Shown: piece by piece, positions 1 through 63,961 of the stretch | Layout of the letters: every line of letters starts with the position of its first letter | How positions within the stretch are numbered: position 1 is the stretch's first letter | Source of the DNA: Guillardia theta CCMP2712 | Taxonomy: Eukaryota; Protista; Cryptophyta | Length of the DNA: 63,961 nt | Assembly: GCF_000315625.1 (NCBI RefSeq) | Contig: NW_005434654.1 | Coordinates: forward strand, 618,632-682,592 | Direction of reading: 5' to 3' | Made by a program: the position numbers and the translations under genes | Notes under the pieces: generated by a model | What the model was told of the DNA's origin: nothing | What the model saw: the letters and a program-made list of their open reading frames with translations, nothing else | Databases searched by the model: none

Positions 1-1610
1 CCCTCCTCAAGCCACACCGTGATGCCATGGGCTGTCGCAGGGAAGGGAATGCGATTAAGGAAGGAGATTCAACCTTTCTATCTGGGAGGAGGAACAGCCA
101 AACTGTTGACGAACGCGAGGTGAGGCGAGGAGGCTTCCTCCATGCTCTCATGAGCTTCATCAGCAAGAAACTAGCCAACACGCATGGACCGGATCCGGTT
201 GAAGCAGAAAAATGGTTCGAGCAGTCGGCAACATCTGGGTACGCAAAGGTGATGTGCTCTAAGATTGTATCCACGATGACAAGTGATTGCAGTCTCTGTA
301 CAATCTCTGCAACATCAGACGTAAGGCAGACAAGCAAGTCATTCAGGGAAGCACTTTGCGCTTGTTGATTCTGGCAGCAAAGAACGACTACCCTCGGGCC
401 CAGGTCTCCTCCCCCTCTGCTACTTCCTGACTGATCCAACGCTCTTGTTCCTCGTGCAGTATGCTCTCTCGAGATTGATATGCCGATTTGTTTCGTCGAA
501 TAAGCCGCTATCATCGGTCACATCAAGTCCAGACCTCCATCTGAATCGAAGACTTTTCAACACTAGCGTCATCCTCCTATGCAGGTCGGCTGCCCAGGTA
601 GAAGAACAAGCTGCTGAGACAGGGGGCTCTGAATGTGTGCAGGGATATCCCAAGGCTCTCTACACTCTCGGGCTCCGCTATCAATGGATGCGAGGGGTGA
701 GCAGAAGCGTCTTGAGCAGACGCTCTTGTTGACGTGGAGGGTTGGCCTGCTGCAGAACGACACTGCCAACCTCGTGAGAGCGATGAGATGTTTCAATGCA
801 GCTCATCGTCATGGATATGCCAAGGTCTGACATGTCGCATGAGCCTCCATGACATGACGCGCAGGCCCTCCAGCGCTGGAAAGACTGCAACCAAACCTAC
901 TTCCTCCTGACTGAACCTGAGCGGATGGAGCGCGAGAGGGTCAGCCCGCGCAAGTCTTCAGCGTGTTGACCTTGACGCATGAGTGGTAGAGAGAGCGAAG
1001 GCGTTTGAAGAGGCAGGAAGAGGAAGCGGAGCTGAACATTCGGTGAGCTGGTCCATCAGTCTTGAAGATGCTCACCGTCATGGTCCTGGTAGGAACGAGA
1101 TCGCCAAGATCGTGAAGCCCTTGCACGACGACGTCCAAGACCGAGCTCGCTGGTTGTGTTGGATTTGTGCGAGCTCAGCTTACGATCATGCAGCGTTCAA
1201 ATCCTGCAGGAGACCTGGGAGGTTGTCAAGCAGAGGCACCAACGAGCGGAGAATGATCAGATCTTCAAGAAGTTCACAGAGGAGATACAAGGAGACAGAC
1301 CCCGCAACTTCGACTTGGACGAGGTGCAGAACGCAAACCCGCTGCAAGAGGTCATGCAAGAGTTCGAGGAGCGGGAGGAGCGGGAGGAGCAGCATGCCTT
1401 TATCGTGTCCCCAAACAAAATCTTCGAAGAGGAGATGAAGAAGCTAGGTTCAAAGATACTGGCGGATGTGCAGGACAGGTAGAGCTTGTATGGACTTGTC
1501 TCGTTTGCTGATCTCTTTTCAGGCAGGAAGTGGACAAATCGACGCTGGCAGAGAGGGAAAAAGAGCGAGAGAAGCGTCTCGAGTATCAGGATGTGGATGC
1601 CTTGGACTAG
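1..1610 (+). CDS. Sel1-like repeat protein, multi-exon, 5'-truncated by the window edge
   Basis: Sel1-type segments EAEKWFEQSATSGYAK, QGYPKALYTLGLRY and LVRAMRCFNAAHRHGYAK lie in successive short exons separated by GT..AG introns. The acidic tail ends EYQDVDALD-TAG at 1608-1610. Confidence 0.7.
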
Positions 1611-1654
1611 ATGTACATTCATAACAAATAAACAAACATGCGCTACCATTCGCC

Positions 1655-4600
1655 TCAACACACCTTGGGGAGTATGCAGATGGCCTGTCCTTCCACGAGT
1701 CTGTCCGTGCTCGACAGCGACACGTTGACAGCAAGGTCGGGGTTCCAGAAGACCAAGTCGTCGATGGTGACCATGAACTTGGCGGACAGAGACTGGAGGG
1801 TGTCGCTTGCCAGAGCTTTGTAGACTTGCCCGAGCAGGAGCTCTGTTCCGACTCCGGGGAGTGCCGGGTGAACCAGCTGCTCGTTGCCGCTCCAGAGGTT
1901 CAGCCATGTCGTCCGCCACACGTGGGAGATGTCGTAGAGAGACTCGCCCTCCTGCACATCAAAGGTCAACACACCAGCAGCAGGTGCTCATGAGCCTTAC
2001 CTGGATGCAGTACTTGCAGCGGCTGACAGATATGCGCAGGCAGAAGTCGCTTCCTCCCAGCAGCCCGTACCCTCCAGTCGTTGAGATGCCCGAGGAATCT
2101 GTAAGGATGAAGCAGAAGTCGTACTTGAGCGAATCCTGCCCCCTCGCTGGCTTCCACAGCAAGTTTCTCTCCACCGGGTTCGCCCACACCATGTCGGACC
2201 CTAGGAACTCAGCGCCGGGCGGCAGCCCCTGCAAGGTCAGCGAAGTTCCCGCGGCGGAGGTGATGATAGTGAGTTGATGCTTCATCCTCAGCTCGTAGCC
2301 GAGGATCGACGCTTCTGCGGGTGAGATCCCCGCGCTCGTTCCGTCTGCGCCCGCTATGGTCACGGCAAGGCTGCATCCTGCCGTTGCCAGGAACTCTCCC
2401 TTCACATGCGCAGGAAGCGCGCTGGCGAGCGGCAGGGCACCGGCGAGTGGCAGGAAGGAAGGGCTCGGGCTCGCAATGCGGAGGAGGATACAGAGCCTGG
2501 AGGAGGTCAGACCCTGCGAGTCTCGAGCGAGGAAGCAGCTGGTGATCATCTTGCCAGAGTCGCTGACCTTGGGAAGGAAGGAATAGCGGAACAGCACGGG
2601 GTTTGCCCCATGGAGGAGGAGGAGGCTGCCGAGGCAGCCCTCGCTGTTATCCATCACTACCTCTAGAGTCTGGTTGATATCCATGTCCTGCGCTGTCAAG
2701 TTCCTGCTGAAGACGACTCCGATGAAGGCGTCGTAGGTGACGGCAGCATCGAAGGAGGGGATCAGAACAGGCAGGTAGCCCATGTACTGATCGACAGTTG
2801 CTGGCTCGCTGACAAATTGCTCTCCTCCCTCCAGGAGATTCTTCTTCGTCGTGACGGTCACGGAGACCTCGTAAGTCTCTCCGCGTTGCAGCGAGGAAAT
2901 CGTCACGTTGAGCACCTCCCGCCCCACTGTCGTATCGAACAAGACGGTCGCGTCTGCTCGCTTGCACTTGACGTTGTACCCGAGGATCGGCACTCCATCT
3001 CTCGTTCCATCCCCGACATCAATAGGAGGCAGCCAGCTCACGAAGAACAGGTCGTTGCTGACGATGACGACAGCGAGAGAGAAGGGAGGAGCCGGGCGAG
3101 ACACGAGCCTGTAGGAGATCTGAGCGACCGGCATGTCCAGCTTGGAAGGAACATTCTGAGTGAGCAGCTGGATGAAGAGGAAGGCCCCGCGGACCAAGGT
3201 GCTGTTCGGGAAGCTGTACTCACCCGTGCTGGTGAAGGGAGATGTCACGGGAGGAGCGACGATGCTGAGGTAGTTGACAACCACCCTAGAGTTCTCGTCA
3301 GGAGCTGCTGTCCAGCTGAGCTTCATGGTCGGCGGGTTGTTGCAAGGAGCGACACACTCGACTTTGAAGGAGAGAGAGTTTGCGGTGGCCGTGGGGTAGA
3401 TAGTCTGCGTGACTGGACCTGACGGAGAGAACATGTTGCCCGGAGCGGCGAATTGCGATCGCACCTCGAAGGTGTATCCTCGGCCCGAAGTCAAGTTGGT
3501 GATCAAGTAGCTGAGTTTCGTGCCCGGCAAAGAGGACCCAAGTCGATCCTGCGAGACGTAGGAGGACAGAGAGGTGACAAAGGTCAGGGCCGCCATGTCG
3601 ACGTTGTACATTTCACCACAAGTGCGGTTGTCGACGCAGCGCTGGATGACTCGGTAGGAAGGAGGTTGGAGGCCAAGGGAGGGCGAGTACCAGGAGATGA
3701 AAGCAGAACTTTCGTCCACATGCTCGACTGTGAGGTTGGCAGCACTTGCGATAGGAGCTGAGAAAAGCGACAAGGAGTCAGACGAGCAGGCCGGTTGAGT
3801 CGCATACACAGAGCGCGAGCACACACTGATGTTGTAGAGAACCTTTGGGTCTAACGCCGTCAGTGTTGCTGTCGTTGACTGCGATGAGATGGTCATCGAA
3901 GAGATGAAGACTTCTGTGCCGTTGGGGTAGGCGAACGGAGAGTACTCGATGAGGTAGGTCGACGGGGCTGGTCCTGTCGGGGGATTCTGCCATTTCACGA
4001 CAATCTGATAGGCCATCGTTTGCACTACGAGGAAGTCTGCTGGACCTCCGACGTCGATGACAAACGGCTTCGACAGTGCGATGAAGGGATACGAGGAGAC
4101 GGAAGCAACGAGCCTGCTGGAGGAGCAGGGATAGTTGATGCTTGACGTCCACGTGTAGGCTATGGACGAGGATTGCTGCACATCTCCGACTATCACACTT
4201 TGTTGGCAGCTGCTCTGCAACCAGTAGGAAATTTTGGCAGACGGCAAGATCACTCGATTTCCTCCAGCATCCACCAACTTCACGCTCGGGAAGGTCGACA
4301 GCGCTGTTCCTGCTGGTCGCTTGCTGGGGATTCCATCAAAGATCAAAGCAGCTGGCTGTCCAGTGGAGACTGCAAAGGTGGAAGAGGAGACTGAAATGTT
4401 TATAGCAACTCCGTCCTGGTACACGCGAAAGGTGAGGGTGTAGCTACTCGCTTCCTTCATGGTCCTCAGGTCAGTGAATACGACTCTGCCAAGAGTCGCG
4501 ACCAGTGTCGTTGATCCCAACATCTCCACCTGCTGGCTGCCTGTCACGAGAACAGCAGTGACGGTGAACTTGTTCGATCCTAGAACAGCATTTCCTCCTG

Positions 4601-7600
4601 CATCAACCAGCTGTACCGATGGTTGTGCACTGAAAACCACACCAGCTTGCTGCGACACGGCAGGTTGATCTTGCAGCACAAGTGCTGCAGGAGGACCCTC
4701 TGTGACTGTGACGCTCCCAGTTGACGAGCAGCACGAGGTTGAGCAGTCCAACGGGAACCTGACAGACGAGCAGGCGACGCTGACAGGGAGAAGGCGGAAG
4801 AGGATAGGGATCTTCGCCCCTGTCCTTGCGATCACCAAATCTGTGAAGTCCGCCACTCCGTTGAGGGTTGAGATAACCTTGTTTCCTCTGAGCGAGCAGT
4901 TGGTTGGCGTTGTATCGCATTGACAGCAGAAGCCTATCTCCATCTGCACCGACGCCTCGTTCACCCAGTTCCCGCCAGCATCTGTGACTGCAGCCAGCGG
5001 CTGTACGACGAGAGGAACGCCCGCGGAATTGTTGAGCGGGGCCTGAAGGAGGCGAACCTTGCTGGAAGGACCGACGGCAACATTGAAGGGCTTTGAGAGG
5101 ATCGATGTGTTGAACAAGGAGCCGGAGAAAGAGATCTGGTATCCCATGCCAGCCCTGTCGATTGCCATGTTCGTGAAGGCACAGGTTCCGTTCGCACTGA
5201 CGCTGCAGTCGCGATTCCCCAAGAGTTGAGACTGACCTGCTCCTATCAGATCTGCTCGTACAGTCGCTGCCTGCTGCACTCCGACGGCGTTCCCTCCAAA
5301 ATCGACAGCCTGCAGGACTGGCTGGGGGACAAAGGCTGACCCGCCGAGATTGATGGAGCCGGTTTGATCGGGGCCTCGGACCAGCTGAAAGCCGACAGCT
5401 CGTCCGAGCGAGACGTTAAGAAGGAGCGATCTCGACCAGAAGCACGGCTCAAACAGGCCCTGCAAGCAAACAACGACCTTGAGCGGGTACGCACCGACGT
5501 TCTTCTTGATGCTGAGACTCAACGACGATTGTCCGCAAGAATGATTTTTGGGAATTCCTGAGAAGTCAAAATTCTGCACGTCAACAACGCTGGTTGACGC
5601 CATTGGGTCAAAGTAGACCATCTGAGCGAAAGTGACTTGACCGCAGAAAACTTTTGCTGCCGCATCTGTGATGGAAGTGACAACCTCCACGGGATCGCCA
5701 GCCGGAAACCCTGATCGCGAAAGACCCAGATCGACCTGTGAGACATAGTCGGACACGTAGATCTGATTTGACTCGACGTCGAACAGTTTGCTGCACGTCT
5801 GACAAGACTGAGCTGACGCAATGAAAGTGACAGGAGAAGTCGTCGAGGAAGCCCTTGCTGCCTGCAGGTTGACGCTCTTCAGATCTTGCGATGGAAGGAA
5901 GAACAGGGACGTGGTGTCCCCGGTGAACTTGAAGTTTGTGTTGGAGGAGCTCAAGAATAGTTTCACGACCCCTCGGAAGATGTTGACCTGGTTCCCCAGA
6001 CTGTCTTTCAACTGCAACCTTGGAGGCGCGTCCAAGTAGAAGTTCTTCTTGTTGGAGAGGTCTTGAGATGCGTACTTTGCTATGGCTGTGACGGGCGAGG
6101 CAGAGAAAGAAATGCTGGCGGGCACGGATGAAGCATACGCCTCGACGGTGACAGCAGCCGGTGATGCGATGGCGCCTGAGCTTGCGGGAAGGAAGCGGAT
6201 GTGATAGACGCCGGGAGACGAGAAGGACATTCCTACGAAAGACAGCGAACCTTTTTCCATAGGCTGAGCACTGAACGTGAATGGCTTTGAGTTTGCAAGG
6301 ATGTCAACTACGTCAGCATGTATCAAAATGCTGTCGTTCACAGGATTCCCATAGGCATCCGTCAGGTAGAGTTGTGAGCTAAATTCATCATGTTGTACAA
6401 CTCGGGATGGAGGAGGAGTTTGAAAATGTAAGCAGCAGGGCACTTGGGGAAGGACGGTCAAGTTCAAAGTTGGGCTCTGATACAAGATTCCAGAACAAGA
6501 CAGAGTGAAGCGAATGTCATACGTCCCGATGAGAAGAACTCGCAAAGAATTGCACGGAAACTGCCCATCAAGAGAGCTGCATCCCCCTAGGGAATGACTC
6601 TGGGCATCAACCAAAAGTCCACCTCTCCTCACGGTGTAGAACATGGACGAGCACACGGGAGATTGACTCCTTCCCATCGTGTCAATGAACTTCAGGATAG
6701 AGCTGATGTTCAAAGATTCGTTTGCCGCAACTTTCTGTCCGCTCGATTGCAGAACAAGAGACATCGCGTTCTCCTCAGGTAGACCGCAAGGAGCATAACT
6801 TGTAGTGCTTGCAGTGCAGGCAGCAGATGAGAAGGATGAGATGACGGCAAAGGCTCGAGAAGTAGCTGACGTCAACCCCGGACTGCTCAAACGAAGGCGG
6901 AAGAAGGCCCCCGCTACCTTGAAGATGACGTCATCAAAGAAAGCTCTGCCATCATGAACGTTTTGCTGCAAGACACCATCAAGAACGCTGCTGGCACTCT
7001 GAAAGGGAGACAAAGCGAGAGCAGCCGTGACAGTGAAGGATACGTTACTTGGCACAAAGTTCCCACCCTTGTCGTGAGTTGTTACCAGGAATGAAGCAGG
7101 TCGGTTGGCAACGAGGAAGAGGGGCTGCTGAGAGACCTTCAGGTTGTCTGGAGCCCCGATGGAGACGTTGAAGAAGCTGCTGGAGGCTGAAGGAAGTCCA
7201 GCAGAGGCGAAGAGAAGTTTGTACGATGTTGCAGCCTTGTCCACTAGAAGATCTGTAAAGACGATTCGGCCCGCTGCTGCCTTGACACGGTTTCCTGTCA
7301 GCGACGAGAGTGCTGGGCTGAACTCAAGGCCGGACGACGAGGAGTATTGAGCCGCATCAACATCCAAGGAAACAGAAACTGTGTATGCCGTGGAAACCTC
7401 ATTCCCTGCCGCGTCCATGACCTGGAAGAAGGGTGAAGGTGTCACAAAGGAAAAAAGCAAGCTGTTTGAAACTTACCCTGAGGATGGGCTGCCAGGAGAA
7501 GGCAACTCCGGCTTGATTGTCGGATATTGCTGGACTTTGATCAATGACGAGCTGGTGTCCTTGCCCAGGTATGACCGTCAAAAGAAAAAACTTGCTGTAG

Positions 7601-10600
7601 CTCAACTGATCTTGGACAAGTAGCGAAAATGTGAGGTTGAAATTTCCAACTTGCATGACAGACAAGTTGTTGAACAAAAAAACAGCTGAAGCATTGATTT
7701 CTTTCACCCCATAGAGATTCGTGGGAGTGTTGCCCAGGGCCACGCGCATAGAGGTGTTCTTGGAGTAAGACACCTTTCGATCTGAATCAAGAGCGAGAAA
7801 TTCTAGTGAGTAGTTAGTGCCAGCCGTCCAGGTCAAATTCAAATCTGAGAAGAGAGGCATAAATTCTACAGTTCGACTACTGACAGCGAAGGCAGCCGAA
7901 GTCGCCGTGATCATCCTGGAATCCACGGCCATAGAGAAGACAAGAAAGAAATCAGACCCTGAGGTATTCACCGACAGATCATGGAAGGTCAGGAGAGAAC
8001 TCTGACAAGTAGCTTGCAAGCTGCGAGTACCATCCAATCTGTAATACCCGGTCGACAACGAGGAAAGGTTCACATTCAGAAACGAATGACTGTAATCATA
8101 TGCAGGGTTGCATTCAACATCGTTTCCGTGAGCGTCCAAAAGAGAAACTTGAGGGAACGGTTCGATGACGACACTCACTGTCGAGTTTGCCGGTTGATTC
8201 ACAATCACAAGCTGCCCTATCTTACCAGCAAAGACTTGAAGAGGACCAACTGTTCTCTCAACATATTTGCCGTTCCAGGACAGAGTGAAGGTCATGTTCC
8301 AACTTCCACGCTTCTGGAGAACAACATCATTCACAATCAAACTCTCACTCGAAATTAGCAGACTTCTAAACGATACACACGCTGTGCAATTCTGCACTTG
8401 CAGTCCGAGCTTGATATCTTTGCCCGTTAACGATACCACTGAGCCCGAAGTATCTTTCCCTTGAACAGAAAAGTTCTTGGTGTCTCCTGCGCTCAAACTA
8501 GATTCGATCCCGTGAACCTCTAACACATCTGGAAACTCACTTGCGAAAGAAAAATTAGGGAGGAGGACAGGAGGGATAACCAAGTAGCGGGACGAGACGT
8601 TATATTGAAATATGAGGGACAAATTTGACCCCTGCCCTGTCGTCCCAACATCCGTGAAGGAAGCCAACCCTTGAATGACTGGGACTGAAAGAGTTCCATG
8701 GAGCTCAAGCGTGTCGTTACCGTTCGCCTTGCCAAGGGAGAGCGTAACCCTCCCGACATTCCAGAGGACAGGAGACAGACTCGAGTCGAGCAACTGAACT
8801 TGCGGTTGGGAGGGCAGCAGGGCGAGCGATGAATTGAAGGCGGAGACATGCAGGGGAAGGTCGGAGACTTGCAAGAGTGACGGCAAGCCTGTCATCTTGA
8901 TCATCCTCGACGTGACCGCAAAAGCTTGTCCGAAGATGCTCGGCTCTGCTACCCGAGCGCTGATAGTGAGATCTCCAGGCTGCCCTGCAGGAACTTTGCA
9001 ACCTGAGAAAGTTACATGCCCATCGTTCTGCGCTGCATATGCGTAGCAACCAGTCGAATCACAGTCACTGCAGGAGAGCGAGTAGGGGGAGGAAGTGATC
9101 TTGATCCAAGGAGTCCCGCGCACAGGATTGCCTCCGAGGTCGAGAAGGAGCAATTGAAGTGAAGGGCTGAACTCCTCGTTGAAGATGGCAGAGATCGGCT
9201 GTTGCGTGAAGACTATCTGGGCGATCGGCCCAACGCTGACTTGGAAAGGAAGGCTGTCAACATGAAATGTACCGTTAAACCAGAAACGAAGACTGAAGTT
9301 CCCAACTTGATTCACGCGCAAATTCGTGAAGAGCGCAATCCCGTCTTGAATGTTGATATTTGTAGTGCCAAGAAGAGCTTCGGTCGTATTGGCAGCAGAG
9401 ATGTCGTTGTGCGACAGAAGGACTGCCATGAGCATCTGGGAAGCATTCAATCTCACGGAGTTGTTTCCTGCATCCTTGACATACAACTTAGGCTGATGAG
9501 GAAATGGAAGACCAGAGAGAATCATGGTAGACGCAGGTTCATGATAGACATCCATCTGTAACTTCGCAGCACTTCCTGGATACACATAGATCTGCTTGAA
9601 GAGGGAGAAAGTGAGAGCAGTGGTGGAGACCAAGAAAGTGACGTTGCAATAGCCCGTCTGAGATATCAGTGTCAAGTCAGACAAGGTAGCAACCCCTTGA
9701 TCCGTTTTCGAGTTGATATCATGCATTAGATGACAGCCAAGAGCGTTGTCTTGAACGAAAGCGCTGACATTCGCCTCATGCATGCTGCTCCTGACGATGA
9801 AGCCGCACTTGTCAACGACAGCGATCTTCACATGAGGAACCGAGATCAAGCCGCATCCGATGTAGGGAGGCGGACTGACAAGAAAATCAGAGGCTGAGGG
9901 AGGAAAAGAGACGATGAAAGGCAGGGAGTTGGTACTGAATTCTCCAGAATCTGCGGCGAACTGTAAGATGTGAGACTGCAACACGTTGCTGCAGATGTCG
10001 TCGGTCAACGTTATGACGATCTGTGAGAACTTGGCAAGACCTTGTGAGGTAGTGGCGTTGAGGACGCCTGAGATTGATCCCGAGCCGGACGAGACGCTAA
10101 CTCTTACTATGAACTGTGAGTTGGTCACGAGATAATTCCCGCCAGAGTCCAGCAGCATAAGAGCTATGTCTCCCAGCACGTCTCCACTGACTGAGTCTTG
10201 TGGATGGTTGACCAGTCTCAGCTCAGATGCACTGCCGACTTTGAGTTGGAAGTAGTCAGTGTAGATGGTCGAGATGACAAAAGTGTTCGACGGAAAGGTG
10301 GTTGTGATCGCCAGACGGAACAAACTTGGAGCTTGATTGATCCGCAAGTTGTCTGAGGTGAACAACCCTTGCGAGTAGCTCAAGCTGCAGCTCAGGAAGC
10401 AACTCTGACCCTGGAGGATGAGATTCTCGTTCGAAACGAAATCCTCATCAACTTGAACTTTCACTGTTGGATTGCTGGTGAAGGATGTTATTGGATTCCC
10501 CCCCTTGTCACAAACTTGCGTTGAGACTGTGAATGGCAAACCTGCATAGAAATCGCTACCTGAGGGCGCGAAGCTTGTGATCTTGAGCTGGTAAGGATCT

Positions 10601-13600
10601 CCAGTGTTGACCTGGACAGTGATATTCGTCGAAAGCGCAAGACTAGCACCAGTTGGCATCGAGTCAACTGAAAATGAGAACGAGACAACGTACGGCGATA
10701 TGCATTGTTTGTCAATGGCGAGGTCCGTGAAGTTTGCTATTCCATTGTAGAACAACACAGAAGCATTCCCCAGCAGTTTAGCACTTTGACAGTCTGTTGG
10801 TCGACTGACGATCTCCACAAAGGCCGATCCTCCATTGAACGGGGTGAGAATGTAATTTTCCACATTGAGAAGTGCAAAACTAGGTTGTAAGGGCCATGCC
10901 TTTCCACCATAACAATCAACATGGTTCAGATTGCTGCTGATGCTGTTCACTTCGGATTTCAGTACGAGAAATGTGTCACTTTCAACCGATATCTGAGATC
11001 TGTCACTTTTCGTCGCTTCAAACTTGAGCTTTTGGCTAACGCTGCCAGTGCAGCTCGTACAGTCAAACCTGACAGAACTCCAGCGGGAAACTCCATCAAC
11101 TCCACTCGTTGAGCATCCTGCAGTGAGGGACTCGCAGAGCTTGTCGTTCCAGTAGAACTTCGCGATTGAATTCATGATGTCAACATTATACATTGATACC
11201 TAAAAAGTCAGAATCAGCGGTCTCAAAAATCTCGTTTGCGAGGCAATCATAGGAATTGGAGGAGAAAACACAACTTACCAGGGAGTTGTCATTGGCGACA
11301 ATGTTTCCTCCAATGTCTCGAATAGCCACTATTGGTACTTGCTTGCAAGCAAAGTTGAGCATGCAACCGGAAGGCTGCTGCAAGATGATCAGTTCATTCA
11401 TGACTCCTATCAACACGTCGAAGGTGTTTGTGTACAGCGGATTGATGGAAGGAAGAGACACGACACCTGCATCTGTGCGCACCAGTGAAAGCTTCAAGTA
11501 AAGGTCAAACCCAGTGCCTTGAATCACAAAACCGTTGCAGTCGAATTTCTCTCCAACAAATGTGCTTGTCACGATCGAGAGCGATGAAGTAGTGGATGTC
11601 TTCAATTTGATTTGGCTCAAATTCATCTCCAACGCCAACAGCGTTACTTGTACTCCGTAGTCACCCATGGTGGATATTAGGTTCCCCCCGGCATCGAACA
11701 TCTGGACCGCAGGGTACACTGACGGGTTGACGCCGGAGATGAGCTGTGTGAGATCGAAGAGTCTGGTGGTGTCAAATCGAATCTCCGACGGCTGCCCCAC
11801 TGTGATCTGCAGATTTGTCACTACCGTAAACTTGGAGCTCATCAGACAGTTGATTGAGGACAGGGGGTATGTGCTCTCGTACAGGTAGAAGCTCAGTTGC
11901 TGGGTACCCACTCTAGTGAGGCTCAGGTCTGTGAACTGAGCTGTTCCTAGTTGAAAGATCGCAGTGGTGTTCCCCTTGAGCAAGGTTTGATCCGTGAGGT
12001 TTGCACAGACGTACCCGACGAAGGCAAAGCATCTCTGTCCGCCTGCATCGGAAACCCCGATGAGGGGCTGGACTGCAAGAGGAAGACTGGCAACGGCTGT
12101 CGTAGACTGAGAGACAGAGCTCGCCTGGGCAGGCAACCCTGAGACAGCAAATGAGGTCGACACGACGCTGCGTCTGCATCCTGACTCTGTCGAAAACTTT
12201 ATGACGGCAGACGAGTCCGAGTCGTTGAATCGCAAAGACCGGAAGATAGCCTGTCCATCCGCGAGGGGAACAGCAGAGGTGTCTTGCAAGAGAGACCTAG
12301 AGTTCTGACCGCTGTATTTGGAGGGCACAACATCGATTGTTAGGTCAAAGATCTGATTGTTCGCACGGTCCTGAGCGATGACAATGACAGGCTGATGGAA
12401 AGTTTGCATGACGAAACAGTTGCTGGGCTGCTGAAGCACTGCAAGGTGGTCGAAACCTCCGGGAACAATTGTCAGTGAGAAGATCGTGACATTGCTTGCC
12501 TCATGCCAAGAAAGATACAAAGAGAAGTTGAGAAGATACACTCCAGCTCGTGGAAGGTCTAAGGTAAAGGAAGCTGCCCCAGATAGCAACTGCTGCGAGA
12601 AGGTTTGAGAGAGCACTTCACTGCCACGAGATATGCTCAAGTTGACCCAGGCGGAGGAAAAGTTGGTTGTATGATTGAACTGATCTCGAGCATACACAAC
12701 AAAAGGATCCAATGGCATGTCGTCGCTTGTCCAGAGGGAGTGATGGGGAGCAAGGAGCAGTGATTTAGGTGAATCATGGACGACATCGAAGACGATAGAG
12801 CAGACAGAATTCGAAAGCTTGAACCGGTCAATTACGAGAGTTTTGTCTATTGCCTCGAAACAAACTTTCAGTCGACAACCATAGAAGGTATTGAACGAAT
12901 TGCTCTTGAAGTCGACCACACCTGACCCATTGGATGCTTGAGCGACCTCCAGTGAAGCAAGTGGATCATGGAGGAAGACGCAAGTTGGATCGCTGGCTCC
13001 CATCGCTACAGTCTTCATGAGCATTTCAACTCCAGGAAGAGGCAGAGCGTTTGCATCTGAGAGTTGTAAGGTAAAATCTATCAGTGCCGTGAGTGCAACT
13101 CTCGGTTGCAGAGTAGTCTGCAAATCCATTTTCACCACAGGTCCAAACACTGCAAACCCGTCACTCAGAATTGAATCCAGCCCAAGCGCATCCAACGAGA
13201 ATTGTAAGGAATAGAACAAAGCAGGACGATCAAAGGATATCTTATCGAAGATAGCTTTCCCCTGGTTCAATTGCACCAGGCATGGACATTGAACTCCATT
13301 TAGACGAAGAATACTCGTGTTTGTTGAAGAAGCAGCAATTTGCATTTTCACAGGAAGAAAGGAAAATCCTCCTTGCAGGTTGTTGAATTGAAATCCTCCT
13401 GCATCCTGAAGCTCGACCACAGGTCCTTGAGGACAGGGCATCGCAGATCGACAAAGAGAAGGGGTTCGAGTAATCACAAGTCTTGGGCTGCTTTGGCGGA
13501 AAGACAAGAGGCTTGAGACAAGAGAGGTTAGTATCGATCCCGTCAAATTCATGTAGAAGTGAAGGAATGCAGATACGCCTCCTTCTATATGACTCGTTTT

Positions 13601-16600
13601 GAGGAAAAGGTTGTCAAATCTACACATGCCAGCTGAGCAATTTTTGGAAAAGGATTGGTCCGGATGACAAGCGGTAAGGTTGGGACCTGCAGCTTGATTC
13701 ACAATTTGAAAGCATGAAGATACGGTGTAGGTCCCATAGACACGATTTGAAAACTTGTCTAGTGCTTCGATGACAGGAAAGGGGAGAAGTGGAACTCCGA
13801 GAAACTGACTACCAGCTGGCACTTGCACGAAGTGAAGGGATGCGACAGGACCGGCTGTGATGGAGAAGGAAGGGCTGGACACTGAGGAGGAACCAATTGC
13901 AAAGGAGAGAACGAGACTTTCATGAGCTTGAAAGATAGTGATGTTGGCCAACGAGCAGAGGCCGATCTCACAAGTTGTCGCGCCGCCGTCGAAGGCTGTT
14001 GCTGGCAGAGTGATGGTGCCGTTGCCCTGCGACATTTGGAGAGCCAGCGAGACATCAGCGCGGGAGGTCCATGCCCTGATGCCGTAGTTGTCAGAAAGGA
14101 GGAGGACAGCCTTGGGCTCCAGCACTTGCCCAGCAGTAAAATTCTTGGCGGGAAAGAAGTCAAGGACGAGATGGGCAACGTCGCCATGCACATCGAACTT
14201 GTCTGAAATCACGGAGATGCTGGTGGAGGTCTCCGAGATCTTGAGGCGATACTCCTTGGCAGGCGTGTCGATGGCCAAAGATGAGAAGATTACACAATTA
14301 TTTTCTTGTGTTGTTGCTGTTGATCCATGCAGAGAAGCAAGATTGAGGTACACAAGCGTCGCAGCAAAATTGTTCGACGCCTGTATGATCGCATCGTTTC
14401 CACCTGCATCTTTGGCGCAAGCCGTGACAGGTTGTGAAAAACTGACACCAGCGTGCACATGAGTAGGCTGTTGAAGGAGAAACAAACTTGCGATGGAACC
14501 ATTCACAACTTGAAACGGATCAGACCATACGGATATGTCCATGTAAGTGAACAGAAGACGATACCCCCGTCCTACTCTGTCGATGGCGAGGTTTGTGAAC
14601 GTCACGACGTTTGAGTAAAAGAGCACCTTCGTGCTGCCCCTGAGCATTGAGACTCTTCCATTCGAATCTACAAGCGATGCGGTCACAAATCCGTTTCCTG
14701 CCAAGATCTTCCCGTCCAGCTGTTGGGCAACGAGTTGCGGCTGCTGATGGAATGGCAGACCGCCGCTCTCATTGCTCGGTTGGCTCTGCAGTATCAGTGA
14801 GGGCGAGTTCTGCATGATGTAAATCGGCTGCGAGTTGACAGAGAGAAATGGTTCGCTGGCATTGTCAGCTAGTGATATGAGAAACTGCAACGAACAAAAC
14901 CCTGACTCCGCGAAGATAGAGATGTTGGAGAAAACAGCCCTGCCTTGTTGTGCTCTCACTGTCGTCTCAAGTGCTGACGGGCTACCAAGCCCCTTGCAGG
15001 TCGACGAGGACACGAGGCGGGCAGTGACGAGATGGCTGGAGGCGAGGACTGTGCTGGACGCGGACGATGAGACGATTCGCAATGTCGGTTGCCTCCTGAG
15101 CATCTGCCCGTTGACCGCGAGAGCCGGAGGGACTTCAATCTCAAGAGCGCTGATGCTCGAGACCACCACGTTGCTCTGAACGGTAGAGAAGACCGTCGAC
15201 CCCCAGAGAGCGTTGGCAGAGAAGACGAGCGCGTAGGTCCCGTTGACCGCGATCCTCAAGTCCGTGAAGGTTGCCACTCCTGCCTGCGCTTTCACACTTG
15301 TTTGACCACCTAGAAGAGAGGAGGAGGCGCCACTGATGGCGACAGAGATGAAACATCCTGCCGAGTTGCAGCTGTCCCCATCAAAGTCAGTCACTACTCC
15401 CCCGCTGGTGTCAACGGCGGCGATCTGAGGCTGCGGCTGCAAGAGGCCGTTCATCTGCAATATGCTACCCAACGTAACGACCTTGGAGACGATGGTGGCA
15501 ATGGGGCCCGAGACTATCTCTACCGGGGTTGAGGATACTGCGAATCCCGAGGAAGAGAAGAGCAAGACAAAAAAAGCGCTGCTTCCTGACACAGGAGTGA
15601 TGCTGAGGTCGGTGAAGGATGCTGTGCCGTTGATAAACGCTGCTGTCGTATGTCCGTTGAGCACTCCCTTGTCTTCTGTCGACTTCGATAACTTCACATC
15701 AAGAGCCCCGACGAAGCTTAAAACTACATTACTGAACGCGTCGAGAATCGCAACAACCGGTTGTTTCCCGGGAGCGATGCCACGGAGACTCGAGTCCATC
15801 TCGGAGACTACTACTAAGTTGGAGGCTCTTCCAGCGATGACCTCGAACGGGCGCGAGAAATTCACAATCGGATTCCCATAACCAACAGGGGTGAACACGA
15901 ATTTCAACGAGAGCTTGGAGGAAGCGAGCTTGATGGAGAGATCGGTGAAGTAGACGACATCCTTGTGCACGTCCAGCTGTTTGGTTCCCTCCAGAGCAGA
16001 CGAAGCCTTCCCGTCGACGTAAAGAGAGACGAGGACTGACCCTTTGATACAGTCGCACGAGATGCGCGAGTCATCGTTGTCACGGAAAAGCACTTGAGGC
16101 TGACCCAGCCAAGGTGCTCCTGCGATGCGATCGATCGCGGTGATCTGGATCTCAAGGTTGCTCACCGTCCCTGTCACTATGAAGGATGAGGAAAGAGCAG
16201 GCTGGAGGTTTTCGGCAACGAAGACAAGAGAGAAGCCGCTCCCCGCGAGATTCACGCTCAGGTCAGTGAAGTCAGCCAAGTTCTCCTGCATCTGCACTGA
16301 CGTGTTGCCGTCTAGTCGAGCGGTGGGCAAGAGGACGTTGCTGAGAGACACATTGACAAGCAGCCCAGTTCGTATGATGGAATTGCCCCCGGCATCCACC
16401 GCGATGATCTGAGGGGCAGGGACAATAGTTTTGCCGATCATCGTGTCCCTCGGTTGTGAGAGCAGTCTGAGGCAACACGGCTGACCTTGCAGAACCAGAA
16501 ACTCACTTGGAGGGGAAAGAGCTCGGTTGATAGACAAGAACATCAGATATCGCCCTACTTGATTCACTGTTACGTTCACTTGGAAAACGCCGTTGGAAGG

Positions 16601-19600
16601 ATTCAGATTGTTGACCACGCGTGACACATTCGTCGCGTTGTAGTCTGAGCTGAGAGGTACAAGAGTGATGGTGAGATTGCAGGGCTGTGTCAGAGAGTTG
16701 TTGGCGACATCTGACGCGCGGAAGTAAAGCTGGTGGGGCTGAGCTGAGACAAGAGCGGGAGGAAGGCGTCGCACGAAGGAGATGGTCTGGACGAATCCGA
16801 GTAGAACTTTGACAGCATTTGATGTCACTGAAACGGATGGATGCGACGGCAAAGCCGAGGAGAGCAAAGTGAACCGCAGCATGAAAGTCTCATCCACTGA
16901 GACATTCTGTATTTGCAGGTTGGTGAATGTTGCGTATCCTTGATGTGTTTGCACGATCGTGTCACCTCCCAGAACTGCGAAGCTGGAGTTGGAGGCGATC
17001 AAATCAACACTGACCTGTGCATTCGCGACAACAGCAAGGTTGCTATACCCATCATTGACTCCAAGACAGGGTTGAACAGAGAAGACTGTGTCAGCAGCGA
17101 CGGTCAGGGGTTGTGTGACGAGCTGCAGGGATCGGGCAGGGCCGTTGGTCACATTCAGTATGCTGACATAGACCGGAGGGATGGTTGTTGAGGTGCCAGG
17201 GATCTCAAACTTGAGAGTGTACGGCCCGCCGGTCGTACTGAGAAACAAGTCGGTGAAGTTCGAAACTCCAGCGTTGAATTGTGTCGACAAAGTTCCCTGA
17301 AGGCCAGCGATAATGCTGTTGTCATAGATAAGAGAGACCTTGACTGCGCTGCTCGAACCGTAGACTATCCGCCCGAGGCTATCGAGGGCTTGGAGGAGGG
17401 GAGGGGGATTGATGACCTCACCAGCCATCACCAGACTGTAGCTGGGCGGAGAGAGAATGGAGATCTGGGAGACTGCATATGTGATGCTGAAGAAAGGCGA
17501 CATCACTCGGAAGCAGCTTGTCTTATACTGACATTTGAAGAGAATTTGCTTCCCGCTGATTTGGCTGTCGGTCGGAAAGCTCACTCTGATATCTGAGAAG
17601 TTTGCAATCCCGAAAGCTCCTCTCACACTGAAGATCCCGTTGCTGAAGACAAGATTTCCGACAGCGGAGGCCGTGCAGTCAAGGCTCTCAATCACCGGAA
17701 TGTGATTGTAAGTCTCGTCGAGCAGGCGAAGCTCCACTGCCGGGGAGAAGCTCGCGTCTGCGATCGCTCCTGCTGGAAACCTGTAGAGGGAGAGTGCCAC
17801 TGCCGATCCGTAGAGGCGGAAGGGGGAGCTCACCTTGTACAGCGAGAGAGTTCCGTCCTGCGATGAGCAGGAGAAGTTGAGAGCGAAGCCGAATCCAGCT
17901 GAGTCGATTCTGATGTCTGTGAAGCTCGCTATTCCGTTGCTCGTCAGCTTCCTCAAGGTGCCAGAGAGAAGAGCAGAGTTGCCGTTGGTCAGGGAGATCG
18001 CGCAGCTGAACGTGCTGGACACCGCGTTCAGCCCCTGGTCGACGACCTTCACCGACACGCTTTGCTGGAAGACTTTGAAGCCGAATGAGTCGACTGGCCC
18101 CTGGACCACTACCAGAGCGGTAGGAGTCCCTTGCTGCACCGTCAGGACCTGCTTCACGGACAGCCCGTCCGTCGAGAAGAGCAGAACTCGAGCGCTGGAA
18201 GCGAGGGAGAGCTGGAGGTCTGTGAAGAAGGCTCTACCTCTCTGGAAGGCGATGCTGGTAGTTCCCAGCAGTGGGTCTGCAATTGTGTCGTTGGCCTGGA
18301 CACGAGCGTATCTGCTGTAGGACAGGACGGTGGAACCGAACTGGTCGAACACAGCCAGAGCTGGTTGAGTGCCGAAGGGTCTGCCGCCTGCTGCGTTCTC
18401 AGCGATGGAAATCAGCCTCAGCTCTGCAACGCTGCCCGTTACGACGATGGGGGGAGAGGAAGTGCGAACTATAAAGCTGCTGGAGACGTTCCAGTAAAGA
18501 AACTCAATCCTGAAGCTGGTGTCTAAGGTGGTGATCTGCAGGTCGAAGAAAGAGATCATCCCTTGGGCCGCTGCCACCTGCGTCACTCCGACGAGGTTCG
18601 AGTCCGCTGAGCTTCCGCTGAGCTTTCGGGCTAGGACGTCACCACCGAAATCCGTTACGAGATTTCCTCCTGCATCCCTTGCGCTCAGCGTCGCTCCTGG
18701 GCTGAGGGGAACAAGAGCGACGGCACTGGTCGCGACGGTCTCGACGTGCAGCGATGCGATCACGCCGAACGACACGGAGAAACTGTTGGAAACTCCAGAG
18801 ACGTTGAAGGAGCTCGCGTATGACAAGATTGCCATGTCCTGACCGATAGTGGATAAGTTGAAAGCCAATATCGCTTGACCGCTGATGAGCTGAATCACTC
18901 CAAGCATATGCACCTGCTTGTTGTCATCCACAAGCGAAAAAGAGGCATTCGAGTTGAAACCCAGGACGATGCTCGAGCATACGTCCACCACCATCAGCTC
19001 CATCATCATTTGCTCTCCGACTCTTGAGACTGCCGGAGAGACGAGCAGCTGAATGGAGCTGGGACGTCCAAACCAGACGGCAAAAGTCTGCGATCTGATG
19101 TTGATCTTCGAGACATTGCAGGAGAACACGAACTGAAAACTCTCTCCCACATTCCCGACGATCAGGTTGGTGAAGTCAGCGACCCCATTTCTCGCCAGGA
19201 CGATAGTCGTGCCCTGTATGCTCAACAGCTTCCCGTCTGTCACAGACAGCATCTCGACAGCAACTCCGTCTTGACTTGCTCTCACTGTGTTGCCGTAAAC
19301 ATCCATCAGTGTTACAAGCACATCGAAAACTTGACCACACTGAAGGTTAGAGGCAGGGAGAGTCACGAGAGCTGAAGATACCAAGCCTGATACGTCAAAG
19401 AGCTGAGAGGATGCAGTGAGTTGCGCGATAATACCATTCCCTGTTTGAATTTGTGCCGTGAACAGCAATTGATAGCCCTTTCCAGCATTGTTGAGAGAGA
19501 TGCTCGCAAATTTTGCTTGCCCATTGACAAAGTTCTCCAGGCAAGGAAAGGAGCCGGAGCACATGAGAGTTGCTCCTGTGGGATTTGATTGGAGGATCGC

Positions 19601-21445
19601 AGAGCATGAGAAGCTGCTGATTCCGTCCATGATTGTGTTGCCGAACCTGTCATGCAGCTCCACCAGCGGAGCAGGTTGCAACGCACTTCCGACCACTCCG
19701 GCGAAGGGTTGACGAGCAATGAAGAGCTCGAAGATTGCAGCAGGAAACACCTCAAATGATGACGAAACGTTGGAGATGTTTCCAATAGTCAACACCAACT
19801 CATACCTTCCTGCGATCTCCAGGTGCAGGTTTGCAATCTCTACAAATCCCTGATCGGCATATTGAGCTTGAGAGATGTTGGAAGTAAAGACGGCAGAAGG
19901 CAGACTATTAGCGATGCTGCCAACTGACTGGATATAGGTCAAGATTGTCACGCCCTGAACGATAACATTCGAAAAACGATCCAGAAGACGAATGCGAGGG
20001 TTAAGATAGGAAAATTCTCCTGCTGTCCAGTTAACAGCAGGTTGACGTACCACCTCGATAGAGGCTGCTTGGCCTGGTATCACATCAAAACTGTTTGCCG
20101 TAGTCACTGAGATTGCGCCGGACTGGAACCGAACTTTATATCCAACACCTGCTCTTCCAATCGACAAGTCTGTGAACCTGACAACTCCTTTGACAAATTG
20201 CAATCTGCTGGAACCGGACATTGCTTGCAGAGCTTGTGTCTGACCATCAAGTGCCCAGGCTTCTACAATCAGTTGACTGGACTCAACTACTGACCCACGC
20301 TGGTCGGTGACAACAATAGATGGCTGAACCTCGAAGGGCACAAGAGAGGCATATGTCTTAATGTTTGGAAAGCTGTTTGAAATCGTTAAAAACTGTTCAC
20401 TTCCGGTCACGACAAGACCGCTGTAAGTCACTGCGAAAGAGATGTTTCCGATGCTGGTGTTGAAGACCACGTCGTAGACAGAAACGATGCTGACAAAGAT
20501 CCCAGAGAAGACAGCGACTCCTTGATCGCTGAAACGATAGTTCAGCCCATTTCTGCTGAAGATAGCCACACCGTCTCCACGAGCCCCTTTGGAAACAGTA
20601 ATCTGCATCCGAAGAGGAATGATGTTTCCACCAGCATCACGCGTTGAAATTGTAGGACTTGGATTGAAGTCACTGTTCGCTATTGCTTGCTGAGGAAACA
20701 CATCGATAGAGAGGTAAGACAGTTGGCCAGGTATAACATCAAAGAATGATATAGAAGTTGCTAATATTCCATGAGGAATACATGAAGATATTGTACAGGT
20801 TTGTTCTAGTTGAAATCGCAGAGAGTAGGAGGCCCCGACTTGCAATATTTTCAAGGAGTCAAAGACGGCTTCGCCGTAAGACATGATCTGCACCGTCTGA
20901 CCTACCAGGTCGCACCTTGCTCGACATCCCATCAGTTGTACACTGACAGGAATCCCACTGGCCGTGGTCACGGTCTTGAAGCTAGGGTCTTTGAGAGCGA
21001 CCGAAATGGGCCCGAAGGACTTGCCGCCGAACAAAGTCTCGTTGACGGAGATGATCTGACACAAGTGAGAAGAGCCGGGTATCAGGCTTGTGAGCCCATT
21101 GCTGGACAGCAGAGGGTTCGACCCCGTGCATTGTGCGGCTGACCGACAGGCAGCCCCTGTATTTGTGGGCAAACAATTCCCGCATTGCGTGTCCAAGCAC
21201 CCTGTCATGCAGCCTGCTCCCGGCGTGACACAGGCTGTGCCGTAACAAGTGGAGCCATCACAGAATGGTGAGCCCCCAGCGCATGACCCTTGCAGCTCAA
21301 AGGGGAGGGAAGTCACCACAAGCTGCGTTCCGTATTGCGTCTGCGAGCACAGAGCAAGAGGAGCGATGGTCATCAAAGATATGAAGGAGCATCTCACAAG
21401 GAGCAATGTCCACTTGTTCGACTTCATGAGCGCCTTGTGCAGCAT
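1655..21445 (-). CDS. Giant secreted or surface protein (~6,535 aa): signal/anchor, Cys-rich cap, dozens of bacterial-type Ig-like modules, FN3-like domains, two C-terminal LysM domains
   Basis: Exons 21445-11279, 11199-7477, 7421-2001 and 1951-1655 are joined by phase-0 GTAAG..AG introns at 11278-11200 (79 bp), 7476-7422 (55 bp) and 2000-1952 (49 bp), giving DNSL|VSMY, PILR|VMDAAGN and KYCIQ|EGESLYDIS. A ~110-aa module recurs: QP..aG..f..QP.v...D.gGN......L.G.......G.a.FTDL.I...G..Y.L.F. FN3-like motifs: VKWQNPP, ISWYSP..NLTSGRGYTFEVRS, VSWLPP..LQRGETYEVSV. LysM-like motifs: YCIQEGESLYDISHVWRTTWLNLWSGN and YKALASDTLQSLSAKFMVTIDDLVFWNPDL..LVEGQAICI. Confidence 0.85.
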
Positions 21446-21580
21446 CTATCATCGCATGCCCCCGCGCCCTCGCCGTGTCTTGGCGCGCATTTTCTTTCCT
21501 TGACAGCTCTGGTCACCCTCATCAACTGACGAACAATCTGGCCCTCATCTCCTCTCTGACCATCCCGGCCGGCACTGGCC

Positions 21581-24500
21581 CACGGGGGTAGAACTACTAT
21601 GTTCGAATTGACAGGCGGGCCAACCCCTGGTCGGTGAATTAAACAGTACAAATAATTAGTTAAATACCCCCCCCCCCCCGCTTCGCCTCCATGCGGTCTG
21701 TGTGGGGCGCTATGGCAGTTTTTTCAGGGGGTTCTGCATGCCATGGCAGGGTATCACAACAAAATTCAAATCCGATTTTTGGCGGGCAAACCTGTGACCC
21801 CCCTCGCCATGGGCAAGCCGAAGGTGCGGAAGACCGAAACATGCCAATCATGCCAAAAACCAAGAAAGAAGGCCAGTGTTCGAAGATGGCAAGGTGTGCC
21901 TGTTTGCACAACTTGTGTACATTTATTCAAAACCCAAAAGGATGAGTGTGGTTCTAAGCGGATTTTGCTCTCGAAGTGGGATGATACCTTGGTTTTCAAG
22001 CTGTTGGATTTCTTGCAATGTCAAGATCATGCAACTTTGTCTTTGGAGTGTGAAGACAACAATCTTCTCACTTCAGCGACCCAGCATCTGAAGTTAAGTC
22101 TTCGTTCTGTATCCTTGTTTGAAGTCCAAAAGAAGCTAAAAGTCCTTGGAGATGTTTACGGACATACATCAGAAGGGTTTGCGAAATGCTTTCTCTACTA
22201 TTACACCAAGGTTTTCGAAAAACAAGCATCTGGAAATCCACATGCAGGAACCACTGCTATTTATGAGCATTTAAATCGACTTCGTACACAGCTTGGTAAT
22301 ATGCACAGAAAGCATCGAACTCTTTTTTCCCGAATCGAAAAGTGGTCTACCTCACATTTCGAAGATTTGAATTCATTACAATCCACGATTCACGATTACT
22401 TTTTGCGGTAAGTCTGTGATGTTGCTTTCTTCCCCTCTCTGTAGTGTGATCATTCTGCAGATATGCAAAATTGTCGGATGAGCATGTTGATCCATGTCCC
22501 CCAAAGAAGCACACCAAGGCAGACTCCGAGCTGTTCATTCAGACAGTTTGTGAAACGTTCAGAACCCTTGATGGCAACACCCGATGTGAAATCATCCGAA
22601 GGATTCTGAGTGAGCACGACTCTCTGTGTCAAGCACAAAAGAAAACATCGGAGCATGAGTTCTCTGCGATATGCAATGTCGAAAGAGCAGTTTCAAACTT
22701 ACATGCTTGTGGATTGCCAGATGTAGTTTCTGAATTGGTGATGTTTGCCAGTAATGATATCGACGCTTTCAGAACAACACACAAAATCATGCCGTACTTG
22801 GTAATGGATTGGTGTCGTCAAAGTTTTAGAGCGAAAGATTCGAGGGGCATGAGATTCTCCCCGGAGATTATCAGTTTCGCATCAACACTCAAAAACCTTG
22901 GCAATGCGACAATGTTGCGGTTCCTGTCAGGGCCAGGGAACAAGTTTACAGACAATTTCCATTCTGATCAGGCTTTACATAACTTGCCTCTGCCATGCAT
23001 CTCTACTCTTTGCAAGCATCAAAGTGCTGACATGAAAACACGAGATGTGAAAAGGTCAAGAATATGTAGCGAAATTTTGGACAATTACAGCGAAATGATG
23101 AGTACTAACCTTGTAGATGGTATCCACGTGTTGGCGATGGACAAGACGATGATCAATGCTGGTTTTTGTAAAGAATTCGAAGATTGCGAAGCAGATTTAG
23201 GCAACCAGTATGGATGATCGAACTCTATGTTCCTCTATTGCTGCATACATTTCAGGGCTATTCAAGTTCGAGCCTCCAATTTCAGAGCACGACATTGAGA
23301 GTGAGTGCACCTTGAACAATGCCGATGAATACGATGGGGAAGACCTGTCGTCATTGTCAGTCACACCTCAGTCGGGAATGGTACACATGGATGTGCCGGA
23401 GATGAGAGATATCAAAAATTTTGTTTTGCAATTGCGACGCAACCAGGCCATATGGCAGGTTCAGAATGAGAAGACGCTAAGATGTAGCACGAGCAAGAGG
23501 CCAAGATTGACCTTGAAAGACATGTTCTGTAGGCTGAAAATATTTTGCCGAAGGTATGGATACGAAGAAGTTCTGTCATTAGCCAATGACAATCAAGATG
23601 AGGAAGAAACATACACTCCATGGGAGATGGAGCGAAGGATAGCAGATGGGCTAAATGAGCTGGATGAAAACAAGATCCGCTTTAAATTTGACGAATGGCT
23701 GTCCAATCCCGTCATCTCTCCTATCACCAAGAAGTTGTTATTCTTCTCACCGTGCATTAACCACTTGTTGAAGAATGTCAGGCATTCGATTGGATCAGGG
23801 AAGTCACAATCGTCTTCACCGGAAGCCAAGATATGGCATAAAGCTTACAGTGATATCGCCAAGAAGAATCCATCATGGATGTCTCAGATGGAGGTCGATG
23901 GAACCGCCGATCCACAATCTGTGGATATCATGCTGAAGATGTTCAGTGAAAAAGCCATCAGTCTACTGAAGGCAGAAGGGCATGAAGCGACAGCCAGAAT
24001 GGCAGAAAGTATGTCTGGCCTTCACAAAGCATTCGATCAAAGAGGTCTGACAGTTTCAGAGAGGATACGTCTAGTACGCGAAGCTCGGAGTTGGTTGTTG
24101 GAAGGGATCGACTGGACCACGGTCAGCCAGAAACACGTGAAAGGATTATCTTCTGTCGCGTTTGAAGGTTTCATAGTGGCAATTGATACTCATCTGCAAG
24201 TACAGCAGTACGTGAAAAATAAGAGACATGTGCTTGGAGACGGAGACTATGACTTCAACTCACGAACTCTCTGCACCGATAGTGTGGAGAATCTGTGGTC
24301 ATTGATTGGCCATCTGAACAAGAAGGATTTCTTGAGAAAATTCAATCAGGCTTGCACAGAGTTATGTAAAAAGGTGGACCCTGACCTGCCCTTTGTGTAC
24401 GAGCATTCGAAAAAACGAATTGTCCTCAGCCAACCGCATGAACGGGACACTTTCAACGTACGGAATGGATCAGATAATGACGGGGAAGCTGAGAACAGCA

Positions 24501-24894
24501 CACATAAGAACAGGCGAAGACGAATTTATGCTAAATCAGCACAATGGGATGGAGGCCTCAATGGTAACATGCCCGGGTTTCGGGGATTACGTGACATTGC
24601 TGGTTGCAAGTCGAAAAAGAGGTATACGAAAAGTAGAAAACATTAAAAAGAGCGATAGTGACATCCGAATCATTGGTATCATGAGATAGAACTCACATTT
24701 CTCTGATAGACTGTGAGGTTTTGACAATTGTCATCATCGCGCTTTTTGCTTTAATCATCCTTAAACCTGGTCGCGGCCTGGCTGCCATTGCGATTTCCTG
24801 CAAACTTACCCACCCCCTCCCCATCAACATACCCTCTATCATTGAGGGAAAGACACCGGTCCTAGACCCTTTTATCGCGAGTTCCACCCCCGTG
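21581..24894 (+). mobile_element. Complete cut-and-paste DNA transposon, P-element-like, 3,314 bp
   Basis: TIRs CACGGGGGTAGAACT (21581-21595) and AGTTCCACCCCCGTG (24880-24894) match at 14/15 with CA..TG termini. Perfect flanking direct repeat GCACTGGCC at 21572-21580 and 24895-24903. The interior is AT-richer and encodes a transposase. Confidence 0.9.
21743..24646 (+). CDS. P-element/THAP9-like DDE transposase (~900-920 aa, spliced)
   Basis: Intron 22408-22460 (GTAAGT..CTGCAG) joins the 222-aa and 248-aa ORFs in frame. The join to the 478-aa ORF needs a second intron (candidate 23168-23255) or a frameshift. Motifs resembling P transposases: HVLAMDKTMI (first D), RIADG (second D), FFSPCINHLLKNVRH (DxxHL.K..RN position), DPQSVDIMLKMFS, HKAFD, RTLCTDSVENLWSLI (QD..EN.F equivalent). 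Confidence 0.75.
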
Positions 24895-24962
24895 GCACTG
24901 GCCTCAGCCCGGCCCCTGTCCGAGTGGGCCTGCCTGTGCGATCGGACTGCCAGGAGTGTCAG

Positions 24963-25006
24963 GGTCAAGCCTCCTCGACTCTCCTGATTGTCCTCGTACT
25001 GATTTT
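24963..25006 (-). repeat. Dispersed non-coding motif, copy 1
   Basis: The reverse complement reads AAATCAGTACGAGGACAATCAGGAGAGTCGAGGAGGCTTGACC and matches 60878-60920 and 39670-39691. Confidence 0.8.
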
Positions 25007-25510
25007 TGTCCGCCGCCGGCCCATGACGTGACAGTGATGCCCCCCGTGACGGTGTCCCGCAGGGGTAGCCCACCGGGCTGCCGGCAGGGGTCACCCCTGT
25101 GCATAAAACTCTCGGAGTTACGGCACCACGCCGCTGGGTCGCGGCGCGGCCGGGCCCGGGGCCCCGGCGGCCGCCGAACTTGACTAGTATCACTGATGCG
25201 ATCCGAGTCACTGACGCATGGAGACTACCGGTCTAAAAGCAGTCATGTGCACCCCTACATCGTCCTGGGAGGTGATGGAAACCAGGCACAAGATGCACGG
25301 GGTCGGGAGGGTGAGGGGAGAAGCGGTTAAGCCTCTGAACACTCAGCAGCAGCACGTGATTGCAAGTGTCTAGCGCACCTTGGAGCTGAGTGCGCAGCTA
25401 CAAGATCGTGGCACATCATTCTTTATCCTGAAGTTGCTGGAGGGCTTCAGATTCGCTGTCGTCTGTGATCCCTGCCTTGTGACATAAAGGATCTTTCTTG
25501 CTCCACTCCC

Positions 25511-27340
25511 ATGCAGGACTCTCATTCAACAAGAGGAAAGGGAAAGGCAGCTTTGGCTGCGAACATGCACATTCTCAGCGAGGTTGAGTTTCGATTCGCG
25601 TCCAGCTTGATTGGCCTGGGTCAGGGTCATTTGTTCGGTCATTGGCCAGCACCTGGGTTCCAAGACGACGACAAACATCGCTTTCTGAACCAAGCCATGC
25701 ATCTCAATGAAGATTACCCTGGTGGCCTTCGAGAATACATCATGAATGCCCGACAGCTGCTCTTGAAGTCTAAACATGGCATATCCAGCAATGCAGAATT
25801 TGTACCAGAAATCGCCGACGGATTTTCTGTAGAACCAAGATCTACTGAGATCCTGGACTTTGAGAGAGAAGGATATGCAAATATGCATCAGTGTGCCTTC
25901 GTGTTGGTGGCTGGTGGGTTGGGAGAACGACTGGGTTACAGTGGCATAAAGGTTGCACTGCCTGCTGAAATCACAACTGGAAGATGCTTTCTTCAGTATT
26001 ACATCGACAACGTGCTGGCTTTACAAAGCATTTGCGACATGTCTCCTGGTCAGAAGCTTCCCTTCATCATCATGACGTCACATGAAACTCATCAGAAGAC
26101 CTTGGATCTTTTGGTAAGAAATAATTACTTCGGAGCAGACAGGAGTCAATTCATACTTGTGAAGCAAGGCGAGGTGCCTGCGATCGTGGATACCGGAGGC
26201 CATCTAGCACTCAACTCGGATGATAATTACCAGTTGATGACAAAGCCGCATGGACATGGCGATGTACACCGGCTCTTGTATACCACAGGAGTAGCTAAGA
26301 ACCTGGTTGATGCGGGGTATAAGTGGATCTACTTCTTCCAGGATACGAACGTCTTGGCCTTCAAGCCTCTTCCCGCATGTCTTGGTATTTCTGCTAAGCA
26401 CAATCTAGACGTCAATACCATGGCTGTACCAAGGAAAGCTGGGGATGCATGCGGTGCGATCATGAAATTGCGTCGACCAGATGGAACAAGCTTGATTAAC
26501 AATGTAGAGTACAATGAAGTTCAAGACCTGCTGGGTGATAAGATGGACTACGATCCAAAACTGGGGGAATCTCCCTATCCTGGCAATACGAACCAAATCA
26601 TTTTCAAGCTTTCAAGCTACCTTCAGGCTCTGGTTGAATCGAATGGGAAAGTTCCTGAATTCGTTAATCCAAAGTACGAGAACAGTGACAAGACAAGTTT
26701 TCAGACTCCGACAAGGCTAGAGTGTATGATGCAAGATTTCCCCAAGGTATTCCCGGAGAAAATGAAACCAGAGATAAGTTTTGTGAAGATGAAGCGCTGG
26801 TTTTCGTATTCACCGGTCAAAAATTCTGTCGCCAAGGGGGTGAGCCTGGCAAGTGTAAACCTGCCCCCCATGACAGCTTCTACGGGCGAGGCCGATGTTT
26901 ATATTTGCAACCGAGAGCTCTTACGAATCGCTGGAGTGGAGGTACAAGACGCCGCTGTGACGGTCTTCAACGGAATACCGATAGTTGCAGGTCCCAGAGT
27001 CATCTTGGCACCGTCGTTCGCCGTTGGGGTTGGTGATGTCATCCATAAAGTCAAGGGTGGGCGGATCTCCTCCAAGTCTACTTTGATCGTATCCGGCCCT
27101 GACGTGTTCATCGAGGATTTGGATTTGGATGGAACACTGATCGTGAAAGCCGTTCCAGGAGCCCGAGTGAAGCTCACGGGGCTGACGGTCAAGAACAAGG
27201 GGTGGGCTTTAGAGCAGCTCAAGAGCGGCGGCTCGCGGGTGCCTCCAGAGGAGCTGCGAGTGCGAGGGTATCAGCTACGGAAGTACGAGCAACGAGTATT
27301 GGAGTTCACGGAGGCCGGAGATTACGAGGTCAGAACTTGA
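25511..27340 (+). CDS. USP: UDP-sugar pyrophosphorylase (609 aa, intronless)
   Basis: Hallmark motifs LVAGGLGERLGYSGIK, KPHGHGDVH, FFQDTN, NVEYN, YPGNTNQ, EFVNPKY, TRLECMMQDFP and YSPVKN. Confidence 0.95.
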   Translation: MQDSHSTRGKGKAALAANMHILSEVEFRFASSLIGLGQGHLFGHWPAPGFQDDDKHRFLNQAMHLNEDYPGGLREYIMNARQLLLKSKHGISSNAEFVPEIADGFSVEPRSTEILDFEREGYANMHQCAFVLVAGGLGERLGYSGIKVALPAEITTGRCFLQYYIDNVLALQSICDMSPGQKLPFIIMTSHETHQKTLDLLVRNNYFGADRSQFILVKQGEVPAIVDTGGHLALNSDDNYQLMTKPHGHGDVHRLLYTTGVAKNLVDAGYKWIYFFQDTNVLAFKPLPACLGISAKHNLDVNTMAVPRKAGDACGAIMKLRRPDGTSLINNVEYNEVQDLLGDKMDYDPKLGESPYPGNTNQIIFKLSSYLQALVESNGKVPEFVNPKYENSDKTSFQTPTRLECMMQDFPKVFPEKMKPEISFVKMKRWFSYSPVKNSVAKGVSLASVNLPPMTASTGEADVYICNRELLRIAGVEVQDAAVTVFNGIPIVAGPRVILAPSFAVGVGDVIHKVKGGRISSKSTLIVSGPDVFIEDLDLDGTLIVKAVPGARVKLTGLTVKNKGWALEQLKSGGSRVPPEELRVRGYQLRKYEQRVLEFTEAGDYEVRT

Positions 27341-27544
27341 CTTGCTGCCTTAGAGACAGCAGGCATTGAATGTCTTCACGCCCTTGTCTGTAATACACTG
27401 AATTGTTTCCTACCCTTTCACTCTTGGAACAGTTTATCTGGAAGAATGTATCTCAATCGAGCTCGGAGACGAACATTCATCGACTCTCTGTGTCAGGGCT
27501 TCATTGAAATCTTTACAAGGTTGAAGCAATGGGTTAAAATCCAC

Positions 27545-27887
27545 TTAATCAAGTTCGCTCCAGGGGGGAGGGGCAAGTACACGATCGATCGCAGGCACGC
27601 GAGCCTCCGGCCCGTCCCACACCCCGTCGATCGGACGCTGGCCATACCCATAGATCTCGTCATAGACCCACCTACAAACATGCGGGTCAGCTCCCTCCAG
27701 CTACTGACATTAGTACGCGCTCTCTCTATTAGATCAAGAGCAAACTTTACCTGTTGCCGCCCTTCAACCATGACTGGTTAGGAAGAGGAGGCTGGTGGGG
27801 CACGGGAACGTAGCCATCATTCATGCCATGAGTTCCAACAGTCACATTCGTTTGCTGTCCGGTGTACGGGTTGCAAAAGTACGACAT
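27545..27887 (-). CDS. Small hypothetical protein (~87 aa, two exons)
   Basis: MSYFCNPYTGQQ..WLKGGNR|WVYDEIYGYGQRPIDGVWDGP..PPPWSELD-TAA through intron 27750-27672 (GTAAAG..CTGAC..TGTAG), which keeps the frame. Confidence 0.55.
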
Positions 27888-28935
27888 GGAACGACCGCAG
27901 ACAAAGAGGCTGGGTAGATGCGAAACCAACATCTGCACGCTGCAGTCAGTCGCAACCTTGATTTAAGGAACCTTGATGAAAGCATACAACGAACTCAAGT
28001 CAATCACATCCTTGCCAGCGATCACCAAACTAGAATATCTCGATGCTCGTAATTCAGAGAGACATTCTTTCATACAAACACACCATGACAGGTGGAATCT
28101 TATTCGCATGACAGCGAAACCAACGCAACAAAGATGGGATGAAACAAGGGGAAAATCTTAAATGCGGGCACAGAGAAGACGATCACATCAAATAAATTGA
28201 GAGAATAGTGGAGACAGTTGAAGAAGTCAGCGCGAGAACTAGCATCGTTCTAGAACACCTCCTTGACGTCAGCCTCGTCCCTCGGTCTGCAGCAAACAAA
28301 GCAGATACTAGGAGCTACAGATAAAGATTGATTCCATCTAACCCCCCTCATCACGAGGCCACAGGAAAGTGTCTCAAATGCATCGACATCAGCTGCTTTT
28401 CCCGTCTCCTCTCTCCCCGTCCTCCTCTCCTCTCCCGCTCTATCTCTGGCTCATGGCGCGCATGGCGCGACCCTTCACAACTGAGGTCAGCCAGCTTCCT
28501 GGGTCACATCGAGTAATGTGAACCGGGTGACCGGGTGACCGGAACAAGTTCAAATCATGACATGCACGCGTAAACCCGCCTCAGATTTTACAATGCCCCG
28601 AGGGACTCAACGGCAGATTCCGAGGAGGAATGAAAAAAAGAAAATTCGAAATTTCAGTACTGAAAAGAAAAAGATACACGGATTAATCGAGAAAAAAAGA
28701 ACTGTCAGGAGGAATCTTCAACCTTGCGATCCAAGGCTGGGAGGCACCTAGTAGTAGTTGGCCGAAGTAGAAGGGAGGTTGAGAGGGAGGAGCGTGAAGC
28801 GGCAGGTGGTTGGGAGGGGCCCTAGACGAAGACTGAGATGTTGAAGTCGAGAGACTGAGCAGCTACACGATAGTGTTAAAGGAAAGGAGGATTCTTCGCC
28901 TGGTCTGGTTAGCAACTTCCGGTGCAGATTTTGGC

Positions 28936-31440
28936 ATGAGAGGACAACATGACGACAGTGAAGATATCAGAGTTCTTTCACCCCTAACTCTCCTTTGCAG
29001 GATTTGAATCATGCAGCACTTCAATATACAAGACATCTTCAAACTGCCTGCTGTAACGTCTTTGAATAATGTGGAGATCCCAGTAAGAAAGAATTGCGAG
29101 CAAAATCCTCCCCGGCACGAGATGCAAAGTGCTAAGCAGCTCGACGACTGGAAGAATGCTCCAATCTGCAACCCATACGCTGGTCCCAAAGAACTGTATG
29201 CAGTGGAGAATGCGGTCGTGAAGGAGTATGATCCCATCCTCAAGTACGTCTTTGCACGTTTCTAATGACCCTTGCTTCGTCTGATATGGAGCAGACAATG
29301 GAGGCAAAACGCGATCAAGATTCAGATAGAGAGAAAGCCCTTTGCCGAAGGTGCTATGCGGTATGACTTGCAACTGTCTTTCAAGACAGGCTGAGCAATA
29401 GTTTTGAAGGTCTGCATATCGCATGAAAATTCTTGACGGCATGGATGTGCATGGGAGAGATCGCCTGTTTGTTCTCAAGGTCATTTCTGACTGTCAAGGA
29501 ACGTAGGGGCTGACTAGACTCGTTTCCTCCTTGCAGCTCTCCAAGGACCCGAAGGAAAACGTCAAACAATACTACAAGGATGTCGAGACTCAGATGGAAG
29601 CGCGAAAATGGGCGATCGACTATAACAAGTCAGGAGCCCCCAAACAAGTATAAGAAGAACCCCTGCCTTCTACAGGCACGTCTACCCATCCTCTCACTCT
29701 CATGATCAGGTGGAATTCATTCCTGCGATGGTTGTCATCCTGGTAGACCGGCCGCTCCGTCCGACATGCACCATGGAGAAGTTTGTGGAGGTGCGGCCGA
29801 TCTCTTGTCCACACTGTCATTCCTGACGTTGTAGCTGGAATGACCAGGGGGAGTACGTCAAGTACAATGACAATTGGTCTTGGTGTGACGAGAAGAGGAA
29901 CACTCCACAGGTGCTTGACATGATCAACCGTGCCCTCGCTGTGCTTGACGGTTCTCAGGCCTTCTCTCACTGGACCTGGGAGGCCTCAGGGAACAACCTG
30001 CTCGTGTGCGATCTGCAGGTCTGAACTTGAGCAGGGAGCTCGTCGTGTGACGAGAGGATTGTTTCAGGGCGTAGGAGACTGCTGGACTGACCCACAGATC
30101 CACACCATCGATGGGAGAGGATTCGGTGACGCGAGGACCGAGACAAGTTCGTCGGACTGATTGCTCGCACAGGGAAGGGAAATGCTGGGCTGCAAGGAAT
30201 CAGGCAGTTCTTGCAGCAACACAAGTGCAATGCTATCTGCAGGTGCTTCTGCTCGAGGTGTGATTGGTCGATGACGGTGATGGTAGAGCCCTCAAACTCA
30301 AGTCGTTGACGGGGAGAATGAAGCTTGCCGACAACGGGACGCAATGGGGTAAGAAGGATCCAAGAGTATGCGATTGAAGTGATCGGGACCATTGCAGGTG
30401 CGGCATTGAAGAAGAGAACCGCCATGGAACCTGCTGCCAGGTACCTTCTCTTGACCCTCTTCAACTCTCTGAAAGCACCGTCAGCGGCTCCTCCTTGGAC
30501 GACATGCCCGTCGGTATCGGAATCACAATCGATGGTGGATTTAGTCAGGTCAGCTGCCCCTGAGAAGCTCCAACCTCATAGAAACTGAGTGTATCTGCAG
30601 GGCCTGATGCTCCCGCTGATCGTCGTGGCCGTGAAGCCTGGCAGCGTCGCCGCCAAGTGCGGAAGAGGATGAAATGTCTTAGTTCCTCTAACGGCAGCTC
30701 TTGACAGGAGCGGGAAGATCCAGAAGGGAGACTTCATCATCCAAGTAGACAAGACCCCTGTCCAGGTACTGTTTGTCTACCCGCCTGCTTTGCCGATTGC
30801 TCTCCCTTCCCTCATTGCAAGAGGTCTGATGGAGAGGAAAGGGCGCGTCGGTCTCGCAGGTGAAGCATCTCATCCAAGGGAAGGCCGGCACCAAGGTACC
30901 TCGTTCCTCCATCTTGCGCCCCCTGACCTGTCATGGAGGTTGTTCTCCATCTTCAACGAGGCATTCATGTCTTCGCCGTCGAGTTCACCAGAACCAGCCT
31001 CAAGGTGAGGCGGCAGCGAGTGTGAGCAGCGCTGAGCCAGCCCCAGGAGTCTCGAGAGCAGAAGAAGCGAAAAGTCAACAACAAGGATGTTCATCAGATC
31101 GTGAAGGTGATGGAAGGCGTGAGAGTCGTAGTTTACACCGACATTGTACATACAGGAGATGCTGTTCCAAACTAAACCCGAGGACAAACAAGAGCAGAAG
31201 GAGCTTGAAGAGCAGGTAACAGGCAGTTGGGTGCTAGACGTTCGCAGTCCTCATTCTCACCTCAGCACCACAACCCGGAGCCGAGGCCCATCAAGGTCAT
31301 GAACGGACCGGCTCAACCACAAGTAGAGAAAGAGAATAACAACAGGAACTTGAAGGTCAACCCGCAGGTCTGATCTGCTTTCGCTCTCCTCACGTTGAGC
31401 CACCTTGCAGGCCCTGCAGGGAGGAATCGTTTTCATCTGA
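28936..31440 (+). CDS. Alpha-kinase (eEF2K/myosin heavy chain kinase family), multi-exon
   Basis: Spliced motifs [78 protein letters not shown] and FGKGNAGLQGIRQFLQQHKCNAICR. Probable last exon ALQGGIVFI-TGA. Confidence 0.92.
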
Positions 31441-31445
31441 GAGCA

Positions 31446-32726
31446 TCAAGCCAAACTCACTCTAACCTTCCCGTTGTGGGACAGACGATCTCGAAGCGCT
31501 ATCTGCTCCATAATCGCCTCTGCTTGCTCCTTGTAGAAGGACTTCTGCGTCAGCTTGATTGCCACGCGCTGTAACACATAGTCTCTTTGTTAACCAAACG
31601 AACAGTTGCCCTCAAATCAAGCAGCACCTGCACACAAGCGAGCACTGCATTCAGCTCCCTCCTCCGATCCTGCGATATCCGTCAACAGCGCGCTCGTCAA
31701 GGCGGCATGTCATCAGCCACCGACGAGATGGCACTGGGCACTTCCTTCCCTCCTGCGCAGATCGCGGACCTCCGAATGAACTCCTGCTCCTCCTCATTCG
31801 GCCGCACTCTCGCGATCTCCCGCTTGACTTTCTGTACCTGAATGGCCTCAACAAGAGAAGGGCCGGGGGCAAACAGACCTCCTCTATCAGATCCCTGATG
31901 TCCTCAAACTCCTCCATCATGAGATCCTCAGGCGTGATAGTCGCTGACCCGATTTCTGTACAGGAAGAGCTCGGCGATCTCAGAGCAATCTCAGCTACGG
32001 CAGATGCTGGCATGCCTGAGGAAGTGCAAGTCATCCTCGACTGAGTCACAGGAGCAACTTCAAGGCACCTAGTTGAAAGAAGGGCTCGTTCACGTCCTCA
32101 GGGATCAACCATCCCTCGCAGAGAGATAGATCAACGCAAGTCATCATCACACCGAAGAATTCCTCCCAGATGTTTACATCCTCCAACCTCTGGGGAGGTC
32201 TTTGCTCACGTCGGGCATTGCCAGTTCGCCCTTCTACCAGAGTTGCCATAGTGTTTTCTACTATCTTGTTGACCTCTAACACGGCACTTCTCAACGCTGC
32301 CTTGATGTGTATCTTCGCATCGCTAACTTTTTCTTGTAGCGGAACTCCCACATTAGTCCATACCCAGTCACGCATCGCACTTTTCCCCTCGTCTCCTTGT
32401 TTCCGCATTGTCTCCCACCAACTTTCAACCCTCTGCTGTCGACCGATCGAAGTCACTCGAGCACCTCGCAAGTCGCCTCTCCCAGAATCTCGCCTGTCGT
32501 CTCTCTCTCCATCTCGCCTGTCGTCTCTCTCTCCATCTCGCATGTCGCCTCTCCCAGCATCTCGCATGTCGCCTGTCTCTGCATCTCGCATGTCGCCTGT
32601 CTCTGCATCCTCCTCGCCCTCGTGCATGTCTCTCCCTCGCTGATACCGCGAGGCTGCTCGTCTGCCTTGTCGATGCATTGAAGCAACAAACCCTGAGAAT
32701 GATTTACTCAATGTGAAGGGCAGCAA
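31446..32726 (-). CDS. Hypothetical protein resembling the C-terminal part of the plant At3g27390 membrane-protein family; 5' end uncertain
   Basis: A 226-aa ORF plus downstream exons: NIWEEFFGVM..GWLIPEDV, ..KREIARVRPNEEEQEFIRR.., DRRRELNAVLA..RVAIKLTQKSFYKEQ. The family resemblance is from recall only. Confidence 0.5.
32465..32610. repeat. Coding 24-bp tandem repeat (~6 copies, DAETGDMR/DGERDDRR)
   Basis: Units similar to CATCTCGCATGTCGCCTGTCTCTG. Confidence 0.8.
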
Positions 32727-33008
32727 AAGTGCAATAGAGAACTTTGATTGCTGCCCTGAGCTTTTTCTCTTTCCACTTCAGAGACTGAACCCCTCGCATG
32801 CAACTTTACCTGTACCCCCTCTATTCCCTCCGACCACCCCTGGAGTAGGGCCGGGTAGTACTTGATTCAAACTTCTCGATCTTTCGCAAGGAGGGAGCGG
32901 CCGCTGCAGCTGCTGAACCCTCTGCCTCTCCTGCTCCCTGCTCCCCCCCCCACCTCTCCTCCCTCCCCTGATCCCTGCCCTCCTCCCTGAACCAACCTGT
33001 TGAGCTCC

Positions 33009-34791
33009 ATGCTTCGCTGTCAAACGATGCGTGGGCTCATGCTAGTTTCGATTTTCTTGCTGCACGCAGCCAGCTTGTTGCACGCCAAAACAATGAAAGG
33101 AACTGTTTGCACGGTATGACCTCAATCTGACAATGTCTTGATGCTTCGCCTTATCTCACTGCGTAACATGCCAATTGACAGGTACGAGGTCTGCTACAAC
33201 CTGAATCGGACGATCAGGATATTGATGGAGATGATAAAACGGATCTTGCATTGAATCCGGGCATGAAAGCCGCTGTGTTCAATCGGGCGAAAGCAATTGA
33301 GGGAACTGGTGTGGGCCCAAACATCTATATTTCAGATGAGAAGGGTAATAAGATCTACGTGCTTGATAGATTCACCGGCACGGTAATGATTCTCTTCACC
33401 ATGTCATCCAACACAACAGTTAAGGGCAATGATGTAGTGTCCCAGGTGACTTTGTTGGCGGGAACTGGAGAGGCAGGATACAAAGATGGCATCGGGTCTT
33501 CCGCCAAGTTCAAGTGACTTCATGCCAGCAACTCTTGCTGCTTACCTGAGCATGATGATAGGAGTCCTAGCGGGTTGGCTGTCCAGAGCCTTCGTACAGG
33601 TCTTTGCGTATCAGACAGAGGAAACCATGCCATCCGCATCATCACAAGAGAAAGGTGCTGATCGCTCATAACTTGGTTAGGCTTGTTCTCATGCTGTCCT
33701 CTGCCCTTTCTCAGCCCCGACAAACCTGCTGTGGTAGATACCGTCGCTGGATCCGATGACTCTGGTGCTGGATTTGCAGATGGAGAGGGTCCAAACGCCT
33801 TGTTCAACCATCCTGAAGGTCCAATAAAGAATCCCAGTATGATCTCTTTTACTAATGATGCAAATTGCAATCAGGCTTGGCCATGTCACCCGATGGTTCC
33901 TTCATACTTGTTGCAGATTCGGGAAATCATCGCATTCGCAAAGTTCTGTTGAGCAAGGAGGACAAGAATCTTGTTTCAACGATAGCAGGAGGAAATCAAA
34001 ATCGCAACGTGACATACAGTCAAGGCTTCAACGATGCTGACAATGGTGTTAATTCTTCCTTCAATCGCCCAACTGATGTGGCTTTCCTTCCAAATGGTGA
34101 AGAGGTAAAGCGATGCTGGAGCCTGAGTCTTGCAATTTACATTTCATGGAAGGTTTTAGTGGTTGACGCGGGAAATCATGCAATCAGGAAGTTGACGCTC
34201 TCCACTGGAGCAGTCACGACAATAGCAGGAAACGGAAACTCCGGAAGTGACAATGGATTTGGAACGAATGCAACGTGAATCGCTGACTTTGGATTGTTCG
34301 CTTCGTTAATTCGACATACAGGTTCGAATTTCCGATGAGCATTGTGATATCAGCCGGAGGCAAGTATGCTTTCATAGCTGAAATGGAAGGGCAACGAATC
34401 CGCCAGCTGCATCTTAGCACCGGTCAAGTCACGACACTTGCAGGAACAGGAGATGCAGGATCTTCCGATGGCACGGTACGAATCCAACTCTCATCTGACC
34501 TTGGTCCCTTGACTAGACTCTGGCAGTTCTTGAAGGCCAGCTTCAACATGCCGTGCTCGCTCAACGTCATCGATTCTCGCAGGTCTTGCCAGTGGTTCAC
34601 AAAACAGCTCAAGTTTCTGACTTGTTGAGATCAGATTGATGGTCCTTGACTATGAGAATTCTGCAATTCGCGTGATTGCTGTACAAGAGGACAACGAGAA
34701 CAGCATCCAAGACTACTGCGCGATGCCTTCTAGCATGGATGATAATCTCGAGTTGAAAATGATGCTTTCATCATACAATGATGAATTGTAG
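33009..34791 (+). CDS. Secretory NHL-repeat (beta-propeller) protein with C-terminal NDEL
   Basis: Signal-like MLVSIFLLLHAASLLHA. Repeats TLLAGTGEAGYKDG..AKF, FNHPEGLAMSPDG..VADSGNHRIRKV and FNRPTDVAF..VVDAGNHAIRKL. Last exon ends SSYNDEL-TAG at 34789-34791. Confidence 0.85.
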
Positions 34792-34853
34792 GGACTCTCT
34801 GAGTTGACGTTGGCAGAAGCAAAAGTGATTAGATTCTCGTAATTATTGAAGTT

Positions 34854-35833
34854 TCATCTTAGCCTTATGCTACGAGCATTGATGCTCTTATTCCATTCTT
34901 GAAAATATGAATGCATAAAATTGAACGCCTTCGACATTATGATTCCTTTCAGTAGCTTTTTTCGATACTGACAGACACGATTTACCTCCCTGCACCAACA
35001 AGAGAAGGTCCATAGGCAACGAGCAAAATTGTTAGTATTTCGCTCTGCGACTTCCTGCCATGTATTGAGAATGATTTGAAGCAGCCGCCTGTCTCTGCGG
35101 TTGTCAATCTCCTTGTCGATGCTCGAGTGCATCCCATTCGTCCCATGCTCCTCGGAGTCGGATCGACTCCAGTAAGCAGGAGAGTATCCGTATGCCGAGG
35201 ACCTGTGCTTGGATAGAGCCTCATCCTGCCACTTATGCAAGGCTTGCTGTAAGGCTTCCTGCATCCTTCCTGTCTCATCTATCTGGCGCACAAGCCTCTT
35301 TGCTCGTCGCAGCGCTGATTCACGTCTAAATCTCTGCAACACAAGCATCAGGCCAAGCAAGCTTGTCGGCTCCTCGTACCACAAAACATTGGTAGAGAGC
35401 CCGTAGCTTTGCTCTAGGGATGAAGACTTGAAGAATCGTCTTGAGAGCCTGCAAGCGGCTGCAGCAGGACGAGACCGCGGCCATCTGCCAGCAAAGAAAG
35501 CACTTGTTCATGAGCCTGGTGGTAGCCCAGCCATAGCTGAACTTGCACCCCGCTGTAGCGATGCTCTTCTCAAGAGCATGCTTCTGTGCAACGTCGAGCC
35601 ATGACTTGAGATATTCTCTCACCATGAAGAAGTCCGAAGGCAGAAGAAAGCCGAACTTGTTGCTCATGACAGGCGAACGTGTTGCTAGTGGCTCTCGATA
35701 AGACTCCGCATAGCCACCACTTGCGTCTTCAGTCTCAAGGCGTGATAGACAACACTGCGACAAGCTTAGAGCCAATCATCGCTCCATGAGGTCACACGAC
35801 AGATTCATGCGCTCCCTTCTCTTCGCCATCATG
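34854..35833 (-). CDS. Hypothetical helical protein with periodic Trp (Sfi1-repeat-like)
   Basis: Two ORFs can be joined by a 46-bp GTACGA..TTGCAG intron. Repeated motifs YLKSW, CFLCW, ALHKW, ILNTW and YFQEW. Start uncertain. Confidence 0.45.
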
Positions 35834-35959
35834 CCAGGCTCCGGCGTCAGTAACGTCATATTTTACTGCCCTCGATGAATTTGTATTTTCCTCCTACTTG
35901 TTTGCAGCTGTCTCTCACTATTTACTAACCATAACTCTGAGGCAGCTTTTGCTGAAGGC

Positions 35960-37136
35960 ATGCAGATGCGGCGCCTCATGCTGATCGCCAGCTTGGCGAC
36001 AATGGCCAAGTGCCTGGACCAGGACATGAGCGGGGAAGCGGAAGAATGCAGGGCGAGCGAGAGAGGGAGAGGTGTAAGCATCTTCTCTCCTCGGCTATGG
36101 AGATCGACAGGAGCATGGTCGATGCAGAGTGAGATTCGTGAAACTTGCGCAACCGTCACAAGCTCCAGGAACCGCTCGAGGTGGGAATGCACGTGGACGA
36201 CTAATCAAAGTCTTGCGGCTGTAGCAGATATGGTGTGGCTTTATGCTGGCATGTACAATAGAGAGGAGCATCAGGCATCTCTTCCTCCAAAAGCTGCAGG
36301 GCAACAGTTTGCAGTCTTCGAAGGAGAGCCAAAGCACAAGCACTCCTTGTTCTGGTCGTGGGCAAAAATAGGAAGAGGACATCTCTTTGATTTCGAGGTG
36401 TCGTGGAAGTTGTCTGCGCATGTTCCCTCACTGTACTGCAGCTATGCGGACTGGAAGGATCTGTACCGCCCACCGCCTCACGAATGGTCCACTGAAGCAC
36501 TAGTGTCTGCTTTCATTTCCAATGCTGCAGCATCGTGGGAGCGAACCAGATTTCTGAGAGAGCTCATGGATCTTGTGCCTGTCAAGTCATTCGGCAGGGT
36601 TCTCAACAATGCCATCTCTCCTCCAGGCACAGAGGGAAAGGTCAAGTCCATGAGACAATACAAGTTCGCACTTGTCCTAGAGAACGAAGTCGACAACGAT
36701 TACGTCTCTGAGAAGATTTACGAAGCCATGATGGCTGGAGTACTACCCATCTACAAAGGAGCGCCAAACGTGCATAAATTCCTCCCATGCTCGCACTGTG
36801 TTCTGCTCCTGGACAATTTTAATTCCGTGCAGCACTTGGCTCAAGAGCTTCGCAGACTTGACCAAGACGGCGCTGCTTTCATGGAATATTTCCGATGGAA
36901 GAAGGAAAGTTAACTCAGAGGCGATGATTGCACCTGATAGTTTTTTGCAGGAGCTCAGCCCTAAGTCAGAATTTCTCGAGCTCCAGAAGTATTGTCACGA
37001 GTCGTTCTTTTGCAGGACATGTCAACAGGTGAAGGATCGGAAAGAAAGTTACATGGTAAGAGATGATGAGAGAGATTGCTGCGCTGAAAGCTTTCAGGTC
37101 ACAAACGGTCCTGCTCGTCCAACAGGCTTCTTGTAA
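35960..37136 (+). CDS. Alpha-1,3/4-fucosyltransferase, glycosyltransferase family 10
   Basis: Alpha-1,3-FucT motif YKFALVLENEVDNDYVSEKIYEAMMAGVLPIYKGAP, plus AFISN, YFRWK and an N-terminal hydrophobic segment. Confidence 0.9.
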
Positions 37137-37480
37137 GGCTAGAGCAGCTGAACCACGATTTTCAATCAGAGGTCAGTTTCACCGATCCAATCTGATCAAA
37201 AGATATAGCTCAATATTCGCCACACACTACGCCCTTGAAAGGCTTGATTTTATTTCACATCTTTCACACGATCTTACTATCAAACACTTGTAAAATAAGA
37301 AATTTTGTAAACACACACTTAAGTACACACGAGGAAAACAAACAAAAACAACTCAATTCACGTTGCAAACATCAATTCCGCCAACGAGAAATGCAAGATC
37401 GTCGCCTGAGTCTTCTGGCGGATCATTCTTCATCCACCCTGCCCAAAGTCGAAGATTAGGAATCGTAACTCAAAACTTAA

Positions 37481-38215
37481 TCAAAGATCTTGCACCGTAA
37501 TCTCCCATGGGCCGGCAAGCAAGCATGAAAAGTTCTGGCTCTTTGCTGATCTGGTATGGAAGTCAAGAAAAGTACGTGTGAACATCACGTAGTGAGCGGT
37601 TACCTTAGACCATTGGTTCAAAATTGAAATCTTGCAATCATTGACGTTTTCTCCACGAAATGAGATGTTTCTATTCTTGTCAATCTGTTGTTTCTGGACT
37701 TGCAGATCATCCCGACCACTGGGGCGATCCAAGATGCTATCGTGATTCACTAGTCGTTCAGTTAGCAGTTGAGCCGTCCAGGCAGCTTCAGAGTCATCAA
37801 ATGACATTGTTGTATGCTCTGAGGAGTCAAAAGCATTATCATTCGAAACGCGATGGCACATCGTTGACTGAGTTGCCGAGTGCTGCCCCATGTTCATAAG
37901 ATGAAACCGCCGGAAGGGCCACCTTCTTATTCCGAACTTCCTGCAGGCTGATTTCATGGAAGTTACACAAATACCCTGAGAAATTTCGCATCAGCAAGGA
38001 ACTTCTATTGCAAAGCTTTCATTCACCAGACGGGAAGCAGCTTCCTTCAACGGCATGCAATAAAAATTTTCTAAAGTTTTTGCAGTAATCACAACAGGCG
38101 AAGAATCTGATCGCATTGATTCTCCAGCCTTCCGCCGTGGAATGATAACGTTGTTGTTCGATTTAGAATAAGTTGGTTGCAGGTCTCGTGCTGATTTGCG
38201 CAGACTATGTCTCAT
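37481..38215 (-). CDS. RWP-RK transcription factor
   Basis: ITAKTLENFYCMPLKEAASRL|GICVTSMKSACRKFGIRRWPFRR through intron 38026-37976. Confidence 0.9.
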
Positions 38216-39336
38216 TGTCAGAGCGCCGAAACCTGTGATTAGCACACTGTCAAACAAAGCAAAGCTAATCTTTAATGCCAACATCAAGATAGTTGCGGGC
38301 CATTTCAAGGTAACAAGCAACTTCTGCTCGCATATTCTGACGACAACAGATGCCTATCTATGCAATTTCTCATAAAAACGATAAGGTTTTCTGGGAAGCT
38401 AGCTATATCTTCATAACTTTTGGTGCTGAAATGCTCAACTATCATAAAAGAGCGTTTGCAGACATCTAACACAATGCTTGTCGCCATCATGCTCATCGCT
38501 CCATAAACATTTCATGGAAGCTTATTCGGTCCGAAAGGTTTGTTTTAGGTTCAACAAATCAACAAGCAGGACTCGGTCTGGTCTCGATCATTCTATCTTA
38601 AGTTCGCTTTTCCCGATGCTTTTCTCAGCAAACTGATTTGTCCTATCTTTCTTATCTTATCGTGCCCTATGCACCATCGTCTGTATCGCGCTGTCACGTT
38701 CTCATTCGGCTCTCACTTTACCTCATGCCTATCTTCCCAAAGTATCTGCCTGCCTGCTGGCTGCCTGCCTTTACTTTTCTGGTCTGCCGAACCATTTTCG
38801 CACTTGAGTACGCCCGTACGACTGATAGAGCAGGACACTTCCCAGTTGTCTTTTTTCAGTGTGTCCTATAGTCAATAAGACCTATCAACTTCACCTCTAT
38901 AATACATATACGCATCCTTATAGTCAAATTATCTCCGACCCCTTCGTCCTTGTAGTCACATGAAGCCCCTATAGTCATCATTGCACCCTTGTAGTCAATC
39001 TCCTACCCGTCCTCATGTCCCTCTCGTCGATTTAACAGACAGCACCTTCCATTCGATACGACCTCTCCTCACCCCCACCCCCCCTTTCTCCCCATCTATT
39101 CCACCCCATCTTACTATATCAGGCTGACCCACCCCTTGAGGGCCATGACAATGCGGCCTGCGAGTGCGCCGGAGTGGCAGCTGAATCAGACCCACCCCTA
39201 TCTATTTCGGGGCAGACCACGGGTAGGCTGGTGATATTCGGAGGCCCGAGGTGTGACCCGTCTCGCAGGGCTACACCGGCTCGCGCCTGTTGGGGCCCGT
39301 GACCACTGGAACGCTTGCGGCAGTGCCGAGGTCTCC

Positions 39337-39691
39337 TTACTCAAAGTTAATCTCATCAGTGACTTGAATCAGATCCGGACAGGTCAGTCCTGGTCCGTCA
39401 CCGGCACTGATCCGGACGGTCCGGACCCGGAGTCCGATCGGACCATACCGTACGGCCCCGGCGGCCGCCCCGGCGGCCGACGATCGGACTGACCGGGCCC
39501 GTGACTCACTGCCCGGCCGCGGGAGTCAGCGCCGGGACTCGGAGCCACGCCAGTCCGGCGACTCCGCGCGGGCGCCCGGTGTGCTCGGCCCGGACACTCG
39601 AGCCGGGCCGCCGCCCGGCCGCACAGCCTTGATGATGGGTCGGGCCCTTTACTCAAAGTTAAGTTAAAGATCAGTACGAGGACAATCAGGA
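39337..39691. repeat. GC-rich island bracketed by 14-bp direct repeats and followed by dispersed motif copy 2
   Basis: TTACTCAAAGTTAA at 39337-39350 and 39649-39662; ATCAGTACGAGGACAATCAGGA at 39670-39691. Confidence 0.7.
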
Positions 39692-40356
39692 CTTCCGACT
39701 GGGCCTTGAAACTACCAGGCTACGGGCGCTACTAAGACAGCTGGTCATAGGAAATTTCAATTATCATAACCGGGGACTACGGCTGTGGCTCATGATCTCA
39801 CTAGGACCTCTCTAGGACCCCTAGGTAGCATAGGATCCCGGATAATCCCTGCAGGTCCCACCCCATGGACTGAATTTGTACCAGGAAGGGATGTGGTACT
39901 GGATACATAGCCAATCTGTACATATCTACCTAATTATTTACCTGTTGCTGTAACAAGAGGGTACAAGAAGATGTTTTTGAGTAAACTTTTATATTCAAAT
40001 TTATTGGTACCTGAGCTCTCATTTTGTACTGGTTTATATTCTCTGGTACTAGATTCCCCTGCATTTAGTCCCCCAGTTCCCTGCAGCCCTCTCAGCACTC
40101 GTTGCCGCTCTCCTCGTCGGTATGCTTCCTCCTCCCTTCCTCCTCCCCTCGGCCCCTCCTCTCCTCTGCCGTCCCTTGACAAGAGATTATCCCTCATCAC
40201 TGCCCCTGCTTCCAACCAGACCTGCACGCTCTTTGTCCATACCCTCGCTCGTCCTGCACCCATGGGTCTTGCTCTTGAGTTGATGGTCAATGACTTGGCT
40301 CGTTCCTTTGGGTTGGGGTTGAGAGATGATTCATGGATTTGTGTAGACTCAAGAAG

Positions 40357-41353
40357 ATGGAAAGAAGATCTCGCTCAAGGTCCAAGAGCCCCCCAAGGCG
40401 CAGGGACGACCGTGGTTCGTACAAATCTGGAGACCGTCCAGCTGGAGCAGACGGCGGCACCAAGTTGTACGTCGGAAATCTTTCTTTCGACACGAGGGGA
40501 GAAGATCTCATGCAGTACTTCAGTCAGGTAAGCTCCAACCTTGCTCAACTGTCATTCTTCCTAAACGACTTGCTGCAGTTTGGCAAAGTTGACGACACCA
40601 CCGTGATTATGGACCGCGATGATCCTGGTTCGATGATCCGAAATTTTGAGCCCGCTTTGTTTGTACATCAGAGATGATTTCATGGGAAGGCCAAGTTTTC
40701 CGTTTGAGATTGATTGGCGCCTAGCACGAGATTGTTGAAAAGCATGAGAGCCTCCCCTGCGATCGAGCATTTCCTCTGATACGATGTTGTCGAAGGGAGC
40801 TTGCGACCGAGAGTTCTGCCGTCTTTCTTCTGTTCTTGCCTCTCTCCTTTCTCGATTTTTCTTTTTGGCCATGTGCGTGGGATGTATCAGAGAGATTGAT
40901 CTAGAGATTCTGAATGCTTGCCTGTTGTATCCTGGTTCGTTCTTGTCTTGAGCGTTGCTGGATCTGCCTTCAGGAAGGAGTCGTGGCTTTGGCTTTGTCA
41001 CCTACTCTACGATCGCTGATGCTGAGTATGCTATCTCCAAAACCGACAATGTTGAGTGGATGGGAAGAAACATCCGCGTGAACATGTCAAGGCCACGTGG
41101 AGATGGTCCGAGAGGCGGTGGCGGTGGCGGTGGAATGCGCTCAGGCGGCTTCCGTGGTGACGGACGTCGAGGAGGAGGCGATCGGTGAGACTCAAATATT
41201 TTGTTTTACAAGACCGCTGATTCTTTTTTACAGTTACGGAGACGGAGGCAGGAGGTAATCTTGTTTTATTCCTTCCTCTGAGGGTTTGCACGGTCTGCGA
41301 TTGACATATATGGTGTTTTCAGGTATGGCCATGACGATCGCGACAGATACTAA
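40357..41353 (+). CDS. Single-RRM RNA-binding protein with RS N-terminus and Gly/Arg-rich tail
   Basis: MERRSRSRSKSP, RNP2 KLYVGNL, RNP1 RGFGFVTY and an RGG tail. Five exons end YGHDDRDRY-TAA. Confidence 0.9.
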
Positions 41354-41399
41354 ACATTCTCGCGGTCTTAAAGTTTTTGCCAAGAGTGTAGTTTGAGCT

Positions 41400-42790
41400 T
41401 GGAGGTCACAAGGGTGAATCTCCATTTTGTGCCTCGATTCATTTGTTCGAAATTTTTGTTTAATTTCATCATTGCACAACTGAAATTTATATGGGAGTGT
41501 TTTGAATTCTCGCTCTACATTCATCTCACTATAATACAAGCACAAGATGTTGTCACGCATCTTTCATCATAAGGCTCTCCAAGTTATGGTCAAGGACTGT
41601 CACTCTGGTATGCATTCAGCGTTTGTGATGCATGGAGGAATTCTAAATCTTGTTACCTCGAATGGTTCGCAAGGACCACCTCTGCTTCGACTGACGCAGT
41701 ACCAAGTCTCCTCCCGTCCGAAGTCTACATGACCATGAGGGCCAATGTCCCTTGAGGAAGCATTATGATACATACCACATTCCGATTGTACGCCTTGTGT
41801 TTCCGCCTCAATCCTAGATGCCTAGCCCACTCGAGCATTCTTTTCATCAGCCCAGGTCTATTGATGTTTGAATGAAACTCTCCTTTGAAACTGAAAATCA
41901 TCAGATGATACTTTCATGGCACCGCACAATATTTGATTCCTTACTCTCCAAGAGTTGACGTATCGTCACTCACTCCTGAAGGGTGGTGCTTGGCTGCTTC
42001 AATGTTGGTAGTCGGTAACGACAAAGAACAAGAAGAAAAAACCTTCTTGAGCGTTTGAGAGCCTGATCTCTTTCCTTATTCGTCCTCTTTCAGTCTCTTT
42101 GTGTACATCAAATCTCCTCCTTATCTCCATCTCTTGAAGCCTAGCACAATCGTCATTCAATCTGATCAGAAAAGATCGTAGAAGTGGAGGAGTCTTACAT
42201 TCGCATCACGGCTTCTTGTTCCTCCAGCCAGGCAACTTCGTCTGGCGCGTCCTTTGAGAGATGATTTCGACTGAGTCCCGGCAAACTAGCATCACGTTGA
42301 GCGACCCCCTTCAAGGCGCTTGTTTGGGTGAGCGATGTTGGGGGTGTTGGAGAGCACATGGTGTCTGCCAGCGATGCTAAATCATCGCCAATCAGGACCT
42401 CAGTCATGTCCGCCAGCGCGATCGGGCCCGGCGAGAACAAAGCTCGACTGAGGTCTTTATCCATTTTCAGATGTCAATGGGGATGACTACACATCAGTTC
42501 ATCCCAAGGTCTCTTGTCATCTCAATGCGCATGACCGAAGTCCTGCGCGGAGTGGGTGGGCGTTGAAGTTTTCCGAGTTTGAACCCCAGGGGGTCCCTGC
42601 AATAAGGTATCAGAGCAACGACAAGCACGTTGTTCGTGAGGAATTTCTGCATCATCTTCAAGAAACGCAAGTACAAGCTGAGAGTTTAGATCACGTTCAG
42701 GGACGGTGATATTTTGGCTCCTTCTGCCATCACTCTATCTCTCTCTCAGGCAGCTTGTATGCTATCTCAAGCTCAAGTATTGGTACATGG
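41400..42790 (-). CDS. Hypothetical multi-exon protein (boundaries approximate)
   Basis: Open minus-strand segments (FKLGKLQRPPTPRR; MDKDLSRALFSPGP..; RLQEMEIRRRFDVHKETERGRIRKE) flanked by plausible splice sites. No recognisable domain. Confidence 0.4.
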
Positions 42791-43442
42791 CGGCCCACGG
42801 CAAAATCCGACTCTCCATTTACGCCGGGCTATAACGGGGTGAAATGAAGCTCAGACTCATAGCTTGCCATGTTCTTGATCTCGAATCATCACCAACATCT
42901 CAACTAAATCTTCATCCTCCTCACCCTCATCCCTGGCATCCTGAGCCAGCAGTTCTCGTTCACCCCTTGCAGACTTCATTGTCGCAGCCGCACTCAGGCT
43001 CAGGGTCAAACATGTTGGCCTTTGCTTCGACTACCCACCCCACCCCTTCTAGCGCTCTCTACCTAAAAACAGTGCAACTCTGTTCACTGCACCGGTCCAC
43101 GAACTACCCCTACCCCCATCTACCCTCCAAACTTGAAACTAACTAACTCGAACTTCAAGGCCTCAAATCCTCCCTACCCCCCGGAACTTCAGAACCCTCC
43201 GATGGGACCCCTACCCCTCATTTTCCTGTTCGTCGGAACTAGGGGTCGTACGGCTTTTTGACAACTCCGAGGGGCTCCCGAGCCCTTCCTGGGGGTGGGG
43301 TGGGGGTGGTGACCTCGAGGGAAGTCAAGTGAGTAATAAATTTACTCATCAAAGATTCTGAGGCGAGCTTGCCCAATGAGTCTCCAAAGAAATGTGACCG
43401 CAAGCGCTTGAGTTGAAGGAGTCAAGGGGAGCGAAGGAGAGC

Positions 43443-46400
43443 ATGGGAGAGGAGAAGGAAAACATGGGAGAGGAGAAGGAGAGCATGGATCACTCACATG
43501 AGAGCATGGATGAGGGGCAGGAGATGATGGATCAGTCGAAGGTGGGCGTGGAGGAGGGGGAGGAGGGGAAGGACAGCAAGGAAGGGGGCAAGAAGAGCAT
43601 GGAAGAAGGGAAGGAGAGCATGGATCACTCACATGAGATCATGGATCACTCACATGAGAGCATGGATCACTCACATGAGAGCATGGATCACTCACCGGAG
43701 GGCAAGGAGGGGAAGGGGAGCATGGAAGAGATCACAGAGGAGGGGAAGGATAGCAAGGAGGAGGGAAAGGGGATGACGCAGGAGGGGAAGGACAGCAAGG
43801 ATTACGGGGGGGACAGCATGGAGGGCGCACAAGAGGGCAAGGAGGAGGGGAAGGAAATGACGGACAAGGCGAGGGAGAGCGTGAAGCAGGGAAATCAAGT
43901 CTTGGAGGAAGGGCAGGAGGGTGAGGAGGACGGACAGATGGGCATGGCGGACAAGCGGGGGAAGAAAGAAAGCACGGAAGCGATAATGGAGGCGGCACAT
44001 GAGGGTATGAAGAGCACGATGGGGGTGAAGGAGGAGGAGCGCGAGGGCATGGAAGAGGCGAAGACAAGCTTCAAGGTAAAAAACATCTCAGACGGGGATG
44101 AATGCCTGGCGGGAGAAGATTTCGCGATCGATATGGATCTACATGAAGGGTTATCAACAACGCAGAACCAGTTCCTGGAGCTGTCCGGGTTGGAGGAGGA
44201 GCACGACAGATTCAGCTGCGACGATGAGAGCCATCGCAGCCCTGAGCGAACGTCCGAGGGCGATGCTGACCCCTTGCACCTGAACGAACCCTTGCCAGCC
44301 CCGACATCATGGACAGGAGGGCCAGCGCACATGATCTGTTCCCTGTCCCTCTGGACAGCCAAGTGCCGTCGTTGACCATGGCCGAGGAGCAACCGGCTCT
44401 TGATCCCAGGGATCTTCCTGACTCGGCGTACCACCAAGGTGATCCTTAGTTCGAGGTTTGAACGAGGACTGATACTCCATTGTTGTGCTAGAGCACCAGA
44501 GGTCCCTCGACGTTCTTGAGATCACGCTGTCCGAACATTCTGACGGGGAGCAGGAGGAGCAGGAGCATGAGCCACTGAGCAAGACTGTTGGTAGAATCAA
44601 GAGAAGGAAGACAGAAAGCCTTGCAAGCAATCGAATGCCAAGGAGTAACGTAGATAAAGGGGTAGAAGAAGACGCGGGGACGAGCGTGCTGAAACCCTCG
44701 AGAACGTACAAGAAAGCTGCTGCTCGTGGTACGAAGGTGAAGAAGACGCATAAAGAGGAGGAGGAGGATGAAAGCGAAGAAGCCACGAGGTTGATGATTG
44801 TGAAGGCGGAACTGAACGAGTTGAAAGATCCCTCAAGGGAGCTCGTGTCTCTCGAACTCTCCGAGGTCGAGCTCATGCACATGCTCTACCCTCGCAGTAG
44901 CTGTGGGTGGAACATCTCAGGGAGAGAAGAGGAGGCTGGTGACGTGGGTGAAGAAGAGAACAGGAGCGCCAGCGGCAGTCACGCTCAGACTTGCCGTCTC
45001 TCCTCACTTGGCCAGGACGACGCTCTGTGTAACAAGCTGTTGGAGACGGCGAAACAGCATGTGGCCGATCTCGATCTCAAAAAGTGCAACATCAGCTACA
45101 AGTGATTGTTCTTGTTGATCCTTTCTCGAGCTCATTGTCTGCCCTCAATCTTTACAGGTGGGATGAAAATTGTATATATATGGGAGTGCTTGGGGGGAAG
45201 AACAACTCGCAGAAGTACTTGAGCAGCGATCAGGCCTGGTACCATGTGACGTGGGATGATGGAAGCAAAGCTCAGGTCGTCCTCGTCGACTTGACCGGCA
45301 GAGCCTCTGAGCCTCTTGCAGGTTCTCTTGGAGACCCACCTGTGCAACGTGGCGCTCAAGGAGCATCATCGCTCGATCCTGAGGTGAGCCTTGTCAGCAT
45401 GCCTGTGGGGTGACAAAGAGCAGGGACAAGGAGCCCAAGAGTTGGTGCCTCGACCCTCCCTCAGTTGTGCAGCGATTCTTCACGCTGGTGCTGCAAGAGA
45501 CGTCGGAGAAGTCTCCCGTCCCTCGGGGAAACGCCTTCCAGGCCTACGAGGGTTTCAACTCGCTTGCAAGTGAGAGATGAAGATGTTGAAGGAGGGAATG
45601 GGGGGAGCTGACGGTGCGGCAGATGATGCGGCAGGGGAGAGGCTCAAGGGAAGAAAGCAGAAGCAGCTTAACGACAAGGACGCGACTGAGGCTCTGGTGC
45701 TTCCGGCAGTCAAGCAGGAAGGTGGACAGGATGGTGACGCGGGGGCGCTAGTACCAGGTACCTTCAGCTGTAGATGTCAACAAGCTCATTCCTCTCAGTC
45801 TCTCAACCTCCCGCACCCCCGGCATGTCGATCCGAAGGCATCAGCGGTGGGATGGAGCAAGCTTTGCAAGTGACGGGGAGTTCACCAGATGGCCTGACCG
45901 AGGGAGGAGGGGAGAGTGAGTCCTGTGCCCTGCCGTCCCGTTCAAGTGAGCTCAAGGAGAAGCAGGAGGGAGTGGAGAAGACGCCGCGGGAGAGGACGAA
46001 GTGATGCTCGGGGAATTCTTAAGCTTAAGCAGCGAGCAGTGGGAGGAGCCCCGAAAGCGAAAGAAGCACTGCGAGATCTGCAGGTCGAAAGAAGCACCGC
46101 TGGAGGTTTGCCGATGTGGTAGGAGGAAGAGAGGATACTCGTGCGATGCTCACGCTTCTGCTGCTGTCAGGGCTGACTGTCCATCTCAATTGCTACCTCG
46201 GGGATTTCCTGGACAAGGAGGCGAGCATCCGAGCAGTCGCGCAAGTAGGATTCAAGTGCGACCCATGTTGCTACGACATCGAACAGGAAAATCGATCTTG
46301 TGCCCTCTGCCCTCAGGTGGATCAAACGCTTGCTCCCTCGCTCCCCTCACCCCGCTATGCTCTCCTCTCCTCTACCCCTCTCCTCTCTTCCCCGCTCTGT

Positions 46401-47128
46401 CTCTCTTCGTCTCACTCTTGTCAGGGTAAGCTCGGAGCTCTTCGTCCAACTTCGGACGGGCGATGGGCGCACATCACTTGTGCTCGCTTCCTCCCCGAGC
46501 TGAAAATCGGGCGCGACGAGATATCTGGGCTGGACCAGGTGACACGAGGAACTGCTCTTCGCGCCTCATCTTCTCCCTCAGCTGGATCGGTCGCGCTGGA
46601 GTCACGTCTGCTACCTCTGCGGCACCAAGTCGGGGTGGTGCTTGACATGCCAGGAGGAGACGTGCTTGAACCCCTTCCACGCGGGATGTGCGTTGAGGTC
46701 AACCAGGTGCTGCTCTGCCTCCTGCACGGCTCACGGGCTGCAGGTTGACCAAGAGATCTTTGAGCGCCGTCATGCCCTGGGATGCTGCTGGAGGGAAGGT
46801 GAGCTGCTCTACATTCCTCTGCTCGCGTGACGGATCTTCGCAAGATCTCGTGTGGAGGTCACCCCCGGAAAAAGTGACAGGGAGCTGGCGCCGGCTGTTC
46901 CGTAGCGAGAGAAGAGCTAGTGAAACGAGCTTGATCAACACGTACGCTGCTTGTCTGCCCTCCCTCTCCCTCCCTCTCCCTCCCTCTCTCTCCCTCTCCC
47001 CCAGGTCGTATCAGGGGCTTCATTCGCTTCTATCTCAGTCTACACCTGGGTCAGAATCAAGAGCGGCTTCAAGTCATCGCTTCTTGTCGTCATCCCGACT
47101 GGCTCGCGTTGGTGATCGGCTGCCCTGA
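43443..47128 (+). CDS. Chromatin reader with PHD-Zn knuckle-ePHD (PZP; BRPF/JADE/AF10-like) module, a Tudor-like segment and an acidic low-complexity N-terminus
   Basis: CEICRSK..VCRC|GLTVHLNCY..FKCDPC..CALCPQ|GKLGALRPTSDGRWAHITCARFLPE..CYLCGTKSGWCLTCQEETCLNPFHAGCA, and WYHVTWDDGS. The 5' ORF is linked through introns 44363-44409 and 44439-44491. The 3' end is approximate. Confidence 0.75.
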
Positions 47129-47479
47129 GTCGTCCAGGCCCGCGACCAAGGAGGAGGCGCCAGGGAAGGGCTTGGGAGCATCGACCTCGAAGGACCAGAC
47201 GTCTCCGGGGTTGGTGCTGCCTGTGTAGGTTTCAACCTTGTCCTCAGGCTTCGTCATGTTGTAAGGGATGAAGAAGTTAAGGTCCGCCAGCTGCCTCATG
47301 TCAGCTCGCAGCGAGAGGGTCAGGCAGTTTATACCATCTGCTGGTGATTTACTTCTCGACGCCTCACTCGGTATTTGTGGTAGCCGAAGATCTCCTTGAA
47401 CATCTGAGAAAACTTCAATCATGTTTCGCAACCCCTCTCCAATCCTCCTGTTGCCAAGGCAAGACAAGCATATCTTCAC
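47090..47479 (-). CDS. Small hypothetical protein
   Basis: 129-aa ORF with a complex-looking core (FFIPYNMTKPEDKVETYTGSTNPGDVWSFEVDAPKPFPG). Start uncertain. Confidence 0.4.
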   Translation of the reverse strand: MKICLSCLGNRRIGEGLRNMIEVFSDVQGDLRLPQIPSEASRSKSPADGINCLTLSLRADMRQLADLNFFIPYNMTKPEDKVETYTGSTNPGDVWSFEVDAPKPFPGASSLVAGLDDSGQPITNASQSG

Positions 47480-47833
47480 ATTTGTCTTTCACTTTCATGA
47501 TTGATTTTTCGCCCTCTTCTCCTTTCTGTGCCTGCCCTGAGTTACCTGTAGTGCTTGTCTCTTTCCTCGACCTCCAGCACGTTTAACTCTCCCTCCCATT
47601 CCAAAGGCTACTCTTTCCTTCCCTTGCACTCCTTCGTGTGTCCCCAACCACCCTCCTGTCCCCTCCCTCCCCTCGTTCCCTACAACTGTACCCTCTCCCC
47701 ACCATCCCCTTCATCCCTCATACTCTACCTCACGACCACCCTCCCCACCTCCGCAGCTCCCTTCCACTTCCGCCGCAACCAACACAACCACCACCACAAC
47801 CTCCTCCTCCTCCTCATTTCTATTTTTCTATTT

Positions 47834-47881
47834 CATCACCATCACCATCATCACCATCATCATCATCATCACCATCATCAT

Positions 47882-47931
<50 letters not shown>

Positions 47932-47954
47932 CCACCACCACCACCACCACCACC

Positions 47955-47988
<34 letters not shown>

Positions 47989-48003
47989 TACTGCTGCTGC
48001 TGC
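47834..48003. repeat. Compound (CAT/CAC)n microsatellite followed by (CTG)n
   Basis: Read directly from the sequence. Confidence 0.95.
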
Positions 48004-48507
48004 TACTTCTACAACTGCTCTCCTCATCCTCCTCAGCCATGTGCCATTCGCCAAAAGTAACACCGGAAGTTGAAATCCCACCCTTCCATCCAAATGAAGT
48101 ACCCCTACCCCCAATTTCAATAATAATATACACATATACCCTCATTTTGTATAACAAAAATACCCGTCATCACATCACCCCTACCCACCAATCAAGGTCC
48201 CTACCCTTCATGAACGACGATCATAACCTATTTCCGCTAGTCTTCACATTCACCCCTAGTTGTTTCTGTGTACCCCTACCTTCCCCCTAACCTTAATGGA
48301 AATATACCGGTACTTTAACTACTACCCCCTCCCCCTGTATCCCCAAGACTCCTTGATTTCCGACCTGAGCTGCGGGGTTTAGATTGGATTAGTTATGAAC
48401 CAAACCAATATTTTGGGGTAGGGTCCATTCGAGGTGATCAGGGGGGGTACATGTATCAAAACGAGGAGTCATGGAGGCATCGTCAGCGCTGATACAGAGG
48501 TGAAGCG

Positions 48508-48642
48508 AGGAGGAGGAGGAGGAGGAGGACCAGGAAGGAGGAGGAGGACCAGGAAGGAGGAGGAGGAGGACCAGGAAGGAGGAGGAGGACCAGGAAGGAG
48601 GAGGAGGACCAGGAAGGAGGAGGAGGAGGAGGACCAGGAAGG
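48508..48642. repeat. (GGA)n-CCAGGAA minisatellite
   Basis: About 6 units of GGAGGAGGAGGACCAGGAA with variable GGA count. Confidence 0.9.
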
Positions 48643-48884
48643 AGTGAATGGGGAAGGAGGAGAAAGCTGAAGACAGGTGGAACGCAAGAGGAGAGGGGTG
48701 GTCTGCTTGCCTTGAGGTCTGGTATCAGAGTGAGGAGAAGGGAGCAGACAAGCATAAGACACCAGTTGAAGGCAAGAGAACCAGACGATTGGCGTGTGCA
48801 AGGAGATGACGTTGAGATTGTATTTGCTGTTGAGGATCTCAGTTGATATCCTCGTGAAACGAGAAACCCTGCCAAGTCATAGTG

Positions 48885-49487
48885 ATGCTTGCCATGCCTG
48901 GCAGGAGTCGCCCTCGTCATGGTAAGTTCACAGCCGCCTTGCTCGGAGCATCCATCTGTCTCAATGCAATCCTTGCATTGTACTGCATTAACTTGCGCTT
49001 CATGGAGCCCCTAGCGTACGATCGCGGACAAGAGCTTGCTATGTTACAAAGGAAAGACCAGCAGCTGCTGGCCCAGCGAGCGGCGCTAGAGAAGACAACC
49101 AAGAGCCTGATAGAACAGAAGAATCAGCTGCTGCAACACTACAAGGAGACCGAGCACGTGGGCAAGAAACTACAAGCGTACAAGGATAAACTGAAGAAAG
49201 ACGCGGAGGAAGTGAAGAACGCCGAGGAGGCGGCAGAGATTTTGATGCAGCGACTGGCAAAGGCGCAGGGTGACACAGTTGCAGCGCAGTCAAAGCTGAA
49301 GGCGGAGAAGCAGAAGCTTGAGTCGGCAAAGAAGGAGCTGGGGAAGGTGGAGGAGCAGGAGAAGCAGCTCAAGCGATCGCAGAAGACGGACAGGCTTGTG
49401 CGAGCTCTTGAGTCAGACGGCAACAACCTGAGCTCCGAGGAGAGAGCTGAGCTTTGTCATGATTGTACATGTGTAAGATATTGCTAA
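48885..49487 (+). CDS. Type II membrane-anchored coiled-coil protein (~200 aa, intronless)
   Basis: Basic N-terminus, hydrophobic FTAALLGASICLNAILALYCI, long K/E/Q heptads and a Cys-rich end CHDCTCVRYC. Confidence 0.7.
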   Translation: MLAMPGRSRPRHGKFTAALLGASICLNAILALYCINLRFMEPLAYDRGQELAMLQRKDQQLLAQRAALEKTTKSLIEQKNQLLQHYKETEHVGKKLQAYKDKLKKDAEEVKNAEEAAEILMQRLAKAQGDTVAAQSKLKAEKQKLESAKKELGKVEEQEKQLKRSQKTDRLVRALESDGNNLSSEERAELCHDCTCVRYC

Positions 49488-52400
49488 TGATAAATGGCGC
49501 GTGAGATCACGCGGGGACTGACGGAAGGAACTGTTGCCGCTGCTGAGTATCCTCGCTGTGCTATCGCATGGAATTCTTCAGCTTATCTCCCCATGTCTTC
49601 ATCTCCTCCATCGCACTGCTCCACGTCTGGTATGCAGTCACAGGCTCTCACTCCCCTTCCACCCCCTCACCCTCTCGTCTTCCTCCTTGGGATGCAGCAA
49701 ACGGCTGCGCAGCAGCTTGTTCTCCTCCTCCATCTTCTCCCATCTCGACCTGCTCTCCTCTCAGTCTCCCGCGTTGTCATGGGCTCAAAGGCACAAACGT
49801 GAGTCCTGAAGGGCTAGAGCGCGGACTTCCCGTCCCTCCCTCCTCCCATCTGCTGCCTGCCGTGGCTCTGCTGTACGTGAGCTCCTCTCGCTGCCTCCCG
49901 GGCTTAGAGGAAGCAGATGCAACAGTAGCATGCTTCATTCCCGACGCGTCTGCCGGCACCTTCCCACCCCCTCCCGCACTCTCCGCTCGTTCCTCCGCAG
50001 GCAGCAGAGGAGGAAGAGGATCTCGGAGCTTCATGTTGAAGAGGCGGAAAACTTCCTCGGTCCATTTGCGAGCTGTAAAGTTGGCATCCAGCACCTCGTT
50101 GAAGTCACTGTCAGTGTCCTTGCAGTCCTCTCCCCCTCTCATTTCCTCCTCTGCTCTTTTGTTGCCAACCCCCCCCCTCCCTCCGAGCATCTCCTGCTGT
50201 TGGTCTTTCAGCTTCATGTTGGCTCTTACAGGGAAGGACGAGGCTTCAGTCGAGCTCTCAGTGCCGAGCCAGGGAGACAGGAGGGACAACTTGTCGTCAT
50301 TTCCCTCCCGCAGCATCGCAGCCGCACGGCGAGCACACGCAACTTCTCGTTTCCTCCTCGCGAGAGTCTCCAGTGACTTGGAGATGACGGAGGAGAAGAC
50401 ACGAGAGGAGGAGGAGGAGGAGTCGCGCTTCATCGGTCTGCAGCCCATGATTCAGTGTCGCTCCTCTGCCAGCGTCTCTACCTTCTCGAGAACGACTGCT
50501 GAGGTCCCTTGCTGTCTCCGGATGACCGACAGGCCGCCGGCTCCTCCTCGTGGTCGAACGCTCGGAGGTGATCCCCGCTGCTGCGATTCATGCTGTGCAG
50601 GACCTGAGAGAGAAGGGGACGATGAGCGTGGCGAGGCCGTTGGGTCAACAAGTGCTGAGGGGGAGACGGGATGGAGGAAAGAGGAGAGAGTAGAACGGCG
50701 GGAGGGGAGAGGAGGAGAGGGAAGGGGGAATAGGGAGAGGAAACAGAGAGCAGAGAAGAAGGCAGAGGAAGAGAGGGAAGTTGGAGGAGAGAGGAGAGAG
50801 CACGGAATGGAAATGCTTGTTGACATGCCTGTGCGACGGATGAAAGGTCTGCACGCCCGAGGAGAAAGGCATGAGCACGTCGGGCAAGCTGCAAGGCGAC
50901 CTGCTTGCGATGGAGCAGCACATGCTCCGGGACTTCTCGTTCGTCTTCCTCTTCTCCATTCATCTTGTCACCATCTGACGACAATCCTTTCACAACGTGT
51001 CAAAACCTCCCGCGTGCATGTGGGAGGCAACAAGACCAGGTCGACGCACGCCTGCCTCATCATCTTCACCCACGTCCTCTTCGTCCTCCTCTTCTTCATC
51101 ATCGACCTCGCCCTCCTCCTCCGCTTTCAACTGGGTCCTTGTCTGCTCACCCGCCCTTGTGCTGGCAACGTCACCCTCCCCTTTCATCTCGTCATGCTGT
51201 CTCCGCATGTCTGCATGCACTAGAGCGGCGTCGGCAGCGCAGCGGGTCAGATCGTCGAGGAGCGAGCGAAGGCGGGAGAGGCGCGAAGACTCCTAGGTGA
51301 CAAGGTGAAGGGCAGAAGATCCCTCCTCTCTAGCTCCTCGCTCCTCCTCTCCCCATCCTCCTCTTGCTCCTCCCCTTCCCACCTTCCCTCTCTTACCTCC
51401 ATCAAATGTATCTGCCTTCGTTTCCTGTCCTCCTCTTCCTTCCCCTCTTGTTTTCCTCGCCTCAACGCACTGACGACCTGTTGACCATTGAGAAGGACGC
51501 GACAGAGAGAGAGGGAGAGGGGAGGACAGAGCAGGGAGTAGTGGGACTGACAGCCTCGTTGACAGCACGAGAAAGTTCTCTTGCAAATTGTTTCTCCAGC
51601 CTCGATCGCATCTCCATCTCAGAGATCTGTTGAGATATGGGTTAGAATTGGCGGAAAAGGTAAGGGACGTTAAAGTAAGGCAGGAGAGGAGGGGAGAGGA
51701 GAGGAGGCGGAGAAGAGGAGAGGAGGGCGGAAGAGAGGAGAGGAGAGGAGATTACAGGAGAGCAGGATCTTACTTGACATTCTTCCTCTGTTGCTTGCAA
51801 TCTCTCCAACAAGCTCGCCTGGACTTCCTTCAGCTTGTCCAGATCGGTGGAGAGAGCGTCGTTTTGATTCTGAGGAGCAGGAAAAGCAGGAGGAGCCGAG
51901 GATCGTCAGGGACGGGTCGAGCTCTCCATTTCCTCCTACCGCCAGTCTTGCGATATGATCTCGTTGCTCGTCGACGATGCTTCTCACCCAACTCTCTCGC
52001 TCCTTGAAGCCGCTCACAGATATCACCTGGTGCTCGCGCACGCAGGTCTTTACCCTCCTCATCTGCCAAGCTCCGGTGAAACGCAGTTGGCACTTCCTCC
52101 TCGTCTCTCTCCTCCCTCCTCCTTCCCTCCTCCCTTCCTCCCTCCCCCTGCCATCTGTTCTCCCTCCTCCTTCCCTCCTCCCTTCCTCCCTCCCCCTGCC
52201 ATCTGTTCTCCCTCCTTCCCTCCTCCCTTCCTCCCTCCCCCTGCCATCTGTTCTCCCTCCTCCTTCCCTCCTCCCTTCCTCCCTCCCCCTGCCATCTGTT
52301 CTCCCTCCTCCTCCCTCTCGTCACCTCCTCAGCGTGTATCAGCTTGATCACAAACTTCTCGAAGAGCAGCGACGTTGCTCGCCCCTTGTGCGCCTCCTCG

Positions 52401-55400
52401 TTCATGGCGAGCAGCCTTTCAGCTTTCTGCTGGATTCGTCACCTGCACGAGGAGCGAAGAGAAGCAGAGGACAGGACATGTGACGAGGCGGGGGGTGAGA
52501 GGAGGAGTCGGGGAGTGAGGAAGGAACTGGGGAAACTGGACTCGAACAGGCAGAGCAAGTTGGGAGGGAGGAGAGGGAAGGGAGAGGAGGAGGAGGAGGA
52601 GGAGGAGGAGAGGGAGGAGGGAGGAGGCGGGTTACTTCAGCGGCGATTCGAGTCTCTCTTTCCTTGATCGCAGCAGCTTTCTGAGACATCTCAAGCTCCT
52701 TTACGTATTCCTCAAGCTGAAGTTGATCAGCCAACTCGATCAGTTCCCTCCCTTGGTCTCCTCGCCCTCTTCATTATCTCCTCTCACTCTCTTCGCCATC
52801 CAGCCGCCTGCTCAACACGTCCTCTTGTTCTCTTCGCCCCTTCACCTCAGCTCCACACCAACTCACAAGCCACCTCGACCATTCATCTCGATCCTTTCTT
52901 CCACTCCACCACTTCCTACTTCCCCTCCTTCTCTTTGCCTCCTCCTGCATTCACCTTCGACTTTTCTTTCTGCTCCTGCCTCGCGCCCTCTCGCTTGTCC
53001 TCGTCGGATTTGTGTCTCTTCAACTCCTCCGAAAGTCTCTCGATCAGTTGTAAGTTCGTCTCGTGACGAGACTGAAGCGCCTGGGGATGTTCGAAGGTGA
53101 CAAGACGGAAAGGAGAGGGAGAGAAGGAAGCTAAGGCGAGGAGAAGATGTTTACAGAGGAGGAGGAGGAGGAGGAGGAGGAGGAGGAGGAGGAGGAGGAG
53201 GACCTGACACGCTTCTGTCAGCTGGAAGACTTTGTCCTCGTGTTCGTCAAAGGAAAGGATTCGTTTCACGTGACTTGTTTGGTTCGTGTTGTCGTGGAGC
53301 AGAGCTGCGAGGCTGGTCCGCAGCATCGCCTTGGAGCTTGCCTCCTGCACATCGTCAGCTGCAGGAGGGAGCAAGGGAATCTCACTTCTTCCTCCCGCGC
53401 GCCTTCATCCCATCCCGCAGCTACTGACGAGTAGGACGCGCACACATGGACTCGCATCTTCACGTGAGCAAGAGACGAGCTGAAAACTTCCAGCGGCAGC
53501 CACTCACGCACGTGCTGCTCCCGTCCGAGCGCCATCTGCTCCTAGTCTCAGACTTCCTCTGACACGCGAGGCCTCACCGTGGCGGAGGCGACGGCAATCT
53601 CTCGTCCTGCTCCATTCAGCCCACGTAGTGAGACCAAGATCGTGACATCTTGACCATCCAGTGGAATGCGCAGGCGCAAATGCTCGTCCGGCTGCATGAG
53701 GGTAAGACCGAGCTCCTCCTCCCTTGCCACGCTCAGTTCCTTGTCCTCTCTCTGCTCCTCTTCCAAGATCTCCATTCCTCTCTTCATTCCCTCGTTTACT
53801 AGTTCAAGGCTTCGCCTCCTTACCCTACTCTTTCCCTCAAGTCCGTCTCATGTCCTCGCTCGCACCTCTCCCTCGCTCAACTCTCCTCACCTCCTCGCCG
53901 TCTGTGGGGTTGATGTCGGGCTGACTAGCTCGCAGCTCGAAGTGCTCCAGCCAGGCATACTGCTCGGAGACCCGAGGGGAGGAGCAGGAACCAGCCTCAT
54001 CAATGTCAAAGAGGAGGACAGGAGGGCCAGTGGATCTCTGGGGAGGAAGAAGCAGGCGAGTAGGAGGCAAGTCGGAAGTGTCCAACTCCAGTCCTGCAGC
54101 AGCCGCATGGTCGACAGGAACGTCACATCCTTGCATCAAGACAGACAGAGAGAGAAAGGGATAGAAGAGCTCCTGCTCCATCAAACTATCAAGCTCATCG
54201 ATGCGAAGCTCGTCAATCTTCACTGCCCAGCACCTGCAAAGGAATGTCATCACCAACACATCATCATCATCATCATCACCACCACCACCACCACCACCAT
54301 CACCATCACCACCATCACCACCATCACCGCATCATCATCAACTACAACACAGCATCATCTGCATCATCATCTTCAGCAAATACGTGCTCTGTTCTTGCTT
54401 CATCGCACAGCTGAACGACCACGAGCTCCCATTCTCCTCTGTTTGACGTCTATGCGAGTCTTGGTCCAACCGCTCCGTTGGTGCATCCTCATCGCTTCCT
54501 TGAGGCAAGGAAGAGGAAGACGATTCCTCCCCTCCTGTCTCCCCCCCCTCCACACGCGTCACTCTCTAGCAACCTCACGGCAGGTCGCCATACCTCGCGA
54601 CAGCGTTCACGACTCTGGCAAGCTGACGATCCCGCAGCTTCCTGGTCCCCGTCTTGGGCTTCAACGCTTGTCTTGATGTTCTCGGAGCCGGCGAAGACAT
54701 GAACAGAGTGGTCATTGTTGATCAGGAGGAGGGGATCCTGCCGGAGAGTCAGAGTGAGGAATCTTCTGTGCCAGCAGAGCACTGACCTGTGTCACGCCAG
54801 GATGATTGCCTTCCGGCTCGAAAGCGAGGCAGAGCTGGGCCACTCGCGGGCTCATCCCATCCACCTTACGCGTCCTCCTCGTGATGTGCGACGTTTGAGC
54901 TGACAAGGGCAAAGGAAACGAGGGGTTGACAATCGGAGATACAGGAGGCATGTTTGAGTCTATCCTCCCATCAAAAGATTTCGACAAGATGTTAGTTTTC
55001 TCTTTGAGCAGTTCTCGCACGCAATCGTCCTGGTTGTTCAAGTCTCCTGCCAGGTTGATCTTGCTTCGGTTTATCCGTCTGTGCGTGTTCTGAAGGTTTA
55101 ATGCTTTATCCGCGTAAATCTTGAAAGGCCTTGCAAGCGTTTCAATCTCGTTGAAATCGTTTTCTCTTGCAAAACTGCTGCTTTGTGTTCTTTTCTCTCC
55201 AGTTACATTCTTGGAGAGATGGTGTATCTCGCTCTCTGCGGACAGAAACTCACTGAGCTAAAGTAAGTCTTTCGATCCTCCACACTCACCTGACCCGCTG
55301 CCGCGCGGGGACTCCATGAAAGATGAGGAGTGGCCGACACGCGAGGAGGAGTGATCAAGAGTTCTTGCATGAAGTGAGAGAGGAGAGGAAGAGGAGGAGA

Positions 55401-55410
55401 ACGAGTCCAT
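49483..55410 (-). CDS. Large multi-exon hypothetical protein with a C2-like segment and coiled coils (may be more than one gene)
   Basis: Exon-like segments HLRLRIPLDGQDVTILVSLRGLNGAGREIAVASATV, VREWLPL, LQLEEYVKELEMSQK and FKERESWVRSIVDEQRDHIARL. Introns are rich in AG/CT low-complexity sequence. Boundaries approximate. Confidence 0.5.
52110..52312. repeat. Pyrimidine-rich ~48-bp tandem repeat (~4 copies), probably intronic
   Basis: Units of CCTCCTTCCCTCCTCCCTTCCTCCCTCCCCCTGCCATCTGTTCTCC. Confidence 0.85.
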
Positions 55411-55989
55411 GATGGCACGACCTTCCCTCCCCTCGCCAATCAAAGCCATTCCTGTAGTGGCTCAATCAACACACCCCACCCCACCCCCTCTGTTTCCACT
55501 ACCCTGTTTCCATAATTGTAGTCATACTACCCCCTTGTACCCCTGCTGTCCCTCCCTAGCACCCACCCCTCCGACATGCGTTGGGGCTTATCTTGACTGC
55601 CCGTTTCAGAGTAACTAAACTCCGCTGAGCTAATCCACTCAGTCTCAAGTATCGTAACGGTTTCGTAACGCTACTCCCAGAGAATGGCGGGAAAATCATC
55701 GGAGGAAGGGGAGGACAGGGAAAGTTCGAGTCAGAATGGGGAAGGACAGAAGGAAATGCGGAAAGAGAAGGAGAGAAGCAGAGTAAACAAGCGCTGAGAA
55801 AAATGGTGGTGGAATTGAACATTATAGATTAATAAGAATGCCTATGCTTGACTGACAATAGTCTTGGAACAGCATCATGATCAGGCATAATCTGTATCTG
55901 TAGCATTCTGTCAGATTGTACTCTTGGTCCAAACTTGTAGCTCTAGCCTATGGTGACTGCTGAACATTTGAACAACCCTGTGCAGATGA

Positions 55990-58900
55990 ATGGGCACCTA
56001 CTCCCTGTCTAACGAGATGGTACGAGATGAAATGAAGGATGCATCCTTGTACTACCAGCTGGTTGTGCGCATCTTCAAGGGCAGGAGATTCCCCCAGCAC
56101 ATCGAAGAGGGTGGGAGATTTATCGCGTTTGAAGGACGTTTCAACGGTGAGACATTGACGACCGACCCCAAGCCTCTTTCTCAGGTCTTGTTTTGAACCA
56201 TTTGGTATCACAAAACTGAACATGCCCTTTGACATGTGACAGAGCCCGGTATTCAACACGGAGCTGGTATGGGAATTCGGAGAAAGAAAGCATCGAGACT
56301 TGAAACAGGCAGACAACTCCACTCTCAAACTTCGGTGCGTCCTGGCAGGAGATGTAGGGACCACTGGAGCAAAATTGATCGGATTCGTCCTTTTGGACCT
56401 GCGGACAGCAGCATGCGCAGTGCAGAGTAAAAAGACAGTCTGCTCAGGAAATCACTGTGTGCAAGAAGGATCATGGCTCCCTCTGAGAGGATCTCGTCAA
56501 CCGCTGCCAGAAGTGAAGATATATTACAAGATCGACTGCAAAATGCTCGGGGATTCACAATCGTTTGATCCTGCAGAGGAGATAAGATTTCCTACAGAGC
56601 TTGAGGCTCTTGACATGCTAGTCACCCGAGATACCAACAAGAGCACGACACATGCAGATGATCGTGAGCTAGAAACAAAACTCACAGTGGAATGCGATAA
56701 ACGAGAAAATGAGTCTACTATGCCTCATCGGGAATGGGCAGTCAACTCTGGTCTATTCAGGCACTTGACACTATCCCAAGGCGTTGAGTGCAGGAATTAT
56801 ATCTTGTCTTTAAGTTTTGATTCACTCAAACTCAATTCTGATCCAGAGACGCGATTTTGTACTGCAAAATCCGCTTTGATTGTTGGTTTTGCAGGGCGCT
56901 TTGAGTTGGTTAACATTCCTGTTTCACCCGATGACGCTCACGAACTCTGCACATTGCGTTTTGATGAACAAAGTCTTGTCCAGTGCATATCATCTCCTCC
57001 TTCCTTACTTGAGGGATTCATGAGAGAACATTCAATACACCTTTGGCTTCTGGAAGGAAACAGCGTGATTGCGAGTGGATTCTGTAAAGTGAATACTGCA
57101 TCACAACAAGCGTTTACCGGAGGTCAGTTGCAAATCAAGTTGTACAGCACGAAATTACAGTCAGATGTCAATGCCATTGAAATGGCCGCAGTAGACTTTC
57201 GGTGGAAACTGGAAGAGACGTCGATGGCTAGTCAGCATCCCACAGACGTTCGGAGAAAATGCCATGTCTACATGACCATGTTATCATTGAACGTCGTTGG
57301 TGATCCGACTGGAACACCAGCTGAGGAGGCTAAATTTCAGGTCCACTGCAGTCATCAGGGCAATAATCTTTTATCTTCGGACCGCTTCTCCTTGACACAC
57401 GCCAGTGAAAATGCCATGGCACAAAGTTTTGTTATTGATGCACCGAGTGAGGCCTTTGACCCAAGCGAATATTCATTCTCCCTTGACATTCTTAAAAAGT
57501 CTTCTCCCAGCAAGGTTTGAACAAACGAGATAATCTGCTTTTGTTCTGAATTCACTCGGGTCAGCGCATTCATGGCACATTCGACAATCCAAACGGATCA
57601 TCCAAGAGATGTAGCTTCTTGATTTCTCCTTGTCGTTGTTTCACTTTCTATCTGGTAGGTGATGAGTGCATTGGACATTTGCTACGACATGCAGTGATCT
57701 TTCAGGACGTTTCCAACACTTACAGGTACCTTCACCAATGTTGAAGGTTGTGTATCATGTAAATGACAGGCTTGAATTGATCATAATGTTCAATTATAAC
57801 TTCGAAAGAGCCACCTGGGCAGACAAAAAGAGAAGTATTCTGCAGGTAACCATTTCATTTCTGACATAGTCGTGAGTCATGACGCGTCATTCGTCGTCCA
57901 GGCACTGGAATATCACGATGACAGTCGAGGAATAAGAAAGTTCTCGTTGGTGATTGACTTGAAGGAGGTGCGCAACTTGAGCAACGCTCAGCAAACTGTA
58001 TACATCCGCTACTCTCTCCCAAATGTTGGCTTCAAGCCTCCGATTCTTACCAATCCTCCCATCGATATTGTGAGACATTCGAAAGCGGTGCTTAAAAATG
58101 GATTCTCCAAATTCGATTTCGAACTTGACATCGAAGGAGTTGCTGAATCGCTTTCAGATTCCGTGAAGGTGGCATAATCTCATGATTCTTGTTACTCTCT
58201 GACCAAATGTTCGAAGATTGAATTGTGGAGTAGAAACTCTTTCGCGAATGACAAACTACTGGCGTTGGGGGACCTGAACCTATGGTTTTTGTTTAGACCA
58301 GACGATGTCAGCCAATGGCACGGAAGGTCTGAATGGATCGGAGAAGTCCGATTGCTTCAAGTGAATGAACAAAGTGCAAAGGAGGTAAGCAGTGCGGGTT
58401 AGAGAGATACATCGCTAAAGCTCACATGTCGACACATAGGTTTTGAGCAAAGGAATAGGAGCGGTGCAAGTAAAGTGTTCAGGCACAGTAGCGTTTGTGG
58501 TTACCGTCAAGCTTGAATTCTTCGACTTGGGCCCCCTTGAGCACACCAGCGGCTTTGAGCCGTCGGATGCTCCTCTTGCATTACCTCATGATACGTTCTT
58601 GCACGCTGACACCGGAGAGGTGAATTCCCGGCTGTTGTCGTTTTTGAGTAACTCTCATGCCAGCGTGCGGAGTTTGCACAAGGACATATCAGTACAAGCG
58701 AGACGGTAAGGCCGTACTGAACAGGCGAAGTTGACGTCATACTAGGTTGACACACAAACCGCACTGGAAGACAAATCCAGAAAACCTTGGTCTAGGCAAG
58801 GAGAAGAAGCAAGGGAAGAATTGATGGAACATCACTCAGTAAGTTTGGAAGCACAAGCATCGGCCACGAGACATGAAAATGGAAGAGCTGATGCAGAGAA

Positions 58901-60508
58901 CAATGACTCCAAGCGCTCCCGATCGACTGAAACAAACACTCGTGTTTGTATTGTTGACGAGGCGAAGGAGAGACTTATCAATCCATTGGAATTGGAAGCG
59001 TTCAAGAGAGAAAAGATTGCAATCCTTGAATCCGAGTTTCGCAAACATGAAAGTCTCAGGCAAAATGCAATTAAAAAGAAGCTCGAAGAGTTAGCAGGGC
59101 TTGAGAGAACGCTCAAGAAAGGCTTGATAGAGCTTGAGGCAAGAGAGCGACGTCTAGCCCTTGCTGAGGAAGAGGCAGAGATGCGACAACGGAGTGCTAA
59201 CAGTTTGCTGGAGCAACGCAGGACTGGTAACCTCCTTCTCTTTCGTAAATCGTATTGAGGGTCTTGTTCGAAGAACTCCAGGAGGCCAGACGGAGGATGC
59301 GTGAAGAAGTGGCTCATGACATGAACATGGCTGAGGCTAAGCGGAAGGATCTGTCTGAACAGCTTCAGGTACGAACAGTAGCGCTTCTTGATCGTTGTTG
59401 GCTGATGCTCATGCCAGTCGTTGCAAGTGCGACTCAAGGAGTCTGAAGACCGGAACACTCGTTTAGACGTAGAGCTGCAGAAGCTGAAGAATGTGAGAAG
59501 CTTGGTGCTCACCTCCTGAACATTGATTTGGTTGTAAGGCTCAACGAAACACCTCCGAAGCACAATTAATGATTGAAGTCGCTTCCCTCAAAGCCAAGAA
59601 TGAGGTTGCATGCGAGTGGCATTGGAGGTTTCGATGTGATGAAATCTTCTAGGAATTGTCCGACAAGTTGATTCAAGCAGAACAACGACATGTTGCATGC
59701 AAAGAGCAGTTGGCGAAGTCATTGAAGGTTTTGAGTCGGTAAGGGAAGTAGATCAGTATCCAACGACCTCAACTTTCAACCAGAAAACGAGACGAAGAAC
59801 ACGAGAAAGAGCTTGAAAGCATGAAACTTCTCCTTCATGCTCGCGAGGTGACTGTCGCTTGTTGAATTCAAGAAGCATGATGGAGTATCATTCAAGGAGT
59901 CTCAAGAAATCCGAGCAGAGAGACAAACGCTGGATGATCTTAGACGGCAGATCGAGGTCATACGCTGCATCATTTGCTTCTCCTGAGTCTTTCTCAAGGC
60001 ACTCAAGTCAGACTCTGACGCCTTTCCTGTTGGCTCATGGAAGCCTCGCGAGCTTTCTTCGACATGTCATGCTCCAATCAGCGACGGCTCTGCGTTGGAC
60101 TTTCGTTCCAAGCCCATCGCAAGTATGGCAAGACCCTTGCTCTTATGCATGTTGACCACCTAGCAGTTGGATCAATCCCGGAGGAGGAGGAGGAATCTGC
60201 GCTCGATGCTGGGGCTGCTGCTCAACGCGATGATTTCAGAGACGCTACAAGAGGGGATAAGGGCCATGAACTGTCGCCGCGAGGGCAAGGGAACGACCAG
60301 ACTGCGAGGGCGACTGCGTTGAGTGAGGATCTTAGCCGGCTTATGGATGAACGGGATGCTCTCCTGAGAACAGGAATGTACACAGACGAAGACGAGGTGA
60401 TTCAAGAGATCGGGAGGTGCGTTGAACGAGTGCTTGTTGTCAAGTCTCCATCTCACGAAGGTTGGCAGGCATATCCAACAAATCCAGGAGGAGTTGGAGG
60501 ATCTCTGA
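55990..60508 (+). CDS. CEP120: Centrosomal protein of 120 kDa homolog (C2 domains plus coiled coil)
   Basis: C2A-like LVVRIFKGRRFP..RFNGETLTTDP..PVFNTELVWE..IGFVLLDLRTA. C2C-like FSLVIDLKEV..YIRYS..PILTNPPIDI. C-terminal LSRLMDERDALLRTGMYTDEDEVIQEI. Confidence 0.88.
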
Positions 60509-60720
60509 CGGGCGGACAAGCTGGATGACTGATCAAGTAGAACTTGTAGCTGTATCAAACATGTCTCATGTCTCATGTGGAACTAATAGCTGGTAACTTG
60601 TAAGTGGTCATGAGTTGGCGATCTGATCGCACGGCCCTCATACGGCCCTTGAGTCTCAGTGAGTTTCGCTGGAGATGCTGCAGCCCTGAGTCAGGCCCTG
60701 AGTCTCCCATCAGCCGGCTG

Positions 60721-60827
60721 GTCAAGTTGAGTCAAGTTGAGTTGAGTTGAGTTGAGTTGAGTTGAGTTGAGTTGAGTTGAGTTGAGTTGAGTTGAGTTGA
60801 GTTGAGTTGAGTTGAGTTGAGTTGAGT
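60721..60827. repeat. (GTTGA)n pentanucleotide array
   Basis: 18 perfect copies at 60736-60825, preceded by GTCAA variants. Confidence 0.95.
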
Positions 60828-60877
60828 CAGACGCAACTTGGCAACTTCACTGATCAGCGATCAGTCAAGATTGAGTT

Positions 60878-60920
60878 AAAATCAGTATGAGGACAATCAG
60901 GAGAGTGAGGAGGCCCGACC
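60878..60920 (+). repeat. Dispersed non-coding motif, copy 3
   Basis: AAAATCAGTATGAGGACAATCAGGAGAGTGAGGAGGCCCGACC. Confidence 0.8.
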
Positions 60921-61256
60921 AAAGTCGAAATTCGGGTATTGGCACCAGTATTGCAGCAAGTATTCAGGGCAAGTATTGGCCACAAGTATGTGTTTATTGA
61001 CTGAACAATGGAAATGCAAACCGGAGCAAACAAGGAGGAAAAGGAGAAAACCTACAAACAAGTTTATTGACTGAAAAAGAAGGGCAAACCGAAGCAAACA
61101 AGTGATTGGTATGAGGGGATGAGGGCCAACGGCCGTTGAATTCCAGCAGCTGCTCCTGCTCCTGCTCTGCTCCTGCTCCCGTTCCTGCTGCTCCCGCTCC
61201 CGCTCCCGTTCCTGCTTCTGCTGACGATTTCTGTTTCTCTTTTGTCTTCGCTCAGA

Positions 61257-61340
61257 CCTCCCTCCTTCCTTGTCTCCCTCCCTCCTTGTCTCCCTCCCTC
61301 CTTGTCTCCCTCCCTCCTTGTCTCCCTCCCTCCTTGTCTC
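61257..61340. repeat. 16-bp tandem repeat CCTCCCTCCTTGTCTC (~5 copies)
   Basis: Read directly from the sequence. Confidence 0.9.
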
Positions 61341-61424
61341 GCGCGTTCCTCCCTGTCTTGTTTCAGCTCTCGGAGTGATGAACAGTCCTAGCACGTTGTG
61401 ACGGTGACGCTCGCAGGTTTCTAA

Positions 61425-63618
61425 ATGTCCAAGAAGAAGCAAGACAACCCCAAGGACAAGCAGACGCTTCTCCCTCCTCCTGCGGTAGCCGCCACGGAGC
61501 CTGTCAAGAGAGACCATGCCGCACTCGCTGCCACTCGCCTCCTCATGCGACTCTCTCAAGCTGACGACGTTGACTTGACCCTGGTCGACAGCCAGGGACT
61601 CAAAGTGTCGGCACATCGATGCGTTTTCAATGGTTTGAAACTTCTCCTCCTCGCTTCCCTTCCATTCCTCGTCCATTCCTCGTTCTCGTCTCAATTCACC
61701 CCGAAGTGATTCTCCTCCTTACCTGACACTTTCTTCAGCTCTTTGCCCTGGATTTCCACGCCTGCTCGCTGCCGGAGCTCCTTCGCAGGAGATTCTGCTC
61801 GCTCCTCTTCATCCCTCGCTCTCTCTCGCACGCGCGCAAGATGTCGCCGTGCTCGTTGAGTTTGTCTACACGGGGAGGGTGAGGGAGGTGGAGGAGGAGC
61901 GAGTTGCGCACCTTCTCTTCCTTGCCAGCCTGTTGGAAACAGTCGGGGGACTGGTGCCTTGCTTGAGAGCCAGGGTTTCGTCCTCCGTCGCTCCTCTCCT
62001 CTTCCGTCTCTGCGTCGATCCCTCTTGGAACGGGTCTGATGACCCGCAGCCGTCTCGTCCTGCCCTACGAGACTGTCTAGCGCTTGCGAGCAACGTGATG
62101 CTGCAGGAGTTTGAGAAGATGGCGGAGGAGGAGAAGAGCCTGAAGGAGCTCGACGAGAAGCTCCTCACGTGGCTCCTCCACCAGGACACGCTCAAAGTCA
62201 ACAAGGAGGACACAGCCTTGCTTGCGGTCTTGCGATGGGCAGAAGTCTCTCCGCAGGAGCGCGCAGGGGCCTTGACGCTGAGGAGAGCCCTGCTCCCCAT
62301 CCGCTTCCCGCAGGTCTCGGAGGAATCGATCGGCCGCGCGTTCTGGAAGCTCTCGACGCTGGTGGGGGCTCGAAACATTGACAGTGAGCTCGAGGCGGTG
62401 ATGGCGGCGGCGCATCAGAAAAGGAGAGGAGGAGAAGCCCCATCGCTGTCGAGCAAGGAGAACGTCTCGCAGGGGAAGGGGCAGGCAGGTGGCAAGGGAG
62501 GGAAGGGGAAGGAGCAGGTGAAGAAAGAGAACGTCAAGCTGCACGTGAAGCGGAAGGGAGGAAGTAGTGAAAATCTCGTGGTGCTCGTGGGAGGCTGCCG
62601 TGAGCCCAAGTTCAACTCTGCGATCCCTCCAGTCTCTGACCTCTTCCTCCTCCTCCGCCTTGCTGTCACAGAGTCCTCCCTTGCCTCCCCCTCCGCTCTG
62701 GCTTCCCCCTCTCTGTGGTTCTCTGGCCCTCCTCTCTTAGTGAGCCGCAAGTTCACAGGATGTGCAGCAGCTGGAGGGCGAGTTTGGGTGGCAGGAGGGC
62801 AGACGAGCGTCGTCGAGGGAGGGAGGAGGAGGATTGAGCGACTGCGGTCGGTGGAAAGTTTCGCATGCGGGGAGGAGGATGGGACGTCGCCGCTGGTGTC
62901 TCGATGGAGGAGCGAGCCAGACATGCTGCAGGCTCGCTCGGGCCTCGCGCTCGCTGCCCTCAACGGGTTTGTATACGCCATCGGAGGGAATGACGGCACC
63001 GAGAGGTTGAGCAGCGGCGAGCGACTGGACGGAAGAGGAGGAGGAGGAGGAGGAGGAGGAGGAGGAGGAGGAGGAGGAGGAGGTCGGTGGATGGCGATCA
63101 AAAGCATGCATGAGGCGAGGAGCAACTTTGCGCTGGTGGCGGTTAAGGAGAAACTCTTCGCCATCGGAGGGTTTGACGGCAAGAAGCGGCTGAGCAGCGT
63201 CGAGGTCTACGACGTGAAGCTCAACGCCTGGCGACAGTGCGCGAGCATGACGTGGCCCAGGGAGGGGCTGGCGGCTGTCGGGGTTGTGAGAGGAGGAGAG
63301 GAGGGCGGGGGGGCGGAGATCCTGGCGATCGGAGGGTTTGACGGGAGCCGGGTGTTGAGGAGCGTGGAGAGATATGTGGTGGAGGAGGACCGATGGGAGA
63401 AGGCGGTGGATCTCAAGATGCCGCGGGCGTTCCTGGGAGCCTTCGGGAGGGGAGGACGAGTCTTCGCGTGTGGAGGTCAAGACGACCAAGGAAACTTTCA
63501 CGACACAGTTGAAATGCTGACCCGCGATGAAAACTCCTCCTCCTCCTCCTCCTGGTCTCTCGTCCCTTCTCTGCTCCTCCCCGAGCCCTGCTGCAGCTTC
63601 GCAACCGGCTGCATCTGA
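61425..63618 (+). CDS. BTB-BACK-Kelch (KLHL-like) protein
   Basis: BTB DVDLTL..VSAHR and LVEFVYTG. BACK LLHQDTLKVNKEDTALLAVLRW..IRFP. Kelch repeats VYAIGGNDG, LFAIGGFDGKKRLSSVEVYD and LAIGGFDGSRVLRSVERY. Confidence 0.9.
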
Positions 63619-63729
63619 ACAGCCGCGAGGAGCAGAAGGAAGTTAACAAGCAAACGAGAGCGGAGGGAGGGAGAAGAAGAGGAAGAGAGATTGCTTGAGA
63701 TGAGATGAGTTCTATGTGAAGTAACAACT

Positions 63730-63961
63730 TTACTGATCGATTTCCTTCTATGAGGCATGTCAGAAAACGAACGAGAAAGTACCAGTGAGAGAAAATGAGA
63801 GACTGAGGTTAGGAGGAGGAGGGGGGAAGGGGACCTGGAGGGTCTTGGACAAATCTTTGAAGGAATCTGTCTCTGTCACGGTGTTTCTCAGACGCTCCAA
63901 ACTCTTGGTCATGCTCTCCGATGGCTGGAAACATTCTTAGCTCTCCTCCTCCTCCTCCTCC
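63730..63961 (-). CDS. 3' end of a gene extending beyond the window
   Basis: Exon ..SMTKSLERLRNTVTETDSFKDLSKTLQ|GT and a final micro-exon TAG|KEIDQ-TAA at 63732-63730. Confidence 0.4.

Follow-up and report, generated by a model that had tools for sequence, protein, structure and literature searches.

A giant Guillardia theta gene predicted to encode a rod of Ig-like modules with FN3 domains and a C-terminal LysM pair

Four open reading frames on the minus strand of one Guillardia theta CCMP2712 contig (NW_005434654.1) raise the question of whether they form a single gene and, if so, what a protein of such size might do. The window, meaning the whole stretch of DNA analysed, is 63,961 nucleotides long, and its ORF listing places the four frames at 11186–21445, 7399–11193, 1959–7460 and 1655–1972. 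A sequence-only reading had joined them through three canonical phase-0 introns into one protein. We reproduced this at the sequence level: the spliced frame is unbroken over 6,535 aa, in four exons whose lengths are all divisible by 3, with a stop codon at 1655–1657. Donors are GTAAGT, GTAAGT and GTAAGG and acceptors AG, bounding introns of 79, 55 and 49 nt, all phase 0. Exon 1 (11279–21445; this and all gene features below are on the minus strand) starts at an ATG at 21445 that is preceded by two in-frame stops; its 3,389 codons cover a signal-like segment, a Cys-rich N-terminal region and ∼27 Ig-like modules. Exon 2 (7477–11199; 1,241 codons) consists of modules throughout. Exon 3 (2001–7421; 1,807 codons) encodes the last modules, an FN3 block, a probable He_PIG/cadherin-like Ig stretch and the start of a LysM cassette, whose first seven residues are RCKYCIQ. 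Exon 4 (1658–1951; 98 codons) supplies the remainder of LysM 1 and all of LysM 2, ending the protein in CILPKVC. The LysM exon does lie behind a 49-nt intron, as had been claimed, and LysM 1 spans that intron.

Intron 1 (11200–11278) falls within a module, and its junction is bridged by a module HMM match at residues 3328–3421. Removal of intron 2 (7422–7476) rebuilds the best-conserved motif of the module, P.....D..GN.V, as QPILR|VMDAAGNEV; this junction too is bridged by a module HMM match. Intron 3 (1952–2000) lies inside LysM 1, and its junction, RCKYCIQ|EGESLYDIS, aligns ungapped with RCRYCLQPGESLFTVS (P0149) and RCRLCLLPGDSFFSVA (P0161), both intron-free there. The Hanusia phi orthologue is ∼70% identical, at 69.8% over 3,382 aligned residues (exon 1 against the EukProt protein P0011) and 69.7% over a further 3,045. 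Its homology breaks exactly at all three G. theta introns: P0011 stops at the intron 1 position, P0186 carries an unrelated insert of 17 aa exactly at the intron 2 position, and the read-through loses frame exactly at intron 3. In the public Hanusia models the locus is divided and introns are translated as if coding, which puts the LysM end out of frame and loses it. It is very improbable that the four frames represent distinct genes, or were joined wrongly, with the LysM exon outside the giant protein; no RNA evidence joins the exons and the public Hanusia models divide the locus into two proteins, but those models are unspliced read-throughs failing exactly at introns, domains halved at every junction are made whole by splicing, the junction 3 region is in one continuous frame in two homologues, and exons 2–4 have neither a signal peptide of their own nor a sensible start. 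Comparative support for the joins is strong and argues for a single spliced nuclear gene; because RNA reads cross no junction, we infer the one mRNA. No public G. theta gene model matched in the length range searched, and the public gene sets appear to miss this gene.

Homologues of 6,449 aa and ∼6,560 aa from uncultured eukaryotes are gap-free across the LysM junction. The former, P0161, is colinear with G. theta residues 173–6535, and eight modules find their best match in the module of the same ordinal in P0161. L024 has a 53-nt GT..AG intron and L013 has (CA)n-rich flanks, evidence that these relatives are eukaryotic. Alignments show that Hanusia phi and no fewer than two lineages of uncultured eukaryotes keep the whole design. 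Such module-by-module conservation of a ∼50-unit array in distant relatives suggests that its length, or single units within it, matter.

Most of the protein is the Ig-like array (4152–21142; residues 102–5720), broken only by introns 1 and 2. An estimate of roughly 50 modules bearing a D.gGN...G.a.FTDL signature held up well: our self-built HMM found 48 modules of ∼105 aa, of which 44 were strong (E 1e-9 to 3e-26) and 4 weak, and the consensus, G.Y.L.F...S..F.V..G....L.....P.....G......P.....D..GN.V.......V...L.........L.G........G.A.FTDL, holds both D..GN.V and G.A.FTDL. An AlphaFold2 model of the module is all-beta, with a pLDDT of 90.8. Compared with predicted models of bacterial Big_1, Invasin_D3 and MG4 domains, it gave TM scores of 0.70–0.79. 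Against solved structures of filamin, intimin, invasin, FdeC, SbsC and MG domains the Z scores were 5.5–7.5, with intimin, invasin, InvD, InvE and FdeC at only 5.5–6.1, not above the Ig domains of filamin, Velvet, Runt and GH2 (6–7.5). A Foldseek search with the module model returned no match below E 1e-2, and Pfam and NCBIfam scans had no match to the module. Since the Big_1 model (PF02369; gathering cut-off 34.9 bits) did not score at E≤1 on any exon, we term the module Big_1-like, not a member of Pfam Big_1.

The bacterial-adhesin-like build that had been proposed reflects real homology. The module profile matched 23,988 proteins at E≤1e-3 and 4,281 at E≤1e-30, and its best-scoring traceable matches are giant bacterial Big_1-like/FN3 proteins. 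The top one, P0001, is encoded on a 2.3-Mb contig beside MotA, MotB and DsbD, and has fn3 along with a weak Big_1 match (27.1 bits, under the 34.9-bit cut-off). Named matches come from metagenome-assembled genomes of Gemmatimonadota, Chloroflexota and Acidobacteriota: MBI1723711.1 (“hemagglutinin”), MBI2917725.1, NBO63883.1 and MDB4917110.1. An old bacterial origin of the Ig module, and of the plan in which modules are followed by FN3, is plausible. This reveals a very large Ig-like family, of ∼24,000 proteins, that occurs both in bacteria and in one or more eukaryotic groups and is unmodelled in Pfam and NCBIfam. Within G. theta itself, at least 13 further giant genes carry the module, with other ends (REJ, EPTP, FG-GAP); REJ is found in the paralogues on C88 and C59 (71.5 bits). 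Given the size of the module family and these other giant genes, calling the locus the best candidate for an undescribed system was an overstatement.

The array is followed by the FN3 block (2841–4043; residues 5757–6157), which has space for four domains. The FN3-like domains noticed from the sequence alone are confirmed by Pfam fn3 (PF00041), matching in three stretches at 88.6 bits (E 3.1e-25; exon 3 residues 1127–1527; gathering cut-off 25 bits); additional FN3-like matches were to Pur_ac_phosph_N (30.6 bits) and Ig_RIMBP2 (20 bits). The same block is present in P0161 and P0149. The next ∼270 aa (2022–2840; residues 6158–6430) had no Pfam match, and in a search of the G. theta genome they matched only themselves, so that the stretch is confined to this gene; a high-scoring language-model lead suggests a probable He_PIG/Big_9/cadherin-like Ig stretch.

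LysM 1 (exon 4 portion at 1826–1951, the rest being encoded in exon 3) and LysM 2 (1667–1825, exon 4) close the protein. By Pfam (PF01476), LysM 2 scores 32.2 bits (E 1.1e-7), above the gathering cut-off of 20.9 bits; LysM 1 alone reaches 16 bits (E 0.012), under that cut-off, and P0161 has a better match at the LysM 1 position (17.3 bits). A LysM family profile searched against the PDB had Ecp6 as its best match (E 7e-11), with an alignment that takes in each LysM copy as well as the final “lP..C”. In the AlphaFold2 model of exon 4 (pLDDT 85.9), which is without the exon 3-encoded first strand of LysM 1, the order is helix-helix-strand and then strand-helix-helix-strand. The model's best Foldseek matches were all LysM proteins, at E 2e-4: 4uz2 (a T. 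thermophilus NlpC/P60 protein), 4b8v (Ecp6) and 5jce (CEBiP). Two C-terminal LysM domains, as originally read, are therefore backed by the Pfam score of LysM 2 and, for both copies, by family profile and fold. The LysM cassette was also found in at least 12 non-giant G. theta genes.

At the other end, residues 1–34 (21344–21445) comprise a basic n-region and a hydrophobic segment (residues 12–34) that is the only Kyte–Doolittle peak above 1.6 to fall in neither the repeat modules nor the FN3 block. A hydrophobic N-terminus and the lack of a C-terminal transmembrane segment had both been noted, and the profile bears them out; hydropathy over the whole protein revealed no membrane anchor beyond this signal-like segment. 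In the Hanusia counterpart the hydrophobic core is short (∼13 aa) and poorly conserved, so we read the segment as a signal peptide that is probably cleaved; the sequence directly after it is 85–89% identical. This covers the Cys-rich region (21143–21343; residues 35–101), which matches no family, and the first modules, making the N-terminal ∼300 aa the part best conserved with Hanusia. N-x-S/T sequons number 101, against 59.8 ± 6.8 in shuffles, and the 6,535-aa protein has 128 cysteines. Such composition points to a probable glycoprotein that takes the secretory route. With a signal peptide that is probably cleaved, the LysM pair could be an anchor as easily as a distal tip, and the description of the protein as “tipped” with LysM is not established. 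Since conservation is best at the N-terminus and not at the LysM end, the working head may be N-terminal.

Expression was close to nil. From one RNA run, of which 764 million letters were sampled, three reads fell on 6 kb of the gene, none spanning a junction; junction 1 is outside that 6 kb. None of the RNA-type contigs from two other runs covers the gene, and the one run covering it is a DNA run. With near-zero RNA in cultures, a constitutive cell-covering scaffold, one of the roles first suggested, fits poorly. Because the RNA data examined show scarcely any expression, what the gene does is still something that we infer.

We lean, with little more than even confidence, toward a conditionally expressed, secreted Ig rod whose LysM pair tethers or senses GlcNAc-bearing, probably foreign, particles. 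The signal peptide would be cleaved and the protein exported as a thin rod of ∼0.2 µm, if each Ig domain adds ∼4 nm. The LysM pair is framed by Cys, and among solved structures its nearest relative is the chitin-binding fungal effector Ecp6; by analogy the pair would bind a GlcNAc-containing polymer. That polymer would more likely come from outside, as peptidoglycan of bacteria or chitin from other microbes, because Chitin_synth_2 had no match in the G. theta genome. This negative counts for little, since the search was six-frame and exon by exon and the PF01644 control matched nowhere. The rod would then tether or sense particles bearing peptidoglycan or chitin. Against this, G. theta is contrasted with the obligate phagotroph Goniomonas (PMC6260743), and the literature examined does not document it as a bacterivore. 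Near absence of RNA in cultures suggests either that expression is limited to particular conditions, such as microbe contact or another life stage, or that an upstream transposon has silenced the gene in this strain.

A bolder version, which we consider quite unlikely as a whole, is a LysM-ended tether of ∼6,500 aa and bacterial-derived Ig modules, retained one module after another by a photosynthetic cryptophyte and its relatives, switched on upon contact with bacteria or chitin-walled parasites and serving to capture them (mixotrophy) or repel them. If true, this would be a eukaryotic counterpart of the bacterial giant adhesins, directed at microbes, and the REJ, EPTP and FG-GAP paralogues would make up a broader, as yet undescribed set of long-stalk cryptophyte surface receptors.

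The strongest competitor, unlikely though of appreciable weight, turns the rod around: the LysM pair would be a foot on the alga's own GlcNAc-bearing surface glycan (periplast glycoproteins), with the Cys-rich N-terminus and first modules pointing outward, or with rods packed into the surface periplast, perhaps at a different life stage. Bacterial LysM domains commonly fix proteins to the producer's own wall; the LysM of intimin, which likewise joins LysM with Big_1-type repeats, is among the family-profile matches. A self-anchored fibril also accords with the protein's freedom from membrane anchors, the superior conservation of its N-terminal ∼300 aa, and the proteinaceous periplast of cryptophytes, whose life stages alternate and have different periplasts (PMC7486100). 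Against it, high RNA levels would be expected for a structural protein that coats cells of the cultured stage, where we saw only the three reads and no RNA contig, and the chitin synthase model went undetected in the genome search.

There is a slim chance that the protein is instead a stage-specific cell–cell adhesin, used for example in gamete recognition or attachment, and that vegetative cultures lack its RNA because expression is confined to a sexual or alternate phase. REJ, which occurs in the paralogues, is named for the sea-urchin receptor for egg jelly. Language-model neighbours that include GEX2-type Ig clusters, at fairly high scores, are a lead in the same direction. Yet the LysM-ended gene itself has no REJ, and to our knowledge LysM is not a gamete-recognition domain. 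Near silence across the RNA runs examined agrees with such an adhesin, as do reports of dimorphic sexual cycles in cryptophytes, with stage changes rarely seen in culture (PMC7486100).

Equally improbable, in our estimate, is that the gene is functionally off in this strain. A 3.3-kb transposon (21580–24895), with 16-nt terminal inverted repeats at 21580–21595 and 24880–24895, lies outside the gene, ∼135 bp upstream of its ATG. With at least three further copies in the genome ∼100% identical, the element has moved recently. It may bear on the silence of the gene: its insertion could have cut off the promoter so recently that the frame is still intact, which would fit the scarcity of RNA. However, 135 bp may still hold a promoter, as cryptophyte intergenic regions are short, and silencing would be compatible with the tether and says nothing about ancestral function. 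If the tether reading holds, the gene offers a molecular handle on how a wall-less alga contacts microbes or builds its surface; cryptophyte surface biology and bacterial interactions are almost without known molecules.

Among known systems, the nearest are the giant bacterial proteins of Big_1/invasin–intimin type (2,000–7,000 aa), which share the homologous ∼105-aa module, at up to 2,000 bits and in 20–49 stretches per protein; in P0001 a tandem array precedes FN3 domains, as in G. theta. Unlike these, the G. theta gene sits in the nucleus, is interrupted by spliceosomal introns and encodes an ER-type signal, and its product has no beta-barrel, type I secretion signal or bacterial anchor. 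In Pfam and NCBIfam scans, the N-terminal outer-membrane beta-barrel of intimin and invasin was not found; the N-terminus is signal-like and Cys-rich instead. Its LysM pair, also unlike the bacterial giants, is C-terminal, Cys-framed and of eukaryotic type. In this it resembles LysM proteins that eukaryotes secrete or link to GPI, such as Ecp6 (PDB 4b8v) and CEBiP of rice (5jce), and LysM receptor kinases of plants in their ectodomains, all with tandem LysM and flanking Cys. Ecp6/CEBiP-type proteins, however, have 200–600 aa and three LysM domains with no stalk, whereas the G. theta protein has two, at the end of a 6,400-aa rod; for the former, to which the G. theta pair is likened by sequence and predicted fold, binding to chitin has been proven. 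Salmonella SiiE and Marinomonas MpIBP, giant adhesins built of repeats and bearing a sugar-binding end, are RTX-type proteins stiffened by calcium; they leave the cell by type I secretion and have their anchor in the outer membrane. They are likened to the G. theta protein by design alone, in that tens of Ig-like spacers distance a ligand-binding region. A Pfam scan and hydropathy found no REJ, GPS or transmembrane part in the LysM-ended gene; its paralogues pass from the same Ig module into REJ, as do polycystin-1/REJ receptors from their PKD repeats, and the module therefore takes the role that those repeats have in polycystin-1.

The minus strand carries four long open reading frames (11186–21445, 7399–11193, 1959–7460 and 1655–1972) with a short gap between each and the next; all three gaps start with GTAAGT or GTAAGG and end with AG. 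These define minus-strand introns of 79 nt (11200–11278), 55 nt (7422–7476) and 49 nt (1952–2000, inside the first LysM domain). Splicing yields exons of 10,167, 3,723, 5,421 and 294 nt, each divisible by three, and a single open frame of 6,535 codons running from the ATG at 21445, which has two in-frame stops immediately 5' of it, to the stop at 1655–1657. The sequence-only reading had proposed this gene; our ORF and splice reconstruction agrees with it exactly in coordinates, in the size and phase of each intron and in the length of the protein.

Sequence comparisons gave strong support for all three introns. Matches to a profile HMM of the ~105-aa Ig-like module bridge the first junction (residues 3328–3421; join at 3389/3390) and the second (residues 4578–4690; join at 4630/4631), and splicing at the second rebuilds the best-conserved module motif, P.....D..GN.V, as QPILR/VMDAAGNEV (slash at the join). 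At the third, RCKYCIQ/EGESLYDIS aligns gap-free with RCRYCLQPGESLFTVS and RCRLCLLPGDSFFSVA of two distant homologues that are intron-free in this region. The Hanusia phi orthologue is represented in EukProt (EP00960) by two ORFs translated from unspliced sequence, and these fail at the same three places. P0011 (3,396 aa, 69.8% identical to the giant protein) terminates in intron 1, at the first junction. P0186 (3,152 aa, 69.7% identical) has an unrelated 17-aa insert, the translated intron 2, precisely at the second, and loses frame precisely at the third; its C-terminus is frame-shifted and meaningless, and the LysM end is consequently missing from the public model. Intron positions are thus conserved and intron sequence is not kept as protein. 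Contamination by a bacterial contig is ruled out by the introns, the large eukaryotic host contig and the Hanusia orthologue.

The protein begins with a basic stretch and its sole hydrophobic segment beyond the modules and the FN3 domains (residues 1–34). We infer this to be a cleaved signal peptide: the Hanusia segment is shorter (~13 hydrophobic residues) and barely conserved, with identity of 85–89% right after it, as expected of such a peptide. A Cys-rich region with no family match follows (residues 35–101), and then the array (residues 102–5720), in which the module HMM finds 44 modules at E-values of 1e-9 to 3e-26 plus four weak ones; degenerate stretches between them probably hide a few more. 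Pairwise module identity is only 16–32%, so the array is old, and recent satellite-like repeat expansion is ruled out. FN3 domains occupy residues 5757–6157 (88.6 bits). Residues 6158–6430 have no Pfam match; a protein language-model search placed them in the He_PIG/Big_9/cadherin-like Ig neighbourhood (score 0.91), a lead only, and within G. theta this ~270-aa stretch was found in this gene only. The tandem LysM cassette (residues 6431–6535) ends the protein with no hydrophobic tail, and so there is no sign of a transmembrane anchor or of a GPI signal. The hydrophobic N-terminus, roughly 50 modules, FN3-like domains and missing C-terminal transmembrane segment of the sequence-only reading were all borne out. 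The whole protein has 128 cysteines and 101 N-x-S/T sequons, compared with 59.8 ± 6.8 in 1,000 shuffles (maximum 80), an excess consistent with a secretory-pathway glycoprotein.

At the C-terminus, LysM 2 scored 32.2 bits against a Pfam cut-off of 20.9, and LysM 1, a 54-aa stretch formed by splicing, scored 16 bits. Paralogues of exon 4 occur at least 12 times in other, non-giant G. theta genes (loci L016–L023 of the genome, at contig positions C11:313518, C1:994176, C51:518117, C36:308542, C5:20550, C119:37450 and 60768, C76:248622, C36:609481 and C11:546682). The cassettes share a common frame, RC.Y - LysM - LysM - VCVIP.SC, often with the same kind of Ig domain ahead, and several of the paralogues have a LamG-like part (LDEFRIWNG). 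A genome-wide Pfam LysM search missed the giant gene's own LysM, so that search was not exhaustive. A profile of eleven cassettes searched against solved structures matched best to the fungal chitin-binding effector Ecp6 (E 7e-11), in an alignment that takes in both LysM copies and the closing Cys motif; next came LytE, SleL/YaaH, the Thermus thermophilus NlpC/P60 LysM pair, SafA, MltD, plant chitinase LysMs, LysM receptor kinases and intimin. An AlphaFold2 model of exon 4 (pLDDT 85.9) returned the same structures in Foldseek (E 2e-4). From the Pfam score, the cassette profile and the predicted fold, the tandem LysM-like end noticed earlier is a genuine LysM pair of the Cys-stabilised eukaryotic kind, for which ligand binding is predicted.

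The module itself was harder to place. Pfam and NCBIfam assigned no family over exons 1 and 2, which encode most of the array, or over the 5,600-aa array; a weak match to Velvet (16.9 bits) was rejected as reflecting only the common Ig-type fold. An AlphaFold2 model of one module, built on an alignment of 39 paralogous modules, is all-beta (pLDDT 90.8). Foldseek found no PDB match to it better than E 1e-2, and VIA-align against solved structures gave Z-scores of 5.5–7.5 to Velvet, Runt, GH2 Ig domains, filamin, FdeC, intimin, invasin, SbsC and complement MG domains. As modelled, then, the module folds as an unremarkable Ig-like sandwich, and no solved structure is closely related to it. The nearest predicted structures (TM 0.70–0.79) are bacterial, mostly from Gemmatimonadota, and are annotated Big_1, Invasin_D3, MG4 or Ig_SMCHD1_6th; by Pfam's criterion the module is not a Big_1 member. 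When the module profile was searched against 1.84 billion representatives, 23,988 proteins matched at E≤1e-3 and 4,281 at E≤1e-30, the top-scoring ones being 2,000–7,000 aa long with 20–49 matching stretches each. Those traced include proteins of Gemmatimonadota, Chloroflexota and Acidobacteriota metagenome-assembled genomes and a 4,590-aa protein on a 2.3-Mb contig, adjoining MotA/MotB, DsbD and subtilase genes, in which Big_1 is weak and fn3 clear. With such giant bacterial proteins among the matches, the likeness to bacterial adhesins reported by the sequence-only reading is homology, more than resemblance. This Ig-like family of ~24,000 proteins is without a usable Pfam or NCBIfam model; Big_1 and DUF7348 match some bacterial members only, and weakly.

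The module profile also led to at least 13 other giant genes in G. theta, with open frames of up to 5,844 aa (L025–L040: C88:84-112k, C59:30-56k, C59:250-280k, C59:338-366k, C65:150-160k, and further loci on C190, C22, C56, C39, C6, C12, C212 and C161). About half of each paralogous locus was examined, and the ends described are those read. Polycystin-like REJ domains lie at ends on C88 and C59, EPTP and FG-GAP repeats at an end on C59, and ten DUF4215 repeats with CHB_HEX_C_1 and Fn3_assoc at the C65 end. Among the ends examined no LysM cassette was found in another module gene, leaving the giant gene as the only module stalk joined to LysM. The shared plan is a long stalk of Ig modules whose ends can be swapped, and the G. 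theta set resembles a repertoire of surface proteins that carry exchangeable heads on long stalks.

Full-length, colinear homologues were found in metagenomes, and these are eukaryotic. One (P0161/P0162; 6,449 aa, 47 modules) is colinear with residues 173–6535 at 25% identity, on a contig whose flank is (CA)n-rich and ORF-poor. Another type (P0149) is encoded by two ORFs (3,536 and 3,024 aa) on a 23.6-kb contig; between them lies a 53-nt GT..AG intron that interrupts a module. Searching with a tail profile added one further lineage (P0187, whose tail is 70% identical to that of P0161); the remaining matches were to the FN3 block only, titin for example. For eight G. theta modules (16, 17, 18, 19, 23, 30, 31 and 34) the best match in P0161 is the module with the same number in the order, and in several cases the margin is wide; chance would give about one such match. 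This indicates that the array already had ~50 units in the common ancestor and that individual units have been kept.

Expression was sought in public sequencing runs. Four small 2011 runs contain the stretch, and RNA-type runs were all at zero share; neither the single raw RNA run nor any of several RNA-type contig sets contained the giant gene's words. Run X1 covers 1600–7599 with introns retained and is therefore DNA. The raw RNA run gave 3 reads in all over the 6 kb of 1600–7599, with 764 million letters sampled, and no junction-crossing RNA read was found in this stretch, which holds introns 2 and 3. RNA-type contigs of two further runs end at 1635–1643 (depths 96.8 and 12.2), outside the gene. 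From the three reads and the halt of neighbouring contigs at 1643, we consider the gene almost silent in the material examined. These well-covered contigs belong to a neighbouring plus-strand gene and end ~12–20 bases from the giant gene's stop, the two genes being convergent and nearly tail to tail. Upstream, ~135 bp from the ATG, lies a 3.3-kb transposon (21580–24895) bounded by 16-nt terminal inverted repeats. Pfam matches none of its ORFs, and the genome holds at least three other copies at ~100% identity plus many older ones (73–97%). Given its position and these near-identical copies, the silence could be an accident of recent insertion in this strain.

What the protein does we infer from its architecture. 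After signal cleavage it would be exported as a ~0.2 micrometre rod whose LysM pair would bind a GlcNAc polymer, and we favour a role, under particular conditions, in tethering or sensing microbes. A genome search for Chitin_synth_2 gave no match. On this weak evidence we favour a ligand of foreign origin, such as peptidoglycan from bacteria or the chitin of parasites or neighbours; a PF01644 chitin-synthase search was uninformative, its control having matched nowhere. The main rival is a fibril anchored on the cell's own surface, since conservation is highest in the N-terminal region and bacterial LysM is usually the protein's foot. The protein may instead serve in a coat or in adhesion at another life stage, as cryptophyte life cycles are described as dimorphic, with periplasts differing between stages (PMC7486100). 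A constitutive coat of the cultured stage is unlikely, the gene being hardly transcribed in cultures. None of the papers searched connects cryptophytes to LysM proteins or to giant proteins of Ig repeats. Each part taken singly, whether Ig-like stalk, FN3 or LysM, is of a known kind. New are their combination, and its size, in a eukaryote, the module-for-module conservation of the array, and a module family so large with no curated model.

What the first reader, a model, noticed from the sequence alone, without database searches (positions are those of the whole stretch)
21572..24903. Intact-looking DNA transposon mixing P-element and Mutator/hAT traits: CA..TG TIRs, 9-bp TSD, CxxH
Seen: 15-bp TIRs, a perfect 9-bp TSD (GCACTGGCC; an 8-bp reading does not work on both sides) and a transposase with P-like motifs. 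Established: P-superfamily elements typically make 7-8-bp TSDs and carry DxxH after the second catalytic Asp, whereas 9-bp TSDs typify Mutator-like elements and CxxH typifies Mutator and hAT transposases. Here the motif is CINHLLKNVRH. Inference: a divergent, possibly unclassified lineage, recently inserted because the TSD is perfect.
Basis: partly seen in the sequence, partly recalled or inferred. Interest (0 to 1): 0.8.

Follow-up and report, generated by a model that had tools for sequence, protein, structure and literature searches.

The report
Broken copy of P-like transposon
This is a real and recently mobile DNA transposon in the alga Guillardia theta, but the window copy is an internally deleted, non-autonomous copy, and its family is a very divergent branch of the P-element/THAP9 kind, not a P/Mutator/hAT hybrid.

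Summary
The termini are as described. The TIRs are 15 bp (14/15 match, CACGGGGGT..) at 21581-21595 and 24880-24894, flanked by a perfect 9-bp TSD, GCACTGGCC. CINHLLKNVRH is encoded at 23753-23785.

The copy is not intact. It lacks 722 bp that a 4,036-bp copy elsewhere in the genome (C86) has. The loss shifts the frame and removes the second catalytic Asp. An identical 3,314-bp copy with a different 9-bp TSD sits on another contig, so the deleted form has itself moved.

The genome (Guillardia theta, 87 Mb) holds three subfamilies with the same terminal 15 bp. All five cleanly bounded copies have 9-bp TSDs.

The full transposase is about 1,190 aa and has no Pfam hit. Its modelled catalytic core matches the Drosophila P-element transposase at Z 22.8, against 8.4 or less for RAG1, Transib and Hermes. 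Language-model features, predicted-structure neighbours and distant homologues also point to TNP-like/THAP9 proteins.

C versus D in the xxH motif switches within this clade. A 9-bp TSD is already published for a Drosophila P element. So the "mixed traits" are known variation.

New here: a cryptophyte P-like lineage with a Cys4-type N-terminus in place of THAP and two large insertions in the catalytic domain. No earlier scan note covers it.

The parts
21572..21580 (.). Left copy of the 9-bp target-site duplication, GCACTGGCC.
   Evidence: Exact match to 24895-24903 (0 mismatches at 9 bp, 6 at 8 bp).
21581..21595 (+). Left terminal inverted repeat, CACGGGGGTAGAACT.
   Evidence: I2: 15 nt, 93%. 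The same end occurs in the copies on C172, C83, C3 and C7.
21687..21742 (+). Likely 5' UTR. RNA-type contigs begin at 21687-21700, about 106 bp inside the element.
   Evidence: table 8 (X10 record 9, X6 record 16). These runs have no depth over the single-copy left flank.
21743..22407 (+). Exon 1 (221 codons plus 2 nt). N-terminal region with a C-x2-C...C-x2-C zinc-ribbon-like motif (CQSC..CTTC). It is not a THAP domain.
   Evidence: ORF. No Pfam THAP hit. The four Cys are conserved in subfamily B.
22408..22460 (+). 53-nt GT..AG intron.
   Evidence: table 5. The joint 22406/22460 (cut +1) appears in the RNA-type contigs X6 and X10 and not in the DNA run X1.
22461..23217 (+). Exon 2 up to the premature stop. 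It holds the conserved N-terminal region and the first-Asp block HVLAMDKTMINAGF..EADLG. The spliced product is a truncated 473-aa protein ending ..ADLGNQYG*.
   Evidence: The D1 block is conserved in distant homologues.
23200..23202 (.). Junction of the 722-bp internal deletion (GGC microhomology). It removes ORF residues 245-485 of the full-length protein and shifts the frame. The lost part includes the coiled-coil insertion, two beta strands and the second catalytic Asp.
   Evidence: Alignment with the full-length copy L031. Breakpoint script.
23210..24646 (+). Out-of-frame remainder of the transposase gene. It contains beta-5 plus CINHLLKNVRH (23753-23785), a P-type GBD-like all-alpha insertion domain, and the Glu helix TDSVENLW (24278-24292).
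   Evidence: ORF. Motif coordinates. Fold evidence.
24880..24894 (-). Right terminal inverted repeat, AGTTCCACCCCCGTG on the + strand.
   Evidence: The 15 bp are identical in subfamily C, and homology between copies ends exactly here.
24895..24903 (.). Right copy of the 9-bp target-site duplication, GCACTGGCC.

Best explanation
Window 21581-24894 is a non-autonomous, internally deleted copy of a cut-and-paste DNA transposon family of Guillardia theta.

The autonomous form is 4,036 bp (contig C86). It encodes a two-exon protein of about 1,190 aa. This is a DDE transposase belonging to a deep, poorly annotated branch of the P-element/THAP9 (TNP-like) group.

Inferred mechanism:
1. Transposase made from a full-length copy binds the conserved CAC..GTG 15-bp ends.
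2. It excises the element using an RNase H-type active site. The inferred triad is D449, D681 and E1072 of the spliced protein (ORF residues 224, 456 and 847), with C894-x-x-H897 in place of the P-element D-x-x-H.
3. It joins the ends to target DNA across a 9-bp stagger. Repair of that stagger gives the 9-bp TSD.

The window copy lost 722 bp, probably by microhomology-mediated repair. It can therefore encode only a truncated 473-aa N-terminal protein. It was nevertheless mobilised in trans after the deletion, landing 135 bp upstream of the start codon of the giant ORF 11186-21445 (minus strand).

Shown: the termini, TSDs, deletion, second identical copy, splicing and transcription, and a modelled P-type fold.
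Inferred: catalysis, which residue is the first Asp, trans-mobilisation, and any cofactor requirement.
For: Termini and TSD.

Family:
- At least 70 matching pieces in the 87-Mb genome.
- Three subfamilies at about 100%, 81% and 53-60% amino-acid identity.
- The same terminal 15 bp in all three.

TSDs: perfect 9 bp in 5 of 5 cleanly bounded copies, on C20, C172, C83, C7 and C3. A sixth on C19 is probably 9 bp.

Deletion and mobility:
- 722 bp, with GGC microhomology.
- The window and C172 copies differ at 0 of 3,314 bases but have different TSDs.
- The window copy differs from C86 at 4 bases.

Expression:
- The 53-nt GT..AG intron is spliced in RNA-type contigs and not in DNA.
- MMETSP transcripts also exist.

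P-like nature of the transposase:
- The domain model (pLDDT 79, pTM 0.81) was aligned to 48,161 PDB representatives. It matches P-element transposase 6p5a at Z 22.8, rmsd 3.1 A, 280 residues. The next hits are RAG1 8.4, RAG-like (BbRAGL, 6b40) 8.0, Transib 7.6 and Hermes 7.1.
- Foldseek on the full model also ranks 6pe2/6p5a first, and the VIA second look gives Z 15.7.
- The ESM-atlas feature search gives TNP-like clusters, best score 0.94 with 190 shared features. The atlas structure search gives mainly THAP9 and P-transposase clusters at TM about 0.5.
- The profile search found 130 homologues with collinear D..D and C/DxxH..E blocks. Five of 41 distant ones hit Pfam TNP-like_RNaseH_N.
- The family profile ranks 6p5a first among PDB sequences. 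It aligns the DxxH block to FSDTPHLIKLVRN (E 0.056).
Against: - No Pfam TNP-like, THAP or Tnp_P_element hit for the G. theta protein itself, even at E<=1.
- The sequence-level link to a solved P transposase is weak (E 0.056).
- There is no THAP domain.
- The first Asp (D449) lies in a part of the model with pLDDT below 50. It is assigned only from motif conservation. D633 (AQDG) is an alternative.
- No phylogeny against hAT, MULE, Kolobok or Dada reference sets could be built.
- To my knowledge no MULE or Kolobok transposase structure is solved, so the fold search cannot rank them.
- No excision footprint or empty site was seen.
- The only full-length subfamily-A copy (C86) has an aberrant left junction: CAT instead of CAC, and only 7 bp of flank identity.
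Confidence: 0.8

Rival explanations
1. The clade is a separate, undescribed superfamily. It would comprise the G. theta family, metagenomic protist proteins and the animal proteins with a YqaJ domain. It would share only an ancient common fold with P, and would not be a branch within the P superfamily.
For: - No Pfam TNP-like hit for the G. theta proteins.
- Only 14% identity to 6p5a over the aligned core.
- Different N-terminal DNA-binding module, with no THAP.
- Two large insertions in the RNase H fold, at ORF residues about 250-395 and 490-660.
- 9-bp TSD.
- Relatives carry other modules (YqaJ, HhH). The coordinates suggest these lie within or near the same insertion points, but this was not checked.
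Against: - Z 22.8 to 6p5a, including the GBD-like insertion domain. This is far above the 8.4 or less seen for other DDE superfamilies.
- Some clade members do pass the Pfam TNP-like_RNaseH_N threshold (P0017, 25.8 bits against a cutoff of 24.6).
- The nearest predicted-structure and feature clusters are almost all TNP-like/THAP9.
- Superfamily rank is partly a matter of convention.
Confidence: 0.15
2. It is a Mutator-like element (MULE). The 9-bp TSD and the CxxH motif would reflect true Mutator ancestry.
For: The 9-bp TSD and CxxH are both typical of MULEs (established knowledge; PMC9587614).
Against: - No MULE, Transposase_mut, SWIM or FAR1 Pfam hit in the G. theta proteins or in 41 relatives.
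- Relatives carry DxxH and TNP-like hits.
- Fold, feature and atlas searches all return P/THAP9.
- The TIRs are 15 bp, not long MULE-type TIRs.
- A 9-bp TSD also occurs in a bona fide P element (PMC3698922).
Confidence: 0.03
3. The window copy is an intact autonomous element. The breaks between its reading frames would be introns.
For: Long ORFs lie on one strand between good TIRs. One real intron does exist.
Against: - The second break coincides exactly with a 722-bp segment present in C86 and in subfamilies B and C as continuous ORF.
- No splice joint was reported there.
- The missing segment holds the invariant SFDGEF Asp.
Confidence: 0.02

Closest known systems
Drosophila P-element transposase / THAP9 (P superfamily; PDB 6p5a, 6pe2)
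   Same: - RNase H-type core followed by an all-alpha insertion domain, then the Glu helix (Z 22.8, 280 residues).
- An xxHL[LI]K..R motif after beta-5: CINHLLKNVRH here, DTPHLIKLVRN in P.
- TIRs that start with CA.
- Internal-deletion derivatives that are mobilised in trans.
- An intron in the transposase gene.
   Different: - C instead of D in the xxH motif.
- 9-bp rather than 8-bp TSD.
- 15-bp rather than 31-bp TIR.
- No THAP domain; a C-x2-C..C-x2-C motif instead.
- A coiled-coil insertion of about 145 aa after the first-Asp block, and an insertion of about 170 aa between the second Asp and CxxH.
- No Pfam TNP-like hit.
- The host is a cryptophyte.
- GTP dependence is unknown.
Divergent P element of Drosophila buzzatii and its MITE BuT5 (PMC3698922)
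   Same: A P-superfamily element whose copies carry 9-bp TSDs. The autonomous copy has CTAGTAGGT, and 13 of 17 BuT5 copies have 9 bp. It also has short non-autonomous partners.
   Different: An insect element with a canonical P-family transposase. Its TSD varies between 8 and 9 bp and its TIRs are 3 bp. In G. theta every clean copy has 9 bp and the transposase is far more divergent.
Mutator-like elements (MuDR/MULE)
   Same: 9-bp TSD, and CxxH between the second Asp and the Glu.
   Different: No MULE or SWIM domains, a P-type fold and P-type relatives, and short TIRs.
KP and other internally deleted P elements; Ac/Ds-type autonomous and non-autonomous pairs
   Same: An internally deleted copy keeps both ends and the N-terminal coding part, and is moved by transposase supplied in trans.
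   Different: Whether the 473-aa truncated product represses transposition, as KP does, has not been tested.

Membership tests
P superfamily (P element / THAP9 / TNP-like) | RNase H-type DDE core of P topology, with an all-alpha (GBD-type) insertion before the catalytic Glu. | tested here: met
   The domain model matches 6p5a at Z 22.8, rmsd 3.1 A, 280 aligned residues. The next superfamily scores 8.4 or less.
P superfamily (P element / THAP9 / TNP-like) | Match to the Pfam TNP-like models (PF21787, PF21788, PF21789) or Tnp_P_element (PF12017). | tested here: not met
   No hit at E<=1 for any G. theta piece. Only 5 of 41 distant clade members hit PF21787, best E 1.4e-5.
P superfamily (P element / THAP9 / TNP-like) | D-x-x-H motif after beta-5. 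| tested here: not met
   The motif is C-I-N-H. The His is invariant across the clade. C and D alternate: C in G. theta, P0012, P0016, P0018 and P0020; D in P0019 and the animal relatives.
P superfamily (P element / THAP9 / TNP-like) | N-terminal THAP (C2CH) DNA-binding domain. | tested here: not met
   No PF05485 hit. Exon 1 has C-x2-C-x18-C-x2-C, conserved in subfamily B.
P superfamily (P element / THAP9 / TNP-like) | 7-8-bp TSD. | tested here: not met
   9 bp in 5 of 5 clean copies. There is a published 9-bp precedent inside the superfamily (PMC3698922).
P superfamily (P element / THAP9 / TNP-like) | GTP as cofactor. | not testable with these tools
   A GBD-like domain is modelled, but nucleotide binding needs biochemistry.
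Mutator / MULE | MULE transposase domain (PF10551 / PF00872), often with a SWIM finger. | tested here: not met
   No hit in the G. theta proteins or in 41 relatives.
Mutator / MULE | 9-bp (8-11-bp) TSD and a CxxH motif. | tested here: met
   Neither feature is exclusive to MULEs.
Mutator / MULE | MULE-type catalytic fold. | not testable with these tools
   No MULE transposase appeared among the PDB matches. To my knowledge none is solved.
hAT | 8-bp TSD, hAT C-terminal dimerisation domain (PF05699), Hermes-like fold. | tested here: not met
   The TSD is 9 bp. No Pfam hit. Hermes 8edg scores Z 7.1 against 22.8 for P.
Kolobok | TTAA-specific 4-bp TSD and 5'-RR..YY-3' termini (PMC9587614). | tested here: not met
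   The TSDs are 9 bp and varied, with no TTAA. The termini are CA..TG.
Transib / RAG1 | 5-bp TSD and a Transib/RAG1 core fold. | tested here: not met
   The TSD is 9 bp. Transib scores Z 7.6 and RAG1 8.4, against 22.8 for P.

The most novel reading that the evidence does not exclude
The G. theta family, its CxxH-bearing protist and metagenome relatives, and the large animal group whose homologous proteins also carry a YqaJ nuclease domain may together form an undescribed superfamily-rank lineage sister to P/THAP9.

Its features would be a 9-bp TSD, CAC..GTG ends, a non-THAP zinc-ribbon N-terminus, and an RNase H fold that tolerates whole modules (coiled coil, HhH, possibly YqaJ) inserted between its strands.
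Probability: 0.25. Interest if true: 0.6.

Novelty: new variant of a known kind. Interest (0 to 1): 0.45.

Why it matters
- It extends the P-element/THAP9 type of transposase to a cryptophyte alga, in a form that standard domain models miss completely.
- It shows that TSD length (9 against 8 bp), the C/D of the xxH motif and the DNA-binding module can all change while the P-type catalytic architecture is kept.
- It cautions against classifying transposons from single motifs or from TSD length.
- The family looks active: identical copies, intact ORFs in two or three subfamilies, and spliced transcripts. It could therefore become a genetic tool for cryptophytes, which have few.
- The clade it belongs to, including animal proteins with a YqaJ nuclease domain, appears not to be described in the literature I could search.

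Tried and rejected
Sequence searches that gave nothing useful:
- Pfam on the window ORFs, the full-length ORF and the N-terminal parts of relatives gave no relevant family.
- phmmer of the full ORF against PDB sequences gave nothing.
- The word-indexed protein search returned only G. theta proteins and MMETSP transcripts, both with the single protein and with the family alignment. It gave no bridge to canonical P proteins.

DNA access:
- More genomic DNA for TSD tabulation could not be fetched.

Tests of the TSD in relatives:
- The metagenome contig L067 (P0016) has a 20-bp CAC..GTG inverted repeat at 445-464 and 5706-5725. The flanks, TGTTGAATC and AAGGTGACG, do not match, and there is only one copy, so this is inconclusive.
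- Two loci of an animal YqaJ-clade protein (L068, L069) are collinear for more than 14 kb and look like haplotigs. They gave no element boundaries.

Reads and literature:
- Read laying showed no joint across the whole element, so there is no evidence of an empty site or of excision.
- Searches for Guillardia transposons, YqaJ-bearing transposases or this family found no description.

Readings rejected:
- I first took D633 (AQDG) as the first catalytic Asp. I dropped this because the P-element alignment starts at P residue 248-250, after its D230. An upstream hhhhD(K/E)..DLGG block is conserved in distant homologues.
- I rejected the Mutator, hAT, Kolobok and Transib readings (see the membership tests).
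Full report
**What is in the window**

The element runs from 21581 to 24894 (3,314 bp). It begins CACGGGGGTAGAACT and ends AGTTCCACCCCCGTG, a 14/15 inverted repeat that the repeat tool also reports (pair I2). GCACTGGCC lies directly outside both ends, at 21572-21580 and 24895-24903. A shift to 8 bp gives 6 mismatches. CINHLLKNVRH is encoded at 23753-23785. The element has 44.9% G+C against 51-52% in its flanks.

**The copy is not intact**

A search of the window's own genome (87 Mb, 669 contigs) with the element found at least 70 matching pieces. Many copies carry about 720 extra bases at element position 1622.

The copy on contig C86 (L031:501-4536, 4,036 bp) differs from the window copy at only four bases, plus a 722-bp segment that the window lacks. 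The junction, window 23200-23202, shows 3-bp GGC microhomology.

In C86 the second exon is one continuous 965-codon ORF. In the window the deletion shifts the frame, so translation stops at 23215-23217.

The only true intron is 22408-22460 (53 nt, GT..AG). RNA-type contigs of two runs skip it, and a DNA run does not. The spliced full-length product is 1,190 aa. The window copy can give only a 473-aa N-terminal fragment.

**Mobility and age**

A second 3,314-bp copy on contig C172 is identical at every base. It is flanked by GGCAGGCGG rather than GCACTGGCC. So the deleted form transposed after the deletion arose, and did so recently.

A different deletion derivative sits on C83 with TSD CCTTGGCAT. 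Two subfamily-B copies have CGAATCCAA (C7) and CCGACCCCC (C3). That makes five perfect 9-bp TSDs in five cleanly bounded copies.

Three other copies are less clear:
- A sixth copy (C19) fits ATGAGGGGG if its eroded left end is allowed for.
- A copy on C11 has no TSD.
- The full-length C86 copy has CAT instead of CAC at its left tip and only 7 matching flank bases.

In a 2021 DNA run, depth over the element is 4-18 times that of the single-copy flank. One contig crosses the left junction, and no read skips the whole element.

**The family**

The word-indexed protein search matched only Guillardia theta CCMP2712 hypothetical proteins and MMETSP transcripts. This identifies the organism and shows transcription.

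A six-frame search of the genome separates three subfamilies:
- A: the window's own subfamily.
- B: about 81% amino-acid identity.
- C: about 53-60% identity, with four near-identical copies carrying an open 972-codon frame.

All three end in the same 15 bases. In subfamily C, homology between copies stops exactly at ..CCCCGTG.

**What the transposase is**

Pfam finds nothing at E<=1. A profile of the three subfamilies, run against 1.84 billion representative proteins, found 130 homologues. Many share two collinear blocks:
- ..VLVxxLSDxD..PVAY..SFDGQ, which holds the second Asp. That Asp is invariant.
- W.S.PE..(C/D)xxHLL.N.R..., running through to ..E.FF. The His is invariant.

The nearest non-Guillardia proteins come from metagenomes. 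They also have Cys in the motif (PCWVH), and one has Asp (DWSH). The more distant ones have Asp. Some of these come from animal genomes, for example the snail Batillaria. Seventeen of 41 carry a YqaJ nuclease domain and five hit Pfam TNP-like_RNaseH_N.

Four lines of evidence tie the G. theta protein to the P-element transposase:
- An AlphaFold model of ORF residues 395-885 (pLDDT 79, pTM 0.81) was aligned to 48,161 PDB representatives. It matches the Drosophila P-element transposase 6p5a at Z 22.8 (rmsd 3.1 A, 280 residues). RAG1 follows at 8.4, a RAG-like transposase (BbRAGL, 6b40) at 8.0, Transib at 7.6, Hermes (hAT) at 7.1 and Tn5 at 5.9.
- The full-length model gave the same first hit by Foldseek and by VIA second look (Z 15.7).
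- ESM-atlas feature and structure searches return mostly TNP-like, THAP9 or P-transposase clusters.
- The family profile ranks 6p5a first among all PDB sequences. It aligns its DxxH block to FSDTPHLIKLVRN, but only at E 0.056.

**Catalytic residues (inferred)**

Strand 452-455 followed by D456 (SFDGEF) superposes on the region of P-element D303. Strand 663-668 is followed by C669-x-x-H672. E847 (TDSVENLW) lies on the helix after the all-alpha insertion domain.

The P alignment starts at P residue 248-250, after its first Asp. So the first Asp should lie upstream. The block HVLAMD(224)KTMINAGF..EADLGG is conserved in distant homologues, for example LSMDGKKITIGF..EEDLGG in P0075. I take D224 as the first Asp, with moderate confidence. 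The conserved D408 (AQDG) is the alternative.

In spliced-protein numbering the triad is D449, D681 and E1072, with C894 and H897.

Between the D1 block and the next strand lies a coiled coil of about 145 residues. A further 170 or so residues lie between the second Asp and CxxH.

The window deletion removes ORF residues 245-485. This takes out the coiled coil, D408 and D456.

**The "mixed traits"**

[quoted passage not shown] Here it switches between C and D inside one clade.

A 9-bp TSD is already documented in the P superfamily. The D. buzzatii P element is flanked by a 9-bp TSD, and 13 of 17 copies of its MITE BuT5 have 9 bp (PMC3698922).

None of the Mutator, hAT, Kolobok or Transib defining features that I could test is met, apart from the non-exclusive TSD length and the Cys (see the membership tests). 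The element is best read as a very divergent P-like lineage, not a hybrid.

**What is unusual**

- The host is a cryptophyte.
- Pfam does not detect the protein at all.
- There is no THAP domain. A C-x2-C..C-x2-C motif takes its place, conserved in subfamily B. A similarly spaced pair of Cys motifs occurs in a metagenome relative.
- Two large insertions sit inside the RNase H fold.
- The TSD is consistently 9 bp.

I found no paper on the family. I could not consult Repbase or Dfam.

**Limits**

- No reference sets were available for a cross-superfamily phylogeny.
- The first-Asp region is poorly modelled.
- Attempts to read TSDs in relatives outside G. theta were inconclusive.

Noticed in passing
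window 24955-25007: A 53-bp unit (AGTGTCAGGGTCAAGCC...) lies 52 bp to the right of the transposon's TSD. The first-pass search found at least 521 candidates in the genome. Thirty-eight of the 42 listed matches are 100% identical and lie on many contigs and both strands. Depth in the DNA run is about 61,700 against 63 for single-copy flank. RNA-type contigs break at its edges.
   Followed up: partly
window 24330/24386 and 24488/24697: RNA reads and contigs show joints whose skipped parts begin CT and end AC. These would be GT..AG introns on the minus strand, inside the conserved sense coding region. This suggests spliced antisense transcripts over the 3' third of the family. The raw RNA reads there are only 95-99% alike, so they come from a diverged copy.
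   Followed up: partly
window 21446-21571 (and ORF 11186-21445, minus strand): The element sits 135 bp upstream of the ATG of a giant 3,419-codon ORF. An earlier scan note reads this as part of a protein of about 6,535 aa that resembles an adhesin. This is a promoter-proximal position like those favoured by Drosophila P elements. The effect on that gene is unknown.
   Followed up: no
P0017, P0028, P0038 and others (distant homologues, some from animal genomes): Seventeen of 41 distant homologues carry a YqaJ-like nuclease domain. From the coordinates it appears to lie between the first-Asp block and the rest of the RNase H fold, where G. theta has a coiled coil. I found no paper describing a transposase of this design.
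   Followed up: partly
P0012, P0016, P0018 (metagenome relatives): The nearest non-Guillardia relatives hit Pfam HHH_3, a ComEA-like helix-hairpin-helix module (P0018 only weakly), between the second Asp and CxxH where both blocks are present. One source annotates them as 'DNA uptake protein ComE-like'.
   Followed up: no
L067:415-464 and 5706-5760 (metagenome contig encoding P0016): A 20-bp CAC..GTG inverted repeat bounds a 5.3-kb unit with no matching TSD. A further 9-bp inverted pair, TTTGGCGGG and CCCGCCAAA, lies exactly 17 bp outside each end.
   Followed up: partly
L031:480-540 and 4520-4560 (G000 contig C86): The only full-length subfamily-A copy starts CATGGGGG instead of CACGGGGG. It shares only ATGAGGG (7 bp) between its flanks, inside a locally repeated GATGAGGGTGCT target. 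A subfamily-B copy on C19 is also flanked by ATGAGGG(GG).
   Followed up: partly
window 21669-21680: A poly-C tract in the element's 5' untranslated part varies in length between copies (it is longer in C83). DNA contigs break there.
   Followed up: no
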